A stretch of DNA of 64,000 nucleotides from Vicugna vicugna (taxonomy: Eukaryota), in assembly GCA_013265495.1 (NCBI GenBank), contig MU058017.1, positions 505,919-569,918 of the forward strand, in the 5' to 3' direction. The translations under genes and the position numbers were made by a program. Below are positions 1 through 64,000 of the stretch, piece after piece (position 1 is the first letter of the stretch; every line of letters starts with the position of its first letter). The notes under the pieces were generated by a model. It saw only the letters and a list, made by a program, of their open reading frames with translations. It was not told the origin of the DNA and did no database searches.

Positions 1-571
1 CCGATTCATTTCTCCTCTGCATTTATGCCTTTAAAATGTCATCAAATCCCAAAACTGGCAGTCATCGATCTCCGGAGAATTCTTAAAGAAAAAATTCTCA
101 TGCCCCATCTAGGGCTTATTCAATCAGAACCTCCAGGAGGTAGCACTCAGGAGTTTGTATTTTTAACAAACATTTTCAGGAAATTCCACCACAAAGCCAG
201 AACTGGGAACCACTGTTTTAGATCATTATTAGGTTTCAGAATTCATTGAGAAAACAGAAGCCACAGGAACACCATCAAATCTTGCAGCCATCAAATCTCT
301 TTACAATGAAATGACTGTTCATATCAGATGGCATCTCCTCTCTTGGCTCTGGATCTCCAACTGTTTCCCTTCTGCAAGAACCTGACTCCTGTAATGATCC
401 CTTCTCTTCCTTGACTCTTAGCAGCATGCCCTTATTTGGGGACCACTATTCTTCCTTATCTCCATGACAATCACATTTGCCTGTCTCTGCTCTTCCCTCT
501 CTGGCCATTCTCTCCCGGGCTCTATGGTCTCTCCTCCTCCACCTGACGTCTGAATAGTGGAGGCCCAGAAA

Positions 572-852
572 TCTTAGACAGCTTAGGCTGCCATACAACT
601 TACCATAGACTTAAACAACACATGTTTATTTCTCACAATCCTGGAGGCAGGAAGTCCAAGATCCTGGTGCTGGCATGGTCAGATTCCTAGTGAGCACTGT
701 CTTCTTAATTTATAGAGGACCAGCTTGTTGTGTCCTCACATGGTAGAAAGAGAGCTACCTAGCTCTCTGGCCTCTTCTTATAAGAGCACTAAACCCATTC
801 ATTAGGGCTCCACTCTCATGACTAAACTATCTCCTAAAGGCCCCATCTCCAA
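572..852 (-). mobile_element. MaLR LTR fragment (MLT1-type)
   Basis: Hallmarks tttatttctcacaatcctggaggcaggaagtccaagatc and tcctcacatggtagaa...cttcttataagagcactaa. Confidence 0.8.
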
Positions 853-1252
853 GCCACTGCTATCTCACTTGGATAAATGCAACAGCCTCCAAACTGCTCC
901 TCCTGCTTCAACTGTTCTTGCACACCAGCCAGCTTGGAAAATGTAAGCAGATCTCCCAGACTAAAAATCCCCTAGGGTTTCCCACTTGAAATTTTTATCA
1001 TGGCTGAGGAGCCTTTCCAGTTCTGGCCCCTGCCTCCCTCTCCACCCTTCTCTCTTGCCAAGCTCCTCCACTTACCCTCCCAGCCAGGTCATGATTGCTG
1101 TTTATTTCCTTTAGAGTATTTTATTATCTGGAATGATCTATTTCTTTACTTGTTTGTTGTTTGTTTCTACCTGGTCTAAGACTAAACTCATCATTTCACC
1201 CCCAAAACTGTAAAGGAAGTAAGTAGGAGCTGTGGCCTTTAGTAGATGAATG

Positions 1253-1403
1253 AGGGCCAGGACTAGGGTGAGGCAAGCAGGCACCTCCAGCACATTTAAG
1301 GAGGCACTCACTCTCAGGTTCGTGCAAGTGCCAGCCTGAGAGTGAGTGACTCCTTACATTTTGCACCCTAGGCCTCTGTTTGCCTCCCCCAAGTCCCAGC
1401 CTT
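1253..1403. mobile_element. Palindromic hAT MITE (MER96-like)
   Basis: TIR-like ends agggccaggactagggtgaggcaag / tttgcctcccccaagtcccagcct. Internal 22-bp inverted repeat 1297-1318 / 1335-1356. Confidence 0.75.
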
Positions 1404-2557
1404 GAAAAGAGGACATATGGGGTGTCATTTTTCTCTCATCCTTTGATTTCTTACTGTCATCTGCAATTTGCTGAACTCAAACCTGAAGCCAGAGCTCAGG
1501 GGACATGAGCGTTGTAGGGCACAGAAAGGTAGAGTGTTAAATGGAAAATACTCAATCCATTATAGTACCTTATGGAGGACAATTAAATGAATTATGATAT
1601 AAAACACCGAGAGAGGTACCTGGAACATGCTGCTGCTGCTGCTCCTGTTATTATCGTCGTTATCACGGCCCATCTGACGCAAAAATTTGAATACACTATC
1701 AGGGGCTCATGGGCTCCCTGAAGTACATTTATAGACTGCGTTCAAGAACTAAGAACCCCTGCCCTGATTAAGCATTTTTCAGGCTGTATGGTGAACCTTC
1801 ACAAAACAGCCTTTAAACTTTTTTTCCCCTCCCTCTAATCCACTCCTTCCCAACTGTTTTACATAACAATATCCATAAAAATGGCAATATTTGTACAACA
1901 CTGGAATGAGGAGATGAGGTTACCCTCAGCGTGAAGCAACTGCCCAGGGGCTCTGCCTGCGCCAAAGACTGAGGGGGTGAGTATTGTATCACACCCACTC
2001 CAGACAGAAAGCTCTGCTCAAATCTTTTATCTAATATGTACAGTAATACCAATTTAGCTTTCTTAAGAGAATACTTTCATCACATCCTTTGCATCTAATG
2101 AACACTAATATCCAGAATTCTTGGTCTGGCATTCAAGATTAAGGCAAGGAGTTGGAAGAGACCTCGGGAGTCATTCAATTTATTTCTTTTGTTTCACAGA
2201 CGAGCAAGGTGAAGCCCAGCAAGGTGAAATGACTTGTCCAAAACAATATGCCAATCGACATCCATTGACAAGGTCAAGTTTAAGGACCACCTCCTTTATG
2301 ACAGCTTCTCAGTTCATCCCGTTACGAAAGGAATACTTCCTCCTTCAAATTCTCACAGTACTTATTCAGATACTGCACAGGAAGAGGGAACAGATAAAGA
2401 CCTGTTTCAGCCTGAGTTTCTTCATGTTAGATGAAGTGATCAGACTCCAGGGTAAAGGATTTCACAACAGACTGATTTACAAATTAGGATGTCGATTCAC
2501 TGATAAATAGAACAGTTAAATGGATGTACAACTTAGGCTGGCTAACTAATATCATCT

Positions 2558-2776
2558 GAGGTCAGCAAAATTTTTTCTGCAAAGGACCAGGAAGTAAATA
2601 TATGAGGGCTAAACAAAATCTCTATTGCATATTTTTCTTCTCTTTTTGTTATTGGTTCATTTTATTTTGTCTTTTTTTTTCTTTTAACAATGTTTTGAGC
2701 TAAAAACATTCTTAGCTCACCAGGACAAAACAAGCTATGGGCTGCATTTGGCTTGAGGCCTTAGTTTGCTGACCCT
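2558..2776. mobile_element. hAT-Charlie MITE (MER58-like)
   Basis: Ends gaggtcagcaaa / tagtttgctgaccc with the typical gggctgcatttggc motif. Confidence 0.7.
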
Positions 2777-3529
2777 TCATGTCTGTTGCCAGAAAGAAAG
2801 CTGACTTGGGAAACAAAATGAACTATCAGAAGGCTGTTTGGTAAGTAAAACAGAGAAAAGGCAGTTCAAATTCAGTCAGGCAGCAACGTACTTTGAGTGT
2901 CTACTCTGTGTCAGGTACTATCCTTGGTCTTGGGGCTACAGTCACGAATAAGAGAGATTTCATTACAGTCCCCAAGATGATGGGAGAGGGGGTGTGTGAT
3001 GAGAGATGACTGAAACATTATAAATAGGGGAGTTTCATAATGATCCTGACTGCTGTGAGGAAGCAAGACTGAGGTGGGACAAGAAAAGAAGTAGGGAGAG
3101 TGGTTAGAAGCCTATTACAGTGGTCCAAGAAAGAGAGAACTATCTCAGGCCAAGGCTGTACTGATGAAAGTGATGGAGAGGATGGTTAAAAGGTTAGATA
3201 TGAGATATATTTTGGAGATATATCCAACCAGACTTACCAATAAATCAGATGAGAATAAATTAGTGGGTGGGTGCTGCCACTTACTGATGTTAAGGAGGTT
3301 AGAAGAAGGTGAAAGTAGTTGGGAGCCAGGGCCAAGAGGAAGACAGATCCTGGGGTAAGATCAGAGAATGGGAAAGTGAACTCACATAGGAAAGGCAGTA
3401 GGACTGTCTGGTAGTTTTGAGTGTCATTTGAGATAAAGGGTCTATTACTGGAATCTTAGTGAACCCTTAGTGAATAGCACCTAACTACTGAAAATTTGTA
3501 TTTTCTATAAGTGGATCTTTCCCCTTGTA

Positions 3530-4345
3530 TTTTAAATTATATAAATAAGTGTTACTTCGTATCACAAACATATATGTAATGTACCTATAAGTTATAGGCA
3601 TAATACTTACATGCAAACCCACTCTACCTGAATTAGAACTTTACCATTAAATTACATTTACTTTTGTTCTTTCTAATCCCATGTCCCTGACCACTCCCCT
3701 CCTCTGCCAATCCATATCCTGAATTTTGTGCTTATTATTCTCTTATCTTAAAATCACATGTGTATTTTTTGCCTAAAGAATTTTTAATTTTCCTTGTATT
3801 TGAACTTTATAAAATGACACATTATAACTGACTATACTTCAATAAAAAAAGGCTTGAGGACATCTGGAAGTTGATGCTGTGAAATAAAGTAGGATATTTA
3901 TTTTCCAAAAAATGGCACCTGGGTTTTAAACCCATCATTATGTTTCCAAAATATATCCACATTATTATGTGTAGATAATATGTATTATTATTCATTTATT
4001 TTGCTTGTGTGATTATGCTACAGTTTAGTTATCCTATATAAACAGATTTGGGTTGTTTCCACTTTTTTGCTATTATTAACTGTGTCACTTGTGAATATTC
4101 CTTTATAGTTTCCTGGTACACACATGCAAGAGCTTCCTAAATGTATACAGTTAGAAGTGGAAACTGCTGTATCAAAAGATGCATTATGTTGAACTTTACA
4201 AGATTTTGCCATATTGCTCTTCTAAGTGGTTTTACCCATTTACAGTCATGGCAGTAATGTGTAAGAATTCTCATTGATTGCACATACTCTCCAGAATGTG
4301 GTACTGACAGACTTCTTAATTTTGGCACTTCCTTTTCCATATTAG
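3530..4345 (-). mobile_element. Old L1M 3' fragment (contains a tiny younger L1 tail near 3810-3850)
   Basis: Reverse L1 3'UTR motifs (tttgggttgtttccactttttgctatt, gaagtggaaactgctgtatcaaa, ccatattgctcttctaagtggttttacccatttacagtc). Confidence 0.65.
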
Positions 4346-5439
4346 TATTTAACAACTTTCCTTTTCAATCAACCACCATAATCTTCTGCCATCTACATTA
4401 CCTCATGAAAGATACATTACTTTTGATGATTACAGATTATTTTTACATTTGCCACGTTTATATCTAATATCTTCCCTTTTAGGACGTTTAGAGCATACTG
4501 ATAAAGTCTATGCAGGAATGCATCCATAAGCCATATATTAGTTGGGTGGGTTTGGGGTAATTTTTCACTTATGGCTAATTCTATCCTCATCAGATTAAGA
4601 GTCTCGGTCCTAGTCATTTTCGAGGATGTACCCTATCATTAGTTTACACATTTATTCTTACAATTTTTGTATTTCCTCTACTAGAGTTGGTGACATCTGG
4701 AAAGTGGGATATATCCTACTCATCTTTAAACCACTATTCCAATCATAATGCCGGACACTGTGTATACTTAACACATCTTTGTATGACCTTCACCTCTGTG
4801 TACGAAGACTGCCCTGAAAAGTATCATCCACACTTAAAACTGGCCCCAACAGAGGGGTTTCCCTGCCCATCTCTGCCGCCACTTCAGGGAGTGAGACAAG
4901 CACTGTAGGTCTCTTACCTACACTTAGGCAGCAGTGGGCTCCGTTCTTTTTTCCTTCTTTGTTTCACAAAACCGGGGTGAGGGACACCGTAACCGAAGTG
5001 GGTGTAGGGAACCTGACTCTAAACTCTCCGGACAAATGGACCTGTCGGTGGGCGACCACTTCCATACCAATCATTTTCTTTACTCATACAGTATAAAAAG
5101 AACAGTACCTTCATCTATAACAAAGCCCCAAAATTCACAATCATGAGTTCTTGTGCACGTTTTCTAAGTACAAACACATGGATGCTCAAAACACTGACAC
5201 ACAAACGAAAACACACCCACGTGCTCTGGTCTTCTCCCGCGACTCAAGTTCTTTGAAACTGAACAGAGAAAAATCGTCTTAGCATCTCGTCTCGCACTTT
5301 CGACAATATCTATTCGGCAAAAATAAAACCTAAACAAAAGGTTTTAAAAGAAGCATTTTAAAAAACGATAATTTTTTTTACGTGTCTTCTTGTCTTTATG
5401 CTTTTGTGAGGATTTACTTTGAGTCTCCAGACTGAGCGA

Positions 5440-5880
5440 GCCAGTTAGGACCGGTGTAGAAACTGCCACGAGTTGGGCGCAGCTGCCGGGGAGGCGGGGC
5501 GGAGGTTATGGCGTCATCGCCGCGGGGCGGAGGCGACCGAGCCTGAGGAGAGGCTACGCGTGCTGCAACGCCGGCCGCTGGGCTCTGAGGCAGCGAGCTC
5601 AGGCCAGCTCCCGCTTTTCCCTGGCGCTCAGCCCACGTCGAGTCCTGCGTGGAGATGGCAGACGATCTTGGAGACGAGTGGTGGGAGCACCAGCCGGCAG
5701 GAGCCGCCAGCAGTCCAGGTACCCTCTCTCCCCGCGCTCCTGCGGGGCCTCCCCCAGCCTCCCGCCGGTCCGTGCGCCTCAGCCCGGACCTGGCTCTGGT
5801 CGTCACCGGGTTCGCCCCGCGATGGGGCGCATGGCTGTGGGAGCGCGCGAGCATCGAGGAGCAAGTGGTGCGAGAGACTT
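5440..5880 (+). promoter_or_regulatory. CMSS1: CpG-island promoter of CMSS1
   Basis: Dense CpG and high GC. Two identical GC boxes GGGGCGGAGG lie at 5496-5505 and 5524-5533, with ATGGCGTCA (YY1/ATF-like) between them at 5508-5516. E-boxes CACGTG occur at 5218-5223 and 5899-5904. No TATA box seen. Confidence 0.88.
5655..5718 (+). CDS. CMSS1: CMSS1 coding exon 1 ([21 protein letters not shown] + 1 nt, phase-1 intron follows)
   Basis: ATG at 5655 is in a good Kozak context (GAGATGG) inside a CpG island. The peptide matches the recalled CMSS1 N-terminus [10 protein letters not shown]. The donor CAG|GTACCC is at 5718/5719. No further CMSS1 exon was recognised, consistent with the known very large intron 1. 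Confidence 0.95.
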
Positions 5881-6009
5881 ACTAACATGTAGAACAGACA
5901 CGTGTGACCTTAACTCAGATCTGCCCTATAGTCAGGAAGGACCCTTTTCCAGGCAGTTTTTCTTTTCCTCATTTCTTAGTGGATAAGACAGTTTTCACGG
6001 AGACGGAGT

Positions 6010-6232
6010 TTGGGCGTAATGGTTAAGGGTTAACTCCTGGATTAAATTCAGACAGTCCTCTGTTCAGATCGCAACTCCAGCCTCTAATACTGTTTTGTCT
6101 CTTTTTCCTCATCTGTAAAATAAGAATAGTAATACCAATTTCATAAGCTTGTTGTGAAGGTTAAATGAAGATAATACACATGATGTACTTTTAGCACAGT
6201 GCTTGCTTCATAATATGTGCGCGGTAAATAAA
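6010..6232 (+). mobile_element. MIR SINE
   Basis: MIR core ttcctcatctgtaaaataagaatagtaata...gttgtgaaggttaaatga. Confidence 0.8.
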
Positions 6233-8286
6233 AGCTAGCTTCAGTTCTTCTTGCTATCATTATCATGTAATTTGGACTCTGAGTCTGAAGGAGACGAGAT
6301 CCCACTTGAACTCACTCGTTTTACAGGTGAGGAACATGAAACCTAAAGATTTCAAATAGCAGAAGTTCACACAGCTAGTTGGTGTCAGAAACAAAACTAG
6401 AATTCAGTTAACACAATTCAGACAGTGTTTATTAATGCTGTGTGTACCCACTGCCAATGCAGTGAACATTTTATTATTGAGTAGATAGCTTTAAGTAACT
6501 CCTCACTGCAGGTTTGCCTTGAACTTTTAAAGTCCCGTGGCTTAATGTACAATTTGGTGGGTTTTTTGTTTCTTTGTTTTTTAAAAATCATTCTTCCAAG
6601 TCTACCTCTCTTCTTTACTAGATTCTAAGATTTTTTTAGGACAAAGCGAAAGCCTAATTCACATCTGTAGAGTCCACAGGGCCCTGCACATGATTAACAG
6701 TTGATACATATTTGCTGCAAACATTAATCTTGAAATATGAGTTATTAAATATCCACTAAAAACAACAAAATTCTACTACAGCATTGTTTCCAGAAAGGCA
6801 GGGCAGACTTCATGTACATACTGAGCAGATGTCATTTTTTAAAAGGTTGCCAATATAATACTTCCTTGATTAAACCTCCTGACTTTTTTGCAGCTTTGTT
6901 TCCAGTAAACGTATCCCTGATTGAAGGCATGAATACCTTTCCTTGCAGGCTGTGGTATTCCACATTTGCTTTAATCCTGCCCCCTACAATTCAGGTGTTA
7001 AAAAACATATTTTATGATATGATTCAAGGATAGAGGCCAATTAAGAAATAGTTGAATTCCTTTTAAGTGGTGAAGGGGATCTTAATTCTTGATTCTAGTC
7101 CTGCCTCTTGCCTCTCACCAGCTGTGTCTCTCAAGTTAGTCACCCTTTGGAAGGAAGGAAATTAACATATATTATCTGTTATGTGCCAGATGTTTTCATA
7201 AATATGAATTCATTTGATCTTCATAACATGCTTAAAAGGTAAGCATTACCTTCATTTTTATAGATGAGAAACAGAAAAGTTAATGTTCAGCAAGGAAGAG
7301 ATCTGGGAAGAAGTTAGTCAAGTATGCCTGACTTTCAAAGTCACATTTTCCCACAATTACTGTGTGGCTTCTTTGAGCATCATTATCATAATCTGTAAAA
7401 TGAGGGATCCTTGGAGATCATCTTTTCAAGGGTTTTGCCAACCAACAGTTCCAAACGTTGAATCTGGTTAGAACTTTAAAGTGTTACAGCCTCTTTCATC
7501 TAAGTTGCCAGGATTCCCATCGAGATAATATGTTGGGGTTCCCAGGATCACCCTGCTTCTTACATTCCTTCTAGCTGTAAGAATAAGTTTTGAGAATTGC
7601 TAATATTAAGTTTATCAAAGGCCCTTTGTTAACCGCTGTGAAGTTAGGTGAGCACATATGCTTCCTTGAGATCTCCTTGATTGATTATTTACTGGTGATT
7701 TGTCTAACTAATCTGTGTAGTGTTTCTAATTCAGAAGAAATCACAGCTGCACCAATTCAGGTTTCCTGATTCTACCTATAATAATGAAGAAAGATCAGAC
7801 TAATACTTTGTTTTGAAAGTCAAAGGAGAAATAGTGCCTTAAGTTAGAGAAAGGAAAGATAGCTGTAATAATGCCCTCATTCCTGTTGTGTGTTACACTA
7901 CTTGCCTATAAAAGTAAACATCTTTCCTTATTACCTGTTTCCAGTTCACACATATGGTGGTAAGGTGATGGAGCATTTTAGTCATTTAATCAGCAGTCTA
8001 CATCTACAACAGAGGCCCAACATTCATGGTCAAGAATTCTTGTATATGTTTTCTAAGATCAAACTATGCAAACACATGGATGCCCAGACGTTGGCACACA
8101 GTATATATGACACTTGCCTAAACTATCCAGCTATCTATTGTCTAAGGAAGTGTACTATGCTTTTGCTTATTTCATGTCTTAGATGTGGTAGGTAACTCAA
8201 AGACCCTTACTAAAATAAAGCTTTTGATCCGCATATGACCCTTTTTGCATACATCTTATGGCTCTTCAGGACCTTTCATTTTTCTA

Positions 8287-8547
8287 CAGGCATACTTCAT
8301 TTTACTGTACTTTGCAGATACTGCATTTTTTTTTACAGGTTGAAGGTTTGTGGCAACCCTGCGTTGGTTAGCATTTTTAAGCAATAAATTATTTTTGAAA
8401 TACGTACTTTTTAATGTATAATGCTATTGCATATTTAACAGACTACAGTATGGTATAAACAAAAATTCATGTCACTTGCTTTATTGTGATATTTGCTTTA
8501 TTGCGGTGATCTGAAACTGAACCTGCAATATCTCCAAGGTACGCCTG
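8287..8547 (+). mobile_element. Tigger1-derived internal-deletion DNA transposon
   Basis: TA|CAGGCATAC ... GTACGCCTG|TA termini and TA target duplication. Internal ttgaaggtttgtggcaaccctgcg is typical of Tigger1. Confidence 0.85.
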
Positions 8548-9519
8548 TACTAGAATTCTGCATTGTACTGGAGCCCAGCAGGGGACCTGGCACTTCACTC
8601 GTGTTTGATAGATAATAGCTGAATAAATGAATGCATGCTACAGGGCTTTTGGTGATCATATATATACATAGACATAATTTCTCATCCAGTCTAGACATTT
8701 GAGAGTGGGAGACCAAGCTATTAGAATTTTGCTGAAACTGTTCACCTTGGCTATCTGGTCACTTCATTGGTAACATCATTGGTGGTGATTGGAGTCATGT
8801 ACCAGGATAAGATGGCTTATAGTTGTCTCTGCTGAGGTGTGTACAGCACAGTCTGCCTCAGGCAGCATAGCCTAAGAGTCGTCTAATGTAATCTAATATT
8901 CCATTTCATTCATTTATTTCCTTTTTCCCTGCCTACCTTAAGAAATTATTTGAAGTGATTTGTAGTAGACAATATGTGCAGTAGAATCATGGATACAAAA
9001 CATTAATGATAAAGTGAGCAGTTACAATACCTCTGATTTCATGTAGTTGACCAAACTTGGCACTTTGTCAGTGTGAAGCTGAATGTTATTCACATCATGG
9101 ATTTTGTGACTTGTGGATCAGAGCTGGGAGTTTCTGCTTTTGGAAGTGGTCACTTGATCATTCACTTAACTAAAGAGAACACTGATTGGATTTCCTTTTT
9201 ATTCCAGTATAATATGCCTACTAAATTACCAAGTCAAATGTTAATAGGCAACTGGGTGCATGAGTCCAGAGCTCCAGGGTTGGGTTAGGGCTAGAGATAT
9301 GGATTTAGGAATGACTGGCATATTTTTAGCTAAATTTTAAAGAGGATGTTTTTAGCAGTCTGCAAAATTCTTGGCCCCTGCTTTTGAGGAGAGTTTTTTG
9401 TATACTTCCCTAGCTTATTCTGTGTCTTTGATGCCATCTCTTACCAAGCATCTAACTAGAAAACTGAAATGTGAAGACATTTCTGTGTACACTGTAGGGA
9501 GACTGCAGATAGTATTACT

Positions 9520-9745
9520 AATTTGCATTTGTTGCGTGGTTACTCTGTGCCAGATAATGTTTTGATTGCTTTACATGTACTAGCTCACTTAATCTTCACA
9601 AGTATACAGGGATATAGTTACTACTATCCCCATTTTATAGATGAGGAAATTGAGGCACTAAGAGATTAAATGATTTGCCCAGTGTTGTACAGTTGGTGAG
9701 TGGAGAGGCTGAGATTCATAGATAGGCAATCAGAAACCAGGCTGT
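9520..9745 (-). mobile_element. MIR SINE
   Basis: Reverse core ccccattttatagatgaggaaattgaggcac...gattaaatgatttgccc. Confidence 0.8.
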
Positions 9746-10039
9746 GTACTTAAATTTCTCAGAGATAATTGTTCTAATTATCAGTGATAAACATCTCATC
9801 TCTAAAATAACAATCCTTTATCAGTTTAAAGAGGTTCAGATTTTCTGAACCTTTTGTTCATATACATTCCTATTATCAAATTATGTCTATTAGTCTTCCA
9901 AAGTTTATTCTTCTGAAAGAGCACTGATTACTCAGAGACACAAATAAGCAGGTTATACCATTGGACTTTGAGAACAATCTCTTGCCAGGTATTCAAACTT
10001 GATCCTAGAGCTCAAGGCTCACATACCTGGCTGTCCTCT

Positions 10040-10930
10040 TGAGGCCCTTACTTTATTTGATCAGAATGTCAAGTGGCCAACTGAATTTTTCCCCAAATCT
10101 ACTTTTCCTCCAGTTTTCCCTATCTCAGTAAGTTAAATCACTGGCTACTCAGTTTCACAAAGGCCTAGGCATATCTTATTCATTTATTTACTTCGTTTAC
10201 CCTTCATGTCTGTACTATCAAGTCTTGTCTCTACTTCCAAAACATATTCTGAATCTTTTTTCCTTTTGTCGTTGTTTGTTTCTTTACACCATTAAAGTAC
10301 ATGCTATCATCCTCACTTGCCTTAACCTCTGCAGTAAACTCCTAGCATGGCTCCCAGCTTCCATCTTGTCCCTCTATAGACTGTTCTTCACTCAGCAGCC
10401 GGAGCGGGCGATCAGACCACCTTCCTGCGTAAACCCTCCGGTGGCTCCCCGACTACACACAGAATAAAACCTGGATTGCTTTCCATGGTTGGTATCTGCC
10501 AGATTTCCTACTGTTTACTCTCTCCTACTTTCTGCTGTCACACTGGTCTTCATTCTGTGCCTCAACAGACCAAGCTTATTCTGTCTTAGCTCTTTGCAAT
10601 AGTTGTTCTTTTTTCTTTTCTGGGCTGTCCTTTTCAATTTTGAATGGCTGACCTTTTCTTAACATTAAGACCCAAGTTCAAACATCATCAAGAAAGAAGC
10701 ACTTCTTGTTCAGCCAGACTAGAGTAGCCATCTACCATGTTATGTTAATCCTCAGCAGAGCACTTATCACCAACTATTATTTTCCTTTTTAAATTTTTAC
10801 AGTCTCCCCACACTAGTGTGTAAGCTCCATGTGAACAGGGATTTGTTTATCTTGTTCTTTGCTGTATCCTCAGGGCCTAGAGTACAATCTAGGTATTTAG
10901 AAGGCACTCATTAAGAATTTATTCATTGAA
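10040..10930 (+). mobile_element. L2 LINE 3' fragment
   Basis: L2 3' end motifs (ccccacactagtgtgtaagctccatgtgaacaggga...aggcactcattaagaatttattcattgaa). Confidence 0.7.
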
Positions 10931-12329
10931 TAATTGTTAATATTTCATACCCACATCTTGGAGACCTTAATGTAGGAATTCTGTGTCTAAAGAAACTTGG
11001 TCTGCTAGGAGAGTTGTCAAAATCCTACTCAGGCTTTTGACAGGTTTGGCAGATGCTGCTTTTTCTTTTTTTTAAAATACATTAGAAGTCCTTGTTTGAC
11101 AACTGTGTCTACTTGCATTTTATTCTAAACATATTTGGATTTAGTTTTATAACTTATGTTTTGAAATTACACATTTGAAAGGACAACAGACTTTTGCTCT
11201 CTAAATGAGCTGATAATTCCTACTGGTGATAGCTTTTGTCACCTAGAATCAATGTGATTGTTCATTTTGTTTGAGATTGTTGAAGTGAGCATTGTGGATT
11301 TTTTGTTGTAATATTTTATCCTTAAAATCACATTGCCTTATCTATGCTGAATTCCTTCTGGGAATTGTGAGATTGGGGAACACCTTGAGTCTTTGAAACC
11401 TGAATAAGTAAAGTTTTTGTGTTTTTTCTTTTCTCACACCAAAGTTAGGCTTTTATAGCATTAATTTTACCCATAGGCAGCCAATCATAATAGATGTTGT
11501 AAAGCATTACCCCTACATATAAAATTCACACTTGGAATATCTGCAGTAGATGTTTATAACACAGAACAGAGGATCAACTTCAGTGCGTGTCATTTTCAAA
11601 ATCATTTATTGACTCTCATGCTTGGCCCTATTAGACACTCTAATGGAATTAGAGGAAAAAAACATAGTCTGCTTACGTTATGGGATTTACACATTGACGT
11701 AGTTCAGTCAAAATGCAAATAATATTATTTTAGGACAAATGTTAAAGGGCAAAAAACAGGGTTAGGATAAATTTTAAAAGGTGAGAGGAAGGAGAGAAAG
11801 AACGACATGTCATCATTCTGTACTTGAAGATTTTGTAACAAATGGACCAACCTTCATGTGCTAGTTTTAATTTACTGTGTATAAGTTTTGTGATTTTTGC
11901 AAATGATTAAACAAGTAGTTCTTGACAACAATTATGAACATTTAAAAGTACAAATTTACACATCTTTCTCCAAATAACATGGACAGTAGTTCTGCTGTCT
12001 TGAAAAATACCAGGAAATTGGAAGTCCTAGAAATATTTCCATTTCCCCCCTTAAATTCAGCAGTAACACCTTGCATTGTTTTGTGGCATGAATCCTTTGA
12101 CCTGTTCTTATCCCATGTTCTTTAGTTGAAACTTTAGTGTGTTCATAGAATTACACATTTTACTAAATACATCACAAACAACTTGAAATATAAGTTCCCC
12201 ATTTTCATCAGCTTTCATAAAATTCTTAATTGCATTCTAAATTTGCTAGCATTGCTTTTAAAATGAGTTGACTAAGCCCTTCTTAAGCTCTTGTTCCTGA
12301 GTTCCTTGTTAGTCTAGTTCACACTAGAC

Positions 12330-12656
12330 AAGAGGTCAGGAAACTTTTTGTAAAAGGCCGGATAGTAAATATTTTAGGCTCTGCTGGCCAGTCACTATCA
12401 AAATTACTCAACTCTGTCATTGTAGCATAAAAGCAATCAGACAATAAATATATTTAAAAAATGAGTATGGCTGTGTTCCAATAGAACTCTATCTATAAAC
12501 AATGAAATTTGAATTTCGTAAAACTTTCACATTTCACAAAATATTCGTTTGATTTTTTTTTTCTATTTAAAAATGTAAAAACTATTCTTAGTTTGCAGGA
12601 TATACAAAAACAGTGGGCTGAATTTGGCCAGTAGGCTGCAGTTTGCATACCTCTGC
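12330..12656. mobile_element. hAT-Charlie MITE (MER58B-like)
   Basis: gtaaaaggccggatagtaaatattttaggct ... tggctgtgttccaatagaact ... gggctgaatttggcc...tagtttg pattern. Confidence 0.8.
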
Positions 12657-15600
12657 CCCAGACTCAGTGTCCGACCCTAAGTGTTATGTCACATATCCCC
12701 AAAGCCAGAATTTAAAGCAAACTCTGGAGAAAATTGTTTTACATCAATTACTTCCTTATTGTCTGTAATTTTCAGTCATATAATTAGATCAATCACATTC
12801 CTGTTCAACAGATACTTTATTCTAAAAAGTTACAAGGAGATTAGTTCAGATACCATTGTAGCTAAATAAATGAAGGGCTGAGGAAAGACACCAGCATACA
12901 GTATCAGATTATTAAAATTTTTGTTACAATTTGGATGTCTTTTTTTTTTTTTACTTGGATTCTTATCTGCTTCCTTTTAAAAATTGAACTTAATAAAGTC
13001 ACTCTAGAATTATTAGGATAGCTTCTTTCACTTTTATTGTTCTTTGGAAGGGCCACATTTCTGCAGAAACAGGATTATGCTCAGGAGGCAGAATTCTTTA
13101 TATTTCGATTGTGTTATAGGTCAATCACCATTTTGTTGAATTAAAGTCGTATTCCTATTTCTAAGTTGTTTATGCATTTTTATTGTATTACATATTGCTT
13201 TAAAATAAGCATGGTTTTTGGTTAGTAATCCTTTTGTTAGAGTAGATTTTCTTATTTTAAAGGCTTTTGCCTTAATAGGATTAAAACTGTGTCACCATTT
13301 AAAGCCAAGTTTCTGCTGCTTGCTATAAAAGTTTGCCATTTTCCTATCCCTTTTTATAGTACTTTGTACAAATCCTGTACCTCTTATCTTATCTGCTCTT
13401 GAACTTATGGCAGCTTGGCATGAACATGTGCTTAAGGGAGTCTCCTAACATAGAAGAAAACAATTTTAAAATCTCTAACATGCAACATGTTTTGTGTTCC
13501 TCTTCAAGGTAAAACAATTGCAGGGTATTTTGTTTTTCTGGGAGTATTGTTGATACTTGTTTTTTCTGTTTTATTTCTTGCTTCTTTTCAGTCTGTTTGA
13601 TATCTGCCCTAAGGAGGTCCAGTGTTTTTTCTTTGCATTAGCATAATTATCAGTGATGAATGTCACCCAGCATAACTGCTTTTCCTGACCCTATGTATAC
13701 CATTGTCATCTCTTAGCACATTTGCTCACATATCTTGACTGAATGGCCTTTCTTTCCTTCATTCACTCATTCTCTGTTCAGTTAACATTACCTGCTAATG
13801 TCAGGCATAGCGCTAAGCACCGTTCACGTTTTCCCACTGCACCGTCCACCTGTTACTGCCCTGTACTTTCCTCTGAACTATCTCTTAAATTGCTTTTGTA
13901 TCTCAGTTTCATCATCTTCTTTTGTAGTCCACTCCTTCAGCTAATCTCTTAAGCTTTCCTTTAACTTAGACTTTTCCACTTCAGGTTTTTAATTCACCTG
14001 ACCTCCCCACCTTCTCCCTGTGTCACTTGCCTGCTGGGACTGCTGTACGTCGTCCCTCTCTTTGACTTGCATAGCTCAATTCTGCCCAGGCTTCCAGCTC
14101 CTTCTCCTCACCCGTGAAATTGAAGTAGGCCAGGGGCATTTGTACAGTGGCATCAGTACATTGAAGTGGCCTTGGCTGGATGAGCGTGGAGAATGGCAGC
14201 TCCTTTGCTCTTGCTCTGCTCTCTACACCAGGACAGCCAGCTAAAGTACTGTCCTTAGTGAGGAGGATTTCTTGCAGGGTCACACCTCCATTTCTTCGTG
14301 CAAAATCGCAGAGAATGTTGTGTCATGCTCTATGTAGAATTTTTTTTTTCTACTTGGATCTTTGTGAGATATAGCAGTCTTCCCTGTCAAAAATGCCTTA
14401 TTTGTCGTCATTGTATTATTCTGTGCATGCTGAATTACAGTCATGTCTTTCACTTGATTCAGTGAGTTTTCAGCATATTGAAAAGAATTGCTTTAGCTTA
14501 TTGCCAGGGGACTTAGTCCCACCTTGTAGATGACTGGTTGAATTCAGTTTTCTGTAGTTGGACATACTGATGGATTATCAGAACTGGAAGGGACCTGAAG
14601 AATTATTCAGCTCTTCTGTTTTACATATTAGAAACTCAAGGCCTAGACTGATGAATGCCAAGCCCAGTTTCAAATGAGTGAGGTAGAATTGGAATTTGAG
14701 CCTTCTAATCCCAAACTTTTGTTGAATCAACTGATTTTTCTATAGCATTGATTTAGGGAAGAGATGTGATTAAAGAATGTCCTTTGGGATGATAAATTGT
14801 TGTTGAATTTTTTTTAAACATCCAAGACTGTGATTCATATCTCCCTAAAAGATCTCAATATTAGTGACCTTTGACTCTCAAATGTCCTGATTGCTCTAGA
14901 AAGCAGCAATTCCAATCTAAAATAGTTTGCTTTACAAGCCTAACAGTGCTGTTCTGTGGCCTGATATATGCAGGAGTGGCAACTTACTAGAAAAAATGGG
15001 ATGGAAAACTAAGTTCCAGTAGTCATGTGTTCATACTACATCAGCGATTATCAGGTAGGCCACTCAAAGGATGTGTTTGGCTATTACTCATTTTTGTTGT
15101 TCATTTCCTCCTTGTAACTAAGAATTACCACTTTTTTTTTTCTTCTTGGTCATAGAGAAGGCATAGTTTTAGACCTTAAAGTATGATTCTAATTGTCTTG
15201 CCATTTTGATGGAAATAATCTAATTTTCTTGAAGCAAATTAGGAATTCTTGATAGCACATCTTCTTAGGAAATATGATTCAATAAAGTTCTGTGGAATGA
15301 AGGATTACTTCTGGGTTCACCAGAAAACTTTTGAACTGTCCTAATGAATTCAGTCTGTCTGAGGCTAATGATAGATAGTCCAGTTTGGGGTTGGATTACA
15401 AATAGGATGAGGAATTGAGAAGATCTGGCTGGGGTGTCTGGGTCTGTGATTGTGTGCATATGTGTATACATGTATAGGTAAAATAATTGTAGATCTGCTG
15501 CTCTTTCAGGATGATATTTACCAGTTCCAGCAACCTGTGAGTGAACCATCTGTCAGTTTACTGCCTCACCATTTCCTGGAGAGATGTCCCTTCCTCTTTG

Positions 15601-15673
15601 GCCTTCCATACTGGTAACCAGCTTTCCAGATATTTCTGTAGGTGAACGTATCCAGGCAGTGCGTTGGCATGAC

Positions 15674-15865
15674 TTACCTCTTCCCTCCTATGTGGAGGAA
15701 AGTGTTAGAGGTGACAGTCCTTATGACGTGTAGCTTCTTACAGCCAGGTTGTTGAATAGTCTTATCCATGGGCCCTGGGGGAGCTTTAGGGGAAAGCTTA
15801 CTGATGCCTGTAGATTTTGGTTTAGGGATCCGTGTTGGAATTCTCTGCTTGGATACCTCTTTGAT
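15674..15865 (-). CDS. FILIP1L: Putative FILIP1L alternative terminal coding exon, 63 aa: IKEVSKQRIPTRIPKPKSTGISKLSPKAPPGPMDKTIQQPGCKKLHVIRTVTSNTFLHIGGKR*
   Basis: The minus strand shows a branch-like CATTAAC, a pyrimidine tract (taccttttgttcttctgttt) and AAG|ATC at 15866/15865. A 63-codon open frame in phase 0 matches the ACA|GTAAGT donor at 31792/31791. PTRIP and the terminal GGK resemble the recalled C-terminus of the paralog FILIP1. Confidence 0.78.
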   Translation of the reverse strand: MKEVSKQRIPTRIPKPKSTGISKLSPKAPPGPMDKTIQQPGCKKLHVIRTVTSNTFLHIGGKR

Positions 15866-17138
15866 CTTGAATTAAACAGAAGAACAAAAGGTAGTTAATG
15901 GTACAGTTGATGGAGAAGTGGACATTGTTCAGGACGTAGAGTCAGCTTGGAGATTTTGGCTTTTTGAAAACACTAGGTTCTGGGGACACATCACATTAAA
16001 GATTGTTAAGTTGAAGAAAACATTTTAGTAAAGCAGTTCTGCCAACAAGTGTTGAGTGTGTGCTGTGTGCAGGGCCCTCAAAAGTAGATAAAGTGTCATG
16101 AGATTGCCAGAGAAAGGTTGATTTCAACTGAAGGGTCTAAGAGAGCTTCACAAAGAAAGTAGCATTTGACTTGGGCCTCCAAAGACTTTTAGGATTTTTA
16201 ACGGCAGGAATGGGAGGGCATTTCAGAGTAAAGGAATACTTTTGATAATGTCCCTGAGATAGGAAATCCAGCACAGTTGAGAAATGGAGTGACTTCAAAT
16301 TGGGTTGTATTTGGGATGCAGAATGGGAATTAGACTGGGGCTAGATAGGGAAAATTGTATCTGATTCTACAGATAGTGTGTATATGTGGCGGAGGATAGT
16401 GAGAACATAGGTTGGGAGAAGTCACATTGTGGGGTAGAATTGTATTAATATGTGTTCCTAGTTAACATATGAGTGGTGAGAGAGGAATCATAGACAGGTT
16501 GAATGATCTAGACTAGGAATGTGAGTTGTGGAGTGAAGGCTTGATTTACTTCATATTTGCTTAGAAATATATTCTTATTTTCATTTATTTAGGAAAAATA
16601 CTCTTGGATAAGAATACTTATTGGGAAAGAGATGGGGAAAAATTCTCAGCTAACTGTAGTTCTCCTATTATAAACCACTCAAGATGTTGTTGATGATGAT
16701 GATGATTTTTTCTCCCTCATGTTGCGTCATCCTTTCCTTACCGGGAGCTCAAAAATAGAAATCTTTAAAAAATGCACTATAGTTTTCATCCTAGATTTCT
16801 AATATTGTTTTTATGGAAACCCATCTTATATTGTTTTTCATTCTATAGAAATTTGTCTCCACATTTGCATATTATACTGAGAAAGTAAAGTCCCTTGATC
16901 TCTTTATGTAAATATTCACTTATTTTAAAACCCCCTAACTTCTATGGCAACCATATTTAGATTTGCAAATAAACACTACACAGAGTTGGCTAAAAATATG
17001 AGTCCTTCAATGAAGGCTAAACTTTATGCAGAACGTGCTTTCTTTTGGTATATTTAGTCAATCTTCTCTATGCCTAGGCGCTAGAAGAGTTTTTTAGGCT
17101 TTAGTGTTCTTATGGACATTTAAAAAAAATTTAATCCT

Positions 17139-17348
17139 TGCAGATACTAACTACTGTATATAAAATAGATAAACAACAAGTTTATACTGCGTAGCCTGGG
17201 GAACTATATTCAATATTTTATAGTAACCTACAATGAAAATGAATATGAAAATGAATATATGTATGTATATGTATGACTGAAACATTATGCTGTACATCAG
17301 AAATTGACACAACATTGTAAACTGACTATACCTCAATAAAAAAAAAAA
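17139..17348 (+). mobile_element. 5'-truncated L1 3' end (cetartiodactyl-type)
   Basis: Typical L1 3'UTR end (ataaaatagataaacaacaag...aactgactatacctcAATAAA + poly A). TSD aaaaaaa(t)ttaatcct on both sides, inserted at a TTT/AAAA endonuclease site. Confidence 0.85.
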
Positions 17349-18632
17349 TTAATCCTAAACATAGTAAGTGAGATGTTGATACTCTGATCATTCTCTTCCA
17401 GAAAATAATTAGAGATGCAGGCAAGGCTCTTCGTTTTAACATTTAGAATGATGACAAATGGACACAGTTGAAGACTCCAACAATCAGGATGGAGTAAATG
17501 AATTACACTATAATCATGTGAAGATATTATGCTGTCTTTAAATAATGATGCTTTTGAAGATGGAAAATGTGTATCCAGAAATGTTAAAAGCAGGATTAGA
17601 TTATATACATGCTTTAACTATGTATATTTGAAGAGAAAATACTAGGAGAAAATATACCAGTGCTATCAGTGGTTAACACACTAGTTAGTGGAGTTATAGA
17701 TGCTTTTTATTTTTCTTATGTTTTCTAAATTCTCTACATTTTCTGTAAGTATACAATTTAAAAAAACAACACTAAGTTATATTAAGGCATAAAAAAGGAA
17801 GGAAACACTTCAAAAATGAGCACATTTCTGTGAACATCTACCATATTGTCTAAACGATGAGTAGCAGCTGCAATTGAAATCATAATTTAAGTCAGCTGAT
17901 CTTGTGACCATAGCATTAATAATAGCCTTTCCAAGGTATAGATTTCAGTGATGTCCTTTACTTTGTCAAGATTTAGATTGGTTGTCCTATTTAGTGTACA
18001 GAAATCTATGTTGAGATTCTACTTAAATTGTAGATTCCTCAGCCTTACCTCTAGAAACTAATTCCTTTGTCTGTGAATGCACCCAGAATCCACATTTTTA
18101 ATCAACTCTCAGGGTGATCTATTTGATGTAGGTGGTCAGCCTAACATACTTTGAGAAACACTTTCATTTTTGAACCTCATTTAAACTTAAGCTCTAAGTT
18201 TTCTTTCACTTGGAACTCTGGCCTGCCTGAGTGTGAGAGGTTCAGCACTGTTAAAGGCCAGAGCTCCGTGGCCCAGTGGTCCTAGATGCTTATCAGAACC
18301 ACTGATGGGGCTTTTAAAACACTGCAGATACCCATATCCCATCTTGGAGTCTACTGACTCAGATTGTCAAGGAACGTGATATGGGTACCACAGGTTATTC
18401 AGAACTGAAATCTGTCCAATAAACCAGTTGATATGGAACGCAGTTTTGGTGGGGCTTGTTTCTTGTAAGCTCTACAGACATGTACTGGTGAAGACCGTGT
18501 GGCTTGGAATGGTGGTCATTGGTAAGGTCAGCTGTCCAAAAGTTCCTGGACTCCCATTGTTTCTACACCATTGATGCTGCAACCTTATTTTGTATTTTCT
18601 TGATAACTTCTGATTCCATTACATAGTTTTTA

Positions 18633-18647
18633 CCTCTAGATGGCAGC
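18633..18647 (+). promoter_or_regulatory. Candidate CTCF site
   Basis: CCTCTAGATGGCAGC fits the CTCF core CCWSYAGRKGGCRS. Motif evidence only. Confidence 0.5.
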
Positions 18648-19081
18648 AAAGGTTGGTTATTTTATTAGGACAACTAAATGTCATTCCCAAATCTTAAAAA
18701 AAAAAAAATTCAGGTTTTGTTTCCTTGCATGAATTTTATACTTGGACATATTTCAGCTAATGAGGTATAAGGCTTTAAAATGTGTCATCTCTTGGATCAC
18801 TTTTATAGAACATTATGTCAAATAGCTCCAAGAAAGTTTTATCCAAACTTGAAGTGCATATTGCAAGAGGAATCCATGCATATGGCTCTTTTAAGACCAC
18901 ACAGTGAATGTTCTACTCAGAGTTGGAGGTTCCTGGGTTTCATCAGAGAGCAGATGTCTTGGAGGAGATTAAGCAAGTTGGAGAACTCATTCATAGAAGA
19001 AAAGATAAAAAAAGTTTTTTTAACATAGTTCAACATGGAGATTGGGATTTGGAGTGGATTATAGTCTGAAAGGTGCTGAGT

Positions 19082-19108
19082 TCAGTGAGGCAGAGGCATT
19101 GGTTTGAT
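19082..19108 (-). pseudogene. FILIP1L: Non-spliceable counterpart of a short FILIP1L terminal exon (IKPMPLPH*), with AC at the acceptor position
   Basis: Minus strand reads tactctttttttctttcttctgttccctAC|ATC AAA CCA ATG CCT CTG CCT CAC TGA. The 8-codon length and P..LPH* ending match the recalled human isoform tail VEPLLLPH*, but AC stands where AG is required. Confidence 0.6.
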
Positions 19109-19357
19109 GTAGGGAACAGAAGAAAGAAAAAAAGAGTATATTATGTAGTATATAAGAAGTATACAATAATTCATTATAGAGTATATAAGAATTCATTAAA
19201 TTCTTAAAATGTTGGCTTATTTGGTCCACAGCTTCTAAAAGAAACTGAGCAATCTATGAGATGCCCTGGTTATAGCAAGTCATTAGATGGCATTGAGTTT
19301 TAGTGACCAAAAGAAGTATGGAAAGGTGAAAATGTTTTGTTCAAAATCTTAATTCTA

Positions 19358-19444
19358 GGTAAAGGGAACTAGCTCAATAGTAGAGTGCTTGCTTAGCATG
19401 CACGAGGCCCTGGGTTCAATCCTCAGTACCTCCATTAAAAAAAC
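19358..19444 (+). mobile_element. tRNA-Ala-derived SINE (camelid Vic-1-like)
   Basis: A box TAGCTCAATAG, B box GGGTTCAATCC, tRNA-Ala-like body (gcttagcatgcacgagg) and A-rich tail. Target-site duplication aatcttaattcta (19345-19357) / aatcttaatacta (19445-19457). Confidence 0.85.
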
Positions 19445-20689
19445 AATCTTAATACTATGGCCCAATTTCTGCTTGAGCCTTGTGCTCCCTCACATTATCA
19501 TGAAGGGCAACATCACAAGAAAATCAGCATTTATGAGGAAGCTATCTGATCCTAGTTAGACAGCTGGAGTCAGGATGTTTCTTTTCTCTAAATGAAATTA
19601 ACTTTGTAAGTGCTTTGAACTTTCTGCAGATGTATTGGCAGCATATTGTATAAGAAAGCTGTGTTCCCTCAGGAGTATTCCTGCATTCAGGGACTGCAGG
19701 ACCCCTCGTTACACCTTCAGCTCTAGAGGTTGAAAGGCTCAAGACTCCCAAAGGCCTTGGATTGTTTTGGTTTGTGGTCACTGGGGTGGTACAGGGAGAG
19801 GGCTGTCTGACTCTCAGGGACCCAGCTCTGGAATGCTTGGTCAAGGCTATGAGTTATCAGAATGGCAGAGTTTTGTATTTTTGTTTTTATCTGTTTACTG
19901 GGAAAGTACGTAAGTAATGATGATGGATTATGGTAATGAAAAGGAGGAAATGCTAAACTGGAGAAAAAATATCTTTGAAATATTATTGTCTTCTTTTGTT
20001 TTTTGTATTGTTTGGTAAATCACTGCTAATTTTTTAAAAGGAAATAACAGATAATGAATCTGGCAGATAGCCCAGAGTTTCATATGCTGCTTTGGCTTTT
20101 TTCTCTTGATTTTCTCAGAACTTCTTCATTATACAACAAAACTTTATCACTAAAGGTTTTATAATTTTATATGGCAAGGAGCCCTTCAGAAGGAAACTAT
20201 AGTTTCATTAGCTTATTCCTACTGAGCTCTTGTGAGAGAACATTTGGTTTTAAATAGGGTTGCAGTGCTATGGTTTATAGTTTAGAGTTGTCCAGTTTCT
20301 TAGGTGAGGGTTAGAGGAAATTGATGCCTTTGTTTTATAATGTAACATGGTCTGTGATTGTACCTAGTCACCTCCCAGTCTCCCTGTAGTAATTACACCA
20401 TGGGCAGTGAGGGCAGTCCAAGAATAAGCATTGAAATATAGTTTTCAAAAATCCTTCCTAACCTAGTTGCTTTTATTTTGTGCCCATATACAGCATTACC
20501 TGTAGAAATAGACTGTTAAATACACTAACCTTGAACTGCTGTCTTGTTTATCACTTTTCTTCTTATTCATCTGTCAGGGTTTTCACCTCAGCTTTTTTCC
20601 TTCTTTTTTCATACCCACCCTACTCTTTCTCATTCCTTCATTGCATCCATGTAATTTTTTAAAATTGTTCACAGGCTTACATTTTACAG

Positions 20690-20945
20690 CAGCCTTGGGT
20701 TAGTGGCTAGAGTGCAAACTGTGGAGTCAAATAAACCTAGGTGAGTCTCCATTCTGGTTCTGGCACCAACTAGCTGTGTGTCTTTGAGCAAGCCAGTTTG
20801 CCTGTGCAGACCTTAGTTTCCTCATCTGTAACCCTTATTTGGGGATTAGAATACCTACCTGCAAGTTCTTTGGTGGGGAAAAAGATACTGTGTAGGAAAG
20901 TCCTTGGCACATCCAAAGAGTTATTAGGGAAGTGTTAGTTGTTAC
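20690..20945 (+). mobile_element. MIR SINE
   Basis: ctagctgtgtgtctttgagcaag...cttagtttcctcatctgtaa core. Confidence 0.75.
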
Positions 20946-21489
20946 TAATGTCAGCATTATTATCTTTGTCTTTTTCCTTATATCTAGTCTTAAGATGCCT
21001 TTTTCTTGATCATAACTATAACTTAACCTTCTTTGCTTATTTTACCTTTCTTATTTTTCTGCTTTGTCCCTTGTTGTGTCATCTCTCCAGTTAATTATGG
21101 GAGATATGTTGCTAAGCATAGCAGCTGTGGCAGCAGACCGAGCAGTGGCAATTACTGGACTGTGTTTCTAACCACCACTGGCCCAGAAAAGAACCACGTC
21201 ACACATCCTTTTCCCTCCTTATCCTACTTGGTTTGTTCATTGTGAATCTGTTTTTCAGAGTTCACTTGAAAACATATTATTTTCTACTCTTTCTTGTCTT
21301 TTTCTATCTTTTAGGTGTTTGAAAAAAATGAAGCAGTTATACAAACTTTAAAGTCCTTTGACCCTGACATTCAGTGATTCCTTGAAAAGAACAAATGTAA
21401 GCCAGCTGTGGCCACCAGGTGTGTTGTTAGACATGTGCACCTCTGTTGAGCACCAACTACCAAGAATGTACAAGTTCTGGATAATGTAG

Positions 21490-21648
21490 GACAATGATTC
21501 TTAAACTTTATAAGCCCAGGAAATGACCCAGGCAGCTTGTTGAGATGCAGATTCCCTGCATTGGATTTCATAGGTCTGGGTATGTGGAAGTCTGCAGAGT
21601 TCTAGGTGATTCTGATAAAGACGATCAGTGACTGCATTTTGAGAAATA
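21490..21648. mobile_element. MER5-type hAT MITE
   Basis: caatgattcttaaactt...gatgcagattccctg...ggtgattctgat...tttgagaaa. Confidence 0.65.
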
Positions 21649-21679
21649 TTAATATATGAATTTCAGAAATAAATGATAC

Positions 21680-22560
21680 CTGATTCTTACTCTCAAGATT
21701 ATAGTATAGGATGAGTAACTAATAATTATAAGAGGAGGCAAAATGAAATGCTATAGTAGGATACTAACTGAAGTGTTTTGGAAACTCAGAGAAAGATTGA
21801 AAAATAAGGAGTTTTCTAGAGGAAATGGCTTACTCCTTGAGACTGGAGTAAGATTTCAATACAAGGAACAAAGAGAGAAGTGCATTACAGCCCTAGGAAC
21901 AGCATGAGCAGAAAAGTACAGGGTCAAAAGTATGTGGTATGTGGGAGGATGGTCAGTACTGTGTTCTGGTGAGAGTGCAGGTTATTTCCAGAATTTCAAG
22001 GAGAGATGACATGAGAGATGGAAGCCTGGTAGAAGGTTTAGATTTGGGTCACTTGGTAATGTAAGTGCTAAGTAAGCGCTGTTTTATGGGGAGGGAGTGA
22101 GAATTGCCAGGACAGTGTTGTAGAAAGATCACCAGCAACACAAATGAAAGTTGAATTAGAGGTAAGTGATTAAATGTAGTAGATTAACTATCTTACAGTA
22201 GCATCTGTATTGAGTTCTGGATTTGGACAGTAGTAGAACAAATAAAAGAGGGAAGGCAGAGGAAGAAATACTAGGGCAGGGTGACTGATTGGACCTGGGG
22301 GGGTGAGCATAAAAGTGGAGAGTGGTACCCAGATGTTGAACCTGGGCAACAGAGAAGGTGGTGGCCATCACCAAAAGTGAGGCAAAAAGCAATCCAAGAG
22401 CGACAGTGCACTGGAATGTGGGCACACACCAAGTTTGAAGTGTAGTTGGACCTTCCATGTGGAACTGTTTGGTAGGCATTGAAAACTTGGAGATGTTGCC
22501 TTGAGAATCATCACAGAAAATTTGTTGATACCATTCAAGTGGCTGAGACAGCCCAGGAAG
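21680..22560 (-). mobile_element. L2 LINE fragment
   Basis: Purine-rich, diverged reverse L2 sequence (agcatgagcagaaa, ccttccatgtggaactgtttggtaggcattg). Confidence 0.55.
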
Positions 22561-25500
22561 AAAGTGTAATTCTGTAATTCCTCCTCATCTGCCACTCTTT
22601 TCTTCTCCCAACATGGGTTCTTCTACATCCTTTTCCCAGAGTCTGAGAGGTGAGTTTTGTTGGGCCCTATCCTGTGCCCAGTCCCTCTACAAGGCCACCA
22701 ATCTCACTAATTGATAAGAGTGTAACTCGTTCTGAGAGCAGCCCTATAAGGAGGAAGCATTTCTTTCCAGTACTTGAACAATGCATAGTGATTAAACCAT
22801 TTTCCAGGCACTGATTGGCTAGCTGGGGAAGGGAAATCCTGCCCCTCTCCTGCAATGGCCAGGCTGGCCCCTGGGCCGTTGTGTCTGGGCTGAGCAGACT
22901 GATTACATAAACTTGCATTCTGTCGGGGGATCTGCCACTCCTTAGCACAAGGGGCATTCAGTAATTACAGGATGGTCCCCCTAAAGCACATTTCCTTCCT
23001 CATTGGCAGTCTGAGAAAGCCTGGAATAGGGCCATGGTTGATAGGTTGACCTAAAAAAATTAGTAGTAATTTCCCATTGTTCTCCCTAGTCCTCTCATTA
23101 TCCTTGGTAAAATCAGTGGCTCTGGCAACATTTATATTCTTCAAAAGTTTTGTAATAAGGTATTATTCTTATAATCAGAAAAAAAGCTTTATATAAAAAT
23201 TATTCTATATATGTTTATCATTATGAGGGATGTTCTCCTTCTTAGAGTGATCTCTACCCATTGACCCCCTCCCTGCTGCCCTGGAAGAACTATCAAGTGT
23301 TTAAATGTTTCTTGTATTATGGGCCCTTTGGGGATCTATTGCAGTTTTTAGTTGACTCCTCTTTCTGTAAAACAGTACTTTTCTGAGGCCTCAAAACTGA
23401 CTAATACTAGTTTATTCAGGCAAGAACACCATTATAAGGCAAAGAACAGAAAAGGAATAGCTATTTTTTTCAAAAGAGTAGGGGGTAAAAACAGCCAATT
23501 CACTAATGGTAAAGGATAGTAGTTTGTTCTTGAGGAATTGCTTTGAATGGCTGCATTGAGGTAGGTTTTTATCTTCATTTAATTGTTATGAGAAATAATT
23601 GGAGGCCAACTGGAAGATTTTCCTCTAAAATGGCAAATTTATTTATGATGCTTCCTTTGTTTACAGTTATTAATCCTGAACTGGAAGCAGAATTTAGAGA
23701 CCAACAGGGTTAAACCCTGACACTTTTCCCGCTGAGCTCCAAAAATACACCGGGCAATTTGGAGATGATCTGTCTTTCTTTGTTAAGTCATGATGTTGCT
23801 TAAGAAATAGAAACTGTAGATTAGGGTATACCATCTAGGAAGATTTTCTAGGGTTCTGCCAAGGCAGAAGTCTCTGGACTAAGCTGGTGGTGCTTGTCTT
23901 TTTGATGGCTAGATCTTGGCCCCTAGATTGCCTTTTCTGGAGATCTTGGGTCACTGTCAGGATTGTCAAGGCTGCCACCTACTTGTAAGCTTTGATGTGC
24001 ATGGTTGTGATTCTCCTTCTATGGATCATTTTCACTCACTTCTCATGCTTTTCTCTCCAGCCACCTCTTGAGGCCAGCCAGGTACCTCCTGCTCTGCACA
24101 TGTTGATATCCTGTCCAGACTCATTCATCATGCCTGGAACTTGTGCTTTGCTTATAGAATCCTGCTTTAGAATAGAATGGGCTTGGGACTGCAGCTTCAG
24201 TGCTTCCTGAGTAGTCTCCTGACGATGAGGGCTTGTAGCTCTCCTTGGTCTTGCTTCCTCGCATCTCCTGTCCACAGCACCATCCCTAGATCAGTCTACC
24301 CCATGCCTGCCCATTTGTGTGGGGTCTGGCCTCTCACATTCATTATCTCTTGTTAACCTCACAGTGGCTGTTAGGGGACCTAACTGAGGGAGACAGGAGG
24401 AGATGAAAAGGGAGGCAGATTGCCACCCTCATCTGAGGTGATTATGGAAGGTTACAGAAAAGGTAAGGCTTGAGCTTCCAGTGTGGGTCACTTGATGAGA
24501 GAAGAGAATTCTACCCAGGTAGAGCAGTGGGGAGAGGGAAGGGGATAGCCCTGTGTATATGTAGGGGCTTCCCAAGTGTTTTGGCTACAGTGGCAGACTT
24601 GTGGGGCAGAGCGCAGGAAGGTCTCGTCAGGTACCCAGCCTATGTCCGTGGGCAGTGGGCAATTTATTATACCTCCTCCGTGCACCAAGGTAGCTTCTCA
24701 GTATGTTGCCATGGAAAGGGAATGGGGCAATGCAATTAGACCTATGTTCATGTCTCTTTTTTATCACATACTAACAGAGCTACCGGGAACAATTTTCCCT
24801 ACTTCTCAGAATTTAAAGTTTTTTATCTCTAAAATTGTGATGATACCCACTTCATAGAGTTGTTTAAAATGAAGTAACAGTGTATGAAAGATTAGATTTC
24901 TGTTATCTCACTACCCAGAAGCCTCTCTGAGGACAGAGTGCCCCCTAGCATTGTATTCAAGGCCCTTCACAGACTGACAGGACTGTGCCCTTTGAACCTT
25001 ACCCCTGCCCCAACATCTCAACATCACCCACACTGCATTGCTCACTGTTCTTTGATCATTGGTTTTCTGCTCTCCCCGCTGCCCCCACATCTCTGCTCTG
25101 GACATTTCCTGGAATGCCTTTTGTCTTTTCTCTATCCCAGCCTTCCTCATCTTCTAACCTCCCAACCCCCCACCCACCTCGCTCAAGTGTTATCTGAGAC
25201 CTGACCCCTGAACCCTGCCCAAAGTAACCTGCTCCTCCTCCAAACTCCTAAAGTGCTTACTGTCTATAGAATTCCTTCTCTGTGCTGTGCTCTTAATTAC
25301 CTTTTAAGTTGGTCCTCAACTGCCACCTTAGATTCTAAATCTTGCACCTGCATAGCTGCCCTGCATAGCAAATAAGTAATATTAGCTGCTTCATAAAGAC
25401 TTGTGGATTCATTGTTGTAGATGATTTGCTGAGGAATGAAGAAAGCTTGTATCCTAATAGAAGACATTTGTGCCTGTGGTGGTTATGAGCTAATTCAAAG

Positions 25501-25974
25501 GGAATTGAAAATCCTCAGAGAGGATGGTTTAGAAGGGTCTAAACAGTAAAGAGTTATCTCTTAAATTCTTGGGAATCCTGCTGAAGCCATTTTTCCCTCA
25601 TTAAAGCAAAGTTGGTTAGACTTCTGTTTATTTCTCTCAAAGAAATATGGAAAATGAAAATCTCACCTGAAAATACTAGTTTATAATCTGGTATCTTTGA
25701 AAGAGACAAAGGTACAAGTTATTAATACAAACATAAATGTTTAAATATACATGTGCTCTTGGGCTGATCTGTCAATTAATGGAAATGAGCCTTGTTCAGT
25801 GAAACTCTTCAGTGCAGGTTTTTAAAGTTGCTTTGAGGCTTATATTTAATTAGATTCAAGAGTCTCATCTCTGCACACCAGTTATAAGAGTTTTCAAATG
25901 AGCTGTCAAATTTTTGTCACAGCAAGTAATGTAGAAGAGGAACTGGCTTTTAGAATCAGGTGATCCCTCTCTAA

Positions 25975-26165
25975 TGCAGTGGTTCTCACCCAGGATGATT
26001 TTGCCCCCAAGAGAACGTTTGGCTATGTCTGGAGACATTTTTGCTAGTCATAGTTGGGGGATGACGCTACTTGGAAGCCAAAAATGCACCTAAATGTCCT
26101 GTAATGCACAGGACATTCTCCCATAACAATCATCTGACCCAAACTATTAATAGTCCTGAGGTTGT
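25975..26165. mobile_element. MER20 DNA transposon
   Basis: cagtggttctca...gattttgccccc...tgtctggagacatttttg...ctaaatgtcctgtaatgcacaggaca. Confidence 0.8.
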
Positions 26166-29100
26166 CTTCTCATGAAGAAAGAACTGATATCGTAAGGATT
26201 AAAGACATCAATTCATAAAATCTTAGAGATGAAAACAAATCTTTAGAGACCATCTAGTAGTTAGGATGCCTACAAGTAGGAAAATGAGAAAGGATAAATT
26301 TAATTTGTGAAAAGAAACTCATGCAGGTAATTGGTTTATTTATGCCACAACCTAATTTCTCAAAAGAATGTTAAACAATTAAGGGAGGGTGGCAAGACTT
26401 GGAGAGAATTTAAAAAATCATTGGAAGTTAGAGCTAGACATCATCTTAGACATGGCCAAGTCCAGTTCTCTCTGTTTCACAGATTAAATTACTTCTCCAG
26501 GGCCCCATAGCTGACTAGATCTGTTTGTCTGCTTCAAATGCTCCCTTCCCCTCATCATTCCACTTACCTAAATCTACCCTTATCCAGTTTCACACTTCAG
26601 TTGCTCTGTGAAACTTTGTCAATATACTGTAGTTCCCCTTAATCTCTAGTTTATTTTCTAGTAGGAAATTTAGTTGCCACTTGATTAAATAGTCTGATAT
26701 TCTTGTTTCTTGTCTCCTTTCCTTGCCCAAATTAATAAACTCTTGAAGGACAGTGGATCTTTTGTCTTCTTAATATACTCCCAGTTCAGTCTGTCATGAT
26801 CAGTGGGTTGATCAGTTGTGTCCATGTGGTGCTTTGAAGAGAAGACACTGCATGCTGAGACACTGTGCATATCACTGAGGTTCGAGTGCCCGTCAGTTAG
26901 TAAACCCTCTCCACCCTTCCAGAGGCGCAGAGAGTGGCAGAGAGTGGCAGAGAGCCTTTGTAGGTCTGCAGGGCCTATATACACTGTTGGTTATCCAAAA
27001 GTGACTAGCCTTTGAAAAACAAAACAAAACCTAACTGGCAAAAAAAAGTTCTCTGTTAGGTAACCTTACAAAAATATGTAAAACCATTTGGCTAGGCGGG
27101 AAAAAGGAAGTCACTAAAATAAGAAAATGAATTTTAGGCTTTCAAAAAATTCTCTCAAATAATCAGATAAATTTTATTTCTCTTGACCAATAATTTTGAA
27201 AAAAGAAAGTGAAATTTTAAAATGAGGCCCCAAGAGGATTATCTCTAGGTTTGCTGACTGCAGTGCTGAAGGTTAGCCCAGAGTACATTTTGATGGCATC
27301 ATTTTAAGTGTAAAACCTGGTGTCCTAATGGCATATTGACAGAGTTGTGTGTGCTGCCATGTAAACGGTGTTAATTCACTATCAGATTATAAAGTACTTA
27401 GAGGAGTGTTGGCCATTTAACTTGCTGAACTCCTTAAGGATTGCTTACCCTACAGCGTTGCCTTTTGCGGGGTGCCTGCTCTGATATATTTGACCACACA
27501 GTGGAAGGGCCCATCAGTTGGAAAGGAAAGGACTTGGAGTTTAAACTAAAGGAAGGTGAATTTTAAGGGGGTTTAAGGTTTGGGGATTTTATTGAACCAC
27601 TTATCTTTCCTTAATCCTTCTTGTGTTTACTTCACCGTGGCCTAAAGTGAATGGGGTCCTTTGTTTTGGCTCATCAAAACTGCTCTCTTTAATGTGTGTT
27701 CTGGATCATTCCCAAGAAATGCTGTAGGGTTATGTTGAGGGCCTGAGATCTGAGAGAGAAATGGAGCTTGTCAGTGTCAGATAGCTTGCTACTGCTCAGT
27801 TAAAGATTCAGGCATCTATGTTTTGCTACAGGTAAAAAACTGGGAACCTTCCCACCATATAAAATGGTAGTTTTTTTATTGAGCTTTTCTTTTGAATAAA
27901 AGGATAACGCGGGGAATAAGCCTTTTGTTTGTCATGACAGCCACTAGAGGGTAGAACAGTTACACTTCCTGAGACAGGTGTAATTCATTCTAATAGAACA
28001 GGACTAGGGTTGGGAGACATTTGCTAGTGTTTATCAATGTAGAAATTTCTAAAACAATGGGATTCCTTCTATAGATACATACTAATCAGTGGAGGACCTT
28101 GTTAAAAATGTAGCTTCTGGGCCCTATTCTCCAAGATTGTGATTTGATAGCTCTAGATGGGACTTCAGGGGATTCTCATACATTTGTCTTGGATTTTGCT
28201 TTGAGAAGTACTGATCTTAATGTTTTAGGCATGCATTATTACCTGATTATCTTTTCTTTTAGGATCACAAAGCAAAATGATTATTTTGGAGGGAAAAACA
28301 ATAACAGAAACCAAAATGCAGGGAAATGAGTGTTATTAAAGCTTTCTCTGCCTTAATCTAACACATTTCAAAGGAGACTCATTTTGTAAAGATTCAGAAT
28401 CAAAGAAGTTATTAAAAATATGTTTTTATGTGGAGTTATATTTCAGTCAATAAAGATCTCTAGAATCCTTAGGCTACAAGCCTAAGAATTTTAAATTAAA
28501 TTCCCTTCTTATGACCATCTCACAGTGCAACCTAATTGTATCCTTTGGGTGTCATGAAGTCCCCACATCTAATGTCTTGGCATTGTGAAATGTGGTTGTG
28601 GAGACCTTCTAAGTAGAGCTTATATATAACATCATGTCATTATCTTGAACATCATAACTTTCCTTTATATGTAAAGATCCAACTGTAGTAATGTGCATTG
28701 TCCTTCTGGTAAGGATGGTGATTTTGTTTTTACCGGTGCCCCCAGAGAACAATGGCATCCTTGGGAAAGCTTTGCCACTGCTCTTAAAAGGGAAGAAGTG
28801 TGTGTGATAAAATCATTCAAATCTGTGATAGGATGCTGCAGCTCAAAAAGTTAGAGAGATAGGGAGACCAAATAAAATGAAACTTGGTTCTGAAGCTGAG
28901 ACTTCGGATGAAATAAAATGAAAGGAAGATATTTTTCCAGAGGTTTATAGAAACAGTCTTGTCTTCTGTGAACCTCTTATGGGCCTTCTTTTTTTTGTGA
29001 CTACAACCTTCCACTTTCATATATCTCATATGAAGATTTTCTAGTGTCACTTACTCTGTCCTTCCTAGTTTTCAAGGTTCTTCTGTGACTTTATGTAAGT

Positions 29101-31228
29101 GAATGAAAAAGAAAGTTCTGTAACACACACATACACACCTAGAGTTATGAAAAATTATTTTTGAAATTAAAGGTCAAAAATCTACAATATGTCATTCTCT
29201 GTGTGATTTTATAGAAAAGGGAAGATATTTTTCAGAGATGAAGCTTTCTTTACCATTAATTAGCTAACAGTAAGCACTTCAGTTAAGTAGCACTTTTAAT
29301 AATCTATGTTATTAATATGACAATGTTCTGAATTTTGATTCAGATGTGAATTATTACACCAAAGTAATCCTAGGAGAGGAACCTCTAAAAGAGGTTTAGT
29401 TCCTTGAAAATCCAATAAACTTACTGGGAAGCCTATTTATAGTTAATATCTAGAGTAGATGATGAAGTGAGAATTTGTGCATTATAATCATGGAGCACAG
29501 GACTTAACGGTCTTAACTTTATGGTAGAGAATTGCTGTGGCTCACATAAAATAACAAATTGAATCCTTACAGAACAGACTAATGAAGAGCCCAGAGCTTC
29601 TCCAGTTGTATTAGTTACAGGGTTGGCCAAGAATGACTTTTTACCTTAGCACTTGGGGCAGCCAGGAGGAACCTGGGGGTGACAGGAATCCCTCGGCTGG
29701 TCATCTCCGCCTCTTGTATCCAGTATGTTTTCTGTTTGTGTCATTATGTGAGAAAAGTTGGGAAGTGCTAAAAGGACTTTTTTCTTTAATCTTTTCCAGT
29801 TTCTGTTCATTTGTTTATGATCAATTGATCACTACTCTCCAAAACATTACAGATACTCTCTTGATTATTATCTAGAAAGACATCTCATGCAGCAACATTA
29901 TCAATGTCTACTTTTAAAGACGTAAAATGATGTATGTGATTTCTTCTACAGTTCTAGCCCATGGTGTCTTAAAAATAGCTTTGGAAAACATTTAGACCAT
30001 CATGTATTTTGTAATACAGTTGGGTTACTGCCGATTCCCAAGATAAATGTGTTTAAACAGAAGCTTTCTCATTCAGCACTAGCCTCAGCTTTCATCCAAA
30101 TTTATTTAATGATGATGCAAACCCACAGTGTTGGTGTTGTAGTTCATCACCATGGAAGTGTTTCTGTCAACAAATCCTTGCTTTGCTATCATGAAACTGA
30201 TTTTGCAGGGAAAGGAGGATAACTGTGAAAGATTCCTTTTACTTCTAAACATCTTCACAGTTTGCCTGGGTGTCTAAATGAATTGTGTTTAAAATCAATA
30301 ACTGGCAATAAAATTGACTACACTAAGTTAACAGTTATGAGGTTGGAAAAAGGAAAATGGCAATGAGCTACTTTGTCTGAAATCATCTTTTAGGAATGTG
30401 ACTTGGGAACCAAATTTGTAATTTAAAATGTTCCTCTGAAAGCTGTTGTTCTTTGCTGCAGAAGTACTGATTATGTTCAGAGAGTCCCATTAGCCAGGTA
30501 TCAGAATTCTTTGGATACCTTTTTTTTGGTGGTGGTGGGGGTGGCTGAGTTTTTCTCACCTACTTTGAAAATGGCATAACAATAATCACAGAAGAAACTT
30601 CCTTAAACTAACATACTGTATTTTTTTAATATGCCTTTTCTATAACTTAGGTTTATAAATATTTTTGTTTTTTATTAGCTTGTTGAGAGGATGAAAAAAA
30701 ATATATATATGATTTAAGTTTAAGCTTCTGAATGCAGCCCACTAACAAGCTAAGTAGGAGGCACCTACCTTAAGTAATCCAAACTATTTTGGGAACCAAA
30801 TAGGAAAAAGGAACAAGAATGACACTTTTGCTTTGAAGCAGCATGTTCAGGAGCATATGTCACAGTGGCTGATTCCAGGTTTGGATATAGACATATATGT
30901 TTTAAGGAGATTTACATCTATTGTAGAAATACAGTCACCTCTTGATTGTCAAGGTAACTTGCATTTCCAAATGTGCTTTTTCTGGCTTCCTATCACATTT
31001 CAAAGCTTTTTACTTTGACTATCAGCTCATATGTGCTCACAAAAGCAACTTATTTAATATTATTTTATGCAGTTATTATCATATAAACATTTATTAAGTT
31101 CCCAAGTTCCTAACACGTGCTAAGTACTGTGCTGGGCACCAGAGATACTGAGATACATCTCAAGCATGAAGTTAAGTTTGTTCCTGAGAGATCTTATAGT
31201 TTGCTTTGAAATCAAAGAGACATAAAAT

Positions 31229-31238
31229 TTTATTTATT
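31229..31238 (-). terminator. FILIP1L: Polyadenylation signal (two overlapping AATAAA) for the FILIP1L read-through isoform
   Basis: + strand TTTATTTATT reads AATAAATAAA on the minus strand, ~530 nt after the TGA at 31771. It is followed by U/GU-rich sequence (ttttatgtctctttgattt). Confidence 0.7.
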
Positions 31239-31770
31239 TCAGCCACTTCCTTCTCCTCCTCTAATATGTGATCAGAAGTTGACTGTAAATGGGAAGTGGG
31301 TCCTGTTTGTTTTTAAGGAAGAATTAATAGACGTTATAAACAGAAAATAAAATTCTGTTATACATGCAAAAAAAAAAAAAGAACACAAAATGGCCAAAAG
31401 AAAATTCAGCAAGCAATGGTAAAAATAACAAATTATTTACTGCTTTATAATGTTAACGTATTTCACCAAGACAAGTTGCAGTCAAATTAATGTGAGTTAT
31501 GGAAAATGAAATACATAAAAATGTATTTATACAAGTGCAGACTAAATATTTTCCATACAGGTATGTAAATGAAAAGATATACAGTAAGTGCACACTTGAT
31601 ATGACTATGCAGGCAACACTTAGTTAGTTTCAGATACTCTTGGATAGTTCATGCACAGATCTTCCCAAAGTACAAGTTCAGTCAGTCTTTTGGGGGATGT
31701 GGAGGGATAATTAAAAAGGACTGAGTTCCTTGCAATACTATCAGTATAGACTGGATAAGGGTGAGGGTCG

Positions 31771-34567
31771 TCAGTTATATATATTACTTACTGTAATTTG
31801 TGATTGTCGAGGAAGAGGTGTGGCTGTTGGTGTGATAGTAATACTGCTGGTGACTTTATTGGCGGTTTTGTTTAGTGCCCCATTAGTTAAGCCTTGAGTT
31901 CGGTTATCCTGCGGTGGTGTTGAAGGGCTGGTAGGTCTCACGGGGCTGGCTACAGCTTGCATGTAAGGACTTCCTAAGTGAATGTGGATTTTATTATCCT
32001 CAGTAGTTATCACACTTGAACTGTTACTGTTTGAACGTTGAAACTGCCATGATGACTGCCGGTCAGGGGAGACTCTGAAAATCGCATGCTTGGCACTGAT
32101 TTCTGTCGGCTCTGGAGAGCGTCCCTGCTCAGGGGTGCTAGCTGAGCCAGTAACAGCCAAAACCTGAATAGGTGACATTGTCCTTTCTGGAGTTATGGAA
32201 CCACAAGACTCTGGGGTCTGCGCCCTGGCCAAGGTTGCCATGGTAATTGGGGATATGCCTTGCTCTAAATTCATAAGGCCTTCACCAGAGGTTTTGGATT
32301 TCACTGGTGTAATGGAGGCATTTTGGAGGATGGTTATCCTTTGCTTTGGGGTGCCACAGTTTGGTATCACTGCAGTGCTTGTGTAAGAGTGAGGACTCTC
32401 TGTGGTCGGACTTGTGATTTCAAGAGTGGCTGTGTTTTGGGCATGGTCTGGAGTGACCTTTATATGAAGTGGCTGCCCGGGAGTGTGGCTTAGGACTAGA
32501 TCTCCTGGTTGCACGAAGTTGCCATTGGACTTAGTTTGTATTTTTCCATTCTGAGGATGGCCTTCCTTGGACTTCATCCAGGGAATCCATAGCTTCCTGT
32601 TCACAGGACAGGGAGTAGACGAGTTGCATCTGAAGGAAAGCACAGGCTCTTCATCATTAGGGTCCTCATCCTGGTCTGCACTCTCCTCATATAACTGACC
32701 ATTGATGACTGCTCGTTCCAGAGGAATGAGACTCTTGTAATCTGGTGGCTCATTGTCTACGGCTTCTGTCTGAACTTCTTTAGAAAATACTTGAGGATCA
32801 GAGATTCTTCTTCCATTGAGACTAGGCCGGAGGCTCTTACTGAAATGACGGTACCTCTCTAACTCTTTAGTGAGGTTTTCAATCTCTCTTCCTAAATCTC
32901 TGTTCCTGTTCTCTTGTTGATTGAGTTTCTTTTGCAGAACTGAATGATCTCCCTGGAGGTGGCATATCAGGTCCTCAGTTGCCATGTATTCATGAATTTT
33001 CTCTTTCAGTGCGTCTACTTCTCTTGAGAGGTGCCCTGATTTAGCTTCTTCTTCTTGAAGCCTTTTGAAAAGCCACTGTTCATGACTGGACTCTGTCTTT
33101 TCTGCTAACTTGTACTTGGCAAGTTCCATTTTAACATGTTCCAGCTCTTCAGATAAAAATTGAGCTTTGTCTCGTTCATTAGCATACCTTCGTTCTAGAG
33201 TCTCATACTCATCTTCCGTTTTCATGAGGTCATCCTCAATAGCTTTCATATCCTTTAACTTCAGTTTCAGTCTTTCCACTTCTTGAGAGAGCTCTTTAAT
33301 TTTATTGTTCTCTTGGTGTAATGCTGTTGTGGACTTACCAGAATCTTGATTTAGTTTGTTTTTAAGGAAATCTTTCTCAATTGCTTCCAGTGATTGAAGC
33401 CTATTTTTCAACATGTTAACTTTGGACAGGAGATCATTTCCTTTCTCTTCTTCTGCTTTCAGTTTGTTTTTTAGGTCATCTCTCTCTTTGGTTACATTGT
33501 ACATTTTTTCTTCCACATCAGTTTTGGACTTAAGTGCCCTTTTAGTTTCCTCAATTAACTTTTCAGTAACTGTTGTCACTTTATTTTGTTCCACTTGAAG
33601 CTGAGAAGCAGCAGCTTGTAACTTATCTTCAGTTTGCTTTAATTTTTCACTCATTGTTTTCCGTTCATCTACCAGCATCACAGTTAATGTTTTCAGTTTA
33701 GTTAAGTCCTCTTTTAGGGTGAATTCTGTCTTTTCCAGCCGACTTTCAATGGTTTCTAGCTCTTTGATCCTTATCTTTAAACTCTCTAGTTCTTGAGACA
33801 ATTGCTTTGTGGTCATCCTTTCTTTTTCTAAACTGCATTTCAGAGAGTGACATTCTTGTTTGCTTTTATTGAAAGCATCTTCTAATTTTTCCAGAGCCAT
33901 AATCCTTTTACTGAGTTTTTCAACCTCAAGTTTAAAGTCTTTGCTCTGTGATGTTTCCTTTTCCAGCCTCTTATTGAGATCTCTGCACTGCTCCTCCATT
34001 TTTATGAGCTCTTCATCCTTCCCTTCCATTTCTAGCACACGTTTTCTGAGCTCCTCCACTTCAACCATGATACTGGAGTTTCCATATTCTCCCTTGTTGA
34101 TTTTTTCTTTTATATCTTGCAGTTCCTCTTCTGCTTTTCGTAAAGACCTGTTTGTCTCTTCTAACTCATCAATTTGCCGGCTAAGTGCTGCCAGCTTTTG
34201 TCGAAGCTGGCGGTTTTGACTGTCCTCGTTTGTGAGCTTCGCCATAATTGCTTCTTGGTTCTGGTGAAACTCTGTGGTCTGTGTTTGCAGTTCTTCCTCT
34301 AGTCTGGTTGCCTTCTGCTCTTCCTCCTGAACCCTGGCTTCAGCAAGGGCTAGTTTAGCATGTGTTTCCTTTGCACTTGTGGTTAGGTCTTGGATTTTCT
34401 GTCTTTGAAGGGTAAGCTGTGCCGTCAGCCTCTGTTGCTCGTCCACCACCATCAAAGCAAAAGACTTCAGTTTGGTCAGCTCCTCTTTCAGGGCGGTGAC
34501 CCTCTTCTCTTTTTCTTGCTCCTTCTTCTCCTGGGACTCAGTTTCTTGGTCAATCAACCTTTTTAAT
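31771..34567 (-). CDS. FILIP1L: FILIP1L (filamin A-interacting protein 1-like / DOC1) large coding exon: long coiled coil plus S/T/P-rich tail, read-through C-terminus VSNIYN*
   Basis: The 928-aa ORF is recognisable as FILIP1L ([35 protein letters not shown]). The acceptor ttgtatttttcAG|A is at 34568/34567 (phase 2; reads R-L-K-R-L-I-D-Q-E), so the TTG start in the ORF track is not the true start. The first ATG in the exon (34452, MVVDEQQR) gives 893 aa to the stop at 31771. Confidence 0.97.
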
Positions 34568-34699
34568 CTGAAAAATACAAGAGTGCAATCTGTTTTGTGA
34601 TTGTTGTTTTAGTAACTAACTTATCAGCTGTGACTAAACATTTATGTAATTTAGAAGGAGTAAAGGCAAGAATATTTGGTTTAAAATTCTTGTATAACA

Positions 34700-34960
34700 T
34701 ATAATCAGTAGACATTCTAGCCTGAAGGCTGTAAATACAGCCACAAGCTTGAGATTCAGTTGGACCTGGCTTCAAGACTGGCCCTACTCTTACCAGCTAA
34801 TTAACCTGGGCAGTTATTTAACATCTCTGGGATTCAGTTTATCTTTGTGAAAAGGAGGCAACAATTGTATTATCTCAGGGACCATTTGTGAAAATTAAAT
34901 GAGATAATTTGTTTAAGATTCTCACAGTTCTGGCACATAATAAGTATTTGATAAGTGTTC
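34700..34960 (+). mobile_element. MIR SINE just upstream of the FILIP1L large-exon acceptor
   Basis: ctgggcagttatttaacatctctgggattcagttt...aaattaaatgagataat...tggcacataataagtattt. Confidence 0.7.
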
Positions 34961-37335
34961 CTTTCTCTTATTCATGTGGTTATTATATTTATCAAAGGGT
35001 TTGCTTGAACCATTATAATATGCGGTACATTAATGTTTGGTGCTTACCTTCCTGATTCTTAGTTAAGATAAAATTTATTCACATTGCTTAGAAGTTATGC
35101 ACTTTACTGGTGGATACCCCTTTGCCAGTTAAAACTTGGTTCATACCAGCATGACAGTGTGTCAGGAATCAATTCACGTATATCTTTATCCCTACAATGG
35201 ATGGTAGTTGGATGAGAGGAGCTGACAGGCACCTGAAGGGGTTTAGAGTTTTCATAACATGTGGGAAGAGCATGAGGTTTGATAGGAAAGAGCTTGATGA
35301 GAGGCATATGTTAGAAATGGCAGATGAAAAACTCTTATCAGGAACACAGTGATTCCTCTCTTAAATGATGACTCTATTATAATATTTTTTTTTTACATTT
35401 TAAATTTGTCAACATAATGAGAGGACGTGTTACATGCAATATAAGCTATCTCTTCTGTACACTTTTTCCCTCAGTATTGAGGTCATAGTTTTAAATTTGT
35501 AGCACTCTTAATTATATTGGGAATGGGCAGATTATAGAGGATGTAATTACAACTTTGCAGTATTGTTATACAGAAACTAAAATAGAATGGAATCCCTGAA
35601 GAACTGAACTAAAGCACTTGTCATGGATGGAAAGTTATAAATATTTGTTTTCTGATCAGGCATAAAGAGTTCATAATATTTTAATACGTCTTTTCTACTA
35701 GGAATGAGTTTAATTATCCAATGCATGTCTTTAATCCTTGCCACAGAACTTTGTCTTTTTAAAGTTGTTTAAGGATTTGAGGAGACATTTTAAAAGGAAA
35801 CTAATTTGGGGCAGTCTTCTTTGAAATAGTCTTTTCTGAGTTCCTAATCTGCTTTTCTATAATTGCACTACATAATAAGAGGAACATATTTAAAATAATT
35901 TGTACAATCTAAGAATTTTCAAACTTTTTTATGGGAAGGACCCACTTTTAGTTTTTCCTGTTTTGAGAACCTGACAGTCTGGCCCAAGGGCTACAGTCTG
36001 TGAAATTCTGAAGAAGCTGATCTGGATGCTGGGGTGGGGTTGATGATGATCTCATCAGCAGTCTGGGCGAGAGGCTTGCACATGGCTTCTGGCCTTGCCC
36101 TACTCCCTGTTTGAGACACCTGGGAGCCTGAGAGAGCCATAATGTCTCCCTCCTGAATGGGTAGTAGGACTTAACAACCTAGTGGTAGAGTCTGTAGGTA
36201 AACTGCTTTCGTGGTGAAATAGTTACAGAAACTTTGGCAAAGTGCTTCTTCCTCCCACCTTAGTATTAGAATGGTATTTAACAAAACTGCTGCAAAATAT
36301 TTTCCCCTCTTTACATCACAGTGCTTAGAATTTTGTTAGAGAACAGTTTCACAGAACCTTTTCAGGATTTCAACTTATTAAATAATTACCACCTGCTATT
36401 TCATGAGGAAAAGGTATATTTTCTTAGGATACAAGAGAGGGAAGATTGTTTGGAGTATAATGAACATTTAAATTGAATGGTCATCAGTGAATCTTAGCAG
36501 TGCTATAACTGGCAAAAAGGACTTAAAAAGTTTCCATTGTGCTCAGTGTTTTCAGCAGCAAGCACAGATGCATCTTTTTCAGCATGGTGCAAGTTCATGT
36601 ATCTTTCTAATGTTTCTGGAAATCAGCTGGCATCCCCATCTGTTTCCAAGCACCATCTTACAAAGTTAGATACATAAAACTGACAATTTGAATACATTTG
36701 CTCTCAGCATTTCCTTACTACTTGTTTCCTAACCTACAATTTCCCTGGATCAGTCCCGTGAACACACCTTAGAACAGTCAACAGGCTAGTCAGGTAAAGC
36801 CTTTCAGGGAGAAAACAGGAGTTTATATGCAGAAAGAGTTATACCCCCAACCATCAACCAGTGTGAATCCAGGATAGGGAGGTCTTGATGGAACCTTTCC
36901 AGAGCCAGCTGGGTGCCTGTAATGCAATTATACATTGCAGGGTTGTGTATGAGAGAGAGAGAAAAAAGAGAGACAGACAGAGACTGGTTGTGCTGCTGAG
37001 TCATTCACTATTTCTTGCTTTATCCCCAGAAGCATTTGAAGGATAAAGTTTAAGGTTAGTTTATGGTCTTGAAGAAAGGCGTTTTTTTGTAAAGTTAACT
37101 GCTCTTATAAGATTTGAAGCTTCATGCCTGGCCTCTTTTGCACAGTACACTAAACAAAGAAGCTAATTGTCACTCTGCTAATTGGTGTAGATATGAGTGT
37201 GTGTGTGGTGTGTGTGCATGTGTATATACACATATATCTGTTATATTTCTGACTAGCTGTATTTTTTTCTTTCAAATATGTATCTGAATGCTTTCAGCGA
37301 ATATTTGCTGAGTGTTGACTTTATTTTAGTCATTC

Positions 37336-37675
37336 GAGGTCCACAATCACTTACCTAGAACCTTTCAAGCCAAATGGTTCCAAATTTCTGGAGTTTTCAA
37401 ATTTTAGAAAGGCAGTTAGGAGGCACCCACCATATAGTCTATAATAGCTCCATCAAGGCCTGTGGCACCATCTCTTAAACAAACTTCTGAATACTTCTGT
37501 GGCGAACCATATGAATAGTTAAACTAAGTGGGATAATTAAAATATAAATAGCCTCACATCTATTCAGGTTTTGCTGCCAAATAAGTTATGAGGAGAAGTT
37601 TTGCTGCCACAGTTTATCAAAAACTTTGTGTAGTTTTTAGATTTTGGAAATTGCAGACATGGGATTGTGGACATG
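37336..37675. mobile_element. Tigger-family MITE
   Basis: Terminal inverted repeats gaggtccacaatcac / gggattgtggacatg. Confidence 0.6.
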
Positions 37676-37894
37676 CACAATGAAGGCATAGACTTGGTAT
37701 CTTTTTGGTAAGGAGGATGTGGAGTTGAGGGTTCTAAGGCAACATTCTTCTTCAGCAGGATTGGGTTTTAAACTAAACAATAACAATTTTCTGTCTCCGT
37801 TATTTTTATTTGCACATTAATAAATTATTGCTCCTCTTCCTATGAGTAATTCCAATTAATATGCCTTTGTGCAGGGAGGTTTGAATAATCTATG

Positions 37895-38110
37895 CTAGGG
37901 TACCTTCAGCCTCAGCACTGTTGACATTTTGGGCCAATTGATGCTTTATGGTGGGGGGGCCATCCTGTGCCTTGTAAGGTATTTAGCAACATCCTTGGTC
38001 TCTACTCACTAGATGCCAGTAGCATCTCCCCAGTTGTGACAACCAAAAATGTCTCTAGACATTGTCCAATGTCTTTTGGGGACACAACTGCCCCCAGTTC
38101 AGAATAAGTG
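37895..38110. mobile_element. MER20 DNA transposon
   Basis: cagcactgttgacattttgggcc...ctagatgccagtagc...gttgtgacaaccaaaaatgtctctagacattg. Confidence 0.85.
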
Positions 38111-39170
38111 ATCTACTTGTGTGTGTATAGAATGTGTATATGTCAGTCTGTCATTAGAAGTTAAGACTCTCCCTGGTCCTGCCTTACTCAGCTTTAGTTA
38201 ATAAGCAGGTGTAACAGAAAGTTCCCACTTGAGTTACATATACACCCGGTGATTGTATTGTCCCTGCTCATGGACTGTTCTTTAGTGGTGTTTCTCACAA
38301 TGTAAGGTTCATGGAATCACCTGTGATCTTGTTAAACTGCAGATTCCAATTCTGTAGGTAGGGATGGGCCTCAAAATTTGTATTATAACAAGCTCCCAGG
38401 TGATGCCAGCACTGACTAAGCCTTTACTATTAATGTGTCAGATGTTTTCTGGAAATGATATTTGGCTGAATATTAACTTGACCAATTGTTCATTATTGGT
38501 AATATCCCAAACTGTGGACTTGGCCTGTATTTCTGACCTGCAAAGCCATCCATTTTTCTCACAGAGAACATCAGGTAGGAGAGCATGACTAACTTAGCTA
38601 ATATCTGCCAACGTTACTGGAAAGAAATGACTCAAAATGTGTGTCACAGGTGTTTGGTCAGTAGCTAAATTTTCATCTAAAAAAGGCAGTGAATAGCTTT
38701 AGTTCCAGTCCAAAGCCTAAAATATATTTGACTATATAATAACTATCATTCTTTTGTGCCAGTGATGTGCTGCCAAGCACTGAGTTAAATCTGTACAGCT
38801 ATTGGTTCTAATTCTCATAGTAAGCTTATAGGGTTTGGGATGATTATTTACGGCCATGAACACTGAGGCTCAGAAAGGTTAGGAAGGGGCAAAGCCTATG
38901 TTCTTTCCTCATACTACACTGCCTCCCCAACAAACAACATGAACTATTTCGTGGGCCTGGTCCACATCTGAAGTGTTTCTCAGGTAACACTCTCTGTATT
39001 AGAGGAACTATCAACCTAAAGAAAAATTCTCATTTATCATTGTGCTTGCATTCTTTTTAGTTTGTATCTCATAGAGCAGTGGTTTTCAAATGTTTGCTTT
39101 TATATCTCCTAAAATAATTTTCTATTATGTACGTAAAAGAGTATTCACAGCACTTTTAGCAAATGCTAGC

Positions 39171-40285
39171 TTTTTTTAGCTTATTGAGGTATAATTGAAA
39201 AATTATAAGGTATTTAAAGTATATACAATGTGATGATTTGATATACATATAAATTATGAAAGGATTCCCACCAAGTTAACAGTTCTATCACCTCACACAT
39301 TCACCTTTTTTTGTATCTGTGAGAACACTTAGGTTTTACTCTCTTAGCAGATTTCAATTATAAAATACAGTATTATCAACTAGTTACCATGTTACACGTT
39401 ATAACCTCAGACCTTATTGACCAGCCTCTCCCTATCTTCCTCATCCCCCTAGGCCCTAGCAGTCACCATTCTACTCTCTTTCTGGGTTCAACTTTTTTTT
39501 TCAGGTTCTACATATAAGTAATACCATGCAGTACTTGTCTTTCTCTGTCTGGCTTATTTTACTTAGCATAATGCCCTCTATATTCATCTATGTTGTTGCA
39601 AATGGCAGAATTTCCTTTTCTTAAAGGCTGAATACTATTCCACCATATTTATGTAAGCATATGAATGTATATATGTGTTCTAGATATAATGTATTTTATA
39701 TAACATAATATTATGTATACAATTTGTAATAAATATGTAAATATATAATACATTATACATAAATGTCACATTTATATATGTGTTTATATTATATAGTGTA
39801 TTACAACATATATTATAACATGTAACATTATATAATACATAATGTATAGCATATATTATATACAACATATTATACAGAAACATACATTTATATATACACT
39901 AAAAATGTATAAAATATAATTTATATACATTATATATTTACATATGTAAATTATTACATATTTATATATGTGAAATATATTTGTGTATATATACACATAT
40001 ACACTACATTTTTTTATTCATTCATCTGTTGTCAGATACTTAGGTTGTTTCCTAGGCTATTGTGAACAATGCTGCTGAACATGGGAGTTCATCTATATCT
40101 TTGAGATAGTGATTTCCTTTTGATACATACAAAAGGATAACATAGTAGTTCTATTTTTAGTTTCTTTTTTTTTTTTTATTTTTAGTTTCTTGAAGAATCT
40201 CCATACTGTTTTCCATTGTGACCGTACCAGTTTACATTCCCATCAGCAGTGTACAAGAGTTCCCTTTTCTCCACATCCTCCAAGC
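39171..40285 (-). mobile_element. L1MA/MB-type 3'UTR fragment with internal AT-rich expansion
   Basis: Characteristic reverse L1 3' sequence (tttattgaggtataattga, ctggcttattttacttagcataatg, tttacattcccatcagcagtgtacaagagttcccttttctccacatcctc). Confidence 0.85.
39650..40005. repeat. Degenerate (TA)n/AT-rich low-complexity tract
   Basis: Almost exclusively TA/CA dinucleotide runs inside the L1 fragment. Confidence 0.85.
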
Positions 40286-41924
40286 AGTTTTTCTAGCAAA
40301 CCTGTTTTGGAAAGTATGTGTGTGAATTACAGATGTAGATACTGATTCCCTTAAAGCTCTCTATGTTTGTACCTCTGGAAATTCTTTGTGTACCCTCAGG
40401 GGTATATATACTCCAGTTTGAAGAATGCTATCTTGGAGTACTCATATTCATGTTCAAGTACTGACACCACAGGATTATAGGAACATTCACTGAATCATGT
40501 CCAATAAAAACAGATTGTAGAAGCTGGTTTTATGGACACAAATGTGAGGTAGTTAAATCCATTCTGGCTTACAGCAATGTCTTATGACAGCTCTTCTTTA
40601 GAGTTTCTATTATGGCTCAGAACTGTTACAACTTTCTGTGGTTTATCACTATTATTATGTGCAGTGCCAGCTCCTTGTTTTTTCAAAAATATCACATCTG
40701 TCATCTTGAATGTTCTTTGGTACTAACCATAATGCCGGTTCTTCATTACAAATTATATATTCAGAGTGTCTTTTCAGTTTTTATTTACACACACACACAC
40801 GTCAGCACACATGTGTCACTATATTTAATCTCCTGTATGTGAGACACTGAGTATTAGTAATATGCATCATATAACACACACATGAGACAGATGGTTTGTC
40901 TGAATGTTAATACTGCCAGTCATACTCATGATGATTTATAATTCGCACTTTTGATTTTTGTCTTATTTATGTACATTACAGTCAACACTCCTAAAATAAG
41001 AGCTTCTTAAGAATAGGACACATGTCTGATACATTTGTGTCTTCTACAGTGTCTGCCTCAAAGCCCTGAACATGTAGAAGGTACCAAATGAATTTTTTTT
41101 TAAATGAATGAAGCAACATTTCTTGTGGAAAATACTATGGCATTGTCCTAAGTAATTTTATTCATTTTTAAAAGATACTCTTGTGTTTACCATGTTCATG
41201 GTCTTAGGTATTTAAGAAAATTAGGTGGTAAATGGTTTTCCCATTGGTGTTCTCCAGATACACTGGCCTCTAGAAAGAATTGAGACTGCTGGAATATCTC
41301 CTCTTCCTTCTTCAGATCCCTGCATTAGAACTGTATGTGTGTGCTTGTTTGAGGAGAAGAGAGATGGGTAGTAAATGTCCACATCCTAGCCTCTAACTCT
41401 CCTTTGGATATTTCCTCTCTGTAAACAAAGGAGTGGTCATTTTAATTTTTTTTCTTTAGAGTCAGAGGTCTACTGGGCAAATATGTTTGTTTATTATACA
41501 AGCAACATTACATTAACAACAAATAAAACTAAAAAGGAAATAGTCGTCTATGATCTGACCACCTTAACACATCTTATCAAGCAATGAAACCAGTTCCTCA
41601 AGCCATTAATGGCACTATGTTGTTTCTGTTAGCTGTAGAGATTAACCTACAAACAGTGAACAACTTCAGAGTCAGCGTCTCATCTATCATCTTAAGGAAA
41701 CAAATACTTCACTGTATTTACTGTGCAGATCTTGAATTTAAAGTTTTTGATGTTATGAATATGGCAACACTTTTGCTCATTTAATTTACAAACAACGAAG
41801 GACTCTAGTTAGTACTGAGGCTGTACTGAGATGGAACAGTGGAGGGTTTCTGTTCTCTGGAGTTTGTAGGCTGTTTGGAAAGAGTGAGCAGATAATTTCA
41901 GTGCAACTCAGTGAAGTCTCCAGA

Positions 41925-42325
41925 GCAGTAGTTCTCAAACTTTTTGGTCTCATGACTCCTTTACACTCTTAAGAATTACTGACTGTTTTAAAATATTCAT
42001 GTATTTATTCATTAAAAATAATAAATCCACTATATGTTAACATAAACATGTTTTTATGGAAAATTTTTTCAAACCAAAGAACTTTGTGAGAAGAGTTGTC
42101 TTGTATTTCTGCAAACCCCAATGCCTGGCTTAATTGAAGACAGCTGTATTCTCAAATCTGTTTCACACATTCCATTAGCTGTCAGAGCAATGACCTCACC
42201 ACACGTCATGTAGCCTCAGGAATACTTGTACACTTGTGAGAGAATGAGAGTGAAAAAGATAGTGTGAGTGTTAGTATGAAAATAGCTTTATCCTCACAGA
42301 TCTCTGGAATCACTATTCTCGAGGA
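41925..42325. mobile_element. hAT-Charlie1-like fragment
   Basis: cagtagttctcaaactttttggtctcatgactcctttacactcttaa ... tggcttaattgaagacagctg. Confidence 0.7.
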
Positions 42326-44986
42326 CCAGACACTTGAAGCATAAATGGTAAATGTGTCTTTCTCTGGAAAAGTCTCTGGTTTAGGCTGTCACCTTCGTTA
42401 GGCTGTTACTGGGTGAGCCCTCACTTCATACTGATGAAGTCCATAGATTTGCTGGCCTTGTCACTGCTTCAACGTTTACATCATTAATGAAACTAGTTGT
42501 TTGCTTCCCACCATAGATAGATGGAAGATTCCCCACCTTCAGATACTTCTTTCCCAGTTCCTAGAAAACTTCTGAATGACAAAACTGTCTCCATGAGACA
42601 TTGTGTTTTGTTTGAAACCACAATTTGAAATAAGGGCATGGGAACCACTGAGTTACCTGGTTTTTAAGTGGATTCATCCACAGTACTCTGCAGGTCACCT
42701 GGCATTTAATTCATATCAGACCTTTATGAGGCAATTATAGCGAGCAGTTGCTATGTGCAAAGTACTGTACTTGTTATTTGTCAGTTTACTTTTTTCTGTC
42801 AAACCTACCTGTATACTTGTATAGAATACTCTGCTCATAACTTATAATAGTTTCCCATCAACAACCAAATAGTGCGATGATACCGAATCCTGTTGGGTCC
42901 TTTTTTAAGATAGAAAATACATTGTATCTCTCGTTCTCCTCCTAGATGGGCTTCAGTGCCTATACTTGCTTTCATTCTTCCAGTGCTAGTTTAATTTATT
43001 ACTTTTTCTTCTTGATTTAACATGTTAATTGATAAGCAGAAAACTACATACACTGCTTTAGTCATTTTTTTTTTTACCTGCTCTCATGGCTGCACTTTGC
43101 TAGTCTGATTATGATTATATCTGACCTTATCTTTTAGCAATTATTATCTAATATGTAATTTTAGTTGTTGCATTGCATTGGTAGTAGCTGTGTTCATGGT
43201 TAAATAACCACAGAATTCTAAGCAGTTTGCAGAGTAATTACATGGAATTTGTTGGAAAGCTTCCTTAGGTTGAGATAATCGGGTCTATAATTTATGTTTC
43301 CTTGCTCTACTCTCTGCTTTTTCAATGGGACTTTTCACTGTTTAGTCTAATTTTTAGGAGCACTCATAAAAATAGCTATGACTAGTCTTTTTTATTCTAT
43401 GTATGCTGCTTCCTTTTATTTCTCTCACAAGTCAAAGGTTTTTAAAAAATTAAAGCTACAGCATACCATAGTCATAACGTAATGCTTGATTCATTTGACT
43501 TGGTCAGCAAGATTTAGAAGAACAGTAACACTTTTTTGGCCTCTGTGAGCCAAGTATGCATATATATCTGTGTCTGTTTTGTGTCCATGTTACTGAAGAT
43601 CCTGTCATCATCACGGAGATCATTTAGAGACACCATAAAAGGGTCCAGATCCAGCAAACTGGGTTACTATTTTCCTTCACTGTGAAACAAGAATTAGGAC
43701 ATGAAGTGATAGAGGAGGCCTTAGCTGGTGTCAGAGGAATATCTGGTAAAAATGGGGCACAGTGAGTCAGGATTCTTCATCATCTGAACAGTCTTGTTTG
43801 GCTTCCCAGGGGTGAGAGGAAGTGAATTAATAAGATGCAGATAGTCAAATGACCTACTAATTGTAAGGAGGTTGTGAGCTTTTAGCAGAGAAACATGATC
43901 CTGACAGGAGCTTACTGAAATCCTCAAATTGAGCAGAGGGGCTAAGATTGGGGCTAATCTCTTTTTTTAAAAGCAGGAAAAAAGCAAGTAAAATGAAACA
44001 AAGAGTATCCTAGAAAGAAAAACTACTGAAAGATGAAGATTCAGAACCAGAAAAATGCCAGTCCGAGAGCTCACAGGCACAGAGTTTGGGGAATAAGGCT
44101 ACAAGGAGAATATTTTCATTCTGAGATGATGGAATCTGGGCTAGGAGACTCTCCACACGTCGATCAAAGGGCCAGGTGGAGACTTAAAAAGGTGCTCAAT
44201 CTAGGCCTAGGAGAGGAAATGAAATGAACAAGGGAGTGATAATAAGGACAGCATGTGTAAATCCATACCTGGATAGTTACTTAGAGCCTAAATTATATGT
44301 TGTCACTTTTTCAGTGCTGTATTATCAGTTAAGGAACTTTCTAGAAAGAACTAATGGATGATGGATGTTCACTATCACTAAGCTTGTGCTTCTTTGTCTC
44401 CCATTTTAATTTTTCATAGCAAAAAGTATTTATTTGGATGGATTTTTCTTTTTGTCATTTATTGAAATTGATTTTTTGCCTTGCTTTGACTATATTATAG
44501 CTATCAAGAAGGAATTTTTTTTTAAAAAATTACTATGAATATACTGCTAAAGAGTCTATTAACTTTTCTTTTTATGTTCTTCTCCCCCTCCACATTCTGA
44601 ATGAGGTTTTTAATTATTTGAAAAAGATTCCTCAGATTAACATTTTAACAATTTTTCTTTTCCAGACTTACATTTTGACTACTTTTACACCAAAAAAGAA
44701 ACAAACAAAAAAACAAAAATTTAGCCTGTCTTTCAACAGATTGAGACTTCAGATCCTTGGCAGACTGAAAGTTTCAGGTGGGCATCTCAAGATCTTCAAG
44801 GCCCACCTGGGCCCCCCGCAGCCATGGCGCCTTTCCCTATCAGCCTTGTCCCTCTCTAGGGAGAAGCACTCAGAAAGCCACCCACATGTGATGCCTTCCT
44901 TGGACTGTCACAGATAAATGTGTTCCTATATTCCTGAGAGCACCTTTCCTGGTACACAGCATGCCATAGCATGCAGAACCGCCTTT

Positions 44987-45045
44987 TTTTTTTTAATTGA
45001 CATTTAGTTGATTTACAGTGTTCTGTTAGTTTCTGGTGTACAGCA
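44987..45045 (-). mobile_element. Very short 5'-truncated L1 tail
   Basis: Poly-T followed by aattgacatttagttgatttacagtgtt...tctggtgtacagca. TSD gcagaaccgccttt (44973-44986) / gcagagctgccttt (45046-45059). Confidence 0.75.
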
Positions 45046-45847
45046 GCAGAGCTGCCTTTACGTTTAAGTTAATGATGGTATGATGATATTGGGCTCGTCC
45101 CCAGGTTCCTAACACTTTCACTATTGATCATTCTTTCCATTCCTTCCTCACCTTTTCTGTGGTTGATTTGTTACTCTTTGAGATCTCTGTTCTTCTGTAT
45201 CTTATTTGTTTGCCCTAAGGTAGCCTTCTTTAGGACAGGGCTGATGTCCTCTCTATTGTCCATTCCCTACTGCCCCACCAGTAGACAGCAGTAAACAGTG
45301 CAGGTGACTGAATGGCAAGGGGCAGGCAGGATAACTGACAGGGAGCAAGTATGCTCACCAGCACTGAGGCACCATTGGGGAAAAGGCAGTTGAATACTGT
45401 GGGAGACAGGGTAGTAATGGGGGAGAAATTCAGATTCTGGAGTTCAGTTTTCAGAACTGAATCTTGGTTTCCCGACTTCCACCTAGTGTAACCGAGGAAG
45501 CAATTTAACCTCTGTGAGTCTCATTTTCTTCACATGTAGGATGGGGATAATACTGGAGTCTTCTTCATAACAGTGTTTTTCCAGGGATTCAGTAAAACAA
45601 TCCGTACAAAAGCATAGTGCTTGGTACTATCCATATCAGTTACCACTAGATGTAGAAAACTGTACTGATGGTTACAATACAGAAGAGCACCTCAGCCACA
45701 CTGGGCTGGTCTAAAGTAAGGGGCACTTGGAAGAGACAGTCAGAATTCACACTAGAATGAAAGACACGACCACATAATCTGTTTACTGTGATCTACTGGT
45801 TCTTTTCAGCCATGTGCATAGTTTGCTATACTGCTTGTCATTTATAG

Positions 45848-46070
45848 CCAGTTTCTCAGCCTTGGCCCAATTGACATTTTGGGCTGAATAATTCTTTGTT
45901 ATGGGGACTGTCTTGTGCACTGTTGGATGTTTAGCAGTATCCCTAGCCTCTACCCACTCAACACCAGAAGTAACCCAGGACCCCCAGCTCAGTTGTGAAC
46001 AACCAAAAATTATCTCCCAACATTGCAAAAAATCTGGGGGAAAAAAATCGCCTCTGATTGCAACCACCAT
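45848..46070. mobile_element. MER20 DNA transposon
   Basis: ttgacattttgggctgaataattctttgtt...ggactgtcttgtgcactgt...ctctacccact...caaccaaaaat. Confidence 0.85.
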
Positions 46071-47941
46071 TTTAGGGCATAGTTAATTTCTTGGAAAACT
46101 TCTATTAGATTAGTGGTCTCTAACATTCATAACTCTACTTCATTATCTGCTTTTCAGTATATTTGGGACCAGCCAGTATTTCCATTTCTCTTTTGTTCAC
46201 AGATCTACAGCTGTTCTTTCTTCCTGGAAGAGAATGATGCTTTGAATGTGCATTATCCGGTGAAATTCCAGCATATCACAAAGGATGCTAATAGCTGACC
46301 TTCCCAAAGCCTCTTTGATGTTCTATTCATCTTACTCCTGCTCTTCCTTCCTTGAGTGTGAGTGTGCAGTGCACATTCTTTGCTGGGATTAAATGCTCCT
46401 AGACTTGTCTACCTGGGGACTCTGAGGTGGGGTGGGCTGATTTGGCATAGCCTACAGTCTTTTTCTGTATGTGCTACTGCTGGGCTTGGTTTCCATAGTG
46501 GAAAATGTGGAGATTACTGAGGATATTTTATAATGTTTTTTAAGCATTTCAGGAAAAAAAAATACAAAGTAACAGGTTGAAGGATACCCAAATTGTATGA
46601 GAAAGAGGTTATTTGAGGTTTTCATACTGTTGTATACTTAACTTTGTAATTATACCAAGTTTACTTTGCTCAGTTTTAACTCTTCAAGCAAGTCTGAATT
46701 TCAGTCTAGGATTTTAGATTAGCATTCCTAAATATATAATAAATATTTCAAAATATGTATATTAAAAGGTATACTGTGAAGTGTCTTCCTCCTACCTCAT
46801 CCGTCATTTGCCCAGTCCTCTTCCCCAGCCTATAACCACTGATACCAGTTTCTTACATGTACTTCTAGAGTGACTTTATGAGTAAACAAGCAAATGCAAA
46901 TAAAGATTCTTAATCTCTCCCTTTTTTGTATGAAGAATAGCTTACTACAAGAATTGTTCACCCATCATCTTGATTTTTGCAGTTAAATATTTTCTTAGAG
47001 ATCTTTCCATTAAATCAATGTTCTTAAGCAAGGCAGGAAAAGGAAATAAAAATCAACATGACTGCTAAATAAATCTTTACAATTTCATGCTAGAAAAATT
47101 AAAATTTACAGGATTTTAAAAATGAAGTAACATAGAAGAATGGGAGTCATACTTTTGCTGTTTTGAACTTTTAATATTAAGATAAATTAAAGTAGTAGTA
47201 TTATTTGATTATAATTTTATAATAGCACCTTAATTGATGTACATCTGTTTTGATAATATCTGCATTTTCCTATTTGAGAAACTGAAGCTTAGGCACATTA
47301 AATAACATGCAAGGCCTTTGTAATGGTAGCCCTGGGTACTGGAACACAGGATTCAATTCCAGTTGCTGTCTAGTGTGGGATTCGTTTATAGTGAGAAAGA
47401 AACAAGCATATTGAGGGTCTACTCTGTGCCACTTGTTCTTACTTAATCCTTATAAGGTTAAGTATTATTCCTATTTTACAGATGAGGGTAGGGACCAAAA
47501 ACATAAAATTTAGAGAGGTTAAGTAATTACCAAACAGCACAAATTACCAAACCAGAATAAAAATTCACTGAGTCTAAAGCATATGTTCTTTCTATTTAAC
47601 CAGGCTACATGCTTGAAAGCCGAGAGTACCAACCTCAAAAGAGTTTCCTCCTTCTCCCATCCCATGCTTTTAGTGTTCATTTGTTAATTCCTGTACTCTA
47701 TGTCCCTACACCCTTGGCTCCCTGACCCCCCTACCTTTGCTCAGTCTACTCCAGCAATACCAGCCTCCTTGTTGTTCCCTGAATACACAAGGGCCTGTGG
47801 CTTTTGTTCTTGCTGTCTCCTCGGGGAACCACTGGACTTTCCCTTAGCTCATGTAGGACCATCGGGCATACTATATTTTACTTATTTGATCATTGGCTGT
47901 CTCTCCTCCTCGAATGTAAACTTCATGTGAGTAGGGAGATA

Positions 47942-47944
<3 letters not shown>

Positions 47945-47986
<42 letters not shown>
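47945..47986. repeat. (TG)n microsatellite, about 20 units
   Basis: Directly visible perfect dinucleotide run. Confidence 0.95.
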
Positions 47987-47989
<3 letters not shown>

Positions 47990-48188
47990 ATTCAATGACT
48001 AGTCAAGTACTAGTCTTGTTTTATTCTAGTTATATTTGTGCTATATTTCTAGCTCAAGAATAGTACCTAGTACTTAATTGGTATTCATTAGATATTTGTG
48101 AAATATTTGAACAAATACCTATTCTACTTTCGAACTAGCTACCATGTTAGGGAGTAAGGGTGTGACTGTAAGCAACAGACATATAGTG

Positions 48189-48341
48189 CAGTCAGCCCTC
48201 TGTATCCATGGATGCAGAATCCACAGATAGGAAAGGCTGACTTCTACTACACCATTTTATATGAGAGACTTGAGCATCTGCAGATTTTGGTATCTGTGAG
48301 GGACCTGGAACCAATCCCCCATGGATACTGAGGGATGGCTG
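48189..48341. mobile_element. Tigger3/MER2-type MITE
   Basis: TIRs cagtcagccctctgtatccatgg / ccatggatactgagggatggctg followed by TA. Confidence 0.8.
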
Positions 48342-51300
48342 TAAAGTAGTTCCTTTCCTGTAGAGGATAGTCTGCGAATGATAGTTACCATGTTGAGCAG
48401 TTATTATATTCATGAACCATATTAGTCCTGGAAACAGTCATAAGAGGCAAGTATTATTGTTCTCATTTTACAAAAAGCAGCTGAGGCCCAGAAAAGTTAA
48501 ATAATTTGCCAATGGTCCTGCTAATAATTGGCAAAATCAGAATGCCAAGTAGTTTTTACTCCAAATCCTGTTTCTCAGCACCATGACATATATCCACACC
48601 TCCTATCTCATATATCTCATGTACCATCCTCTCCAGTGAATTTGTGAGTTGTAAAATTCTGTCTGTCAAGGGCACAGAAAATCACCACCACTTGCATTCC
48701 ACTGTTCTGTCATAGTATTTTCTGTAGGTTCATGGCTACTTTGAGCCTTGATCATGAGACATTAGCAAATATTCTCTTAATCATTGTAATAATAAAGCAA
48801 GTTTAGTCATTTGGCATAAATTCATGATTATTTTTGGATGGTTTAAAAAATTGCGACTTTGCCAGTAATAACATCTCATGTTCCCTAGAGGAGGTGGGTT
48901 TGTCATAAATACCATTTCATAGAACATTTCAAGGAACTTAAAGTTCTCGGAAAATATTTTTAACAGGCAGCCTTTTCTCAAACAGACTTCAAGGGCATAA
49001 TACTGTATACCCTTAAAAGTGTGTGTAGTTTGTGTTTTATCTTATTAAGAATATTTCTATGTATTTCTCTTATGGCAAAACCCATTTATATTTAGCTATC
49101 CCTTTTGTGTCTTAGTGGAAAACAGAAATAGATTCTTTAGAAAAACACTCTGATGTAGCTGCAGAATTTTGTTCTTAATATCCTTTGTCCCTTTTTTCTC
49201 TACCCAGATCACAGGTTATTTTCATTCAGATATTGCAAATCGGTATTCTGGAGGATTAGTATAATTCCTTTCTCTTAACACTTATTCTTTGGTAGATTGC
49301 TTTTCTTTCTTTTATTCTCTGCCTCTTAAAAAGTTATGAAGAGTATATCCTTTTCCAAATCTTACTATGAGCCAAAAAAAAAAAAAAGTTTTTAAGCCCC
49401 TAGTTCCTGTAAGTTCCTTTTTTTTTCAAAAAAGGCTTTCCTCTTTTATTTGGCTTTCATACATTAATTCACTGGTGTTCAGTTTGTCGATTTAACATAA
49501 AAGGCCAAAGCAGGGAGCAGTCATGTGCCAGAGTGGATCATTTCACTGGTTTTCACCTCCCTGTATGTAGTCTGGCTGCCTGCACAGAGGCAGCGGCTAA
49601 CATGGTATGCTTGGGAAACCAAACGTTTCCTAACTTATTAGTGGGAAATTCAAACTTCAGAAATTCAGAAACCACAACAACAGAGACTTATGTTTTATTG
49701 TGACTACTGAAGTCACACAGTTTGCCTTGAGAAACAGGCTAGGCTAGACAGGGGCCCAAAGAGTATAAAATGTGAAACATTTTGATCCCTAGAGAATTCC
49801 TCAACCTCCCCCCACCCCCGCCCTTCTATTTTAGCTATAGTAAATCAGTAAATAAAGGGGAAATGGGAGGGAACTAGGAACATTTAATACCATTAAATAG
49901 TACTTGAGGTCAGGGCCATTGGAGGATGAAGGTTGATGCTTGCCCTGGCTGCCTGCTGAGCAAACAATTAGATCATGAACAACAGCGAACATCCTCTGTC
50001 TACCCTTACTCACTTTTCCTAGTTCCTGAGGGTGTTTGGTTTCTATCACCTCCATGACATTTTGGAGAACTAGAGTTTGGGCCATAATTTATTTACAGAA
50101 GGTGGGAGAGTTTTATTCTTGAATCTGTGGAATGTAAGTGACCATTTTTCTTGTGATCTGTGTTTTGCATGTCCCTTTGTATGCATTGTAAAAATTAAAA
50201 TTATTTTGGTCATATAAACCTTGTTTAATCTTCCCTAATAGTTCAGAGCATTTGGGTTACATTTTCCTTTTCTGCCACTTCTGAACATAGAGAAGACAGA
50301 AAGCACGAACACAGAATTTGATCCCATTTTCTCTAAGTTGGGATCTTTTAAGATGAATGTGTTCTAGAGATTTATCTTATGTAGTAAGGGGCAATTCCAT
50401 TAAGATGTTACAGTGGTTTGCGCCAGGCCTGCTAGAGGTACGAGCAGTGACTTGAAACTCAACTTTTCTAGGCCCTGGGTCTGTCCGCAGCTGGTTTTGT
50501 CCCTTTGCAAAGTTTCACCCATTTAGTTGTGTTTATCTCTGTAAGAAATTCTGTTTGTGGCAGAATTAAAGAAAAGGCTATAGTATACCTTTTATATGTG
50601 CTATATAAATACCCATCCATTTTTGGACCATGTTTTGACCTGGCCATATCTTACCTTTGAATTTTATATCATTTTAAAATTTGAATTTTAAGGGAGGGCA
50701 AACTATTTCAGGTTTGCAGTAGTTGAAAAAAGTGTTTTTAAGAAAAACGCACTGACTTTACTATCTCTCATTTTTAAAGTTCATTCATTTACAGATGAAA
50801 ACGAGGAAAAAAAGCATAACCGAACAATTCTCAAACAGAAAAGCCACTTTCAGAGGAGCCACATATCTAATAGACAGGAAATGTTGAAGCAAAATCTGCT
50901 ATTGACTTAACTCTGTGACCTTGCTTCATCTAACTGTTACCTCAGCTGCAACATGGGGCAAGCAATATAATTTTGTCTCTTTTACAAAGCCTGCAATGAT
51001 CCTCAAATCTCAGTTCCAGAGTAAAAACCACCAACAACCTTTCAAGTCCTTTCCTCCCTTCTTTCCTATGCAGCACTGTGTACAAATTCATGTGTCAAAA
51101 ATGTATATTCCAGTCTGTCAGAAGATATTTTATGACTCATCAAGTCTCAATGGTTCATAACTATATGGGAACCTTAATTGGAATTTCATGGGATTCAGAT
51201 TTATTTTTGATTCTTTGTATGTCAAGCATTTGTTGTAGTTCAAGGTCATAAGTGGCTATTAAAGTAAAGAAGTAAATTTTTTAGTGCCTGACACTTAAAA

Positions 51301-54300
51301 TGTTATGCCAAAATGAAAGTACAATTACGCTGAAAAATGAACACCTAGGAAGAAGTATTTAGACTATTAGTTTCTGAAAGGGAATCTTTATTGTCTATGG
51401 CTAGGATCTGATATAAGCTATTTAACCCGTAATAAAAGATTGTCTTATCTATTTGTTTCCTCTGTGTGCCTCTCCAGCATGGTAGGACTGTAAGGGTAAA
51501 ACAGGGAGATTCCAGGCTAGCTTTTAAGCCTATTGCTCTCTTTAGTCCCTTACTTAGTAACTAATGTTTTATTTCAGGTGACTAAGACTTATTTAGGAAA
51601 GCTCATGTGGGTTTCTCATAGGAAGTATTCCCTTCTAGCAGGGAAATAAAGATAAAGGCTAAATTCACTTTCAGAGTAGCTGAGGTTAGACACTAGAGAC
51701 ATGGATTTTCTCCAAGCTAATGCTTTACTTCACTTTTATGGCTGGGTTAAGAGAAAATGAGTTCTTCAGGACTGCATCCTACAAAGCATCTCCTCTGGCC
51801 CTGAGACAACGCTTTGTGCCTCAGCCTGGTGGAACCCTATAGCACCAGATGATGATGGAGCACCATTCTTCTGGGTAAACTGGCATAATATCTAGAAGAG
51901 TAATAGATATGATTTACTGAGTGTCTCCTGTGGGTCTGGCATTGTGCCAGTTAGTTGCTTTATCATCATTTTTAATCTTTACTTTAAGCATTGAAATCAC
52001 TATGGAAATCCAGGTCATTCTAAAGGATTTAAAAATCAAACTTCAGGTGTTCTGATGCCGGGTCAAGTCTTCTTTCTCTTTTAACCTTAGATTCCCTTTT
52101 CACAGTAGACTTCCAAGGAATAAATCTGTTATCCTTTTTTTGGGGAATCTATAGTTACATTTACATTTCAGTTCCCATTTTTCCATGACTGTCCCCTAAC
52201 TTGTTTTACCCTGGCTGTTTCCCCTTTTCTAGATTCCCACAGCTCTTACAGTTTTGTGACATAATACTCTGTATTGTTTTATACCACTTTCTAATTTATG
52301 TTATATTAGTTTTGCTTTTGAACTAACTGTCAGCTCCTTAAAGAATTCAATACCTCTGTATCTTCCACATGGGTTTGAACTCAGTACAGACTTGATGAGC
52401 AAATGATTGAGAGGTGAGAAGAACCATTTCTTAGCAGGGCATAACTATCCCTCTTAGGCTGAATGATGCCTAAAGTTCTCAGAATTTACTCTTATTATTA
52501 GAGCAGAAGAAGGAGAAGTAGAGTTTTGTTCCTCTTGTTCATGTCATTTTGGAGGAGGGAAAACCATTCATTGAATGAATGGCCTGTGATTCTTTCCATC
52601 TTTGTTCAGCCCAATGAATTTTATGAGACTGTAAGAAGATTCTTATGAGGTATAATTTTAGGGGAGATGAGTAGAACCCACCTTTCTTAAAGTTGTTATC
52701 GGTATCTGAAAGATCTCTGTGTGCCCCATATTAGTAGGTTGTATGAAAGTCTGAAGGATAATATGGAACCTCAAACATAATGTATTTCTTTTAATAAAAT
52801 GAGTGTTTAATTATCTTGATAACAAATGAATTTATTTTAAAGAACAGATAATCTTGTCTTTAGCAGCACATGACTACTTTCCACAGAACTCCACAGAGTG
52901 ATTCACCTCCTCTGGCATTCCCAATTAACTAATGAGCCAAGGCTAAGGGACTTGCACAGCATCTCACTGCAGGCAGGCCCTTTGTCTTCAGCAAGAAGGA
53001 ACTTTCTCAGGCTCTCCTCAAATTCTTAGGCCAAACAGCTCCTTCCTTTTCTTTAAATGTGACAGCAGCAGTCACTTAAGTTTTGTTAGCCCAAATATGA
53101 TAAATGTTTTACATTTCTCTTACGATTTCTGCTCAGAGTTGGTTTTGTTTTGATCCACTTAAAAAGGAATTTTAAAAAGAGAAAAAAAAACTTCGTTCAC
53201 CTTTAAACTTTTATTCCAAGACTGGTGGGCCATGAAATATGATAAATCTGGCAGGTTTGCTCCTGTCAGAGCTGCCCATCTTGAAGCGCTGACCTCATCT
53301 TTGAGGCTGTTCTCGGTAGGATGATTTGGAGTTCTCACAGGCTCAAGGATAAAGTTATGTTAATTTTGCCTCTGGCTTAAGAGTGGGCTTCTCCCCTCAC
53401 ATTCTTCCATTTTCTTTAGGTGATTTGTCTCTGTAATGACATGATCAGTAGCTTGTATTTTTGTATAGTCTTTGGCTCTACTTGATCAGAGTTCCCTCGG
53501 GGGTTACTGCTCACTATTCTGTCCATACCGAGTATTGAGAGATACTTACGGTGGATGATACTGTTTCCTTTTTTTTAGGTTTATGGAAGCCAAGGCTACA
53601 GGAGTCTTACCCAGTGAATGGAAGGCAGAGCCAAAAAGAGTAGAACTTGATTTATGAATCCTTATTCCTACTCTTAGTCTTACCATTGAGATAACACTAT
53701 TTGTCCATGACAATTTAGTGTCACTAGTAAACAAGCTTGGAAATTGACTACATTCTGTTTTGTATTTTTTTAAAAAACAGTCCCACATTGTTTGTCTTTA
53801 GTTAATTTTTATGTATAGCTGATCTGTCTTATCTACACTGGTTTATCAATTCATTAGAAAAAAGCAGGGACAGGACAGTGATTAAAACCACTGTGTAAGA
53901 GCCGCTGATGAGTTTTGTCCTTGTCATCCACACGATAGGTGTAGCTGGTTAGTGACACAGTGTGGTGTGTGGGGAGCTTATTTGCTGGGCCTGTTGTCCT
54001 CCCTTGTGCTTAGCACAGAGCCCAGTAGACACTCAATACATGTCCAGTGTTGATGAGGAGCTATGAGCCCTAGGCTGACTTCACAGGTTGACACTGGCAA
54101 TCCCTAACTTTGAAACTATAGAAAAATCATTCCTTTTCTGTAAAACCTGGCAGATGGGTTGGACTATCACAGAAACTTTGTAATCAAAATGTATACTGGG
54201 AAAAGGCAATCTGCTGATTTCTAAATTCTGTAGGGACAAACTGGGCCCCATGACAGCAACTTCCAGGCCTTCAGCTGAGGCACAGAGCTTAGGGAAAAAC

Positions 54301-55196
54301 AGAGTAATGCCCTTCATTAAGGACAAAAGCACTACACTCTGCTCTTTCATATTTTGCTTCTCCTGTATTCCATGCCCCTGGGCAGTTCACCTGGTACTCT
54401 TTCACCATCTTTATTCTCATTATTTTGAGGAGGAAGTTAAAGTGAGGTAGGTGGAGATGGGCAAACAGAAGCATCTGACTTGATGTCTGCCTACACATAC
54501 TGTACAGTGAAAGATTTCACTGCCTTGACTTCATGTGAGTGTAATTTGTTTTCTGGTTTTTGTGTTTATAAGTCAATTCTACATGGTTTTTTAAAATAGT
54601 GGTAGAGATTTGTTTTGGTCTCCTAAACAAAATCTTGAAGAGGAGGCCCTTCCTAGGCCACTATTTCTAGAAATACTCTTTTCTTACCAAATAAGTTTCT
54701 AGGTTGTAATTTGTTCATATATTTATCCAACACACTTATTGGCCCAGTGACATACCTACTAACTGAAGCTATGTACTTTTCTAGGTGCTAGGGATAAAGT
54801 TGGTTGCAAAACTGACCCTCAAGGAGTTTATAGTACAGGAGATAGACAATAAACAAATAAGCAGTTAATGTGTGACTTAATGTCATGTAGTAATGTATGG
54901 TGTGAAGGAAAGTAAGGCAAGTAAGTATCACCAGGAGCTCAGAGCCCTCATTAGTGACTTCCTCTGTAGTTCTTGGGAAGGTGTTTTAAAGGCATTGAGT
55001 CACTGAGTTTTGAAAGGGAACTTGCTAGCTGGGGAGGTATAATGCTTATTTGGAAGACACTGAGATCACTTACCAAGTTAGTGGTTTAGACATACATGGT
55101 TTTGACTATAGAGCATATGCTCTTTCCAGGGCACTTCTCAGCTTTTAGGCAGAGAGTGAGCTTTGCCACCCAGAGGACTTTTAAGTACGTTTATTA

Positions 55197-55201
<5 letters not shown>

Positions 55202-55227
<26 letters not shown>
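55202..55227. repeat. Poly-T tract
   Basis: Run of about 26 T. Confidence 0.9.
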
Positions 55228-55228
<1 letters not shown>

Positions 55229-55609
55229 TTGATACAGTCTGGTTGAACTGTATTGATTTACACCTCCCTCCTTTCTCTTTGCCTTCTTACGGCTTATACT
55301 TACTAACAAGAACTTTGTACCTTTCAACTTTCTTTTTTTTAATGGGTTTTACATCCAAATTAACACCTACAGTGCCAAGGTTTCTTTGGAGGCTTCTGTT
55401 CTCATCTCTTCCTACCATAAATTTAAGGAGAAACCAAAGGCTATAGCCCAAGAATGCAGGGGGCCTTGGCTTTGCGCCTAAGTAGCTCTGGGTCTCTGAG
55501 GTAAGTCACACTGTGGACATCAGTTTCTTCTGCAAAATGAGGCATTTGGATCAGATGCCCTCCAAAGCTTCCTCCAGCTCTATAAAGTTCTGTGCACATT
55601 CCCTGCCAG

Positions 55610-55633
55610 GTGTGTGTGTGTGTGTGTGTGTGT
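55610..55633. repeat. (TG)n microsatellite, about 12 units
   Basis: Directly visible dinucleotide run. Confidence 0.9.
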
Positions 55634-58600
55634 TTACACTGTCTGGTGCCTAGTGAGCATCCCACTGTCCATAAAGAACTTATCAAGGCACTTCTCAAAC
55701 TCCCATCTGTGGAACTGAGTGTTTGCTATTCTGACGTAACATACACTGTCTTTTACTCATAATAACTGTCCTTTAGGCTAGAATCAGTAGTAATCATAAA
55801 CAGAAACAAGGTGTTTGCACTCCTATCTGTCCCAATGATAACACTTACTTACCTATTCCTCTGCATACCTCCACACCCCTCCCCCAGCACAAACATATAA
55901 TTTCCCAAGCCAGTCATTAAAAAATAATAATTGTATCTTTAAGAGTTAATCTTATTTTGAAACTAGTAGGGCATAAGGAATGTGAGGATGGTCAGCCTAT
56001 AGGAAGGAAGAACACTGCTAATGTGTTTTTCTCTGTTCTTGGGCTCAGACTTAAAACTGCTGCTGTCCTATGTAATCTACTAAATTAGAATCTCATGGAA
56101 CAAGCATGAAAATGGAATGCTTCTCTTATATCTGAAAAAGAACCAAGGGACTTTCCTTGGAGAGCCTTCCCACTTTTGTTTGCCTAGCTTTCCCAGTCAG
56201 AGGTAATGGTAGCGCAGAAGGCAGCCAGGAAGAGATAATCTCAACTCTGTTTTTAAGAAAAAAGGATGTAGGAGGGCTCACAACAGTGTTGGTGACGATC
56301 TGCTAGGAATTAGTGCACCTAACACTCAATGTAGAAACTCACTGGCCAGAGGAGTTTCTGAAAGTCTTTGCAGCAACACATTAAACATAAGTGATTAGGT
56401 TGGTGGCCCTTAAACACTGACTAGTGATGGCAGAGGCAGCCATAGAAATACTTCTTTGAAAGTTTGTGATCTGGCTGCATATGCAGTGTCTTTTCATCTT
56501 TAAATCCTTATTTAAACATAATTTATAGAAACTAATCAATCAGTTTATATTGAAGCTAAATGCATAGTCAAATAAAAATTAAATTAAAAACTCTAAAAAT
56601 CATTTAAAATTAATGATATGCCCAAGAGGATAAAGTTTGTTAGATTTTTCAAAAATAATGACTGCCTATGTGGACAACAGATTCCATTCCTAAAGTAGGT
56701 TGAGACCAATATTGCTTACACCCCCTGATTATTACTTCATAACATCCAGTCTTTTATAAACAGTTCTCTTCCTGCCCCCTCTTCCTTTTTCCCCTTAATA
56801 GGGGGTTGTATATTTTTTCCTCTGTTCACCTTGTAAAAGCATTTGCTTTGCCCTGAAGCACTAGATATAGACAGAACATGACCTAGGAAGAATTAATGGA
56901 ATTTTATTCTTCCTCTCCCCCATTTTCACTTTTTTACCTCAAAATCCGTTTATTACTAAAGGCACTTTTTTGGAGGGGAAAAGGTAGCAGAGAACCCAAA
57001 AACAAAATTCACAGCCTTTTGAGAAAAGAAATTAAGAGAACTGCAAGTGGACTTGAAAATTAAGCAGCTCAAAGCTTGATTTGTATTTTCATCCTGGCTG
57101 TTACTATAGACTCCATCATAGCATTAGGAAAATATCACAGAAATACCAGTGCTTAGCAGTTAAGGTTAATTGCTATAGAAAGATAAATGAATCTATTAAA
57201 TATAAAACTAATATGTGCCTTATTTGGAGCTGGAAAAATTCACATTCATTCAGTCTAAAACATTTTTTCCATCATATAGATTGTCCCAAAGACTAAGAAA
57301 TGCTCACTCAGAGAGCCCACTGTGAGATAATGTATCCATGATAAATCTTTTTTAACTTTCAATTTTAAAAGGAGTCTTAATGGGTGATTGTTCTTTGAAT
57401 TATGCTTTAAAGTTAGTAAGTGGAAAAAAATGGAATATTGAAGTGTGTCATTTAAACTTTTTTTAAAAAATTGATGCTTGCCCTTTTTAAAAAAAACACA
57501 GACTCTGGGAAACAGCTGTTAGAGCTTTGATAGAGGTTATGATTTTCAACAGTTGAGCTATAGTTTATGGTACAGAAGGTACTTTGGGTATAGCTGAAAC
57601 AATAATTGATGGTTTCTGTTTCCCTCTTCCTCTATTAGATTCAAAAGAGTGGGATACCTTTTTCCCAAGGCAGGAATTTTTCAGTTTCCAATTACAGCCT
57701 CTATCAAATAAACAAGTTTTCTACTGCATACTCTGTACTTCCCCACCATAACCTGGGTGTTTCCCCCTCTCTCTCTTCTCATTATGGTAGGCGTCCCTAG
57801 ATTTGAAATAATAGTTTTGAGGAAATCCTACTTCTCAGTACTAACCTGCAGTTTATAAGGCCTGTCTTTAGGCCAAGTAACATCATATTTCTTTTAGAAC
57901 ACTAAAACCAAAGCTTTGCATTGCTCCAAACAAAATTAGCAAACAAAACAAAATTCCTCTGAAGCAAAAATCAAAGGCACCAATGTTATATACTTCAAAA
58001 TTAAACTCTACCACAGGAATTACTAGAAATATAGATACGTCCTGAATTTTGAGCAGCTAAAAAAGTGTTATGTTTTAAATGATAAGCAAAACATAGAGAC
58101 TATTTAAAAAGGGAAATAATTACTTCACACATTTCTTAAGTTTTGTTTTATAACATATGTTCAGACCAAATAAAGTTTGAATGGTAAATCATTTTTTTAT
58201 CTCCTATTCCAGTGTTTTAAATTTGACATAGCATATTTTATTTTTAATTCCTCTGCTGATTTTTATTCTGAAAAATAAAGTAAAATATGTAAATTTTTCG
58301 GCATCTGCCAATAATCTGTTTAGGGTTTAGGTATAACTCATTTTGGTTCAAAATGCCACTGATGAACAAAAATCTTCTATAGGATTTACCCTTTTAAGTT
58401 AGTATTTCTATGAAATAAACTATTGTTCAACATATTACTTCAGAGAAACTATCTTTATCTTTAATTTTCAGTGCCGTTTGTCATTTATCCATTGACTGGA
58501 GTTGAAGTAAAAAGCTAGAACTCAAAACTGTGATAGTTACTTCCTTATACTAATTGACATTTGCTTTTAAGCTAGAATAACATTTGTAGGATTTTTGTTT

Positions 58601-59119
58601 TGAAGCTTCAGAAGTACTTTACTTTTTAAATTAGATTTATCCTAATTACAAGATGTATTCCTGACAGGGGTTTTCTAATCTTTTATGTGTAATTTACAAA
58701 AGGGGGAGGGCATTGGGTGAGAAACAGATCTACTACCATGTGGCAGTGTTTCATATTCTTCTAAGACTTAAAGGATTTTGAGTCTCAGGAGAAAGAAGAT
58801 AAGGAGATAGAGTTGTTGTATTACAATATTTTCCCCCACCCTTTCCCCAGAAGATTTCTCAATACCGGCAGGATACAATGTGTCGCTTACTTGGAAAGCG
58901 TGGGTAATATATAGTCATCCTTCACCTCTCTACATTTTAAAACTAAATCCCAAATCTGTTTTCTCCCTCGGAGAAAACAAGTTTTGTGTGAGTTGGAAAA
59001 GATTTTGAACCTAGAGTTCATTGGACGCGCTTTTCGAAACCTGTTTGCAGTTCATGATGCTGATAACTTTAAAAGCCACCTACAGACTGCCTGGCTCTCT
59101 GACAGCAATCCCCTTGCTG

Positions 59120-59475
59120 GAGCAGAGCGGCTCTCCCGGGCTTACCTGAGTCGCCTGCGCCGGGGCCGGGCGGGGGCCGCAGTCACGGCGCTGCGAGCGG
59201 GCTGCGCGCGCTCCGGGAGTCGCCCGAACAATGCGAGCGGGGCGCTGAGCGCGCCCGGCCTATGGGCGTTACGTCACTGCGCTGCCTTATAAGGCGCTCC
59301 GCGTGTGCGGCGCGGGCGGCGGGGGCGCGGGTGACAGCCAGGCCCGCAGCGGCGGCGCTGCAGCGCGCCCGGGCTCCGCAGACGCTCGGACCGTGTGAAC
59401 GGGACTGGGGTCCCGGCTCCCCGCGGAGGTGACTGGGCGGCGGGCCGGGAAAGCCAGCGCCCTCCTGCCCGTCTA
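59120..59475 (-). promoter_or_regulatory. FILIP1L: Internal CpG-island promoter of short FILIP1L isoform(s)
   Basis: Isolated CpG island in AT-rich intron. It contains a perfect CArG box CCTTATAAGG (59285-59294), a CRE/ATF site TGACGTAA (minus; 59269-59276) and GC boxes, followed on the minus strand by a strong donor CAG|GTAAGC. Confidence 0.82.
59146..59260 (-). other. FILIP1L: Probable ATG-less first exon of short FILIP1L transcript (5' boundary approximate)
   Basis: The donor CAG|GTAAGC is at 59146/59145 on the minus strand and the exon has no ATG. Splicing to 34567 makes ATG 34452 the first AUG, giving an 893-aa product. An alternative donor CAA|GTAAGC lies at 58891/58890. Confidence 0.68.
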
Positions 59476-62400
59476 TGCAAGTCATTGGGGGTCATGGGCG
59501 ATCTACTTGTAACTTTTCTCCCTCTGGGGCCCTAAAGCTTCTCTTATTGCTTCGGATTCTTAAATACACATCCTGAAATTCTTATTTTTAAACGTTTGTA
59601 AATACATTTTTGTTACATTTGTTTTTTTGGTTCTTGGGGGTGGAGGGGAGGCAAAGGCAGGAGAGGGAAGCCAGAAGTCTTTTTCTTTCTTTTTTTTCCC
59701 CTTTTTTTGGAGACATCTCTGGGGGTGATTTAGACTTCAGACCTTCTCTTTCCTCTTTGTAAAGAGTAGGGGTCCTCAGAGGATAGTATTTTATTTCCTG
59801 ATGATGTAACTACCAAACAATTCTTCAAGTGATGATGGGAAGGCCAGATGAAATCTTGTTTTTTTCAGTTTTCCCTGAAAGATCCTTCTCGTTCCTCATT
59901 TCTACATGCCTGTGTTTTAAGGAAAGTAGTTACAACTAATCAGTTTATTTGGCAAGGAAGATATTTATTAAAGAAATTAAATGTTTTGTGTTGTACTTTC
60001 AAAACAAAGTATAAACGCAGAACTTTAGAATCAGCTTTTTTACCCATTTGTTCTCTTCTACCAGCACACAAAATAAAACAAAAAAGACATGAGAAGAAAA
60101 AAAAAACTGACCAAATTATGTCTGAATTAAGCCTGTTACCCTTTACTATGGGGCAGATTTACTTGTATAAATCTTTTTTTCTGGTAAGTGAAAATTAGCC
60201 TCCTAATTACTTTGCACATCAGTAAGAGAAGTAATCTCTAAAGTCCTAGCCAACTATGTGAATCTGCTAAGTAAATTAGAGACATGGCTGCCTCATTTGT
60301 GAGCTTCAAATGAATTGAGTAGTTTAAATAACTTGAGTCTATTTAATTTCTTAAATTACATTAAAATAGGATTGCTTCCTAGTATGATGTACATATGTCT
60401 ATAGAATTATTGTTTCCATATGTGTTGTCAAGCAGGAATAATGCAAATAGTCTTCTTGTTTCTTTTCTTTAGTGTGGAGTGGAGAAAGTCTGGTTGCAGA
60501 GAATTTGTAGTTAGTGAAAATGATGTGGAGAAAAGATGCAGGGCACAAAAATAAACATGTATCATCTTTAATAAACTGTGTGCTCACTTTGACACTTCTT
60601 CTAGATGACTCTACCTGTCTACTGAGAAGCCTGTTAAACTAGCCCCTGCTCTTTATATATACTGTTTTAAGGGAAGTGAATGACCATACCCTTCAGCTGA
60701 ACTTAAATTTTATTATTTGATTTGTTAATATTTGTATTAACATTTTAGATGTTGGTTTATTAATTTTAAGGGGAACTCTACCTTATTCTTGTGACGTATA
60801 TTTGAAACTTTTCTAGTCTCCTATGTTTGTCTTGTACTTTTAAATATCCTATGAGATTTTTATGCTAGATCTGATTTATTACAAATGAGATAAGATGGCT
60901 GATAGGAAAGCTGCATGAAGCATAAACACCTGAATCTCAGCTCCAAACTGGTAACTTAAAGCACCTTTACCCAAAGCTAGCATTTTTAATTTGTTCTACC
61001 TCCTTTTCCGTCTAATGGATACAGAGGCTTCCTAACATTTGGCACTGCTTTTTCTTTCTTTCTTCCATTTTTTGTACTCATGAATGCTTTACATTTATTT
61101 TCATGCTTTTGACTTCCCAGTTTCCCTGTAAAATAGATCAGTATTATTTCCTCCTTTTCTTTAGTTGAAGTAACTGAAGACTAGAGAAGTTGAGTGGATG
61201 TAAGACTTGTCTAGGATTTTTGATGCAAAAGTAAAAAAGATTAGGACTCCTGCTCTTGTGTTCTTTGCCTATGCTGTGTTACTCCCCAAAGCACTGGTCT
61301 GTGACTCAGCTATGACTCAGTGCTCCAAGGTCATGGTATGTAACCAGTCTCTTTAGGAACCAATGATAAATCTCATTTGTTGAGGTTCTAGTTCATAGCC
61401 GTCACTGTGCCTAGTGCTGTACATGCTTCCATCATTTAATCTGCACAACACATTTTGAGGTGGTATTACCCATACTTTTCAGATGACAAAACACATTTGG
61501 AAGGGTAAAATTGCTTGAACAAGGTCATACTGCTAATGAGGTAATGAAAGCAGGGATTTGAACTGGTGTTTATATATACAGCCGTAGTCATCTTCTCGTA
61601 ATGATTTGCTCAGAATCTCGCAGAGGAGTTGTTAGTAAAAAAAAAAGTTTTCTGATTTAATTGAGAAGTTTGTATCTTTATTTTCCAGATTGAATATTGA
61701 ACTAGGAAAACCAAGACTTACCCTCTTCATAGGCTGCACGTCAGAGCCACCCCGATTGTGCACTGAATAACTCTAGGGAGTGTCGTTTACATTGAAGACA
61801 TTGTGGATTTGTATATTTACTAAGACAGTTTTCTTGAGGATGTTGGCAACATGTCTTATTCTAACAAAGTTAGAATATTTTAACAGTTTTCTGACAGATG
61901 AAAGTCAAGGGTCTTGAAGAAGGGGACTCTTTATTAAGAAGGGAAATCTTTTTCTCAGTGACACAAGGGTACCCTGGGTCTTGTATCGCAAACTCAGCCA
62001 GCCATTGGCATTGTGCCCCATTGGCCACGTGAATTAATGAGTAGACTTTTATTTCCTTCCCTCTTCCTACCAATATTCTCTTTGCTTTGTAATTTTTGTT
62101 CCCTTAGCTTCTGACATATACTTATTATAAAAAGAACAGAATTATGACCATTGTGCCTCAATCTTGATGAGAAAATTTGATTTCCTCTTTTATTGAAAAT
62201 TTTACTGTTCAATTGCTATATGATTTTTCTCATTTTATAATCAGGAATTTCTTACAAATAAGGATACCTACAAGTTAAAGTCCTTTCTGCAGCTAGTAAT
62301 CTGAATTTATGATCTAATTCAGCAGTAGCTTTGTCATTTAGAAATGATCTACCAAGCCAATTGCTTTCTAATGTGGAAGAAGCGTTTGTAAGCAACAAGG

Positions 62401-64000
62401 CTGGAAAGTAGGATGTATTGATTTGATTGAACTGTATAAAGTCACTTTTGTTAAATGGTCAAAAACAGTTGAATATTAGCAGTTTCCCATGGTTCAGACT
62501 AATGCCAGAAGGTTATTACAATGGCCCAAGCAACTGGTGTTACTAGTAATGTCCACAGTGTCATCATTATTTAACTGTTTTAAAATGTCATTAACATGTT
62601 ACTAAAAATATCAGAGCCAGTTTCTCTTTATGAAGTGACTGCTCTTATTTTCTTTCTTGTCCTATCTCCCTGCTTTTGTTTCTTCTTGTGACTGGTGAAG
62701 TCTTTTAGCCATCTAAATTTAAGTGCCAGAGAAGCAGTATTCATAATGAACTGAACCTTTCCTGCAGCTGCCCACAGTTTTCACTGTTGGTTCTTTCATT
62801 AGGTAAGGGGTGATGTGCACTGCTCTCTACTACAGGCTGTCATCTGAAAAGTATGGGTAATACCACCTGTGGGATGGTAACACTCTTTGAATGTGGTAGG
62901 TTTGCCTCTGTAAAAGAAAATATGTGGAAACACTATAACATGCAAAGAAAAGCAATAATTCTTATTGTAGGCATGGTCCTGTATGAGAAGCTGAACAGAG
63001 TGGGTATAGATCCCGGGTGGCAGGGGAAGAGGCAGAATGCTGTGGTTTTGCATTGCATCAGGCTGCAGTTGGATTGGCCAGAGAGTGAGCCTTTGGTGCT
63101 AAGGCATTCTGCCTCAGACATTCTAACACCTCATCGGCAGAATTCTGGGAAAATGACTGCCTCTGAGCATTGGGCAAGCCTGCCATGGATGTGATGCTGA
63201 TCTCTTTGCTGCCACACAGTTTGGGAGGAAGACTGAAGGGACTGAGCACCACAGGTGGGCAACTGTGGGATGTGGAGCAAAAAGGATAGTCTGAGGGTAA
63301 AAGCACCTCCTCTCCATGCCAAGGACAGTCAGTTTTCCAACCAACCTCTTCCTTTTACTCTTCTTTTTATTTCCCAAGTGGTATCTGCCTAGCTCTGTAC
63401 ACATAAATGCCTGTGCACTGAGATATGCACTGAGAACTTCACACCAGCAGTTAATGGGCTGCAGTGAACTTGAATTTACATATGGATCCTTATCTACAGC
63501 CCAAATCTTCTGCCCAGGCCTCCATAGTCCTTGAAGTTTCCAAAGGCTCTTCAGTTATTCCTATTCATACTTCCTCTGACTTTGATTTTAGAAAGGGACC
63601 AATACCCTTGAGAGTTATCTTGGGCTGATTACAGCAACAGTGTTAGTGGTGATATTAGGGAATGGAAACCCCTTTATTAACATTAAAGCGAATGATATTT
63701 TGTGACTTTAAAGTTAATTTAAAAATAGTTCAGTGCCCATATCATAATTTGGAAAACGCAGGAAAGTCAAAAAGACATTTTACAGCTAGTCCTACCACAT
63801 AAGTACTGACAACTATTAACAATTCCATGTACTGTATTTCCTTTTAGTCTTTTCTAAGCATTTGTAGAGCACGATTGCATTCATACTGTGGTTCATATGT
63901 GTATATTGTGTTTTTACCTTTATTATATATATTTTATGTTCTTGGCTTTTCTGTAGACGTTGGGTCATTTAAGAGCATATGTTTGCATATTTTCTCTAGA

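Follow-up and report, generated by a model that had tools for sequence, protein, structure and literature searches.

Vicugna FILIP1L: a conserved alternative 3′ coding exon with a candidate SxIP microtubule-tip motif

FILIP1L of Vicugna vicugna possesses a 63-codon alternative 3′ coding exon that, judged by sequence comparison, is real, in phase with the preceding large exon, and ancient, with counterparts in mammals, birds and turtles; the encoded tail contains a candidate SxIP localisation signal. The exon lies on the minus strand of the window (i.e. the whole stretch of 64,000 nucleotides of contig MU058017.1 that was analysed), where the following parts of the gene are relevant:

31792..34569, minus strand: large coding exon of FILIP1L, with a coiled-coil and an S/T/P-rich region, located by tblastn
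15866..31791, minus strand: intron of 15,926 nt between the large exon and the 63-codon exon, from the donor and acceptor coordinates and the junction SQIT/IKEV of mammalian protein models (slashes mark splice junctions throughout)
15866..15900, minus strand: acceptor region with a branch-point-like CATTAAC (15900-15894), a pyrimidine-rich tract and AG (15867-15866), read from the sequence
15677..15865, minus strand: coding part of the alternative 3′ exon, 63 codons long (IKEVSKQRIPTRIPKPKS...FLHIGGKR), from translation and homology

The large exon, to which the cheetah and Bos X1 proteins align from 34569 with 93-96% identity (tblastn), occupies a stop-to-stop frame from 34608 to 31771 of the minus strand and ends with ...PRQSQIT, its final codon ACA (31794-31792) being followed by a GTAAGT donor. 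The 63-codon exon starts at 15865 (...ttaattcaAG/ATC) and is read on the minus strand through 63 codons to a TAA at 15676-15674; donor 31792 and acceptor 15865 are both in phase 0. CATTAAC, the pyrimidine tract, the AG acceptor and the stop-free frame of 63 residues had all been described in an earlier note on this DNA and were confirmed by reading and translating the minus strand, while the coordinates bear out its placement of the frame in phase with the ACA/GTAAGT donor at 31792 across an intron of the length given above. The protein length of 950 aa from the short start was also correct (887 + 63, counted from the MVVDEQ start).

The frame on its own is at chance level: downstream of the donor the minus strand holds 42 stop-free stretches of at least 63 codons, and at least 63 open codons follow 70 of its 2344 AG dinucleotides. 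It is homology and conservation, not frame length, that lift the exon above chance, and we consider it almost certain that this is a real coding exon. A search with the 63-aa tail returned ten matches at E ≤ 0.01, every one a FILIP1L with a homologous tail at the SQIT junction (E 3.8e-25 to 9.9e-19). The same protein accounted for all 26 matches of one database profile search and all 37 of another (36 named FILIP1L/FIL1L and one 'hypothetical' with the same tail), and the latter search reached no family other than FILIP1L at E ≤ 10. A representative search of the whole protein library with the 63-aa tail gave two matches only at E ≤ 0.001, one of them a 90-aa fragment (P0013) with a homologous tail. 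The other, a 1047-aa repeat protein that matched in ten stretches on a PPTPPGP-type repeat, was judged spurious.

Matches to the tail were limited to FILIP1L of mammals, birds and turtles, and the junction SQIT/I... is directly visible in all 73 retrieved long-tail proteins except one songbird model. Long-tail models are present in NCBI and UniRef/TrEMBL for at least dog, Bos (cattle included), sheep, dolphin, squirrels, lemurs, marmoset, green monkey, bonobo, chimpanzee, many birds and turtles, those of NCBI being 950 and 1183-1190 aa in length. The junction SQIT/IKEV is shared with predicted isoforms in public annotation, such as X1 of dog (1187 aa), Bos indicus (1183 aa) and marmoset (1190 aa) and X2 of bonobo (1190 aa), whereas birds have SQIT/IT... 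and turtle SQIT/IA...; the 950-aa form is annotated in arctic fox (X4) and manatee, and bird isoforms are 1215-1217 aa long. Annotated tails are mostly 59-63 aa in length and end with ...GGKR/GGRR as the vicugna exon does, with 29 residues beyond the tail end in bird models, and we see no essential difference between these models and the vicugna exon, which is their ortholog. The best core identity among the named matches was 96.6%, to Bos, and none of these matches came from vicugna itself. Being present in public gene models, the exon is not a discovery: the earlier note had presented it as hidden, which does not hold given its place in NCBI predicted isoforms and UniRef/TrEMBL entries of many animals. 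As far as literature searches reach, only the functional reading is unpublished.

Identity of the tail to the vicugna exon amounts to 71-84% in placentals in the searches (84% to both cheetah and Bos), 66.7% in lemur (global alignment) and 39-56% in birds and turtle. The tail diverges faster than the core (67-84% vs 92-97% in placentals and 46-56% vs 77% in birds and turtle, in a comparison that left out row P0015). The models are mostly automatic predictions, which show intact frames by construction, so that species with a lost exon would be missing from the set.

The element of the tail that suggests a function is the following:

15824..15835, minus strand: T11-R12-I13-P14, candidate SxIP (EB-binding) core, followed by K-P-K-S, from translation and conservation

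An alignment of 19 sequences of mammals, birds and turtle shows no variation at T11, I13, P14, K15, P16 or K17, and the pattern [ST]x[IL]P-[KR]-[PL]-[KR] is retained in 56 of the 59 distinct tails, T-x-I-P-K-P-K being the best conserved block; none of the 59 has D or E within four residues on either side of the motif. The motif threonine is replaced in chimpanzee and bonobo (ARIP) and in the bat Sturnira (MRIP), with the remaining tail intact, which speaks against a universal SxIP role for the tail. Over its 63 residues the tail contains 14 K+R, 2 D+E, 8 P and 11 S+T (pI 11.2); being very basic and rich in P, S and T, it is probably disordered. Short linear motifs frequently match without function. 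For the sequence context of an SxIP motif, PMC4834103 asks that the surrounding residues not be acidic and that one or more of the four preceding residues be basic. The tail context qripTRIPkpks agrees with these rules and is the sole [ST]x[IL]P site of vicugna FILIP1L to do so, the two others being a SLIP in acidic context and a TPLP without a preceding basic residue; inclusion of the exon would therefore add the motif to FILIP1L. The fit of TRIP to an SxIP motif in basic, acid-poor surroundings, as first proposed from the DNA, is thus upheld.

The FILIP1L tail resembles the canonical SxIP signals of MACF, APC, CLASP, STIM1 and others in its [ST]-x-[IL]-P core, its acid-free surroundings with a basic residue before the motif and its P/S/basic-rich stretch, to which a coiled-coil carrier could add avidity; unlike these signals, it is a candidate EB ligand and occurs in only one splice form. 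Canonical SxIP microtubule-tip localisation signals were reportedly described by Honnappa et al. in 2009. CTTNBP2, whose C-terminal architecture differs from that of FILIP1L, has the N-terminal CortBP2/FILIP domain (PF09727) in common with it and on this ground falls into one wider family with it. CTTNBP2 is tabulated as an SxIP +TIP (PMC4834103). A complex prediction of the tail with two copies of the EB-homology exon of EB1 (P0111, from the vicugna genome) gave a score of 0.02 and a mark of 0.34 (without folded controls or use of the supplied alignment), which weighs neither for nor against binding. Our literature search retrieved no paper connecting FILIP1L with SxIP or plus ends. On these sequence features we lean slightly towards EB binding via TRIP.

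A further argument comes from the paralog FILIP1, the large exon of which was found on another contig of the vicugna genome (49% identity). Its next exon lies 3.2 kb downstream (L012:3189-3392), has a phase-0 acceptor (cag/TCA) and encodes 68 codons (...SQRPTPTRIPMSKG...GGGKG, then a stop), so that the FILIP1 ending PTRIP...GGGKG, as given in the earlier note, is indeed that of the last exon. As in FILIP1L (63 codons), this last exon directly follows the phase-0 donor of the large exon, and both tails have P-T-R-I-P 11-16 residues from the exon start, amid basic and no acidic residues, and finish with a GGK-like end, although the intron measures 3.2 kb in FILIP1 and 15.9 kb in FILIP1L. The PTRIP region is the sole part of the tails that aligns, over 23 columns (hhalign E 8.9e-4, probability 23%; tblastn E 0.002-0.14 in 40 kb), and FILIP1 was not recovered by database profile searches with the FILIP1L tail. 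Given a positionally equivalent last exon with the same motif, it is fair to propose an ancestral FILIP-type C-terminus; the two exons agree in position, phase and PTRIP and are similar in size, and outside those 23 columns the tails do not align. According to PMC10313560, which refers to Jiang et al. 2012, SxIP motifs mediate binding of FILIP1 to EB1/EB3, and the protein colocalises with EB3; it is also named as an SxIP +TIP in PMC4834103; such binding is reported for FILIP1 only, not for FILIP1L. The large exon of FILIP1 contains two further sites that agree with the context rules, SWIP and TIIP, without equivalents in FILIP1L.

The tail carries more than the SxIP motif, given a second conserved block that is absent from FILIP1:

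15692..15736, minus strand: block K44-H58 (KLHVIRTVTSNTFLH), FILIP1L-specific, from alignments

Within FILIP1L this block equals the motif block in conservation, and it has no counterpart in the FILIP1 tail, which agrees with an exon that is real and conserved but selected for a function other than EB binding, the SxIP match being incidental. T-R-I-P-K-P-K and KLH[IV]IRTVTSNTFLH could then serve another partner, for example as a filamin-type beta-strand ligand, a direct acidic-surface binder or a basophilic-kinase site R-x-x-T; RxxS/T is a kinase pattern, to which R8-x-x-T11 conforms, and the two Pan species and one bat have lost the threonine yet keep the rest of the tail. Against such a function, PTRIP and its flanking basic residues are the very part of the last exon that aligns between FILIP1 and FILIP1L, FILIP1 is itself a reported SxIP/EB partner (PMC10313560, PMC4834103), and TRIP agrees with all the published context rules. 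We regard this alternative as unlikely, though it is the strongest of those weighed, and retain the SxIP reading.

The 3′ boundary of the exon raises the possibility that it is not always terminal:

15672..15679, minus strand: stop TAA (15676-15674) inside the consensus donor string AG/GTAAGT, read from the sequence

If this donor, perfect in its consensus from 15679 to 15672, were used at the stop, the exon would often be internal and the frame would continue downstream. Models of otter (Lutra), elephant seal (Mirounga), mouse lemur (Microcebus), tree shrew (Tupaia) and green turtle (Chelonia) do extend past ...GGKR, and their added sequences are unrelated; a conserved 29-residue extension (VHSNSLNGST...) is common to six models from birds, of which five are complete. 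The mammalian extensions, however, differ among themselves and so look like lineage-specific or artefactual joins, and most long-tail models end at GGKR/GGRR. A search of the window for the extensions beyond GGKR and for odd endings matched three endings (horse IKPMPLPH at 19108-19085, dog X2 and muntjac) and no convincing homolog of any extension; the alignment of the bird extension with the in-frame sequence after the vicugna stop was weak and is counted as no finding. We consider regular internal use improbable, and the SxIP-bearing part would be included whether the exon is internal or terminal. The description of the exon as terminal thus agrees with the ending of most models and is qualified by the stop within a donor consensus and by the models of other species that splice onward.

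Two short C-termini would compete with the long tail in the window:

31771..31791, minus strand: donor GTAAGT (31791-31786), unspliced read-through of which gives VSNIYN and a stop, a short C-terminus, read from the sequence
19082..19110, minus strand: alternative 8-codon last exon IKPMPLPH with TGA (19108-19082), 8 of 8 residues identical in tblastn

The VSNIYN ending is also that of human isoform 2 (NP_055705.2) and of many other models, and the IKPMPLPH mini-exon is the end of the horse protein NP_001157368.1, in keeping with the earlier statement that FILIP1L forms with 6-8 residues after SQIT exist. The bases before the mini-exon are AC (19110-19109), not AG, in the vicugna genome. That such well-described reference proteins end short would suit a vicugna exon that is a relic or rare noisy splice product, with working short C-termini and a conservation that reflects other lineages, but this is very improbable with frame, acceptor, motif and stop all intact in vicugna, a tail as close to cheetah and Bos as noted above, about 0.6 of the words from the exon and its 3′ flank shared by RNA-labelled runs, and a mini-exon whose missing AG acceptor would, if anything, favour the long tail. 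These five runs (two studies) share 0.61-0.64 of 52 sampled words from 15300-15865, a weak hint of expression that could also stem from DNA, from RNA before splicing or from a near relative.

We infer from these data use of the junction in vicugna, disorder of the tail, EB binding and an isoform switch, which would operate as follows. When the phase-0 donor 31792 is joined to the exon, the short endings (VSNIYN, IKPMPLPH) would give way to the 63-residue tail, the old FILIP1L C-terminus and positional equivalent of the FILIP1 last exon, in which T-R-I-P-K-P-K most likely represents an SxIP microtubule-tip localisation signal. The motif would bind the EB-homology domain of EB1/EB3, the dimeric coiled coil adding avidity. 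The long-tail isoform alone would then follow growing plus ends, its remaining regions interacting with filamin and actin. More tentatively, and with some doubt on our part, the choice of last exon may be a conserved on/off switch for the sole functional SxIP of the protein, the long form being an EB-dependent plus-end tracker that, like FILIP1, connects microtubules with filamin/actin, and the commonly studied short forms being unable to track; the T-to-A replacement would have disabled the switch in chimpanzee, bonobo and possibly human, and vicugna may be biased towards the long form because its competing mini-exon has lost the AG acceptor.

FILIP1L is described as a tumour suppressor at centrosomes, the loss of which gives cytokinesis and spindle-orientation defects (PMC8563430); the text of that paper does not discuss FILIP1L isoforms or the C-terminus, 'isoform' occurring once (in a p53 patent disclosure) and 'C-terminal' not at all. 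A conserved isoform with an EB-binding signal would, if the reading is true, give FILIP1L a direct and testable route to microtubule ends and extend to it the proposal, made for its paralog FILIP1, of a cytolinker joining microtubules and actin. Results obtained with short human isoforms might then not hold where a species or tissue makes the long tail, and the reverse transfer is also doubtful because the motif threonine is missing in chimpanzee and bonobo at least.

Some minor observations concern the surroundings of these exons. The mini-exon and the 63-codon exon both start with ATCAAA after TTCTTCTGTT, but a local duplication, though considered, was rejected: 53 of 300 shuffles reached their local alignment score of 20. 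The dog X2 ending matches the window at 15992-15825 (68%), where it enters the exon region through an acceptor further upstream and reads it in a different frame, and the ending of a muntjac 'hypothetical protein' matches at 30483-30331 (67%). The first canonical poly(A) signals beyond the TAA stop are an ATTAAA (13993) and an AATAAA (13575).

The large coding exon of FILIP1L (887 residues from MVVDEQ) ends in SQIT at a splice donor that gene models continue in more than one way. The elements concerned, all on the minus strand, are as follows.

34608–31771, minus strand: large FILIP1L exon, a stop-to-stop frame of 945 codons (ORF reading)
31794–31792, minus strand: last codon of this exon at the donor, followed by GTAAGT (read in sequence)
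31791–31771, minus strand: read-through ending SQIT+VSNIYN and stop (read in sequence; the same end occurs in human isoform 2, NP_055705.2, and in many X1 models)
19108–19085, minus strand: mini-exon ending IKPMPLPH and stop, 8 codons (19082–19110 with the preceding dinucleotide and the stop), a letter-for-letter match to horse NP_001157368.1
15900–15894, minus strand: branch-point-like CATTAAC, followed by a pyrimidine-rich tract (read in sequence)
15865, minus strand: first base of the long-tail exon, with acceptor ttaattcaAG before ATC (read in sequence)
15865–15674, minus strand: long-tail coding exon, IKEVSKQRIPTRIPKPKSTGISKLSPKAPPGPMDKTIQQPGCKKLHVIRTVTSNTFLHIGGKR followed by TAA (translation)

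The earlier note had proposed the last of these as a terminal exon, and its anatomy was borne out: CATTAAC, the pyrimidine tract and the AAG acceptor are present with the exon starting at 15865, translation of 15865–15674 matches the claimed 63 residues plus TAA exactly, and the in-phase join to the donor at 31792 (phase 0 on both sides) reproduces the 15,926-nt intron and a long form of 950 aa (887 + 63). Taken alone, a 63-codon open frame is unremarkable: downstream of the donor the minus strand holds 42 stop-free stretches of this length or more, and 70 of its 2344 AG dinucleotides lead into an open frame no shorter than that. It is therefore comparison between species that makes the argument for a real exon.

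A single-sequence search of the peptide against proteins longer than itself (E ≤ 0.01) returned 10 matches, all of them 'filamin A-interacting protein 1-like' models aligned over the full length (E 3.8e-25 to 9.9e-19; 71–84% identity), from cheetah, foxes, manatee, stoat, warthog, two bats, marmoset and gundi. These proteins show the junction PRQSQIT then IKEV, and end in GGKR. A profile search of the tail gave 26 clusters, rising to 37 at E ≤ 10 among 6204 candidates once bird tails were added, with no other protein family represented; 36 are named FILIP1L or FIL1L, the remaining one is a songbird 'hypothetical protein' with the same tail, and together they cover mammals, many birds and one turtle. 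Inspection of C-termini in eight of the 37 clusters (77 rows) placed the long tail in models from dog (X1, 1187 aa), Bos indicus (X1, 1183), sheep, bottlenose dolphin, several squirrels, colugo and mouse lemur, as well as green monkey (1190), bonobo (X2, 1190) and chimpanzee (950 and 1002 aa). Some of the rows have UniRef/TrEMBL accessions, which come from another annotation pipeline (Ensembl). The window's own species was not among the named matches, and the closest FILIP1L core was that of Bos (96.6% identity). The exon is thus old and already in public annotation, and is almost certainly a genuine coding exon. The earlier note called it hidden; a naive ORF track does miss it, but public gene models include it, so that description does not hold.

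Relative to the window, placental tails are 67–84% identical and the 887-residue core 92–97%, while birds and turtle retain 46–56% in the tail and 77% in the core (one row, P0015, was left out of this comparison). Such a contrast is what a rapidly evolving, probably disordered stretch with islands under constraint would show. In an alignment of 19 unaltered proteins from mammals, birds and one turtle, the invariant tail positions were I1, T11, I13, P14, K15, P16, K17, K35, T50, S53, L57 and G61, and two islands stood out, T-x-I-P-K-P-K and K-L-H-I-I-R-T-V-(T)-S. Among 109 proteins, 74 have the long tail (73 from databases plus the window's own; the 35 without it were excluded), representing 59 distinct tails. 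The pattern [ST]x[IL]P-[KR]-[PL]-[KR] is kept in 56 of the 59, and acidic residues are absent within four positions of the motif in all 59. The three exceptions are a Sturnira bat (P0008; MRIP), bonobo (ARIP) and chimpanzee (ARIP and KLK, a P to L change in KPK; Pan models P0081, P0093 and P0099), each with the threonine replaced in an otherwise intact tail.

SxIP motifs, which bind EB1/EB3 on microtubule plus ends, are described in PMC4834103 as S/T-x-I/L-P within unstructured stretches with a high content of proline, serine and basic amino acids, with acidic residues absent around them and a minimum of one basic residue in the preceding four; the same review states that oligomerisation raises their affinity. 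We applied these context rules to FILIP1L and its paralog FILIP1 in this genome. In the large FILIP1L exon, SLIP fails because D and E flank it, and TPLP because no basic residue lies ahead of it; TRIP in the tail (qripTRIPkpks) passes, and the long-tail exon therefore supplies the only qualifying site of FILIP1L. The tail has 14 K+R, 2 D+E, 8 P and 11 S+T among its 63 residues (pI 11.2). FILIP1 has three passing sites (L010 and L012), SWIP and TIIP in its large exon and TRIP in its last exon. At the first two positions FILIP1L reads LWIP and a non-motif sequence, and the paralogs therefore differ in motif number.

Searched against its own assembly, the FILIP1L core found itself, a large exon with 49% identity on a different contig, which is that of FILIP1, and, at 40% identity to core residues 70–471, a third locus (L011). 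This third locus is presumably LUZP1-like, and its long open frame contains no context-passing [ST]x[IL]P. The FILIP1 large exon ends in ARGTQSV before a GTGAGT donor, and tblastn of FILIP1L tails over the 40 kb downstream gave one site, 3.2 kb away (E 0.002–0.14).

L012:3189–3395: FILIP1 last exon, with acceptor ttctctcttacag, then 68 codons opened by TCA, SGQDGSSQRPTPTRIPMSKGMKAGKPVVAAPGAGNLTKFEPRAETQSMKIELKKSAAASTASPGGGKG and stop (tblastn and translation)

The FILIP1 ending given in the earlier note, PTRIP...GGGKG, is verified here. The two last exons agree in position, phase and size, and both have P-T-R-I-P near residue 11–16 in a basic, acid-free setting, but otherwise the tails do not align (hhalign, 23 columns, E 8.9e-4, probability 23%). 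Gene structure thus makes a good case for their homology and sequence a weak one, and little beyond the motif has persisted since the genes duplicated.

PMC10313560 reports that FILIP1 binds EB1/EB3 via SxIP motifs (citing Jiang et al. 2012) and colocalises with EB3 in differentiating myotubes, and PMC4834103 lists FILIP1 in its table of SxIP +TIPs. On our best reading, choice of last exon would give FILIP1L either a short end or an ancestral 63-residue basic tail, whose T-R-I-P-K-P-K would act as a tip-localisation signal docking on the EB-homology domain, assisted by coiled-coil dimerisation; the long isoform could then tie the tips of growing microtubules to filamin and actin, in the manner proposed for FILIP1. 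This reading supposes that the 31792 to 15865 junction is used in Vicugna vicugna. Two points count against it: chiefly, chimpanzee, bonobo and one bat have lost the threonine from tails that are otherwise intact, and, more generally, short motifs are poor predictors of function. We lean slightly towards EB binding by the tail motif. The exon, from annotation, and SxIP-mediated EB binding by FILIP1 are already known; what appears to be new is that the one site of FILIP1L to qualify as SxIP lies on an alternative last exon, which makes the long-tail form a testable candidate SxIP protein.

Full-text searches returned no description of a FILIP1L SxIP tail, though subscription papers or supplements may contain one. 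Co-mentions of FILIP1* and SxIP concerned FILIP1 among the matches listed, those of FILIP1L with microtubule and EB1 had EB1 confined to a reference title, and those with plus-end were incidental; titles and abstracts on FILIP1L isoforms, C-termini, splice variants or exons held nothing on this tail. In a run index, at least half of 52 sampled words from 15300–15865 were present in 19 sequencing runs, of which five, from two studies, are on record as RNA-seq (word shares 0.61–0.64, which reflect no more than the presence of much of the exon and 3′ flank in RNA-library assemblies and do not measure junction use); five unlabelled runs contain all 52.

We regard the 63-codon exon as usually terminal. 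GGKR or GGRR are the final residues in most long-tail models, and the nearest canonical poly(A) hexamers lie 1.7–2.1 kb downstream of the stop. The TAA (15676–15674) sits within a perfect donor consensus, AG|GTAAGT (15672–15679, minus strand), which we regard as an occasional alternative. Models from otter, elephant seal, mouse lemur, tree shrew and green turtle run past the tail end with mutually unrelated extensions, and six bird models (five of them complete and one truncated) share a conserved 29-residue extension, VHSNSLNGSTDNLWE..., after GGRR; no convincing homolog of the mammal, turtle or bird extensions was found in the 64-kb window.

The dinucleotide ahead of the IKPMPLPH mini-exon is AC, not AG, in this genome; that isoform may be disabled here, or the AC may be an assembly error or polymorphism. 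The ending of a dog X2 model (P0077) matches 15992–15825 (minus strand; 68% identity over 56 aligned positions) in another frame and from an upstream acceptor, so that another species has two reading frames annotated on this one stretch of DNA. In a muntjac FILIP1L model named 'hypothetical protein', the anomalous last 51 residues match intronic 30331–30483 (minus strand, 67% identity), which probably reflects either an artefact of annotation or a minor exon.
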